A stretch of DNA of 32,000 nt. Source: Candidatus Electrothrix sp. GW3-4 (lineage in GTDB: Bacteria > Desulfobacterota > Desulfobulbia > Desulfobulbales > Desulfobulbaceae). The notes under the pieces are model-generated. The model was not told where the DNA came from, made no database searches, and saw nothing but the letters and a program-made list of their open reading frames with translations. Made by a program: the position numbers and the translations under genes. The stretch is taken from the NCBI RefSeq assembly GCF_037902255.1, contig NZ_CP147990.1, positions 2,910,001 through 2,942,000 on the forward strand, read 5' to 3'. The stretch's first letter is position 1; every line of letters begins with the position of its first letter. Of this stretch, positions 1 to 32,000 are shown piece after piece.

Positions 1-400
1 CACAGCCCGCTCAAACATCGTCTCCGCCGCCGGGTAATCCTGCTTCTGATTCTTCAGAAAGACGGCGTAGTTGCCCAGATTGTCCGCATGCTTCGGGTCA
101 GCCTCCACGGCCCGCTCGTACATCGCTTCCGCTGCCGCGTAGTCCTTCTTTTGATCAGCCAGAAAATTGGCGTAGTTGCCCAGATTGTCCGCATGCTTCG
201 GGTCAGCCTCCACGGCCCGCTCGTACATCGCTTCCGCTGCCGCGTAGTCCTGCTTCTGATTCTTCAGAAAGACGGCGTAGTTGCCCAGATTGTCCGCATG
301 CTTCGGGTCAGCCTCCACGGCCCGCTCGTACATCGCTTCCGCTGCCGCGTAGTCCTTCTTTTGATCAGCCAGAAAATTGGCGTAGTTGCCGTAAGCATCT
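1..400 (-). repeat. 105-bp-period (35-codon) tandem repeat encoding TPR modules, organised as a 210-bp higher-order repeat with long nucleotide-identical stretches
   Basis: The string ggcgtagttgcc recurs at 64, 169, 274 and 379, a period of 105 bp. Segment 88-~390 shows two alternating unit variants (...ttcttttgatcagccagaaaattg... and ...tgcttctgattcttcagaaagacg...). Positions 88-180 are identical to 298-390. Confidence 0.9.
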
Positions 401-3273
401 GCCCTTTCATTATCCGTCTTTGCCAGCTGAAGAGCTGTATTGAACCGATCTTCTTCACCTGCTAACTCAGCTTTCTTTAAAATATCCTCGGTAATCCTGT
501 CCAGTTCTCCAAAAATAAGAAGATACGCCTGCCTGAGTAAATCGCTATTCCCGGCAAATTGCTTAAACATCAGACGAATGACATCTTGGGGATTCTCTTT
601 TGCTATTTCTTGAAACTTGCCACGCTCTTCATCAAAAAGTTTATAAAATTCGCTAAACTGAAAAATAGATAGCTCTTCCAATGCCGAACTGCTCACCCGT
701 AACTTTTCAAATACATTAAGCGAAAGCGATAACTCCAACAAATTGATAAAACTATCAGCATTAAAATCAATCTCATCCCGATCGACTAAGCTATCCTGAG
801 CACTGACCCTATAAGAGAGAAAAACCAGTTCCCAATCCACCAAACTATTCCGAATGCAGAGTCGATGCAGGGCGGCAATCCGGCGTTGATCTGTTTCACC
901 GGATAGCGGCAGTTCTCCTGAATAGCCAGTAGGAAAATGATTAGCATTAATAAAATCAGCACTCTCTCTGAGTGTCTCCGTCTCCGGCACTGCATACTCA
1001 GCCAAGAACTCCTGAAACCAAATCCGCCACAACAAGGGCGCACAAATCTTCGCCAGAAAGTTCCTATCTTCTTTACCCAGCGGCTCCACCACCTTCTCAG
1101 CCAAACCATAACAGGAAACATGCTCCTCCAGCCCTTTCTCCGACCAATGATTCAGCAACCCAAAATTATCCAACCGCTGCAGGGCCGTTGCCGGATCAGC
1201 AATCCCGGCCTTGGGGCCAGCCTGAAGCAACAGCTCTTCCGGCACAGGAAAATCAAACAGGGTCAGCAATCGCAACAACTGCAACTCCGTATCACTCAAG
1301 GCCCTGCTGTACACCTCCAAGGCAATACGCTGCAAATACTTGTCCAGATCATCGCCAGACGAGTCACTCTGCTCCGTTTGCGTGGCCCGGTAATCGCCAA
1401 TCCTTTCCAAAGCCCGGTCAAGCGCGACGGTTTCCCCTTTGAGCAAGGGCTGAAAAAGCAGATGCTGCAAACCAGGATTGCCTTTGCCTGCATCATAAAT
1501 CCGTTGCAAATACTGGCTATCCTGCTCACCTTCCTCTCTTTCCCCCTGAGCCGTCTCCTGCAAGGCCAGCCAGTGCATTTTCAGCTCAGTTTCTGTCATA
1601 TCCGGCACATTAATCGCCTTCAGCCTTGCGGCCACATCATCGCCACAACGATTCTGCACAACAAATTTATAACGGGAAGTGAGCAGTAGACGGGATTCGG
1701 TATCGGCCTCATCAAAGGCTTCAATAATGGCGGTCAAGGTTGCCTGATAATCCAGTTTCACTTTAGCTTCTTTCCGATCACCAGACAGCTCTTCCAGGAC
1801 ATGCTGCTCCAGATCATCCAGAACCAAAAGAATTGGCTGCTGATCAAACACTCCTTCCAGCAGGTCGACCAGAACGTCTTTGAAATCTTCAGGTTGTTCC
1901 TGCACCTGAGCAATGAGTTTCGGGAAATCAACCTTCTCTTTCGCCCCTCTTGCCGCAGCCCCCAGAGTTTGCAGCACATCAAAGGACTGATACTTCCTGT
2001 ACAGCACAGCCGTCTTAAAGGGATCTTCCAGACGGTCCGCAATCCGTGCAGCCAGGCTTGATTTGCCGCTCCCGCCGATGGCATAGAGCAGCACACCGGC
2101 ATAGTCCCGTTCCGCAAAGACCCGAAGCACCTCCTTGGTCTGCCGCCGCCTGCCCACAAAGGTCTCCCGGCTGGCGACCCGTACCTCCTGCTTTTCCTTG
2201 TCCAACAATTCATGGCAGGGCCTGCCCTTGCGCCGTTGGCTTTTTGGCTTTGCTCTCGAAACCAGAGGTTCTCCACCCTGCGCACTGAGGCAGCAACGAC
2301 CCAGGTGCCAATGGGTATATCCCTTCTCCAATAAAGCCTGTCGGGCACGAGCACAGGCATCAGGCACGGTTGCCTGTCTCTGAAGGGCCTGATAGAAATA
2401 TTCAGCAAAAACTGTTGCATCCTCATCAGCCACAGCACCGTCCCAACCAACGATGTTGCCAATACCCAAACGGGCCAAGTCAATCATAAGGGAATGCCTG
2501 TCCTGATGATTTGCACTATGACAGGCTGAGAGAAACAGGGTGCTGAACTGCTCATGCAGGCGCAGCCGACCGAAGTCATGGGCCGTTGCCGTCATCAGCC
2601 CAAATTGTTCATCTTCCAGATGCAGGACAAAACCGCGTTCAGCATCAAAACTGCCATGACAGGAAAGATGGAGCACATCACAATGATTCGCCTCGGAGAG
2701 GCGACGGCTCAACGCCTCAAGGTTGCCGGACTCATCAACCAGGAGATTGAGGTTTCTATGGTTTCTGGTCGCGGTGAAGATGGCCCGTTCTTCAGCTTCA
2801 TAGTTCAGCCCACTGTTTAATCCGGGGTCAGCCGCCATAAAGGCCAGGGTCAAATCTTTATAACGGGGCTGGAGAGGAGCTGAGGAAGGTTGGCCCACCC
2901 GACGAATCACTTCAAAGGGCACCACATCGTCTGTGAGAAACTGATTATTCTCAGCCAGGACTTCCCAGGGAAGATGGAGGAGAAGTTGCTGTTCCGGGGT
3001 GGGATTCGCATCGCTAAAAACAGTTAAACAGCGTGAACCTGTTGCATTCAGCCAGAGTCGTGTTTCAGCTGGTTGGGTATTGATGACAGCAAACAGGGTC
3101 TGGCCGATTACCAACAGCGCAGCTGTATCGTCGGATTTCTGAAGGTCATGGTATTGATCACAGCAGGCTTGCAGTTCAGCGATAAGGGTATCAGTCAGCT
3201 TAACAGACACCGCTGGTCGCTCACCAAACGTACAAACCAGCTTCTGTTCAATGATGTTGACTGTCAGTTCCAT
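1..3273 (-). CDS. CHAT (caspase-like Cys protease) / STAND-type P-loop NTPase / TPR multidomain protein; C-terminal end lies beyond the left window edge
   Basis: Not in the supplied ORF track because there is no stop codon inside the window. Manual minus-strand translation from ATG 3273..3271 (GAGG about 8 nt upstream) stays open for all 1091 codons down to position 1 (MELTVNIIEQKLVCTFGERPAV...). Caspase/CHAT-type His motif DVLHLSCHG is at 2653-2676 and Cys motif TLFLSACHS at 2515-2538. Walker A AIGGSGKSSLA is at 2056-2082. Walker B ILLVLDDLE is at 1807-1830, followed by LLLTSRYKF (NB-ARC-like TSR/TTR motif). The C-terminus has 35-aa TPR-like units ADNLGNYAxFLxxQKxDYAAAEAMYERAVEADPKH. Confidence 0.85.
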   Translation of the reverse strand, partial: MELTVNIIEQKLVCTFGERPAVSVKLTDTLIAELQACCDQYHDLQKSDDTAALLVIGQTLFAVINTQPAETRLWLNATGSRCLTVFSDANPTPEQQLLLHLPWEVLAENNQFLTDDVVPFEVIRRVGQPSSAPLQPRYKDLTLAFMAADPGLNSGLNYEAEERAIFTATRNHRNLNLLVDESGNLEALSRRLSEANHCDVLHLSCHGSFDAERGFVLHLEDEQFGLMTATAHDFGRLRLHEQFSTLFLSACHSANHQDRHSLMIDLARLGIGNIVGWDGAVADEDATVFAEYFYQALQRQATVPDACARARQALLEKGYTHWHLGRCCLSAQGGEPLVSRAKPKSQRRKGRPCHELLDKEKQEVRVASRETFVGRRRQTKEVLRVFAERDYAGVLLYAIGGSGKSSLAARIADRLEDPFKTAVLYRKYQSFDVLQTLGAAARGAKEKVDFPKLIAQVQEQPEDFKDVLVDLLEGVFDQQPILLVLDDLEQHVLEELSGDRKEAKVKLDYQATLTAIIEAFDEADTESRLLLTSRYKFVVQNRCGDDVAARLKAINVPDMTETELKMHWLALQETAQGEREEGEQDSQYLQRIYDAGKGNPGLQHLLFQPLLKGETVALDRALERIGDYRATQTEQSDSSGDDLDKYLQRIALEVYSRALSDTELQLLRLLTLFDFPVPEELLLQAGPKAGIADPATALQRLDNFGLLNHWSEKGLEEHVSCYGLAEKVVEPLGKEDRNFLAKICAPLLWRIWFQEFLAEYAVPETETLRESADFINANHFPTGYSGELPLSGETDQRRIAALHRLCIRNSLVDWELVFLSYRVSAQDSLVDRDEIDFNADSFINLLELSLSLNVFEKLRVSSSALEELSIFQFSEFYKLFDEERGKFQEIAKENPQDVIRLMFKQFAGNSDLLRQAYLLIFGELDRITEDILKKAELAGEEDRFNTALQLAKTDNERADAYGNYANFLADQKKDYAAAEAMYERAVEADPKHADNLGNYAVFLKNQKQDYAAAEAMYERAVEADPKHADNLGNYANFLADQKKDYAAAEAMYERAVEADPKHADNLGNYAVFLKNQKQDYPAAETMFERAV

Positions 3274-3309
3274 ACCATCCTCGCTCTCTTCAAAAGCACC
3301 TCAGCTCAA

Positions 3310-3927
3310 TCACCCCTTACGCATCAAGGCCGGATAATCCTCGCGCAGGAAATTATGGAGCAGCACCGGCCCAACACCGGTCATGATGGATTCGGGATGA
3401 AACTGCACGCCCTCCACATTCAGGGTCTTATGGCGTATACCCATCAACTCACCTTGATCTGTATGAGCTGTGGCCTCAAGGCAATCCGGCAGAGTGGATT
3501 CCTCCACCACCAGGGAATGGTAGCGCATGCCGGCAAAGGGATTCTCCAGACCGTAGAACACCCCGCGACCATCGTGGTGCATGGGACTGGTCTTGCCGTG
3601 CATCACCCTACCCGCTCGGATTACCTTGCCACCAAAGGCCTCGCCGATGGACTGATGCCCGAGGCAGACCCCGAGGATAGGAATCTTACCGCTGAAATAC
3701 TGGATGGCCTCCACCGAGATTCCCGCTTCCTTGGGGGTACAGGGACCAGGGGAAATCAGCAGACGGGCCGGTGCCATATCAGCAATTTCCTGCACCGTGA
3801 TCTTATCATTGCGAAAGACCCGGATATCAGGCTGCTGCCAGTCCGCAGGTGCTCCCGGAGGAGCCGCCGCTAAGGTTTGAACAATATTAAAGGTAAACGA
3901 ATCGTAGTTATCAATAATAATAAGCAC
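3310..3927 (-). CDS. trpG: anthranilate synthase component II (glutamine amidotransferase, TrpG/PabA type)
   Basis: MLIIIDNYDSFTFN..., catalytic GVCLGHQ, FHPES; GTG start 2 nt after the trpE stop. Confidence 0.9.
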   Translation of the reverse strand: MLIIIDNYDSFTFNIVQTLAAAPPGAPADWQQPDIRVFRNDKITVQEIADMAPARLLISPGPCTPKEAGISVEAIQYFSGKIPILGVCLGHQSIGEAFGGKVIRAGRVMHGKTSPMHHDGRGVFYGLENPFAGMRYHSLVVEESTLPDCLEATAHTDQGELMGIRHKTLNVEGVQFHPESIMTGVGPVLLHNFLREDYPALMRKG

Positions 3928-3929
3928 GG

Positions 3930-5423
3930 CTATAGCCCCTGTTCAGCAAGTTCGACAGCCCGACGTAATCCTCGGGCCTTATTGACCGTTTCCTCGAATT
4001 CTTTTTCCGGCACAGAGTCAGACACAATACCTGCCCCGGCCTGAATCCAGAGATCATTATCCTTCATAAGAAAGGTACGGATGGTGATGCAGAAATCCAT
4101 ATTGCCGGAAAATCCAAAATAGCCTACAGCCCCGGCATAAGGACCGCGCCGCTCCGGCTCCAGCTCCTCAATAATTTCCATTGCCCGGACCTTGGATGCC
4201 CCACTGACAGTACCTGCCGGAAAACAGGCCTCCAGCACATCAAACTGATCCTTCCCTTCTGCCAGTTGCCCGTGGACCCCAGAGACAATATGCATCACAT
4301 GACTGTACTGCTCAACAACCAACAGATCACCGGTGACCACGGAGCCACCTTCAGCTACCCTGCCCACATCATTACGGCCCAGATCCACCAGCATCAGGTG
4401 CTCAGCCCGCTCCTTGGGATCGGCCAACAGCTCCTCTTCCAACTCCTTATCCTCCTGCGGGCTTGCACCCCGCTTCCGGGTCCCGGCAATGGGCCGAAGC
4501 TCAATCTCACTATCTTCCAGGCGCACCAGAATCTCCGGTGACGAGCCGATCAGGATACTCTCATCCAGGCGAAGATAGAAGAGATAGGGACTGGGGTTGA
4601 TATGACGCAGGGAACGGTAGAGGAGCAGGGGATCAAGCTCGGTCTTGGCATGAAAACGCTGGGACAGCACCACCTGAATGATGTCACCGGCCAGGATATA
4701 CTCCTTGGCCCGCTCCACCATACCAACAAAACCTGCCTCATCCATATTGGAGCTAAAGCTATGCGGGGGTGACGCAGCGGCATGCGCCACCAAAGAGGTC
4801 GGCAAAGGTCGCCGGATCAGCTCAATAATCCTCTCAATGCGCTGGCATCCGTCCTGATAGAGGGCCGTGGTATCTGCTGACTCTGCCCCCTTGCCGGGCA
4901 CTACATTACAAACCACAGTCAGGGTTTGGTTGACTGCGTCGTGAATCAGCACCAACCGAGGCACAATGAAAGAGGAATCAGGAAAATCAAGGGGGGGATG
5001 TTGATCCGGGATCTCTTCAATAAAACGAATCATATCATAGCCGAGGAATCCGACCGCTCCGCCGTAGAAACGGGGCAACCCCGGTGCAGTACTGGCATTG
5101 AAGGAGGCCAGCAACGCACGCAGTTCCTGGAACGGATTCACTCCCTCCCGAATATCCTCAACCTCGGAACCGGCTTGACGCAAGGTCACGGCATCGCCAA
5201 CAGAGGAAAAAGACAGCAGCGGGTCCAGGCCGATAAAGGAATAGCGACCCCATTTTTCCCCACCCTCCATGGATTCAAAGAGAAAAGCGTGTTTTTCCTT
5301 TTCCGCCACCTTGGCAAAGACGGTCAAAGGGGTATCAAGATCTGCGACAATTGTCCGATGAAGAGGGACAAGACCTGCCTGTTCCATCATCTCGGCAAAG
5401 GATTCCAAGTCAGGAGAATACAT
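3930..5423 (-). CDS. trpE: anthranilate synthase component I
   Basis: 497 aa with the chorismate-binding family motifs LYRSLRHINPSPYLFYL, GTRKRG and GAGIVSDS; located directly upstream of trpG. Confidence 0.93.
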   Translation of the reverse strand: MYSPDLESFAEMMEQAGLVPLHRTIVADLDTPLTVFAKVAEKEKHAFLFESMEGGEKWGRYSFIGLDPLLSFSSVGDAVTLRQAGSEVEDIREGVNPFQELRALLASFNASTAPGLPRFYGGAVGFLGYDMIRFIEEIPDQHPPLDFPDSSFIVPRLVLIHDAVNQTLTVVCNVVPGKGAESADTTALYQDGCQRIERIIELIRRPLPTSLVAHAAASPPHSFSSNMDEAGFVGMVERAKEYILAGDIIQVVLSQRFHAKTELDPLLLYRSLRHINPSPYLFYLRLDESILIGSSPEILVRLEDSEIELRPIAGTRKRGASPQEDKELEEELLADPKERAEHLMLVDLGRNDVGRVAEGGSVVTGDLLVVEQYSHVMHIVSGVHGQLAEGKDQFDVLEACFPAGTVSGASKVRAMEIIEELEPERRGPYAGAVGYFGFSGNMDFCITIRTFLMKDNDLWIQAGAGIVSDSVPEKEFEETVNKARGLRRAVELAEQGL

Positions 5424-5520
5424 GATTACCTATCAACAAATACTGTGAGCAAAAAGCGTTCGCTACTTCGGTGGCACCCACCTCACAGGCGATGCAGCAG
5501 CAATGAGCGCAGCCTCAAAC

Positions 5521-5553
5521 AAAAAAAGCCACGGAAGTCCAGCTTCCATGGCT
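5521..5553 (-). terminator. Rho-independent terminator downstream of rpsT
   Basis: Minus strand reads AGCCATGGAAG-ctgga-CTTCCGTGGCT followed by TTTTTTT. This is an 11-bp stem with one G-U pair, about 57 nt after the rpsT stop. Confidence 0.7.
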
Positions 5554-5609
5554 CATAATCCTTCTATGAAATCAGAGGATTCCCTGGGAATATTCCCTGG
5601 GGAAATCGG

Positions 5610-5882
5610 TCAACCGATAGGCATCATACGATTGACGCGTCCGGTCAGCCTGGAAATCTTACGGGATGCTGTCTTCTTATGAATAGTTCCCTTTCCGGCA
5701 GTCTTCTGAATAATGGGTATGGCAACCTTCAGGGCTTCCTGAGCTGCATCCTCAACCCCGGCCACCAGGGCCTCTTCAACACGGCGTACAGCTGTGTTCA
5801 TTTTTGATTTATTCATCCGATTACGCAGACGACGTTCCTGGGACTGCTTATGCCTCTTGATTGCTGACTTATGATTCGCCAT
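5610..5882 (-). CDS. rpsT: 30S ribosomal protein S20
   Basis: MANHKSAIKRHKQSQERRLRNRMNKS... is a typical S20 N-terminus. The start was moved to ATG 5882, which has GGAG 5 nt upstream; the track ORF extends to 5942. Confidence 0.9.
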   Translation of the reverse strand: MANHKSAIKRHKQSQERRLRNRMNKSKMNTAVRRVEEALVAGVEDAAQEALKVAIPIIQKTAGKGTIHKKTASRKISRLTGRVNRMMPIG

Positions 5883-6123
5883 GAAAACTCCTTGATGCTG
5901 TCTATAAAGTATTCTATAAAATATAATCCTGAAAGCTATCACTTGCAGATAGCTGCTTATGACAAAAAAACAGAACGATCTTCCTTAAACCGGGGGGATT
6001 TCTTTTCCCAGAGAAATCCATTGTAAAATAAACTATACCGTATAGCTGAATAAATCCCTCTTGTCAACTCTATTTGCAGAACAACGCGTTTTTCGCTGAC
6101 TTTTCTTCGAAAAAATTTTCTTT

Positions 6124-6148
6124 AAAAAAACTTCTGGCTGCAGAGAAG
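6124..6148 (-). terminator. possible Rho-independent terminator after the pentapeptide-repeat gene
   Basis: Minus strand reads CTTCT-ctgcagcc-AGAAG followed by T7, immediately after the stop at 6152. The stem is short (5 bp). Confidence 0.4.
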
Positions 6149-6151
6149 GGT

Positions 6152-7768
6152 TTATTCTTTCTCATGTGCAAAATCAAGTTGCGCGCCGATTGCACCGGTA
6201 AAATTAGTTGAGTCAAGCAAGGCCCCTTGCAACTGGGCGCCAGTAAGGTTGGCATGGGTAAAATCAGCAAGGTAGAGATCTGCCGCCCGCAGGTCTGCAT
6301 TATACAAATTTGCGTTGGTGAAATTGACCCCTTTCAGGTTTGCCGAGCGAAGGTCAGTCCCTTCCAGCCGGGCACCACTGAGGTCTGCCCGTTCCAGATC
6401 CACCTCTTCCAGGTCTTCCTCCCGCAGTTCAGCCCCGGCGAGGTCACAGGCCACGCAACGCCTCTCTTCAAGCAATTTATCGATCAGCCCCTGCAATCGG
6501 GCTCGACTCTGGGCAAAGGTCTCGACGGTATAGGCCCCAAGCTGCTGTTCTGCCCCTTGCTTATTGACCTCGGGAACGAGGGGGACTTGAGCGGGAGTGG
6601 TTGCTGCTTCTTTTTCAGGCTCGGGCCCCTGCTCAGCCCCTTGCTCGCTTAGCGAGGCCTGGGCCGTCGGCCGAACTTCCTTTTTTTCCTGAGCAACTTC
6701 CTCGACTTCACCAGCTTCATCGGCTTCATCGGCTTCATCGGCTTCAGTGACGGCCTCTGCTGCCTTTTTCTTCTCCGCACTATCAGAGTCAAACAGAGAG
6801 GTAAAGGTATCCCAGAGGCTCAGCTCTGCCCCTCTGTCCTCAGCCCCACCTTCTTTTTGCCCGGACGCGGTATTGATCACCGGAATTTCATCAAGCCCGG
6901 TCGTTTGCTTCTTGGTTTGTTTCTTGGCCAGCGCCGAATCAGGCTGGGTCTTCTTCTGCACCGGGGGGGCTATCTGAGCATCCTCGATAGGGACCAATTC
7001 CTTCGAGCGCAGTGTTGTTGCGGCCCTTCCCGCAATATCAGGGAGGGCTACCTTTTTTTTTTCTTCCAGTCCCTGATCCGCCTCAGATAATCCAGGGGGT
7101 GCAGGCAGTTCCGGTTCCACAGGGGGCTCTTCAACGACCGAGATATCGGCGGAAGGCATACTATCTTTTTCCTCAGAATCAGAAGCGGCTGTCTCAGATG
7201 CAGCTTCAATTCCTCGCTCTGGGCTTATCAGTTCCTGAGGAGGAGCTTGCATGGTTGAATCAGGAAGTACAACCTCCTCCTCAGCCCTCTCCACATCCTG
7301 GGGAGGTTCTGGCAGCGTACCTGCTTCCTGTTTAGGGAGAACCTCAGGCAGTTCTTCAGGTTCATAGGGCTTTTCAGGAGTAATTTCCTGATCCATAAGC
7401 GCCTCTTTCAGATAGGCCCCAGCCAGCTGCGCATCGGTCAGATCAGCGCCCCGAAGATCAGCACCAGCAAAATCCGTTCCTCCAAGGACAGCACCCCGCA
7501 GGACAGCGTTATGCAGATTGGCCTTGGATAAATTTGTCAGGCTGAGCTTGGCACCCGAGAGATCAGCTCCCTGCAGATCAGCCCCCTGCAAATTCATTCT
7601 GGTTAAGACCGCCCCTCGCAGATCACAACGGGGGCATTGCTTGGTTGTTACCAGCCGGTTAAAGTTCTTCTGGATATCCTGATCAGAAGCCCCCAGAGAT
7701 TCAGCTGACGCAGCTGTGCCACAGAGCAGCAGACACGCGCAAAGATACATATAGTTATTTTTTTTCAT
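6152..7768 (-). CDS. exported pentapeptide-repeat protein with a central acidic/Pro-rich low-complexity linker
   Basis: Signal peptide MKKNNYMYLCACLLLCGTAASA. Pentapeptide (A[DN]LxG-type) blocks occur at both ends (RCDLRGAVLTRMNLQGADLQGADLSGAKL... and ...ADLSGARLEGTDLRSANLKGVNFTNANLYNADL). The middle of the protein is E/P/A-rich. Confidence 0.85.
   Translation of the reverse strand: MKKNNYMYLCACLLLCGTAASAESLGASDQDIQKNFNRLVTTKQCPRCDLRGAVLTRMNLQGADLQGADLSGAKLSLTNLSKANLHNAVLRGAVLGGTDFAGADLRGADLTDAQLAGAYLKEALMDQEITPEKPYEPEELPEVLPKQEAGTLPEPPQDVERAEEEVVLPDSTMQAPPQELISPERGIEAASETAASDSEEKDSMPSADISVVEEPPVEPELPAPPGLSEADQGLEEKKKVALPDIAGRAATTLRSKELVPIEDAQIAPPVQKKTQPDSALAKKQTKKQTTGLDEIPVINTASGQKEGGAEDRGAELSLWDTFTSLFDSDSAEKKKAAEAVTEADEADEADEAGEVEEVAQEKKEVRPTAQASLSEQGAEQGPEPEKEAATTPAQVPLVPEVNKQGAEQQLGAYTVETFAQSRARLQGLIDKLLEERRCVACDLAGAELREEDLEEVDLERADLSGARLEGTDLRSANLKGVNFTNANLYNADLRAADLYLADFTHANLTGAQLQGALLDSTNFTGAIGAQLDFAHEKE
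6712..6747 (-). repeat. 9-nt tandem repeat (4 units) inside the pentapeptide-repeat gene, encoding EADEADEADEA
   Basis: cagcttcat cggcttcat cggcttcat cggcttcag on the plus strand. Confidence 0.85.
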
Positions 7769-7858
7769 TCTCCTTCCCCGTGCCGACAGCTGCCATTTGA
7801 TCCCGTCTTCCTCCTGCTCAATACGCAGCGGACTTCGCTTGCAGAGCCATCATTCTCT

Positions 7859-8302
7859 TCAGCTTGTCTCTTTGGGCCAGACAAGATTACTGTATATCCA
7901 TCCAGTTAACTCAGGATGGCTTATCTTGAACCAATTCCCCTCAGTTTCTACTTTTTTCAGGATAACATCGCGAACCACCTTACCGACCTTATCATAGTTT
8001 GTGCCAGGACCTGATCGAACATTCCCTTCATCAGCTCGTACAATAACATAGGGCGTTTTGGCAACAAGACCGGCATAAATCCAGCCCTTATCGTTCTCAT
8101 AATCACTGACCTTGATCCATTTCTTGTCCCGCTCCAGCACCTTCAGCGGATAGCCTGCAGGCAGCTGAAAGAGGATCTCATGGCTGGTCGTTGGGCCAGA
8201 ACGGAGATTCACCCCATCTTTGACAACTGATACAAACTCAGCAGCTCCGGCAACTCCAGTCAGCATCGTTGCCAGCACCACTGTTAGAATACAGACTCTC
8301 AT
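7859..8302 (-). CDS. exported protein with two bacterial SH3 (SH3b) domains
   Basis: GVNLRSGPTTSHEILFQLPAGYPLKVLERDKKWIKV and NVRSGPGTNYDKVGKVVRDVILKKVETEGNWFKI are SH3_3-like. The start was placed at ATG 8302, preceded by AAGGAGGGC; the track ORF starts at 8329. Confidence 0.75.
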   Translation of the reverse strand: MRVCILTVVLATMLTGVAGAAEFVSVVKDGVNLRSGPTTSHEILFQLPAGYPLKVLERDKKWIKVSDYENDKGWIYAGLVAKTPYVIVRADEGNVRSGPGTNYDKVGKVVRDVILKKVETEGNWFKISHPELTGWIYSNLVWPKETS

Positions 8303-8361
8303 GCCCTCCTTAAAAAATCGGTATCGCATTAGATTCTCCTTATTTTTACCACTTTTCTTTC

Positions 8362-9117
8362 TCAGATTTTTCTTTCAAAATTCTCAGCAACTGTAAAGTA
8401 CAAGAGGAACTCTTGGTTGCCTTTTGCTCCACAGATCGTCGATGCAACTTCCCCTCGACAGCCCAGCCCTATTTCCTCGGCAAATTGTTTCACCGAGTCT
8501 ATGGCCTCTTGATGCAATGTACGTTCCCGCACAACCCCCCCGGTCCCGACCTTATCCCTGGCAAGCTCAAACTGCGGCTTGACTAAGGCCAAAATGCGAA
8601 CAAGCCCACCAAACAACGGCAAGAGCGGTGGCAGCAAGGAACGCAAAGAGATAAATGAGGCATCCAGGACGACCAAATCCAGGGGCTCAGGTATATGTTG
8701 ACGGGTCAGATAGCGGGCATTGGTCCGTTCATGCAGAATAACCCGTTCATCCTGGCGCAACTTCCACGCCAGTAGCCCGTAGCCCACATCCACGGCATAG
8801 ACACGGGCTGCCCCATTCCAGAGTAAGCAATCAGTGAACCCTCCGGTTGAGCAACCAATATCAGCGCACACCCACCCTGCCGGAACAATGCCCAACTGCT
8901 TAAGACCACCAGCAAGTTTTTCCCCGCCTCGGCTAACAAAAGGGGAACTTTTCCGCACCCGAACCTCACTGTCCTTCGGGACCAGGCTTCCTGCCTTATA
9001 ATCAGTCCTGGTGTTGACAATGACCTGGCCTGCCCCTATCAGGGCCTGTGCCTTTTTCAGATCAACAGCCAATCCGCGTTCGATCAGCAACTGATCCAAC
9101 CGTTTTTTTTTTGGCAA
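8362..9117 (-). CDS. tlyA: TlyA-family rRNA 2'-O-methyltransferase (S4 domain + FtsJ-like methyltransferase)
   Basis: KRLDQLLIERGLA (S4-like), DIGCSTGGFTD (SAM-binding), FISL. TTG start 11 nt after the cpoB stop; codons 3-5 form an A10 tract. Confidence 0.85.
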   Translation of the reverse strand: MPKKKRLDQLLIERGLAVDLKKAQALIGAGQVIVNTRTDYKAGSLVPKDSEVRVRKSSPFVSRGGEKLAGGLKQLGIVPAGWVCADIGCSTGGFTDCLLWNGAARVYAVDVGYGLLAWKLRQDERVILHERTNARYLTRQHIPEPLDLVVLDASFISLRSLLPPLLPLFGGLVRILALVKPQFELARDKVGTGGVVRERTLHQEAIDSVKQFAEEIGLGCRGEVASTICGAKGNQEFLLYFTVAENFERKI

Positions 9118-9128
9118 GAGGTTACCTG

Positions 9129-10316
9129 CTACAGGCTTTCCAAGCGTTGCCGAGCTACCCCGGCCTCTCTACTGTTCGGGTAATCAGCGGTCAACTTGGT
9201 ATAGATAATCTTGGCGGTCTCATGGTCGGTCAGCTTCTCAAACGACATGCCCTGTCGGAGTAATGCAGCAGAACTATGAGGATTTCGCCTATAATTTGAA
9301 ATCACCTTTTGATAATCAAGAATGGCCAAATCATACTCACCCAGATTAAAAAGGCACTCTCCCATAAAATACAAAGTCTTGGCAGCCTGATCATCAGCAG
9401 GATGTCCTGCCAGGACCTGCTCAAAGACCTTGTACGCTGATTTATAGTCCTTGGCCTTAAACTGGGAAATCCCCTGCTCAAGTAAACTCTCCCTCATATC
9501 CAATTGCTGTCTCTGCGGTGGATGCTCCATAACAGAGGCTTGTTGCTGTACCGGAACCTCCTGCACCTGCTGGACCTGCTGTCGCGGTTGCCGCCTGGTT
9601 ACAATCTCTTTCTGTTTTTGCGGCATAATCGTGGGGCGCGATGAGGCATTCACAATGGGTTGGTTAATCCGCAACTGGGTTTGCGGCGGCGGCGCAGAGT
9701 CCACCACAGCTCCGTAGTTCTTCCGAACCTTTCTATTGCTTGGCAGTAAAATCGTGTTTTCGCTCTGTCGATCTTGTGTGGCTAATACAGCTCTTCTCTT
9801 AGCCTGCTCTGCCCTCTCTGCTGCCTGTCGCGCCTTCTTTTCAGCTGCATAGACCCTGGACTGACTCAGCCTCTGAATATTGCTGGACAATTTATTAATC
9901 TTTGACTCAAGGGTCTGAATAAGCTGCTCATTTTCCCGGCGAACATGGACGCTTTCCGAGCGGACCTGATCACTCTCAGAACGGATCTGCTGATTTTCCC
10001 GGCGTAGCTGTTGCAAGGCCTCTTCCAACTCATCAATCTTTTGCGCATCCTGCTCTCGCTTTCGACTAATCGCCTCTAAATTTTCCTCGGTTATGGTCCG
10101 AAACTCACGGGTCTCCTCAGCTACGTTGTCCAACTGGGTTGAGGATTCAGCTGTTCGCTTCAAGACCTGATTTGTGGTATTGGCTTCAACTTCCTTAACT
10201 TTCTGGTTCATGGTACGAAGCTGATAATTCAACCTTCGTACATCGTCCACACTTGCGCATTGGCAAAGCAGGAGAGCCGAGCAGCTGGCAAACGCAATAG
10301 CTTGTATTTTTTTCAT
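9129..10316 (-). CDS. cpoB: Tol-Pal system protein CpoB/YbgF-like (signal peptide, long coiled coil, C-terminal TPR)
   Basis: N-terminal hydrophobic signal, a heptad-rich E/Q/R region and a Q/P-rich linker. The C-terminal segment (FKAKDYKSAYKVFEQVLAGHP...YFMGECLFNLGEYDLAILDYQKVISNY...YPNSREAGVARQRL) is a YbgF-type TPR domain. The gene sits directly downstream of tolB. Confidence 0.75.
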   Translation of the reverse strand: MKKIQAIAFASCSALLLCQCASVDDVRRLNYQLRTMNQKVKEVEANTTNQVLKRTAESSTQLDNVAEETREFRTITEENLEAISRKREQDAQKIDELEEALQQLRRENQQIRSESDQVRSESVHVRRENEQLIQTLESKINKLSSNIQRLSQSRVYAAEKKARQAAERAEQAKRRAVLATQDRQSENTILLPSNRKVRKNYGAVVDSAPPPQTQLRINQPIVNASSRPTIMPQKQKEIVTRRQPRQQVQQVQEVPVQQQASVMEHPPQRQQLDMRESLLEQGISQFKAKDYKSAYKVFEQVLAGHPADDQAAKTLYFMGECLFNLGEYDLAILDYQKVISNYRRNPHSSAALLRQGMSFEKLTDHETAKIIYTKLTADYPNSREAGVARQRLESL

Positions 10317-10379
10317 ATCCCTTTCCTTATATATACAGCTGAGTTAAAAGTTTTTTCTCGTATTTTTCATTCACCAGGT

Positions 10380-11681
10380 TCAATGCAGACGAGGTGACCA
10401 ACGCGGATAGGACTGATTTCCCTCCAGGGAGAACAGAGGGCGGATCCCCTCTCCGTTGGCTTGCGCAACGTAAATTTCCATTTTGCCATTGAGCTCCCGA
10501 GAAAAGGCGAGCAGCCTGCCGTCAGGAGACCAACTCGGAGACTCATAGCTCCCGGCACCTGAGGTTATCCGAGTAGACTGACCTCCACTCACCGGAACAG
10601 TATAAATATGATATCGCCCCTGGACAAGGCGAGTATAGACAATTTTATCTCCCTGAGGTGACCATGACGGCTCAACATTCTCTTTCCCCTCAAAGGTCAA
10701 GCGCTGCACCTGCATGGTTTGCAGATTCATAATATAGACCTGGGGCCTGCCGCTCCGGTCAGAAACAAAACAAATGGCCCTGCCGTCTGGAGAAAAGGAC
10801 GGGGAAACATTGATCCCGGCCCGTTTTGTCAAGCGACTGATAACGTTTCCTTCCATATCGATCAGATAGAGATCTGGATTACCGTCCTTACTCAGGGTAA
10901 CAACAGCCGTCCGGTTATCTGGTGAAAATGCCGGGGCCAGATTCATACCCCTGCGCCTGGACAAGGTACGGGTCTTTTTATTCTGATCCAGGTCCATCAG
11001 GTAGAGATCCTGATTGCCCCGATGGTAGGAGGTATAGGCCAGCCGGGTTCCGTCCGCTGTAAAACGCGGTGAGACACAGAGATGGTGATGCCGGGTTATC
11101 TGACGCACATGGCGTCCAAACACATCAGCAAGATAAATCTCCTTACGCCCTGTTTTATCAGAGACAAAGGCAATGGCCGATCTGGCGACTCCTGGCTCAC
11201 CGGTAAACTCCTCAACCATCGCGTCAACAAGGCGCAAGACCATGTCCTCCCGTTGGGATGAACTGCCTTTATAGCTTTTGGCCGCGAGCTTATCTCCGCT
11301 CATGACATCAAGCAGACTGCCAGCAACGCTCATTCGCTCTCCTGACAGCATATAGTTGCCCGTAACGACATAATCTGCTCCAAGGGCCCGCCAATCGGGC
11401 TGACGCTGCCCTTCATAGCGGTGAGGATCCAGAATGCGCACAAAACCATGAAGCCATAACCCCTCCTCCATAATTCGGGCAAGATCACGGCCTGTTGCGG
11501 TATTCTGATCACCTCTTCCATCAACAAAGGAAGGGATAGCAATGACAAGCTTACGTACTCCAGAACTGGCAATGTCCAGATAAATCCGTTCAGCCGAAGC
11601 AGTAGGAACGGAAAAAAAGACATTCACCATCAGAAGTGAAAAGAGTGCACAGCAGCGAAGCAAGGGTCGGAAGAGATTCAT
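10380..11681 (-). CDS. tolB: Tol-Pal system beta-propeller protein TolB
   Basis: Repeated PxFSPDG / PSWSPDG blades and a TolB N-terminal domain. The start is uncertain: ATG 11681 gives the signal peptide MNLFRPLL...TASA, while the track ORF begins at 11723. Confidence 0.9.
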   Translation of the reverse strand: MNLFRPLLRCCALFSLLMVNVFFSVPTASAERIYLDIASSGVRKLVIAIPSFVDGRGDQNTATGRDLARIMEEGLWLHGFVRILDPHRYEGQRQPDWRALGADYVVTGNYMLSGERMSVAGSLLDVMSGDKLAAKSYKGSSSQREDMVLRLVDAMVEEFTGEPGVARSAIAFVSDKTGRKEIYLADVFGRHVRQITRHHHLCVSPRFTADGTRLAYTSYHRGNQDLYLMDLDQNKKTRTLSRRRGMNLAPAFSPDNRTAVVTLSKDGNPDLYLIDMEGNVISRLTKRAGINVSPSFSPDGRAICFVSDRSGRPQVYIMNLQTMQVQRLTFEGKENVEPSWSPQGDKIVYTRLVQGRYHIYTVPVSGGQSTRITSGAGSYESPSWSPDGRLLAFSRELNGKMEIYVAQANGEGIRPLFSLEGNQSYPRWSPRLH

Positions 11682-11763
11682 GACATGCATAGCAAAAAGA
11701 AGTGAGTTAAAAACAACAAACACGGGTTATTGGGTGCGTTGTTACAATGCCTATGAAAAGCAA

Positions 11764-12933
11764 TCATAGGGCCAAGCCCTGCGGGGTGAAATTCAACGCA
11801 AATTCCAGAGTCGGTGTATTGATAAGAGCAGGAAAACCAGGAAGAGGCGCTGAGCTCTGGAGGGCCTTGACCACGGATTGATCAAAAAAACTATCCCCGG
11901 ATTTCTGCTCAATCCGCATATCCTCAATGGTGCCATCCCGCCGAACGGTAAGGGCGATCATCGTTCTAAGATGAGGCTTTTTTTTGACGATTTCAGGAAG
12001 CTGCCAATGACTGCTTATCCTGCCGTTCAAAGATGCCGCATACTGGTTGAGCACAGCAGGACTTATCCGCTCAGCACCATAACCTCCAGAGACACCGTTT
12101 CCCGGTTCGCCCCTGCCGCCTGAGGAACGACCTCCGCTCCTGGAGGCCAGCGGGGTATTCAAATCAGAAACTGCCTGGGCCACAGAAGCGTATTCCTGCC
12201 TCACCCTCGCAGCCTCAAGGCGGGCCTGTTCCGCTGCCAGCTCCGCCTCACGGGCCAAACGGGCAGCTTCGTCAACTTCTCTCTGTCTTCGCTGTTGAGC
12301 AGCCAGCCTTTTTTTCGCGACGGCTTCCTGCTGTCTTTTTTTTCGGGCAGCCAGCTTTTTTTCCTGCACTGCCGCCTTTTCCTGTTTCCGCTGCTCAGCA
12401 CGGCGTTTTTCTTGCAAAGCGGCAAGCCGAGCCCGCTCCTTTTCCTCGGCCAGCCGGATATCCTGAGCCAACTTTTTCTTCCGTTTTAACGGATGAAGAG
12501 AAACAGGTTTGGTCTGGGCAACAGGTGCAGGATGAGATGCCGATGTTGATCTTTTTGATGTTGATCTTTTTTTTGGGACAACGACAGGAGGTGCCGGTGC
12601 CTGCACTGTCACTTGAGGGGCAGCTGGCTCTACCGTTTTTTTAACCTTTTTCTCCTGAACAACTTTGGCCTGACGAGGAGCTGCGCCCTCTCTTGGCCTG
12701 CGGGCTGCAACCTGCTGGACAGCGACCGGGGCAGCTGGAGGCAAGGAAAGAAGATCAATGGTGATCACCTTATCCGGCTTATGCCTCTTGCCGACATCGG
12801 GCAGAACAGCAGCCCCTGCAAAAACAACAAGATGAAGAACAACAGCTATGTTCAGGGGGATCTTCCAGCTGGGAATCCGCTCCCGTTGCGCCAGAAATCG
12901 CTCCCAACTATCTCCAATGTACAAGCCGTTCAT
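11764..12933 (-). CDS. tolA: TolA (TonB/TolA-family envelope-spanning protein)
   Basis: N-terminal TM segment IPLNIAVVLHLVVFAGAAVL, a long K/A/E/Q/P-rich helical region, and a TonB_C-like C-terminus (TVRRDGTIEDMRIEQKSGDSFFDQSVVKALQ). Positioned between tolR and tolB. Confidence 0.8.
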   Translation of the reverse strand: MNGLYIGDSWERFLAQRERIPSWKIPLNIAVVLHLVVFAGAAVLPDVGKRHKPDKVITIDLLSLPPAAPVAVQQVAARRPREGAAPRQAKVVQEKKVKKTVEPAAPQVTVQAPAPPVVVPKKRSTSKRSTSASHPAPVAQTKPVSLHPLKRKKKLAQDIRLAEEKERARLAALQEKRRAEQRKQEKAAVQEKKLAARKKRQQEAVAKKRLAAQQRRQREVDEAARLAREAELAAEQARLEAARVRQEYASVAQAVSDLNTPLASRSGGRSSGGRGEPGNGVSGGYGAERISPAVLNQYAASLNGRISSHWQLPEIVKKKPHLRTMIALTVRRDGTIEDMRIEQKSGDSFFDQSVVKALQSSAPLPGFPALINTPTLEFALNFTPQGLAL

Positions 12934-12970
12934 GCCCCTTTTCCCTCTTCCTTCAATATCGTCAGCTCTG

Positions 12971-13396
12971 TTATTTCTCCTTGTCGTCCGCTTGGGTTAC
13001 CATGCCCAACTTTGCAAAACCTGCCTGTTTAATCTGAGCCATCACCTGCACCACCAGACCGTACGGCACCTTCTCATCCGCCCGCAGATAGATCGGTTCC
13101 TTCTTTTTTTCCTGCGGCATTTTCTCCAGCTGCTGCCGCATGAGATCAAGAGGCACCTTTGTTTTGTTCTGTCCGAGATAAATTATCATCTTCTCATCTA
13201 TCTGCACCATCAGGGGCTCTTCCTGCTGGCGTAAGGCCTTGGACGTGGTCTTTGGCAGATCAACATCCACCCCCTGGGTCATCATCGGGGCTGTCACCAT
13301 AAAGATAATCAACAGTACCAACATAACATCCACAAGCGGGGTCACATTGATTTCCGCTACCAGGCCTTTTCGGCCTCTACTCCCGGAAGGTCCCAT
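12971..13396 (-). CDS. tolR: TolR (ExbD/TolR family)
   Basis: EINVTPLVDVMLVLLIIFMV is the ExbD/TolR signature; downstream of tolQ. Confidence 0.85.
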   Translation of the reverse strand: MGPSGSRGRKGLVAEINVTPLVDVMLVLLIIFMVTAPMMTQGVDVDLPKTTSKALRQQEEPLMVQIDEKMIIYLGQNKTKVPLDLMRQQLEKMPQEKKKEPIYLRADEKVPYGLVVQVMAQIKQAGFAKLGMVTQADDKEK

Positions 13397-13474
13397 AACA
13401 AAGTGCTACTCAGTGGTAAATAAAGATGTCATTTGATATCAACTGCACGAGAGCGCATTCAGGTTGCACATCAG

Positions 13475-14167
13475 CTACTCTCTTGACAGCATATCACGTT
13501 CAACCAGATTTAAAAAATCAAAAGAAAAATTCTCAATATCCGATTCAAAATCAGCCAGTTTATTAGCATAAAAATTATAAAAAACAACTGCGGGGATCGC
13601 CACCGCCAAGCCAGCAGCAGTAGCAACCAAGGCCTCGGCAATACCCGGAGCAACGACCGCCAGTGAGGCGGAGCCGTGGGTACCGATCTCCTGAAAGGAG
13701 GTCAGGATACCCCATACTGTCCCGAACAGACCTATGAACGGAGTAGCACTTCCGGTAGTGGCCAAAAAAGCAAGAGAGCGCTCCAGCCGATCGGTTTCCA
13801 CCCGTTGGGCCTTGCGGATCGCCCGTTTCAGGTTTTCCATAGAGGCCAGCTTACTTTGCAGAGTCTCTGTCTTGGCACGTTCGCTTCGCGCGGCACTGAT
13901 CTTGCGCAGCTCGTTAAACCCAGAGACAAAGACAGAGGCCTCAGGACTGAGCGTAAAATTTTGCGCCGCCTCATAGGCATTATTCAGGGTCTTGGACTCC
14001 CAGAAATCGACCAAAAAGTCTTCCGATGCATAGCGGGCCCGGGAGAACAGGATGTATTTCGAGATAATAATCCACCAGGAAAGCACGGAAAAAATAAGTA
14101 AGACCAGCATAACCAGCTTCACCACCAAACCGGCATGCGCCATCATGCTGAATACAGAAAGATTCAC
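13475..14167 (-). CDS. tolQ: TolQ (MotA/TolQ/ExbB proton channel family)
   Basis: LATTGSATPFIGLFGTVWGI signature. The start is probably GTG 14167, which has AGGAG 7 nt upstream and gives (M)NLSVFSMMAHAGLVVKLVML, resembling other TolQ N-termini. The track ORF starts at TTG 14188. Confidence 0.88.
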   Translation of the reverse strand: MNLSVFSMMAHAGLVVKLVMLVLLIFSVLSWWIIISKYILFSRARYASEDFLVDFWESKTLNNAYEAAQNFTLSPEASVFVSGFNELRKISAARSERAKTETLQSKLASMENLKRAIRKAQRVETDRLERSLAFLATTGSATPFIGLFGTVWGILTSFQEIGTHGSASLAVVAPGIAEALVATAAGLAVAIPAVVFYNFYANKLADFESDIENFSFDFLNLVERDMLSRE

Positions 14168-14533
14168 AAATTCACTCCTACTGATCAAATCATTCAGCTA
14201 TAGTGATGCTGTTCAACCCCAGCCCCTGTCACCCCAGGACAACGCCGCAAAAAAAATCAAGCGTTCCTTTTTCCCGTGAGAACAGATAAACAATGCGCTG
14301 TCGTCCAGCGAACTCAAGGGGATAAAATCAGAGCAACTTTATCCATTATTCGTCTCTATAAAAACTGAAAAAGAGTATAACGGGTTCTGATAATTATGTC
14401 GACCCTGAACTGAATATAGTGTACATAACTCAGAACAAAATCAAGTAAATTATTTTCAGCTTTTTTCAGAGAGTTAAATCTTCACTGAAAAAGAACGAAA
14501 AAAAAACATCCATAATGACAAGAGGAGGTCTTC

Positions 14534-15445
14534 ATGTCGGATGCAATCTATGATGTTGTTATTATCGGCGCAGGCCCGGCAGGTATCCAGGCCGCCATTC
14601 ATTCAACCCGAAAAAAAACCCATGTCCTGCTCCTGGGTCGGATTAAAAACAGCGCTATCTACCCCGCTCATGTGGAAAACTACGCCTGTATCAACGGGGT
14701 CACCGATGGCAAGGACTTACTGGAAGCAGGCATGAGTCAGCTGGAGCGTTTTGGCACAGAGATGCGGCCCGATGATGTCCTTAAAATCGCCCAAGGTGAG
14801 GATGAACTGTTCAGCCTGGAACTGGAGAGCGGCGATACCGTCACCAGCCGGACCCTGATCTTTGCCATGGGGGTCTCCAAGAACAAGCTCTCTGTGCCCG
14901 GTGAAAAAGAATTGGGCGGTTGCGGGGTGAGCTACTGCGTTGATTGCGATGCCAACTTCTATCGGGGCGACACCGTGATGGTGGTGGGCAACCAGAGTGC
15001 AGCCATTGACGGCGCCCTGACCCTGCTGGACTATGCAGCCAAGGTCTACCTGGTGGCTGAAGAGCTGCAAGGCTCTGAGGCTCTGCTTGAAAAACTCCAG
15101 GGCAGTACAGTTGAGCTCCACACCGGCGATTGGGTGCAGGAGATCATCGGCCAAGGCAAGGTCGAGGAAGTTCTGCTGAAGAGCGGGAATAAGCTGAGCG
15201 TGGACGGGGTGTTTATCGAGCTGGGCTCCAAGGGTGCCTTAGAGTTAGCCACCCAGGTTGGCGTTATGCTGGATACAGAGCAGTTCAAGTATATCGATGT
15301 GAACCGTAAGCAGGAAACCAACATCCCTGGTATTTATGCTGCTGGCGATATTGTCGGCCCTCCGTACCAGATGGCCAAGGCCGTGGGCGAAGGATGTGTG
15401 GCAGGGATGGAAGCGGCCATGTTTGCCCGTAAGAAGCGGCAGTAA
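14534..15445 (+). CDS. thioredoxin-reductase-like FAD-dependent disulfide oxidoreductase
   Basis: AGAGGAGG RBS, FAD GxGxxG (VVIIGAGPAG), redox CxxC (SYCVDCDA) and C-terminal GIYAAGD. The NADPH-site motifs look degenerate: VVGNQSAA instead of GGGNSA, and no HRRxxxR. Confidence 0.8.
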   Translation: MSDAIYDVVIIGAGPAGIQAAIHSTRKKTHVLLLGRIKNSAIYPAHVENYACINGVTDGKDLLEAGMSQLERFGTEMRPDDVLKIAQGEDELFSLELESGDTVTSRTLIFAMGVSKNKLSVPGEKELGGCGVSYCVDCDANFYRGDTVMVVGNQSAAIDGALTLLDYAAKVYLVAEELQGSEALLEKLQGSTVELHTGDWVQEIIGQGKVEEVLLKSGNKLSVDGVFIELGSKGALELATQVGVMLDTEQFKYIDVNRKQETNIPGIYAAGDIVGPPYQMAKAVGEGCVAGMEAAMFARKKRQ

Positions 15446-15487
15446 GGATTGATAACATTCAGGGTGTTCGCCTGAGCTGATTATATT

Positions 15488-15513
15488 GAACCCCTTCAGG
15501 GTTCTTCCTTTTT
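15488..15513 (+). terminator. Rho-independent terminator after the TrxR-like gene
   Basis: GAACCC-cttca-GGGTTC followed by ttccttttt. Confidence 0.55.
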
Positions 15514-15544
15514 CCCTCTTTATTCCTTAAAGGCAGCGGGGCAA

Positions 15545-15931
15545 TCAATCTTCCGCTGCCTTCTTTGTTATCGGCTCCTTTCGCAACCCATCCACAGCAT
15601 GCTGCAAGGCCATGACTGGATGAGATAAGATCATCCGGGGACCGATAGTCCGCATTACTTCACGAATCTTCTCCCGCATACTCGGTTGATAGCAATGGAC
15701 CTGACAATTGCCGCAGGTTGTTTTTCCTTCCTGAAAAGGGCAACGGGCAAGGCGTTGTTCTGCATAATTGACCAGCTCGGTGCAGTCGGCACAGAGTTCT
15801 TTATCACCGCCATGCTGTAACCGGCAATACTTATGAATCATCACCGCGACAGTCTCGGCTTCACGCTGCATACGGCTGGAGCTTTTCTTCCCACCATGCT
15901 TCATGCGTTCGCCAACCATCAATAAACGCAT
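15545..15931 (-). CDS. Cys-rich YgbA-like protein (nitrous-oxide-stimulated promoter family)
   Basis: HKYCRLQHGG...LCADCTELVNYAEQRLARCPF...KTTCGNCQVHCY resembles the YgbA_NO family pattern as I remember it. The start is uncertain (15931, 15919 or 15904); the 15931 start overlaps the upstream gene by 13 nt. Confidence 0.65.
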   Translation of the reverse strand: MRLLMVGERMKHGGKKSSSRMQREAETVAVMIHKYCRLQHGGDKELCADCTELVNYAEQRLARCPFQEGKTTCGNCQVHCYQPSMREKIREVMRTIGPRMILSHPVMALQHAVDGLRKEPITKKAAED

Positions 15932-16452
15932 TTATAATCTCCACCCTTAAAATCAACTACCTTCGTGTTTATCGCCTGTAGTTCTCCCCCAGTTATTCCA
16001 TATTCTTCGCTTACATGTTCAGCTGCGGCCTCCTCGGTATTCGGAACATCCAGAAAACGCATAAGACTCTTCCTGTACGCACAGTAAATGCGAACCTCCT
16101 CATCAGTGGGTTCAATAACCTCTTTGACTGGCTCCGGCTCTACTGCTATCTTTTTCTTAATAATTTTTCCCTCATCTTTCTTCTCTTCTTCCACTTCCAA
16201 CTCACATATTGTCGCCTTTTTTTGGGTTAGAACAAAATCAACAACCTTGTTCTCCTTTCCTGGAACCCATGCTATACAATTCGATTGTACAGGCCACCAT
16301 CCCGGCCTCGCCTCTGATGCGTTAAAGACCCCTTGCTCATCTTTCCAGAGATACATCTTGGAATATACCGAGCAAGGAATGGCAAAGGCACTCAATAGAA
16401 TAATGACACAAAGGACCTTCCCCAAAAACCATGCGCCTGCAAAACTTTTCAT
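15919..16452 (-). CDS. exported hypothetical protein with DUF4124-like N-terminal motif
   Basis: Signal/TM segment FLGKVLCVIILLSAFAIPCSV, then MYLWKDEQGVFNASE (DUF4124-like YxWxDxxGxxxxS), followed by an acidic/lysine-rich middle. Confidence 0.55.
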   Translation of the reverse strand: MKSFAGAWFLGKVLCVIILLSAFAIPCSVYSKMYLWKDEQGVFNASEARPGWWPVQSNCIAWVPGKENKVVDFVLTQKKATICELEVEEEKKDEGKIIKKKIAVEPEPVKEVIEPTDEEVRIYCAYRKSLMRFLDVPNTEEAAAEHVSEEYGITGGELQAINTKVVDFKGGDYKCVY

Positions 16453-16643
16453 CTTTTCTCACACCCCTGACCTTTCAGTGTTTATGAACAACTCACGTAC
16501 CAGAAAAACACCCAGTTCATCTCCGCGTACGCCTAATACGCAGACTGTCATTTTTCTTCTCTTATATTTATATGATAAAGGCCTGAATCATGTATTGTCA
16601 ACAGCGCCAAGGAAAAAGCAGGACAATGAACGCAGCGGGGCAT

Positions 16644-16676
16644 AAAAAAAGCCCTGAATCCGGCTGGACTCAGGGC
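16644..16676 (-). terminator. strong Rho-independent terminator (minus strand) inside the gene-free island
   Basis: Minus strand reads GCCCTGA-g-TCC-agcc-GGA-t-TCAGGGC followed by TTTTTTT (plus-strand A7 at 16644-16650). That is 7 + 3 bp with a tetraloop. Confidence 0.65.
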
Positions 16677-16709
16677 TGTCAGGACTGTCAGGACTGTCAG
16701 GACTGTGGA
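16676..16709. repeat. 9-nt tandem repeat ctgtcagga x3 plus a degenerate unit
   Basis: ctgtcagga ctgtcagga ctgtcagga ctgtgga, directly abutting the terminator stem, whose arm (ctcaggg) is itself a degenerate unit. Confidence 0.85.
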
Positions 16710-17009
16710 TGAAACCGGCAAAAGCTCCGACATTCCTCCGCTCACTGGACCGAATTCCAGCGATCATATCGTATTCCGAGGAGTCGCCGCTCAAACAGTG
16801 GGCTCTTCGCAGCTTCCATTCTCGTATGAAACGGTGAGACGGTACTGATCACAATCCTCTCATTAGCGTCATAGGCGTTGACAAAAGCCCCAAACTACGC
16901 CTCGCAACTATAAAAAATAAAAAGCAGACTCAGTACAATAAGGAAAAAGAGACAAGGGAAAGGGGAGAACAATGCTGCGGATTACAAGATCATAGATATT
17001 CTATTCGCT

Positions 17010-17240
17010 CCAGGAGCGCCCTCTCCGGCACCGGCACATTCTTCCGGTAACACCTCCTCGCAAAAAAGGGCCCCTCCTCGTTCGCCGAGGGCCTCTCCTT
17101 TTCTGCAAAGAAGCAGCACTTTTTAAGAACGAACAGCCTCTCGCGACAAACGAGGTCCCTCTCTTAACGAAAGGACCGCCTCTCTTAAAAAGAGGAGCCG
17201 TCCTCGGCACAAAAGAACAGCCCCTTTCCTGGAACAGATG
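17010..17240. repeat. ~21-nt-period array (about 8-10 units) of CCTC(T/C)C ... GAGG-type motifs in noncoding DNA
   Basis: Cut in a 21-nt register from 17052, the units are: acctcctcgcaaaaaagggcc / cctcctcgttcgccgagggcc / tctccttttctgcaaagaagc / (degenerate) / gcctctcgcgacaaacgaggt / ccctctcttaacgaaaggacc / gcctctcttaaaaagaggagc / cgtcctcggcacaaaagaaca / gcccctttcctggaacagatg. Confidence 0.7.
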
Positions 17241-17439
17241 CGTGCATAGATTCCACAGCGCTGTCCACCCGTCCCGATCACAGGCCTGCCAAAGGCCTTT
17301 CAGCCTGTCTCCTGCTGCTTCCGGTTAAGTTTTGCTGCGGGAAAAGACAGAGATCGGACAATCCTTATTCAATCCGGGAAGAGAGGGTGGGTAGTGGTTA
17401 CCCGCCCCTGACAGGGCGACAAGAGAAAAAGGCCAGGTG

Positions 17440-18678
17440 TCAGGAACCAGCCTTTTTGCGCAGAACAAAGAGATCCCCCCGTATCCAGGCACCCTCTTCC
17501 CGGCGTAGGTCCGCCTCTTCAGAGGTGAGCAGCTGCCAGCCACGACGTTGCGCGACCTCAACCACGTAGGCAGGATGATGGGCAAAGCGCCCTGTCTGTC
17601 TGACCTGCCAATCCTTTTTCTCGCCATGCTCGGTGGAAAAAACAAAAAGGCCACCCGGTGCCATGCGCTGAAAAGCAGCAACCAGTAAGGGCTCCAGGTC
17701 AGCCAGATAGGTAAACAGATCAGCAGCAACCAGCAAATCATACTGCTGCTCATCTTCACAAAGAAAGTGAACCACATCATCAGCAACAAGCCGATCATAA
17801 ATCCCCTTGTCAGCTGCCAAAGCAATCATCTTTTCCGACAGGTCCACCCCGCTCAACTGCTGACAACAACTGCTGAACAGCTTGCCAGCAAGTCCTGTGC
17901 CGCAGCCGAGATCCAGACAATGGGTATATACTTGTCCCGAGTCCTTTCCCTGCGTTGCCTGAGTGCGCAGAACAAGATCAAAGAGCAGCTCAGGAACGCG
18001 ATAGCCTAGTTTGCCCACCAGACTCTGCTCAAAGCTCTCGCTGTACTGATCAAAAAGATCGCGTACATAGGCGTTCTCTGGCGTGCCTGTAGCCTTGCCA
18101 GTCAGGGCGGCCAGCATGTGCCGGGTACCGGGATGATCTGGCTGGAGTTGAAGCAGCCGCTGATACAACTGCTCTGCCTGGCCATAATCATGGTGCAGAT
18201 GGCAGAGATAGGCAAAATTATTCAGGGCCGAGACATTCTCAGGCTCAAGTTCGAGCAGCCGGGCATAATACACTGCTGCCTCCTCCCAATCCCCGCTCTC
18301 CCGACAGCAATTAGCCAGATTAAAGAGGACATCCCGATCATAGGGTTGTAGGGCCAGGGCCTGTTCATAGGCATCCATCGCCTCGGGATACTGCTGCTCC
18401 TGCTTCAGGGCCAATCCCAAATTATACCAGGTATCGGCATCGTCCTCCCGCAATTCCGCTGCCCGCGAAAAGACAGCTGCCGCTTCAGCATAACGCTCCA
18501 GATCAAACAGGGCCAAGCCCTGATTATAAAGCACCACATCCGCATCTGGGAAATGGGTAAGTATTTCTCCGTAAAGTTCTATTGCCTCAGCGACCTCACC
18601 GCTCTCATGGGCCGAAACCGCTTGAGTATATATTTGTTGTATATCTTCGACCTTATCATCATGTGCTCCTCGTTCCAA
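17440..18678 (-). CDS. TPR-repeat protein fused to a class I SAM-dependent methyltransferase (COG4976-like architecture)
   Basis: The N-terminal half has TPR units (AIELYGEIL..., YNQGLALFDLERYAEAAAVFSRAAEL, WYNLGLALKQEQQYPEAMDAYEQALAL...). The C-terminal half has methyltransferase motif I (CLDLGCGTGLAG) and DLLVAADLFTY. Apparent TTG start. Confidence 0.8.
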   Translation of the reverse strand: MERGAHDDKVEDIQQIYTQAVSAHESGEVAEAIELYGEILTHFPDADVVLYNQGLALFDLERYAEAAAVFSRAAELREDDADTWYNLGLALKQEQQYPEAMDAYEQALALQPYDRDVLFNLANCCRESGDWEEAAVYYARLLELEPENVSALNNFAYLCHLHHDYGQAEQLYQRLLQLQPDHPGTRHMLAALTGKATGTPENAYVRDLFDQYSESFEQSLVGKLGYRVPELLFDLVLRTQATQGKDSGQVYTHCLDLGCGTGLAGKLFSSCCQQLSGVDLSEKMIALAADKGIYDRLVADDVVHFLCEDEQQYDLLVAADLFTYLADLEPLLVAAFQRMAPGGLFVFSTEHGEKKDWQVRQTGRFAHHPAYVVEVAQRRGWQLLTSEEADLRREEGAWIRGDLFVLRKKAGS

Positions 18679-18981
18679 AACAACTTTTTCCTTCTTCTGC
18701 CTCCCTCAGGAGTACTTATTTCACCCTTCGCGATCTCACGCGATTTCCAACCTCTTTCAGGGGAATCCTCTGTGATCCCCCTGCGTTTCTTTACTCACCC
18801 AAAAAATTTCAAGCGACGGAAACGCAGTTTACAACGGTGAAAAAGAGACCGTTTCTGCCCTTGTATATAACATCCGATCTCCTGATCCGTGTACAGCGTA
18901 TGCTGAAGAAACCATTGCACTAGAAAGTACAACATCTTAGCATTTGATCCTTTTGACTCTCTCAATAAAGCAATCTGCCGA

Positions 18982-18997
18982 TGCAGCTCTGTTGCCA
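18982..18997 (-). promoter_or_regulatory. candidate sigma-54 (-24/-12) promoter
   Basis: Minus strand reads TGGCAA-cagag-CTGCA with correct GG/GC spacing and one mismatch in each element. It lies about 300 nt upstream of the TPR-methyltransferase start, which is far. Confidence 0.3.
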
Positions 18998-19121
18998 AGA
19001 CCATCAGAGTCTTCGGTTCTTGCCCCCCTCATACAACAGGCAATCCATACTAGACAGCAACAACCGAACATTTTTTAAATAGGAACCAAGGGTCAAGGAG
19101 AAACAGCATCTCCAATTCTTG

Positions 19122-20135
19122 TCATGGCAAGATTTCCTGCTTGAGCATACAGCAAGAGATACGATGATTCGGCCTGCCATCGGGATGATACTCCAGGGTA
19201 TCAGGTTGCAGAAGCTTATTCATCACGCACCCTTCCGGTATCTCCAAGGCAAAGAAACGGTCTTCATACAGTCCCTTCCGCTGGACCAGCTGATCTTCTT
19301 CTATACACAAGCTGTGAAGAGGATAATCCTCGCAGAGTGGACATTGATAAACCCTGCCGTTAGGAAAGATGAAGTAATTCTCTGCCACCCGGCCAGCACA
19401 GGCAAAGGGTTCCTCGGGTTCAAGAAAAACCTTGGGGTAAGTAACATGGATACCGGCCAAGGCTGCCTGTTGCGCCACCTTGGGAACCACGTCCAGCCAC
19501 TGTCCCGGATCAACCTGCCATTGCTCCCCTTCTGCTGAAACCGTAGCAGGCTTTCCTCGCAGACCAATCACCTGAATAAAAAAGCGGCGCACCCCAAGCT
19601 CTGCCAACAAGGCAGGCATACGGTGGAGATGCTCAATATTTCGGGAAGAGACCGTATAAATCAGGCTGGTGCGAAAACCAAGCTCCACAGCCTTACGCAA
19701 ATTCTCGGTACAGACAGCAAAGACACCCTCCCCGCGAAGAGGATCATTCACCGCTGCATCAGGACCATCCAGACTGAAGCTGAGAAAATCCAGCTCTGCC
19801 GGTCGTACCTTCTTCAGGAGATCATGAAAGAGATAGCCATTGGAATCCACAGTAACGGCATAACGCATGGACTTGGCGGCCCGGATAATCAGGGCCAGAT
19901 CAGGATGGAGGCTGGGCTCACCGCCAAGCAGGATCAGATTGCTTTCCTGCTCAGGTCGGGCAAAGAGACGCAACCATTTCAGCACAGTCTCTGTGGAGAG
20001 AGTTTCAGTTCCATGCTGGGGCGGATTAATATAGCAATGCTGACAAGAGAGATTGCAGGCAGTAAGGAGATGAAAAAAAACATTTCGCTCACCGGCCTTA
20101 AAGTCAACCGTCCTTGCTGTCAAGTCGGCGCTCAT
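19122..20135 (-). CDS. radical SAM enzyme with Cys-rich C-terminal (SPASM/twitch-like) extension
   Basis: CNLSCQHCY (CxxxCxxC); C-terminal CAGRVAENYFIFPNGRVYQCPLCEDY. The start was moved to ATG 20135 (MSADLTARTV...), which has GGAG 7 nt upstream; the track ORF extends to 20222. Confidence 0.8.
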   Translation of the reverse strand: MSADLTARTVDFKAGERNVFFHLLTACNLSCQHCYINPPQHGTETLSTETVLKWLRLFARPEQESNLILLGGEPSLHPDLALIIRAAKSMRYAVTVDSNGYLFHDLLKKVRPAELDFLSFSLDGPDAAVNDPLRGEGVFAVCTENLRKAVELGFRTSLIYTVSSRNIEHLHRMPALLAELGVRRFFIQVIGLRGKPATVSAEGEQWQVDPGQWLDVVPKVAQQAALAGIHVTYPKVFLEPEEPFACAGRVAENYFIFPNGRVYQCPLCEDYPLHSLCIEEDQLVQRKGLYEDRFFALEIPEGCVMNKLLQPDTLEYHPDGRPNHRISCCMLKQEILP

Positions 20136-20478
20136 GGAGACTCCGTTGGTCCTGGATTGATGATCTGATGTTCGCCGGAAGAGAACAAGAATCTGCCGAC
20201 GACCTCTGTTTCTCCGAAACAAAACATACTAAAGGCTGTGATCAGGTGCGTCAAGGGCTTCCTCCAGCCTCTATCGCATAAAAAACCAGCAACACCTATG
20301 CAGAGAATATTCCTGTGCAAGAAGAAAAAAACAGAACAAGAGGCTACTCAAAATCGCTACCAATCAGCAGCATAAAAAAACCGTTTGCAAGCTCTTAACT
20401 TCTCTTATATTATCCTAAACATCTGGCTCATAAATCATAAAGACTATGGGCTCCAATACAAGCAGAAGGGAGATTGTC

Positions 20479-21090
20479 ATGAAAGTGTTGATCGTTTACT
20501 ACTCAATGTATGGACATATCTATAAAATGGCTCAAGCTGCTGCTGAAGGAGCAGGATCTGTAGAATCTGCAGAAGTGATGCTGCGTCGGGTACCGGAAAC
20601 ACTGCCCCAAGAAGTCTTAGAGAAGATGGGTGCTGATCACGCACAGAACGAACAGGGAGAGGTACCCATTTGTACAGTAGAAGAGTTAGGCGAGGCAGAT
20701 GCTGTTATCTTTGGAACCCCGACCCGCTTTGGCAATATGTGCGGACAGATGCGCCAATTTCTTGATGCAACTGGCCAACTCTGGATGGAGGGGGCCTTGG
20801 TGGGCAAGCCAGGCAGTGTTATTACAAGCTCAAACACCCAGCATGGTGGCCAGGAGTCCACTATCCTGAGTTTCCATATTTCTCTCTTACATCAAGGCAT
20901 GGTCATTGTCGGCCTCCCCTATTCTTTTCAGGGACAAATGACGACAGACGAGATCACCGGTTGTTCACCCTATGGGGCATCGGTTATTGCAGGCCATGAC
21001 GGTAGTCGCCTCCCCAGTGAGACAGAGCTGGCTGGCGCGCGCTTCCAGGGAGAGCATGTGGCAAAGATCGCCAAAAAACTTACGTCATGA
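20479..21090 (+). CDS. wrbA: NAD(P)H:quinone oxidoreductase WrbA (flavodoxin-like)
   Basis: [18 protein letters not shown]..., [17 protein letters not shown]. The start was placed at ATG 20479, after GGGAG. Confidence 0.85.
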
Positions 21091-21142
21091 TTACCCTGAT
21101 GAAGCGCGGTTCAGAAAAAACAGTTTCAGAGGTGAAAACCTT

Positions 21143-21583
21143 ATGCACCTGATAATCTACATAAGCGACTACACAGGGGAAGACAAAGAGATAGGAAGGG
21201 ATCTTATCAAGATCCATAAATCATCAGCCCAAAACAACCCTGACCTCGACATTACCGGTGTGCTCTTCTATCATAACCGTAATTTTCTCCAGGCACTGGA
21301 AGGCAAGCAAGAGCATCTGGAAGAATTGATGACAACTCTTGAAAAAGATTCCCGCCATACACGAATTACCCGCCTTGTTGATACAGAGATACCAAGAAGA
21401 GGATTCCCTGACTGGCAAATGGATGTCTTCAACCTAGATGCTGACGCAGTTCTCAATCGGAGAGATCTGGCTGTCTATGAGGAAATGTTTTCCACCCAGT
21501 GTGCTATGGACGCACCTGTGTTTATTAACATGCTGAAATCTCTTTACGAGAATGTTGAACTGTATAAAATAGCTCTAAAATAA
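21143..21583 (+). CDS. stand-alone BLUF (blue-light sensor using FAD) domain protein
   Basis: MHLIIYISDY...ITGVLFYHNRNFLQALEGKQEHLEELMTTLEKDSRHT...FPDWQM shows the BLUF Tyr / Gln / Trp-Met pattern. ATG at 21143, 53 nt after wrbA. Confidence 0.85.
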   Translation: MHLIIYISDYTGEDKEIGRDLIKIHKSSAQNNPDLDITGVLFYHNRNFLQALEGKQEHLEELMTTLEKDSRHTRITRLVDTEIPRRGFPDWQMDVFNLDADAVLNRRDLAVYEEMFSTQCAMDAPVFINMLKSLYENVELYKIALK

Positions 21584-21685
21584 CAACGCAAAAAAAAAGC
21601 AGGATTTGTGCTGTCTTCGGCAGGCTCCTTAAAAAAGAGCAGCCCAGCCGAAGTAGTACAGTCCCTGCTTTTCCCTTCAGGCACC

Positions 21686-21937
21686 TCATGACCAACTCGT
21701 TGTTGGGAGAACAAGACGATAAGCCAAAACACGGATTCTCCTTTCCTGGGCCCTGGTCGTCAATACGCCGCGTATTTCAATTTTCTTCCGAAGCACTGCG
21801 ATAAAGTCCTCACCGAACGCCTCTGGACTAATGATATACTTACTTTCATCATCGGTCAGCAGAGCCAGCCCCGCGATGTTGCCATTAGCTTCCCATTGAT
21901 CAGCAACAAGCATTCCAATTACTGTGATGTTCTTCAT
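21686..21937 (-). CDS. hypothetical 83-aa protein
   Basis: ORF only; sits 52 nt downstream of the zinc-ribbon gene on the same strand. I recognise no motif. Confidence 0.45.
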   Translation of the reverse strand: MKNITVIGMLVADQWEANGNIAGLALLTDDESKYIISPEAFGEDFIAVLRKKIEIRGVLTTRAQERRIRVLAYRLVLPTTSWS

Positions 21938-21989
21938 AAGACAAAGAACTCCCGGCTATTAGAGACAACGACCATCCGCTCTTCCTTGC

Positions 21990-22172
21990 TTAATATTCAT
22001 CTTCATCAAAATAATATTCTTCGTCATAGTCAAAGGATTCCAGAATGACAGGATTCAGCCCCATCAGCTGAAATTCCTTTTCACACTCCTCACAATACAC
22101 CTCGTCACCGACCTCATGATCATAATAAATTTTGATTCTTCCACCGCAGGTGGGACAGCTCTTGATTTTCAT
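21990..22172 (-). CDS. LysW-like zinc-ribbon protein with acidic C-terminal tail
   Basis: CPTCGGRIKIYYDHEVGDEVYCEECEKEFQLMGLNPVILE follows the pattern I recall for LysW (CPxCG..[ILV].[ILV]...E[LV]G[ED].V.CE[ED]C..E[LF]..xGL[DN]P[LV].LE). The tail is FDYDEEYYFDEDEY. RBS GAGGAGG lies upstream. Confidence 0.55.
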   Translation of the reverse strand: MKIKSCPTCGGRIKIYYDHEVGDEVYCEECEKEFQLMGLNPVILESFDYDEEYYFDEDEY

Positions 22173-22213
22173 AACGCCTCCTCAGTAAATAAGATGATTC
22201 TTGTCTTTTTTAA

Positions 22214-22228
22214 AGCAAACAGCGTACC
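22214..22228 (-). promoter_or_regulatory. candidate sigma-54 (-24/-12) promoter for the zinc-ribbon / 83-aa operon
   Basis: Minus strand reads TGGTAC-gctgt-TTGCTT, one mismatch to TGGCAC-N5-TTGCW. The -12 element lies about 40 nt upstream of ATG 22172, and a sigma-54 activator gene is divergent. Confidence 0.5.
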
Positions 22229-22292
22229 AAAATATAACAACCCGTTATAACAACCATAAAGAAACTGTGCGCACCAAGAACAGGACAGAAAC

Positions 22293-22309
22293 AGGAACTC
22301 AGAGTTCCT
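22293..22309. promoter_or_regulatory. perfect palindrome AGGAACT-cag-AGTTCCT, possible activator-binding site (UAS)
   Basis: Lies 65-80 bp upstream of the candidate -24 element, the usual distance for bacterial enhancer-binding proteins. Confidence 0.3.
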
Positions 22310-22460
22310 ATGAATAACTGATCACCGGGGCAAGACCAGAAGAAAAGAAGAAGAAAATGTATATTAATCCTTGCATATCAAGCGACAGCAAGATATTGAG
22401 AACCTTCAGTTCACAGTATTGATAAAAAAGAACCTGAAGTTCATGTTTTCATGAAGAGCC

Positions 22461-23867
22461 ATGCGCAATATTTTACTTGTTAGCCGATATCCTGAGGTGT
22501 TCGCAGTCTTTACAAAAAGCTGCGCAAGAGGGGCAGGCATTTTTTCCTGCTCCTCGCTGGTTGAAGCATTGAAGACCCTGAACAGCCATCGCTGTGAATT
22601 CCTCTTCATTGACATGGAGATCCTCCAACACACCGCCTTAACCAATGCAAGTGGTTATAAAGCAGTGTTGCAGCCTTTCTGGCTTCAATCTCCAAGTCTG
22701 GAGATCGTGGTGATGACCTCTCAGGAGATGCTCCAGGAGGCGGTCTCCACGGTAAAACAGGGGGCCAGTGATTATATTATGTACCCTGTCCTTGCCGATG
22801 AGATCCGCCTGATCATAAATAACCTCAAGGACTGTCAGCAGGTTCAATCCGAGCTTGATTATCTCCGTGATCAGTTCTGGGACCGGGACGCTGCCCCTTT
22901 TATCCAGACAGAATGCCTGGCTATGAATAAGGTCCTTGAGGATGTCCGCGCTGTGGCCCCCACCAAGAGTACGGTGCTGCTCACGGGTGAAACCGGGACA
23001 GGCAAGGGGGTACTGGCCGGTCTCATCCATAAACACAGTAATAGACGCAATGAACCCTTTATCAATGTTCATTGTGGAGCAATACCAGACACCCTGCTGG
23101 AGAGTGAGCTCTTTGGCCACGAGAAAGGTGCCTTTACCGGGGCGATAAAGAAAAAACAGGGCCGCTTCGAGGTGGCCAATAACGGCACGATCTTTCTCGA
23201 TGAGATCGGCACCATCACCCCAGCGGCCCAAATCAAACTGCTCCAAGTCCTTCAGGAAGGTCTGTTTCAGCGGATCGGCAGCGAACAGGACACCAGGGTC
23301 AATGTCCGGGTCATTGCGGCAACCAATGACGATCTTAAACAACTCTGTGAGGAGAAAAGATTCCGCAAAGATCTCTATTATCGGCTCAATGTCTTCCCTA
23401 TTGAACTGCCGCCCCTTCGTGACCGAAAAGAGGATATCCCCGGCCTGACCGAGGGTTTTATCCGAAGGTTCAACCTACTGTATGCAAAAGAGATCGTCGA
23501 TATCCACCCTCAGGCCATTGATGCTTTTCTCAAGTATTCATGGCCGGGAAATATCCGGGAACTGGAAAATATCATTGAGCGTTCCTGCATCATTGAGCGT
23601 TCTTCCATCTTATTACCCGACAGTTTTCCGGCAGAGCTCTTTGTACACGATGATACCCTGACAAGAATCCAGATGGACACCATGCTCCCGCTGGCGGAAG
23701 TACGGAGGCGGGGAATTGAGGAGATTGAGCGGTGTTATCTCAAGGAGGTATTGAGCAGTAATAAGGGGAAAATAAACCGAAGCGCTGAGGCTGCCGGAGT
23801 CAGTACCCGGCAACTGCATAAGTTGATGAAGAAGTATGGGTTAAGGAGGGAGGAATTCAAAAGGTAA
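22461..23867 (+). CDS. sigma-54-dependent transcriptional activator (NtrC/Fis family) with degenerate receiver domain
   Basis: AAA+ core with GETGTGKG, the GAFTGA loop (EKGAFTGA) and C-terminal Fis-type HTH ([18 protein letters not shown]). The N-terminal receiver-like domain has SR in place of the acidic DD pair (LLVSRYPE) and Tyr in place of the conserved Lys (DYIMYPV). Confidence 0.9.
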
Positions 23868-23959
23868 TGACGACCTATTTTTTGCCCTGTCAGTTCATCT
23901 GATCACGCAGAAGCATGTAATAGATAGGGGGGCAAGACAACTTGATCCTTGAGATTGAA

Positions 23960-24540
23960 ACCACTACCGACTGAAGTCGGTAGATTTGTTATCTGACTGG
24001 AAGTCGCGCTCACTCTAAAGATATATTTTCAGCATCGTTACGATTATGAGCATCAGCATGATTGTTAATATATTCGTCGATCATTTCGTCAGTCACATTG
24101 CCGCTGGTCACACTGAAATATCCTCGCGCCCAAAAATGCCGCCCCCAATAGCGTTTCCTCAACTCCGGGAACTCCTGTTGGACTTTCCGGGAACTTCGAC
24201 CCTTCATTACTTTCACCAGGTCGCTTTCTCTTACATGGGGCGGGATGGAAACGAAAATATGTACATGATCGGACGATACAACACCGTTGACAATATGGAC
24301 GCCGAACTCTTCCGCAACCTGAGCAACAATCTCCCGCACTCGCTGCTGAAGAGCACCGCGAAGCAATTTGTATCGGTATTTCGTAATCCACACAATATGA
24401 TATCGATGATGATACGTGGTGTGAGAACCTCTGCTGTATTGTTTCATAGCATCGCATCGTGCATTATCGATACGATTTTGTCAATAATTTCTCCCGCATT
24501 ATGTTTTGAAAATGCTCGACTGGAAGTCGAGGGTTTTAGA
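23960..24540 (-). mobile_element. IS200-type unit A (tnpA only); boundaries approximate
   Basis: tnpA is flanked by hairpins CTACCGAC-tgaa-GTCGGTAG (23964-23983), GAC-tggaa-GTC (23995-24005) and CTCGAC-tggaa-GTCGAG (24515-24531). The two sides share the 12-mer gactggaagtcg. Confidence 0.6.
24010..24447 (-). CDS. tnpA: IS200/IS605-family Y1 (HUH) transposase TnpA
   Basis: YHIVWITKYRYKLL, HUH motif SDHVHIF, WARGYFSVTSG, catalytic-Tyr region DEYINNH. Confidence 0.9.
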   Translation of the reverse strand: MKQYSRGSHTTYHHRYHIVWITKYRYKLLRGALQQRVREIVAQVAEEFGVHIVNGVVSSDHVHIFVSIPPHVRESDLVKVMKGRSSRKVQQEFPELRKRYWGRHFWARGYFSVTSGNVTDEMIDEYINNHADAHNRNDAENISLE

Positions 24541-24554
24541 CCGATTAGAAGACT

Positions 24555-25160
24555 ATAAAAAACCGAGCCCGGAGGGCCCGGTTTTACGATAACCCCTAAA
24601 AGGGGATAAAATGCTTTTGCCCCCAGAGGGGGCAAAAGTGAGCTGCCCTCTTTATTAAACTGACATTTGGGAAGAGTTAATGGATTGTCTTTTCAGAATC
24701 CTTTTCTTTCTCTTCCTGGTACTTAATATACTTACGAATCATCTCTGTATCAAGACCGACGGTATCAACACAGTAACCGCGAGCCCACAAGTGATTACCC
24801 CAAAAAGGCCTCTGCTTCAATTTACGGAACTTATTGAAAACTCGAATTGCTGTCCGACCTTTAACAGTTCCCATATAAGTTGATACTGAAACTTTGGGCG
24901 GTATCATCACAAGAAGATGAACATGGTCAACCTGTACATTCAACTCTATCAACTCACATTTCTGAGCTGAAGTGAATGTTTTTATGCAATCTTCAACTTC
25001 CTTTTTTGTACTGCCTTTCAAAACTCTGAAACGGTATTTGGGACAAAATACTATATGATATTGGCAATGCCATACCGTTTGTGATAATTTACGAAATCTA
25101 CTCATTTGTTACTCCTTGGTTGTAGTTGTTGTCGAGGCAACTCAACCTTGGGGTAACAAA
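24555..25160 (-). mobile_element. IS200-type unit B (tnpA only); boundaries approximate
   Basis: Hairpins downstream of tnpA are AAAACCGAGCCC-gga-GGGCCCGGTTTT (24559-24585), CCCCT-aaa-AGGGG, and the perfect CTTTTGCCCCC-aga-GGGGGCAAAAG (24614-24638). A long imperfect hairpin at 25106-25159 covers the tnpA RBS. Confidence 0.6.
24677..25105 (-). CDS. tnpA: IS200/IS605-family Y1 (HUH) transposase TnpA, a second and clearly different copy
   Basis: YHIVFCPKYRFRVL, HUH motif VDHVHLL, WARGYCVDTVG, RKYIKYQ. Confidence 0.9.
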   Translation of the reverse strand: MSRFRKLSQTVWHCQYHIVFCPKYRFRVLKGSTKKEVEDCIKTFTSAQKCELIELNVQVDHVHLLVMIPPKVSVSTYMGTVKGRTAIRVFNKFRKLKQRPFWGNHLWARGYCVDTVGLDTEMIRKYIKYQEEKEKDSEKTIH

Positions 25161-25876
25161 TCACTGCTCAGATGGCAAAGCCATTGAGCTCTGACCTTGC
25201 CCTGAGGGCAAGGTTTTCACTGCTAGAATAAAATTGATTCCTGTTGCTTGATTTTCAGCAACAGGAACAGAAACCGCATCTGCGCAATTGGTAGAAGGAA
25301 TCTCCGATGCAGTTCTCCAACCGATAAATTTGCCAGCCTCGTTGAGTAAGGCCAGATAATATTCACCCGTCGGTAGCACTGGAGAATTGAACAGCCCTGA
25401 TAATGCCGTAACCTCTGGTCCCTCTTCCAGTATCGCACAGCTCTCTTGAAAACGGATATGATAAATATCATCAACCAGAGTATCCCCATCGGCTTGATAA
25501 ATACTGCCCCGGATTGAAGGTGCTAATTCGAGTTGAAAATCATTCTGAATACTTTCTTCATCTTCGATTATCCGCACTTCTTTACTCTGATACACATAAG
25601 GTGTATCCTCCCAGTCACTCGGGATCATTATAAGATAGCGTCCAGGCGGGATAGAAAATGAATACATTCCATCCGAATCGGTTTGTGTCCATAGGGAGTA
25701 AATATTCGACATTTGATTCGCCAGATGAACATTAAACTCATCTTTACACCAGCAACCGGCCCATTACTACCCGTTACCGTACCGTATATGGTTGCAGCTG
25801 AGGCCAAGCTGGGTAATCCCAAACACCAGACCGCAAGAAGAGAACAAAACACCAATATATATTTTCGAGCCTTCAT
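25161..25876 (-). pseudogene. CarboxypepD_reg-like exported protein, disrupted by a frameshift near 25741-25745
   Basis: ORF 25628..25876 carries the signal peptide plus ATIYGTVTGSNGPVAGVK. ORF 25161..25712 is in another frame and continues upstream as ...KDEFNVHLANQMSNIYSLWTQTDSDGMYSF. Joining the two at gtaAAAGatgag restores GVK-DEFNVH, matching the paralogue (GVRVTVH ... TETDGTYSF). Confidence 0.7.
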
Positions 25877-25921
25877 GATTATCCCGCTAAGTGGTTAATG
25901 ATTAAGCACCATTTCCCATTG

Positions 25922-27340
25922 CTATTTGAGCAGAAGCAGCTGGTAAGCAGGCAGCAAAACAGATTTGCTATTAAGGACGAAATCTACTCCAGCTGTTGTG
26001 TGATCTTCATCAACATGCACAGGCACTGCGTCTGAACACGCAGCTACTGGCATACCGGATGAAGTTCTCCAGCCGACCAACTCCCCGGACTCATTTAACA
26101 AGGCCAGTAAATAATCGCCCGCTGGCAATACCGGCGAAGTATATTGCCCCGAGACAACAGCAACCTCTGCTTCATCCCCCACAGTTGTACAACTTTCCTG
26201 AAAACGAACAGAGTAGACATCACCCACCAAGACCTGCTTGCCTGCCTGAAAAACAGATCCGCTGATATTCCCGCCCGTACCAACCTGGAAATTCCACTGG
26301 TCAAATACCTGTTCTGGATCGTCAGCGGTTACGATTAATCTTTCCGCCTGCTGACAATCTGGGCTGCTGTCCGTATTAACACCGGTGAGCCATTCATCTG
26401 TATCACCATAATGATATGATTTGGCATAATACGTACCGGGGCCCAGACCGGTAACAGCATAGGCACCATCTTCTTAGACATACACAGTATATTTATTAAG
26501 AATTGAATCAGAAGCCATTGAACATGCGTCCTCAGCAGTGGTCTCGGTCACAACTACCTTGTAGCTATAACTGGACACTTCGGGTTGTTGATAGAACTTT
26601 CCCGTCACCGTTGCTCCAGAATCCAGTTGAAAATCCACCCCATTGATCTGAGATCCTGGAGAGGTGATGTCTATCGCCCCTGCCAGTTCAAGCGTATCAG
26701 GCACGCTGATGGCTCCTATACTCCACTCCGGGATATAATTGACTGTACCATCGCCTTGCACTGACACATTAAAGCTCCTCCCAGATGGTAAACCTGATAT
26801 ATTGTAACTGCCGTCTGATTCTATGGATGCCTTATAAGGATAAAAAGCTCCCCCCTCTGCAGGATGAACCTCTACCTTAATATGTTCTTTCTCATCACTC
26901 GTCAGCATCTCGCCGTTCGCCTTGCGAAGAGTTCCGCTGATTGTTGATGCCAGTTCGAGTTGAAAATCGACCTGGACGCTTTGCTCTTCTCCGGTTATTT
27001 CTATATTTTTTTGCTGGTACACATATGGTCTGTCGTCCTCCCAGTTGACTTGGGCGGAAACCCCGTACTCACCAATTGGATCCTTAGGATAAAGATCAAT
27101 AAAAGAATATGTCCCATCGGTCTCCGTTAGAATATCATCAGACCAGGATGTACAGCCCAGACCAAGATAACCTAATGAAAGACAGATAGTTCTATGTACT
27201 GTTACCCGAACACCTCCAACCGGTCCGTTACTATCCGTGACCGTACCATGTATTGTTGCGGCTGAAGCCGGGAAGAGCAAGCCTGAAAGCAACACCGTGA
27301 GACCACAAAGCAACGCTAATCCATATTTTCGAGTCCTCAT
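25922..27340 (-). pseudogene. CarboxypepD_reg-like exported protein, a single reading frame interrupted by one in-frame TAA (26474-26476)
   Basis: ORFs 26474..27355 and 25922..26230 are in the same frame. My manual translation of 26231-26473 is open (EDGAYAVTGLGPGTYYAKSYHYGDTDEWLTGVNTDSSPDCQQAERLIVTADDPEQVFDQWNFQVGTGGNISGSVFQAGKQVL). The C-terminal module is homologous to that of 25161..25712. Likely start is ATG 27340 after GGGAGGG. Confidence 0.7.
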
Positions 27341-27591
27341 CGTTATCCCTCCCATTATGAGCAGTGATCCTGCGCGTTATATTGAACCAAAAAATCTACC
27401 GAGCTTCTGCCTAAGCTTATCTTAATACCCAGCGCAAGACAATGTTAACACGACACTATCGAGCGGCACCCTGCCGTATTCCGGGAATTATCCTTGTGCC
27501 GCAAGAAAATTCAAAAATTCTTTTTCAGCAAAGGACTACAGGCAAAGAGAGGCGAGGGAAGATTTTTGAAAAGAGAAGAGCGAGGAAGCAA

Positions 27592-28614
27592 TCAGGACAG
27601 TATCCTAACCGTACCGCGCGGCAAGGCGGAATCTGTGTTCAGAACAATACGCTGCCAGAGCCCAAGCTGTTGCAGACGCCTGACGTTTGCAGACTTCATG
27701 CCCCGAAAGACGGACTGGTCCCGCTGATTGATACAGAGATGGACCGTGCCCTCAGCAGGAACTTGCACGAGTAGCTTTCTTGTCCGGTGCAGCATCAGAC
27801 GGGAGGCCACCAGTTCACCAAAGGCTGGGTGCCAGGGCCCAGCCAGCAGCGAGGCCTCCAGCTCTGGCCCAGCCTGTAAGCCCATGCGTACCACTCGGAT
27901 ATCGGCCTGATCAAACCGCTGCTTCATCCAGGCAGTCAGAATCACGGCCTTATCCAGACTCAAGGGCGTATATTCCCCTCGCCTGTATTGCTCAGCCAGT
28001 TCACTGTGCTGCACAATCAGGAGAGGGTAGATACGGACAAAATCAGGCTGAAGCGCAATAACGCGCTCAACAGTTCTGCGCAGGGAGGTGCGGGTATCAC
28101 CGGGCAAGCCTAACATCAGCTGAATGCCGACCTCCATTCCGGCCTGTCGAAGGATGGGAACAGCCTGTTCAACATCAACAGCCTGATGACCACGCTTTGC
28201 CTGGGTCAGCACCCGATCATTCATGGACTGGACCCCGAGCTCCACCGTGGAGACCTGATATTTCCGCAGCAGGGCGACCCGCTCCTGATCGATATAATCA
28301 GGCCGAGTGGACAGGCGCAGGCTCTGCACTCGACCCTGCTCCAGAAACGGGTTAAGAGCTCCAAGCAATTCTTCCTGCCGCGTCTGCATCAAGCCGGTGA
28401 AGCTTCCACCGTAAAAGGCCACCTGGACCTTGCGCTTGCCCGGGCCTTTTCTCTTTAACCAGGTTTGGACGGTTTCCCGCACATCCTCAGCATGCACCGG
28501 TTGTTCTGTAAACCCACTGATCCGCTGCTGGTTACAGAACACACAGCAATGTGGGCAGCCCTCATGGGGGATAAAAACAGGAATAACCAGGAGGGAATCA
28601 GGCCTCATCTGCAT
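27592..28614 (-). CDS. radical SAM enzyme (Elp3/MiaB/NifB-type core)
   Basis: IPVFIPHEGCPHCCVFCNQ (CxxxCxxC), TIM-barrel-like core motifs (VAFYGGSFTG, STRPDYI, VELGVQS). The start is 12 nt after the upstream protease stop. Confidence 0.8.
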   Translation of the reverse strand: MQMRPDSLLVIPVFIPHEGCPHCCVFCNQQRISGFTEQPVHAEDVRETVQTWLKRKGPGKRKVQVAFYGGSFTGLMQTRQEELLGALNPFLEQGRVQSLRLSTRPDYIDQERVALLRKYQVSTVELGVQSMNDRVLTQAKRGHQAVDVEQAVPILRQAGMEVGIQLMLGLPGDTRTSLRRTVERVIALQPDFVRIYPLLIVQHSELAEQYRRGEYTPLSLDKAVILTAWMKQRFDQADIRVVRMGLQAGPELEASLLAGPWHPAFGELVASRLMLHRTRKLLVQVPAEGTVHLCINQRDQSVFRGMKSANVRRLQQLGLWQRIVLNTDSALPRGTVRILS

Positions 28615-28626
28615 TGAAGAGAACCT

Positions 28627-30666
28627 TTACTTACCAGCAAAATCCGCGCTCTGAAAAAAACGCTGGCAATTCTGTTCCATATCTTGCTCTTCTGCCGTGG
28701 AGGTCTTAGAGGCGCAACCAACTGTAAAGATCTTTTTTATTTTCTGACCGTTGGGATCGGTAATCGTCTTTCCTGGTGGCATGATGGATTTCTGAATAAC
28801 AACTCTATAACCTTGAGCAATCTTTTTGCCGGAGAAATCACCGGTACCCGAGATACTCTCTTTCCATGTTCTGACATATTCCTCAGCACTGAACGGGCTG
28901 GGCTCAAATAACGGTCGAATGGTGCATGAGGCAGCGCCCCCTTTTTCTGGAGATAAGGAAAACAGAATCAGGTCCTCGGCAAGAAGCTGATCATTGGCAT
29001 AGCCAAAGTGCAGCCCCAGACTTGAGTCACCAGTAATTTCAGGATCCTTCAAATCAAGTTGAAAATCTTTCAGGCGAATTCCGGTCTGATCTCCCTTGTG
29101 GCTGATTTCAGCCTGTTGCAAAGAGGCAGGTAGGTACTTTTCGCCAAGGGCAAGGTACTCCTCCCAATCGTCAAGACTCCCCTCATAACCAGCAACCAGT
29201 TCGTTACATGTTTCATGGGAAGCAGCAATATAATCCCGTGTAAGCAGGCCCGTCCACGCACTTCGAATGGTACAAACAGCTCCTCCCGGGGAAGGGAGAC
29301 AGTTACTATAAAGAAAATCGTTACTATAAGGAATATACCAGAGAGAAGAAGTCCATCGTCTGCCCAGCTTATCAGGCCATATCTCGATTTTCTCTGGCTC
29401 ACCTAAGCTCGTGATAGCGACCCGTTCCCTCCCGATATAGCGAAAATAGGGTGCAGTACTGAGCACAGTGTCCAGAACCATAGCCGGAGAGTCCAAAAAC
29501 GTTTTCAAATCGATTTCTGGCGGTTTTTCCACAATCGCCAGCATATCAAAATAATCAGAATTAGGGTGACGAAACCGATTCATCTTGTGATGAAGAGGAC
29601 CATGATAAACATTTTGCCCCTCCGCAAGCGGTTCTTTTTCCAGCTTCACCTGCTTGGCTGTCCACTTCCTGAAACTGATATCAGGAATGACAGGGGCGAG
29701 TCCGTGAATAATCGGTTGTTCTCTGAGAGAATAACGAAAGCGCTTCCCTTCTGGAAAATTCTTTTCTTTGACCTGCTCTTGCAATTCCTTGCGCAAATTT
29801 CTGTAAAAGCCCTTCAGGGAATCTTGGGTCTGCTGCGCAAATTCGGAAACCGATGCAGGCAGGGCGGCGGTATAGGACCAGTCTTTGCTGAGCGTGGCAG
29901 CAGTCCCCCAGATCCCCACACGAACATTGCGGGAGTAAAATTCTGCCCTGTCTCCCAACTTCTTCGCTTCAGTAATCGGGACCGCGATATTATAATTTTC
30001 ACTCCGGTTACCTTTAACAATCACTCCAATGACTTCCCCCGCTGTATTCAGCAGTGGCCCGCCGCTGTTGCCCGGAGATGATGGGGATGAAAAACGAATA
30101 TCCTCCCATTCTCCATAGTCCCATTCAGGGGTGAACGAGGCCACCTGCCCAGCACGATAGGCTATGCCCTCTCCCAATGTATTTCCCACAGAAAAAACGG
30201 TATCACCAACCTCAACCTGACTGTTAAAATGGAGCGGAGTGATTTTATCTGGATATTCCTTCAGATCAAAGACCACCATGTCCCTGCGGGAGGAGCACTT
30301 AAAAACCTTATTAAGCGGATAGGTCTTTCCGTTTCTGTCGCGGATAAAAAAATCTTTATGGAGGGAAAAATACCGCAGATCTAAGACATGCTCCGCAGTC
30401 ATCAATTTTTTCTCACTGATAAAAAACGCCGTTCCTATGCTATGATACTTCTCATTTCGCTGCACATAGGCCAACTTTTCAAAAGGGAGTTTTCTGGCAT
30501 AGGTTATATTGTCATCTTCCAATTTTGGTGTAACGACCTCATAAACACCGTCATTGAGTTTCTGAATCAGCCCTTTGTCCAGAAACTCAATATTATTACC
30601 GGCAGATGCCCCTGCGCACAGCAACAAGGAGAGAGAAAGAGACCAGAAGGTCGCAAAAAACTTCAT
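28627..30666 (-). CDS. secreted trypsin-like (S1/chymotrypsin-fold) serine protease with a ~430-aa C-terminal domain of unknown function
   Basis: Signal peptide MKFFATFWSLSLSLLLCAGASA. The His (LMTAEHVL), Asp (RRDMVVFDL) and Ser (SPGNSGGPLL) triad motifs appear in the trypsin order. I recognise nothing in the remainder of the protein. Confidence 0.8.
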   Translation of the reverse strand: MKFFATFWSLSLSLLLCAGASAGNNIEFLDKGLIQKLNDGVYEVVTPKLEDDNITYARKLPFEKLAYVQRNEKYHSIGTAFFISEKKLMTAEHVLDLRYFSLHKDFFIRDRNGKTYPLNKVFKCSSRRDMVVFDLKEYPDKITPLHFNSQVEVGDTVFSVGNTLGEGIAYRAGQVASFTPEWDYGEWEDIRFSSPSSPGNSGGPLLNTAGEVIGVIVKGNRSENYNIAVPITEAKKLGDRAEFYSRNVRVGIWGTAATLSKDWSYTAALPASVSEFAQQTQDSLKGFYRNLRKELQEQVKEKNFPEGKRFRYSLREQPIIHGLAPVIPDISFRKWTAKQVKLEKEPLAEGQNVYHGPLHHKMNRFRHPNSDYFDMLAIVEKPPEIDLKTFLDSPAMVLDTVLSTAPYFRYIGRERVAITSLGEPEKIEIWPDKLGRRWTSSLWYIPYSNDFLYSNCLPSPGGAVCTIRSAWTGLLTRDYIAASHETCNELVAGYEGSLDDWEEYLALGEKYLPASLQQAEISHKGDQTGIRLKDFQLDLKDPEITGDSSLGLHFGYANDQLLAEDLILFSLSPEKGGAASCTIRPLFEPSPFSAEEYVRTWKESISGTGDFSGKKIAQGYRVVIQKSIMPPGKTITDPNGQKIKKIFTVGCASKTSTAEEQDMEQNCQRFFQSADFAGK

Positions 30667-30793
30667 AGGACAGCCCCCATAAACTCTAAGAATTTGCTCT
30701 TAAAAAAACCGGATACGGTTGGAGTTCAGTACCAACCCATGCATACAAGGGACAGAGGATGAAACGAGGAATAACGACGAACGAAGACAAAGA

Positions 30794-30816
30794 AATCAGG
30801 CCTCATCCGCATTGAA
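30794..30816 (-). other. duplicated remnant of the 5' end of the radical SAM gene, downstream of the second protease copy
   Basis: aatcaggcctcatcCgcattgaa (30794-30816) versus aatcaggcctcatcTgcattgaa (28596-28618) is 22/23 identical. The latter spans the ATG and first codons (MQMRPD) of the radical SAM gene; the former opens only a 29-codon ORF. Confidence 0.75.
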
Positions 30817-30826
30817 TCCCCGCCCC

Positions 30827-32000
30827 TTACTTGCCAGAAAACCCGACACTCTCAAAGAAACGCTGGCAATCCTGTTCCACATCTTTGTCCTCTGCTGTTG
30901 AGGACTTATAGGTACAACCTACCGTAAAAATCTTTTTTATTTTCCGGCCATTGGGATCGATAATCGTCTCTACTGTCGGCAAGACTGTCTTCTGGATAAC
31001 CACCTGATTGCCTTTGGCAATCTTTTTCCCGGAGAAATCACCGGTTCCAGAGACAGCCTCTTCCCAGGTACCCGTATAGGCATCAGAGCTGAACGGGCTC
31101 GGCTCATAATACGCTCGAATCACGTAAGAGGCAGGACGCCCCTTTTGTGGAAAGAGTCCCAGCATGACCAGGTCCTCAGCAAGGAGCTGATCATTAGCAT
31201 AACCAAGATGCAGACGCAGGCTTGATGCACCGGTAATGTCAGGATGCTGTAAATCAACCTGAAAATCCTTCAAGCGGATCCTCGCTTGTCCCTCCTTATG
31301 ACTGATCTCGGCCTGCTGAAAATAGGCTGGCAAATACTTCTCTCCCAGGGCAAGATACTCCCCCCAATCATCGAGACTCCCCTCATAACCAACGACCAGT
31401 TCATCGCTGCCCTCCTGGACCGTGCCAAAATAATCCAGCCCAAGAACATCGGTCGACTCATCCAGGACATTACAAATCACGCCACGGGGATAAGGAAGAC
31501 AATGGGTATACAAAAAATGATCCCCATAGGGTATGTACCAGAGAGAAGAATGCCAGGTGCGGCCGAGGTTATCCTGCCAAATATCCTTTTTCACCGGTTC
31601 GCCAAGACTGGTGACAGCCACCTTATCTGTCCCAATATAGCGAAAATAGGGAACTGCGGCAAACAAGGTATCCAGAATCATTTTCGGAGACTCCAGAAAG
31701 GTTTTGAGCGCAATGTCCTCTGGCTTTTCAATGATGGCCTGCATGTCAAAAAATTCAGATGGGCCATGATAGACATTCTGCTCTGCTGCCAGGGGTTCTT
31801 TTTCCAAACGCCGGGATCTGACCGTCCATTTCCGAAAATTAACATCCGGCATGATGAAGGAAGCGCCGTGTATGAGGGCCTGGTTCCTTAAATAAAAACG
31901 AAACCGTGGGCTGCGGGGAAAATCCTTCACTTGTACCTTTTCGAGCAGTTCTTTTCGCATCCTCTGATAAAAAGTACCCAAGGACGCCTGGGTCTTCTGG
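30827..32000 (-). CDS. paralogue of the 28627..30666 protease (only the C-terminal unknown domain lies in the window; the 5' end is beyond the right edge)
   Basis: The frame stays open to position 32000 (..QKTQASLGTFYQRMRKEL parallels QQTQDSLKGFYRNLRKEL). Collinear similarity runs through to the shared C-terminus FTVGC..K.STAE..D.EQ.CQRFF.S..F.GK. Confidence 0.8.
   Translation of the reverse strand, partial: QKTQASLGTFYQRMRKELLEKVQVKDFPRSPRFRFYLRNQALIHGASFIMPDVNFRKWTVRSRRLEKEPLAAEQNVYHGPSEFFDMQAIIEKPEDIALKTFLESPKMILDTLFAAVPYFRYIGTDKVAVTSLGEPVKKDIWQDNLGRTWHSSLWYIPYGDHFLYTHCLPYPRGVICNVLDESTDVLGLDYFGTVQEGSDELVVGYEGSLDDWGEYLALGEKYLPAYFQQAEISHKEGQARIRLKDFQVDLQHPDITGASSLRLHLGYANDQLLAEDLVMLGLFPQKGRPASYVIRAYYEPSPFSSDAYTGTWEEAVSGTGDFSGKKIAKGNQVVIQKTVLPTVETIIDPNGRKIKKIFTVGCTYKSSTAEDKDVEQDCQRFFESVGFSGK

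What the first reader, a model, noticed from the sequence alone, without database searches (positions are those of the whole stretch)
1..3273. Hidden giant ORF: CHAT protease - STAND NTPase - TPR array (NLR/Avs-like architecture) directly behind trpEG
**Seen in sequence**
- The supplied ORF track shows only short, implausible ORFs in the first 3.3 kb.
- The minus-strand frame starting at ATG 3273 is open for 1091 codons and leaves the window without a stop.
- It encodes, in order: a ~130-aa N-terminal region, a caspase-like CHAT domain with both catalytic motifs intact (HLSCHG, LSACHS), a P-loop NTPase with Walker A, Walker B and a TSR motif of the STAND/NB-ARC type, a helical region, and nucleotide-identical TPR repeats.
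- It sits 36 nt behind trpG on the same strand, an odd housekeeping neighbour.

**Established knowledge**
- Effector + STAND NTPase + repeat sensor is the logic of bacterial NLR-like/Avs antiphage proteins and of apoptosis-type ATPases.
- CHAT is the protease of the type III-E Csx29 TPR-CHAT effector.

**Inference**
- A CHAT-effector STAND protein with this domain order has, to my knowledge, no characterised trigger or substrate. I cannot judge its closest relatives without a search.
Basis: partly seen in the sequence, partly recalled or inferred. Interest (0 to 1): 0.75.

Follow-up and report, generated by a model that had tools for sequence, protein, structure and literature searches.

The report
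Caspase-like NLR-type sensor gene, truncated
The first 3.3 kb of the window really do encode most of a large bacterial "NOD-like receptor" carrying a caspase-like protease, a widespread but untested kind of cell-death or immunity protein; its relatives always carry a small, unannotated partner gene just downstream that is probably the protease's substrate.

Summary
The minus strand from 3273 to 1 is open for 1091 codons and encodes an N-terminal α/β region plus CHAT protease (His206/Cys251), a STAND NTPase (Walker A K404, Walker B D486-D487, TSR534, GNPGLQ), a helical spacer and 35-residue TPR units, two of them nucleotide-identical. Pfam, a confident AlphaFold model (pLDDT 90) and fold matches to Apaf-1, CED-4, Avs3 and SAVED-CHAT agree.

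The gene is conserved (dN/dS 0.19) and belongs to a large family with the same architecture. The closest named relative is Candidatus Electrothrix laxa, a cable bacterium.

The trpG adjacency is genus-level synteny at a variable insertion site, not a functional link.

New here: in ten of ten relatives' loci from the relevant clades, a ~120-aa protein with no Pfam match lies directly downstream. It has a near-invariant Lys/Arg in a flexible linker before a hydrophobic segment. That layout resembles EACC1, the pore-forming pro-toxin cleaved by the caspase-Avs12 protein (2025 preprint). In this window the partner would lie beyond position 1.

Verdict: a real gene and a new, uncharacterised member of a known kind (protease-STAND-repeat sensor with a small effector). 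Trigger and substrate are inferred, not shown.

The parts
1..3273 (-). Partial coding sequence: codons 1-1091 of a CHAT-STAND-TPR protein. The C-terminus lies beyond window position 1. The closest complete relative is 1413 aa.
   Evidence: Open frame; 81% identity over about 1090 aa to P0001; dN/dS 0.19; AlphaFold model pLDDT 90.2, pTM 0.77.
2284..3273 (-). aa 1-330: a conserved α/β N-terminal segment (aa 1 to about 96, no Pfam assignment) followed by the caspase-like CHAT protease domain.
   Evidence: Pfam CHAT 97-317, E 4e-22. The N-terminal 100-130 aa have no Pfam match even at E<=10. The region is modelled at pLDDT above 90. Fold match to the SAVED-CHAT filament 8tl0, E 4.5e-6.
2656..2658 (-). 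Codon of the catalytic His206 (HLSCH-G).
   Evidence: His in 118 of 118 aligned residues; the following Gly in 117 of 118.
2521..2523 (-). Codon of the catalytic Cys251 (LSA-C-HS).
   Evidence: Cys in 117 of 118 aligned residues.
1084..2181 (-). aa 365-730: the NOD module of a STAND NTPase (P-loop domain, helical domain, winged-helix region).
   Evidence: Pfam AAA_16 and nSTAND1, both above their gathering scores. Secondary structure of the model. Best PDB fold matches are Apaf-1 (3shf, 8e-8), CED-4, ZAR1, Avs3 and NOD2.
2059..2082 (-). Walker A, AIGGSGKS (aa 398-405), with Lys404.
   Evidence: G403 in 118 of 119 and K404 in 119 of 119 aligned residues.
1813..1833 (-). Walker B, ILLVLDD (aa 481-487), followed by E489.
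   Evidence: D486 in 120 of 121 relatives. D486, D487 and E489 are invariant in the 48-sequence alignment.
1672..1680 (-). Sensor-1 motif T532-S533-R534 (hhhTSR), typical of STAND NTPases.
   Evidence: T in 121 of 121, S in 118 of 121, R in 121 of 121.
1465..1482 (-). GNPGLQ (aa 598-603), the 'GxP' motif of the helical domain.
   Evidence: G598 in 117 of 118 and P600 in 107 of 118 aligned residues. G601, L602 and Q603 are invariant.
460..1083 (-). aa 731-938: an all-helical spacer between the NOD and the regular repeats, with no Pfam assignment.
   Evidence: Helices throughout in the model. No Pfam hit at E<=10 for window:460-1425, which is aa 617-938. This is the least constrained tested segment outside the TPR array (aa 616-940, dN/dS 0.21, dS 0.73).
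1..459 (-). aa 939-1091: the start of the TPR array. It holds one capping unit, three complete 35-residue units and part of a fifth. The array continues off the window.
   Evidence: Pfam TPR_17, TPR_19 and TPR_8. TRF period 105 nt x 3.7 copies and 210 nt x 1.9 copies. Unit coordinates.
250..354 (-). TPR unit (aa 974-1008), 105/105 nucleotide-identical to the unit at 40-144.
145..249 (-). TPR unit (aa 1009-1043), 96/105 identical to its neighbours. Eight of the nine differences change the amino acid at repeat positions 28, 31, 32 and 35.
   Evidence: The same positions are the most variable within the arrays of relatives.
40..144 (-). TPR unit (aa 1044-1078), identical to the unit at 250-354.
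3274..3309 (-). 36-nt spacer between the trpG stop and the ATG. It has a GAGGA Shine-Dalgarno-like element at 3278-3282 and no terminator-like hairpin.
   Evidence: Sequence. No terminator-like site between trpG and the ORF; the nearest on this strand are at 4147-4126 (inside trpE) and at 5554-5526 (upstream of trpE).
3310..5423 (-). trpG (3310-3927) and trpE (3930-5423). These are upstream neighbours, possibly co-transcribed, and not part of the system.
   Evidence: Pfam and NCBIfam matches. The linkage is seen only in Ca. Electrothrix laxa, and there three genes are inserted.

Best explanation
The ORF is the first 1091 codons of a functional protein of about 1400 aa from a cable bacterium related to Candidatus Electrothrix. 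The domain order is caspase-like CHAT protease, STAND NTPase (NOD), helical spacer, then TPR array.

It most likely works as a bacterial NLR-type switch.
1. The TPR array binds a trigger protein. A phage protein is the most likely trigger.
2. Binding releases auto-inhibition of the NOD.
3. The NOD exchanges ADP for ATP and oligomerises.
4. Oligomerisation brings the N-terminal CHAT domains together and activates them.
5. The protease cleaves the small partner protein of about 120 aa that is encoded directly downstream in all close relatives. In this window that gene would lie beyond position 1.
6. Cleavage would occur after the near-invariant Lys/Arg44, in the flexible linker between an acidic N-terminal βαβ lobe of about 5 kDa and a basic C-terminal part of about 8.4 kDa that starts with a hydrophobic segment.
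7. The released C-terminal fragment would then act as a toxic effector, probably on the membrane, and cause abortive infection or cell death.

Shown here:
- the ORF, its domains, intact and conserved catalytic and NTPase motifs, and purifying selection;
- the fold;
- the conserved two-gene arrangement in relatives;
- the partner's layout and its conserved basic residue;
- concerted evolution of the repeats, with variation focused on a few positions.

Inferred:
- the trigger, the oligomerisation and the protease activation;
- that the partner is the substrate, where it is cut and what it does;
- that the partner gene follows the ORF in this genome.
For: Architecture and integrity
- Searches give the ORF and its domains.
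- His206 and Cys251, Walker A and B, TSR and GxP are conserved in 117-121 of 121 relatives.
- dN/dS is 0.11 for CHAT, 0.20 for the NOD and 0.19 overall.
- The model has pLDDT 90.2. Fold matches include Apaf-1, CED-4, ZAR1, Avs3, NOD2 and SAVED-CHAT.

Partner gene
- A homologous Pfam-less ORF of 117-141 aa lies directly 3' of the big gene in L001, L002, L003/L004, L005, L008, L013, L015, L007, L016 and L017. The arrangement ranges from a 4-nt overlap to a 19-nt gap in most loci.
- Two database proteins, P0180 and P0205, join the C-terminal TPR part of a big-protein relative to the partner domain.
- The family is small and otherwise unannotated: 58 clusters, or 37 representatives among 1.84 billion proteins.

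Partner layout
- The model (pLDDT 79) reads β-α-β, a low-confidence loop at 36-50, then β-α-β-β-α.
- Position 44 is K or R in 56 of 57 members and is the only conserved residue in the linker.
- The hydrophobic segment has a median Kyte-Doolittle 19-residue score of 1.44 in the close clade and 2.15 in the distant one, and carries a central P-G/A patch.

Precedents
- KrAvs12 (caspase-like protease plus Avs12) cleaves the 12.8-kDa EACC1 into 5.7 and 7.1 kDa fragments, and the C-terminal fragment forms membrane pores. A Lysobacter caspase-like protease cuts after Arg followed by Gly (PMC12642450).
- nSTAND1 occurs in EACC1-caspase systems (PMC8195603).

Sensor
- Repeat number varies between relatives, with 3 to 14 anchor-motif units counted.
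- Repeats are near-identical within a protein but differ between proteins.
- Within-protein variation is focused on repeat positions 7, 14, 19, 21, 22, 28, 31 and 32.

Mobile or conflict-type neighbours in relatives
- Primase/Toprim plus HTH genes in L007 and L017.
- A DDE transposase in L008.
- Flanking PD-(D/E)XK transposase-like genes in L013: one directly upstream, one after the partner gene. L001 has the same upstream gene and only a faint HTH_Rpn_C hit downstream.
- Fic in L016 and MoxR-vWA in L005.
Against: - No experiment exists for any member of this clade.
- PADLOC models of known defence systems do not match the protein or its partner.
- In the window itself the upstream neighbours are housekeeping genes: trpEG, rpsT and the Tol-Pal genes.
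- The partner gene cannot be seen in the window.
- The partner is 3' of the protease gene, whereas EACC1 is described as 5'.
- Its conserved linker residue is basic, whereas EACC1 is reported to be cut at Asp49.
- AlphaFold places the hydrophobic segment as a buried β-strand in the intact protein. This fits a latent pro-toxin but does not show membrane activity.
- Actinobacterial members and L006 lack the partner, so the big protein can evidently work without it.
- The highly regular TPR array differs from the irregular, target-enveloping sensors of characterised Avs proteins (PMC13581612).
Confidence: 0.6

Rival explanations
1. The sensor and switch are the same, but the CHAT domain is a broad-specificity executioner protease that degrades many cellular or phage proteins. 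The small downstream protein would then be a regulator, inhibitor or adaptor rather than a pro-toxin.
For: - Many family members have no partner gene, namely the actinobacterial loci L009 and L010, and L006. The protease must therefore have other substrates there.
- Broad-acting caspase-like proteases (PCaspase) are cited as characterised in bacterial defence (PMC12642450 and references in PMC13581612).
- The partner has a plain ferredoxin-like fold, which is also common in small regulators such as PII and in immunity proteins such as CdiI. Those fold matches are weak, with E>=5e-3.
Against: - The partner has a conserved K/R in a flexible linker, directly before a conserved hydrophobic segment.
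- Its size and two-lobe layout parallel EACC1 (PMC12642450).
- The genes are tightly coupled, with 4-nt overlaps, and occasionally fused.
- All of this fits a dedicated substrate.
Confidence: 0.2
2. The molecular mechanism is the same, but the biological role is not phage defence. It could control self-inflicted cell death in a multicellular filament, for example filament fragmentation or 'ghost' cells. It could also mediate recognition of non-kin, as fungal NLR-type heterokaryon-incompatibility proteins do.
For: - The closest relatives come from filamentous, multicellular bacteria: Ca. Electrothrix, Thiothrix, Thiofilum and Cocleimonas.
- The cable-bacteria literature notes that caspase-domain genes are present and that their link to cell death in filaments is unknown (PMC12163305).
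- Near-identical repeats with a few hypervariable positions and variable copy number are, to my knowledge, the hallmark of fungal NLR repeat sensors. PMC10907252 draws that comparison for bacterial conflict systems.
- The window neighbourhood is housekeeping.
Against: - The family also occurs in unicellular Vibrio cholerae and Pseudoalteromonas.
- It sits next to mobile-element genes in several genomes.
- All experimentally tested protease-STAND systems so far respond to phage proteins (PMC12642450, PMC13581612).
Confidence: 0.12
3. The gene is functionally tied to tryptophan biosynthesis because it lies 36 nt behind trpG with no terminator in between.
For: A 36-nt spacer on the same strand, with no terminator-like hairpin. 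trpE and trpG also lie upstream of the Ca. E. laxa copy.
Against: - In E. laxa three unrelated genes separate trpG from the CHAT gene.
- In the 84%-identical relative L001, the gene 12 nt upstream is a PD-(D/E)XK transposase-like gene.
- In all other genera the upstream genes are unrelated.
- The pattern is that of a variable insertion site downstream of trpG.
Confidence: 0.02
4. The ORF is a decaying or catalytically dead remnant, either an inactive scaffold or a pseudogene.
For: The Ca. E. laxa copy is split over three reading frames and lacks the TPR array. This shows that copies can decay, or that this single-cell assembly has errors.
Against: 1091 uninterrupted codons, all catalytic and NTPase residues intact, and dN/dS of 0.11-0.21 against the nearest relative.
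Confidence: 0.02

Closest known systems
KrAvs12 with EACC1: a caspase-like protease fused to the STAND sensor Avs12, plus a small pro-toxin (Evans et al., bioRxiv 2025, PMC12642450)
   Same: - An N-terminal caspase-like cysteine protease, a STAND NTPase and a helical-repeat sensor in one polypeptide.
- A tightly linked gene for a non-enzymatic protein of about 12-13 kDa.
- That protein has a small N-terminal lobe, a linker, and a C-terminal part that begins with a conserved hydrophobic segment.
- The predicted fragments are 5.0 and 8.4 kDa here, against 5.7 and 7.1 kDa for EACC1.
   Different: - The partner here is encoded 3' of the protease gene, not 5'.
- It matches no Pfam family.
- Its conserved linker residue is Lys/Arg, not the Asp49 reported for EACC1.
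- The sensor is a regular array of near-identical 35-residue TPR units.
- Whether the NOD belongs to the Avs12 clade could not be tested.
- No trigger is known.
'System 4', the EACC1-caspase two-gene conflict system, and nSTAND1 NTPases (Kaur et al. 2020, PMC7159879; Kaur et al. 2021, PMC8195603)
   Same: - A constant N-terminal caspase-superfamily peptidase with a variable C-terminus that can include STAND NTPases and repeats.
- An nSTAND1 match above threshold.
- Enrichment in multicellular bacteria.
- A small partner with a central hydrophobic segment that carries a patch of small residues.
   Different: - The gene order is reversed.
- The partner is not detectably EACC1 by sequence.
- AlphaFold models the hydrophobic segment as a β-strand in the intact protein, not a transmembrane helix.
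- The actinobacterial members of this family, which is the phylum where System 4 is said to be prevalent, have no adjacent small partner.
Antiviral STAND NTPases: Avs/AVAST and the 2026 survey of 589 prokaryotic STAND clades (PMC13581612)
   Same: A tripartite layout of effector, NOD and TPR-like sensor, with fold similarity to Avs3 (8dgc). [quoted passage not shown]
   Different: No match to the Avs or any other PADLOC defence models. Avs sensors are irregular and wrap around their target, whereas this one is a regular repeat array. No phage trigger or protection has been shown.
Apaf-1 and CED-4 apoptosome ATPases
   Same: They are the best structural matches for the NOD (3shf and 3sfz at about 1e-7; CED-4 4m9s). 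They share the logic of ligand-induced oligomerisation that activates a caspase-family protease.
   Different: Here the protease is fused to the NOD rather than recruited through CARD domains. The sensor is TPR, not WD40. Sequence identity is only about 15%.
Type III-E CRISPR 'Craspase': Csx29 (TPR-CHAT) cleaving Csx30
   Same: A CHAT protease combined with TPRs, and a small neighbouring protein as the dedicated substrate.
   Different: - Csx29 has its TPRs N-terminal to CHAT and has no NTPase.
- It is switched on by the RNA-guided Cas7-11 (gRAMP) complex.
- No Cas7-11-sized ORF is present in the window, and none was called in the relatives' loci.
SAVED-CHAT, a cyclic-nucleotide-activated CHAT protease filament (PDB 8tl0)
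   Same: It is the closest solved structure for the protease domain (E 4.5e-6).
   Different: It is activated by a second messenger through a SAVED domain, not by a STAND/TPR module.
Fungal NLRs with highly conserved WD40, ANK or TPR repeats (HET-E, NWD family). This comparison rests on my own knowledge; PMC10907252 makes the same comparison for bacterial systems.
   Same: A NOD plus an array of near-identical repeats with variable copy number, and variation focused on a few repeat positions.
   Different: A different kingdom, different effector domains, and an allorecognition role. No evidence for such a role exists here.

Membership tests
CHAT / caspase-like clan CD cysteine protease (Pfam PF12770) | Significant profile match above the curated threshold | tested here: met
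   79.4 bits against a cutoff of 24, aa 97-317.
CHAT / caspase-like clan CD cysteine protease (Pfam PF12770) | Catalytic His (followed by Gly) and catalytic Cys both present and conserved | tested here: met
   H206-G207 and C251. His is present in 118 of 118 and Cys in 117 of 118 aligned relatives.
CHAT / caspase-like clan CD cysteine protease (Pfam PF12770) | Caspase-type α/β fold | tested here: met
   High-confidence model and a match to SAVED-CHAT 8tl0 at E 4.5e-6.
CHAT / caspase-like clan CD cysteine protease (Pfam PF12770) | Proteolytic activity | not testable with these tools
   Needs biochemistry.
STAND NTPase (NLR-type NOD; Pfam AAA_16 and nSTAND1) | Walker A and Walker B motifs | tested here: met
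   GKS with K404 in 119 of 119 relatives; hhhhDD with D486 in 120 of 121.
STAND NTPase (NLR-type NOD; Pfam AAA_16 and nSTAND1) | STAND-specific motifs: sensor-1 Arg (hhhTSR), the GxP motif, and helical plus winged-helix domains after the P-loop domain | tested here: met
   T532-S533-R534, with R in 121 of 121, and GNPGLQ. Helical and winged-helix-like elements at aa 561-725 in the model.
STAND NTPase (NLR-type NOD; Pfam AAA_16 and nSTAND1) | Profile match above the curated threshold | tested here: met
   AAA_16 37.6 bits (cutoff 32.6); nSTAND1 33.6 bits (cutoff 27.1).
STAND NTPase (NLR-type NOD; Pfam AAA_16 and nSTAND1) | Fold similarity to solved NOD modules | tested here: met
   Apaf-1, CED-4, ZAR1, Avs3, NOD2 and SAMD9, with E from 8e-8 to 4e-6.
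STAND NTPase (NLR-type NOD; Pfam AAA_16 and nSTAND1) | Ligand-induced, nucleotide-dependent oligomerisation | not testable with these tools
   Needs biochemistry or cryo-EM.
Avs / AVAST antiviral STAND families | Effector, NOD and C-terminal helical-repeat sensor in one protein | tested here: met
Avs / AVAST antiviral STAND families | Sequence membership of a described Avs family | tested here: not met
   No PADLOC v2 hit for the window protein. The complete relatives gave only insignificant or TPR-only hits. Models for Avs7-21 (PMC13581612) were not available, so those families are untested.
Avs / AVAST antiviral STAND families | Location in defence islands or mobile elements | tested here: inconclusive
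   The window has housekeeping neighbours. Several relatives sit next to primase/Toprim, transposase, PD-(D/E)XK, Fic or MoxR-vWA genes.
Avs / AVAST antiviral STAND families | Activation by a phage protein and protection from phage | not testable with these tools
   Needs experiments.
EACC1-caspase two-gene system (Kaur 2020; Evans 2025) | A protein with an N-terminal caspase-superfamily protease and a variable C-terminus that may include a STAND NTPase and repeats | tested here: met
   nSTAND1 is reported in such systems (PMC8195603).
EACC1-caspase two-gene system (Kaur 2020; Evans 2025) | An adjacent gene for a small protein with a conserved central hydrophobic segment that carries a patch of small residues | tested here: met
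   Met in relatives only: ten of ten loci from the relevant clades, with segments such as 'LILAVPGAIVATLDLAER'. It cannot be observed in the window, because the position lies beyond base 1.
EACC1-caspase two-gene system (Kaur 2020; Evans 2025) | The small protein belongs to the EACC1 sequence family | tested here: inconclusive
   No Pfam family matches any of 37 partner relatives at E<=1-10. I could not confirm that the library holds an EACC1 model, and I had no EACC1 sequence for a profile-profile test.
EACC1-caspase two-gene system (Kaur 2020; Evans 2025) | The small gene lies 5' of the caspase gene | tested here: not met
   It lies 3' in every locus examined.
EACC1-caspase two-gene system (Kaur 2020; Evans 2025) | Cleavage near Asp49 releases a pore-forming C-terminal fragment | not testable with these tools
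   The only conserved linker residue here is K/R44. Cleavage and pore formation need experiments.
Type III-E CRISPR Craspase (Csx29 TPR-CHAT) | TPR N-terminal to CHAT, no NTPase, and an adjacent Cas7-11 (gRAMP) gene with Csx30 | tested here: not met
   The domain order is CHAT, NTPase, TPR. No Cas7-11-sized ORF is present in the 32-kb window, and none was called in the relatives' loci.
CATRA / CATASP caspase-dependent ternary system (Burroughs & Aravind 2020) | Presence of a CATRA protein and of the CATRA-associated small protein | not testable with these tools
   The defining paper is not held and no sequences were available. No conserved third gene is seen next to the pair in the loci examined.
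Bacterial gasdermin-protease systems | The neighbouring substrate is a gasdermin homologue of about 240-300 aa | tested here: not met
   The partner is 117-141 aa with no Pfam match and a ferredoxin-like model.

The most novel reading that the evidence does not exclude
The ~120-aa downstream protein may be a previously undescribed family of protease-activated death effectors. It is analogous to EACC1 in layout but distinct in three ways.
- No sequence family matches it.
- It is encoded 3' of the protease gene.
- It would be licensed by cleavage after a conserved Lys/Arg.

It is paired with a CHAT-nSTAND1 receptor whose regular TPR array evolves the way fungal NLR repeats do, with concerted evolution, changes in copy number and a few hypervariable positions. 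In cable bacteria this pair could be a genetically tractable switch for killing single cells within a conductive multicellular filament, whether in response to phage or to other signals.
Probability: 0.35. Interest if true: 0.6.

Novelty: new member of a known kind. Interest (0 to 1): 0.4.

Why it matters
Bacterial NLR-like proteins with fused caspase-type proteases are seen as evolutionary relatives of the apoptosome and inflammasome, but very few have a known trigger or substrate.

This clade offers a compact two-gene unit with a clear, testable prediction: cleavage of a 13-kDa partner after Lys/Arg44 releases a toxic fragment. Its repeat sensor shows within-array variation focused on a few positions, so recognition surfaces could be mapped by comparing natural variants.

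The gene also sits in cable bacteria. There, cell death inside centimetre-long conductive filaments ('ghost cells') is observed but unexplained, and caspase-domain genes have been flagged as candidates without further analysis (PMC12163305).

For genome annotation the practical lesson is smaller. The gene was invisible only because ORF lists drop frames that run off the window, and relatives are annotated only by domain names ('tetratricopeptide repeat protein', 'CHAT domain-containing protein'; the JGI entry for P0001 reads 'Tfp pilus assembly protein PilF').

Tried and rejected
1. trpG as a functional partner: rejected. Neighbourhoods were compared in 14 loci. Only Ca. E. laxa shares trpEG, and it has a 4-kb insertion in between.
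2. An EACC1-type gene upstream of the ORF: absent in the window, where trpG is 36 nt away, and absent in all relatives.
3. Assigning the partner to a known family failed at every step.
   - Pfam at E<=10 gave nothing.
   - PADLOC gave nothing.
   - Foldseek against the PDB gave only generic ferredoxin-like or designed-protein matches at E>=5e-3.
   - The supplementary files of the EACC1 papers held no sequences.
   - The CATRA/CATASP paper is not held.
4. Reading the partner as a transmembrane protein: not supported for the intact protein. AlphaFold buries the hydrophobic stretch as a β-strand. In the distant subgroup, however, the stretch is hydrophobic enough for a membrane helix.
5. Assigning the N-terminal ~100 aa, the aa 617-938 helical spacer and the C-terminal cap of relatives to Pfam families (EACC2 was the lead for the N-terminus): no hits.
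6. Sequence search of the PDB found only TPR proteins and a marginal AAA+ hit, so fold comparison was needed.
7. A type III-E CRISPR relationship: rejected on domain order and the absence of Cas7-11.
8. A first MAFFT run timed out and was repeated with faster settings.

Full report
**Observation**

The minus strand from 3273 to 1 translates into 1091 codons without a stop, and the frame leaves the window. The mechanical ORF list shows only short ORFs there because it omits ORFs that run off an end.

- HLSCHG at aa 202-207 and LSACHS at aa 248-253;
- Walker A AIGGSGKS at aa 398-405;
- Walker B ILLVLDD at aa 481-487;
- LLLTSRY with T532-S533-R534;
- GNPGLQ at aa 598-603.

Pfam gives CHAT (aa 97-317, 79.4 bits), AAA_16 (37.6 bits) and nSTAND1 (33.6 bits), all above their curated cut-offs. 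Several TPR families match from about aa 941.

The repeats have a 105-nt (35-residue) unit. The units at window 250-354 and 40-144 are identical at all 105 nucleotides. The unit between them differs at 9 positions.

trpG ends at 3310 and the ATG is at 3273, leaving a 36-nt spacer. The spacer has a GAGGA element and no terminator-like hairpin.

**Is it a real, working gene?**

- The product is 81% identical over about 1090 residues to a complete 1413-aa metagenomic protein, P0001.
- Against that relative, dN/dS is 0.11 for the protease region, 0.20 for the NOD, 0.21 for the helical spacer and 0.19 overall.
- In an alignment of 121 relatives, the catalytic His and Cys, the Walker A lysine, the Walker B aspartate, the sensor-1 arginine and the GxP motif are each present in 117-121 sequences.
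- An AlphaFold2 model built on 48 relatives has mean pLDDT 90.2 and pTM 0.77.
- Its best matches among solved structures are full-length Apaf-1 (E about 1e-7), CED-4, SAMD9, the ZAR1 resistosome, Avs3 and NOD2. For the protease part the best match is the SAVED-CHAT filament 8tl0, and for the C-terminus it is consensus TPR proteins.
- A sequence-only search of the PDB had found just the TPRs.

**Source organism and the trpG question**

The window carries trpE, trpG, rpsT, a Tol-Pal cluster and a σ54 activator. A scan of reference genomes found the closest named copy of the CHAT-STAND gene in the chromosome of Candidatus Electrothrix laxa, at 86% identity. Its trpG and trpE are 95% and 87% identical to the window's. 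The window therefore very probably comes from a cable bacterium.

In E. laxa, trpEG also lies upstream, but three genes are inserted before the CHAT gene: a 149-aa ORF, an 878-aa ParA-like P-loop protein and a PD-(D/E)XK transposase-like gene. In the 84%-identical metagenomic relative L001, the gene 12 nt upstream is that same PD-(D/E)XK gene, not trpG. In Thiofilum, Pseudoalteromonas, an Alteromonadaceae MAG, Solidesulfovibrio, actinomycetes and several metagenomic contigs, the upstream genes are all different.

The trpG adjacency is thus genus-level synteny at a variable insertion site. It may cause co-transcription in this genome, but it is not a functional link.

**The family**

The word-indexed search returned 186 proteins, nearly all with the same CHAT, AAA_16/nSTAND1 and TPR order.
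- A close clade at 43-84% identity comes from Electrothrix-like bacteria, Thiotrichales (Cocleimonas, Thiothrix, Thiofilum), Vibrio cholerae, Pseudoalteromonas and Alteromonadaceae.
- A broad clade at 27-36% identity comes from Magnetococcales, Competibacteraceae, Desulfovibrionales, Gemmatimonadota and many actinomycetes.

Sources call these proteins 'CHAT domain-containing protein', 'tetratricopeptide repeat protein' or, wrongly, 'PilF'. None of the PADLOC models of known defence systems matches.

**A conserved downstream partner, outside the window**

In relatives, a small ORF with no Pfam domain follows the big gene at once.
- It overlaps by 4 nt in Pseudoalteromonas (L003/L004) and in L005.
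- The gap is 1 nt in Thiofilum (L002) and Solidesulfovibrio (L007), 2 nt in L017, 19 nt in L016, 74 nt in L008 and about 570 nt in L001.
- tblastn also finds it downstream of the gene in Ca. E. laxa and Thiothrix eikelboomii.

The close-clade copies are 33-56% identical to each other. A profile built from them finds the L008 copy at E 8e-39. An exhaustive HMMER search links them to a more distant subgroup that includes the copies in L016, L017 and Solidesulfovibrio.

The family is small: 58 clusters in the 5.8-billion-protein set and 37 representatives among 1.84 billion. Every named member is 'hypothetical', and none has a Pfam match.

Two database proteins join the C-terminal TPR part of a big-protein relative to the partner domain in one chain (P0180 and P0205). 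Actinobacterial members and one other locus lack the partner.

In the window the partner would lie beyond position 1, so its presence here is an inference from ten of ten loci in the relevant clades.

**What the partner looks like**

Its model (pLDDT 79, pTM 0.70) is a small α/β protein. It has strand-helix-strand at aa 2-35, a low-confidence loop at aa 36-50, then strand 51-58, a long basic helix at 66-86, a β-hairpin and a last helix. Solved structures give only generic ferredoxin-like matches at E>=5e-3.

Across 57 members, the only conserved residue in the loop is position 44. It is Lys in 42 and Arg in 14, followed mostly by Gly, Asp or Ser.

The next segment is hydrophobic. Its median 19-residue Kyte-Doolittle score is 1.44 in the close clade and 2.15 in the distant one, where it reads like 'IAALILAVPGAIVATLDLAER' with a central Pro-Gly/Ala patch. 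A cut after residue 44 would give an acidic 5.0-kDa fragment and a basic 8.4-kDa fragment.

**Comparison with what is known**

N-terminal caspase-superfamily peptidases fused to STAND NTPases and repeats were catalogued by Kaur et al. Their 'System 4' pairs such a protein with a small protein, EACC1. EACC1 is described as having a conserved central hydrophobic helix with a patch of small residues, flanked by short α+β parts (PMC7159879). nSTAND1 was later noted in these systems (PMC8195603).

A 2025 preprint reports that KrAvs12 is activated by a phage protein and cleaves EACC1 into fragments of 5.7 and 7.1 kDa near Asp49. KrAvs12 is a caspase-like protease fused to the sensor Avs12. The C-terminal fragment is toxic and permeabilises liposomes. 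The same preprint reports that a Lysobacter caspase-like protease cuts after Arg followed by Gly (PMC12642450). [quoted passage not shown]

The gene pair found here fits this logic closely. It differs in four ways:
- gene order, since the partner is 3';
- the lack of any detectable sequence match of the partner to a described family;
- a basic rather than acidic conserved linker residue;
- a regular TPR array rather than an irregular sensor.

I could not obtain EACC1 or CATASP sequences, and two structure libraries were unavailable. Whether the partner is a very divergent EACC1 or a separate family therefore remains open.

The type III-E CRISPR protease Csx29 shares only the CHAT and TPR domains. 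It has a different domain order, no NTPase, and depends on Cas7-11, which is absent here.

**The sensor**

Relatives carry between 3 and 14 copies of the repeat's anchor motif, followed by a conserved ~100-aa cap. Within one protein the units are nearly identical, while the consensus differs between proteins at positions 3, 4, 7, 8 and 10. This is the signature of concerted evolution.

Within-protein variation concentrates at repeat positions 7, 14, 19, 21, 22, 28, 31 and 32. In the window, eight of the nine nucleotide differences between adjacent units change the amino acid at positions 28, 31, 32 and 35. This is what a ligand-binding surface that is being reshuffled would look like. To my knowledge it is also the pattern seen in fungal NLR repeat domains.

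**Most likely mechanism**

1. A trigger protein binds the TPR array.
2. The NOD switches to its ATP form and oligomerises.
3. The fused CHAT domains are activated by proximity.
4. They cut the partner after Lys/Arg44.
5. The released hydrophobic and basic C-terminal fragment kills or arrests the cell.

The domain anatomy, motif conservation, selection, fold, gene pairing and partner layout are shown. Every step of signalling and cleavage is inferred from the precedents above.

I put 0.6 on this reading. I put 0.2 on the same switch with a broad-specificity protease and the partner acting as a regulator. I put 0.12 on the same machinery serving developmental cell death or kin recognition in the multicellular filament rather than phage defence; the cable-bacteria literature leaves that open (PMC12163305). 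About 0.02 each goes to a tryptophan link and to an inactive remnant.

**Verdict**

It is a new, uncharacterised member of a known kind of system, not a new kind. The added value of this second look is the organism assignment, the dismissal of the trpG link, and the conserved, unannotated partner gene with a specific, testable cleavage prediction.

Noticed in passing
window 28627-30666 (-), with 27592-28614 (-) and 30827-31981 (-): A 679-aa protein with an N-terminal trypsin-like peptidase domain (Trypsin_2, aa 78-215) and about 450 unassigned residues. It sits between a 384-aa ORF with no Pfam match and a radical-SAM gene. Large trypsin-fusion proteins are another common effector type in bacterial conflict systems.
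   Followed up: no
L013 (Ca. Electrothrix laxa chromosome OW818652.1) 6001-9110: The E. laxa copy of the CHAT-STAND gene is split over three reading frames and has no TPR array before the partner gene at 9293-9646. It is either a decaying copy or an error or repeat collapse in this single-cell assembly.
   Followed up: partly
L013 5200-5988 and 10349-11161; L001 1-411 and 5916-6734: In E. laxa (L013) the two-gene module is bracketed by two PD-(D/E)XK transposase-like (PDDEXK_2, Rpn-type) genes. L001 has the same gene upstream, but its downstream ORF has only a faint HTH_Rpn_C hit on record. The window lacks the upstream copy. This suggests the module sits in a recombination-prone island downstream of trpG.
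   Followed up: partly
L013 2516-5152: An 878-aa protein with a ParA/MinD-like P-loop and a weak nSTAND_NTPase5 hit, preceded by an overlapping 149-aa ORF. It is inserted between trpG and the CHAT gene in E. laxa only.
   Followed up: no
L007 990-5141 and L017 212-2178: Upstream of the distant CHAT-STAND-TPR plus partner pairs lie primase/Toprim (D5_N, Zn-ribbon) and HTH_23 genes. These are typical of integrated mobile elements or phage satellites.
   Followed up: no
L005 1431-4501: A MoxR-type AAA_5/CbbQ_C ATPase, a 750-aa vWA protein and a Sel1-repeat protein lie a few kb upstream of the pair on the opposite strand. This gene set is typical of the MoxR-vWA 'ternary' conflict systems.
   Followed up: no
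P0180 (458 aa) and P0205 (317 aa), database proteins: Each is a C-terminal TPR fragment of a big-protein relative continuing in frame into the partner domain. They could be natural fusions or the result of lost stop codons.
   Followed up: partly
window 6152-7768 (-): A 538-aa protein made almost entirely of pentapeptide repeats. It lies between rpsT and an SH3-domain gene.
   Followed up: no
window 20972-21583 (+), overlapping 20446-21090 (+): A BLUF blue-light/FAD sensor domain protein next to an FMN-reductase-like gene, in what appears to be a sediment-dwelling cable bacterium. The two listed ORFs overlap by about 120 nt, so the BLUF start is probably further downstream.
   Followed up: no
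L001 14026-14358: A Trypco1 (Pepco-type) small protein gene about 9 kb downstream of the CHAT-STAND gene in the 84% relative. This is another protease-associated effector family described in PMC12642450.
   Followed up: no
window 17440-18678 (-): A 412-aa protein combining an N-terminal TPR array with a C-terminal class I methyltransferase domain.
   Followed up: no
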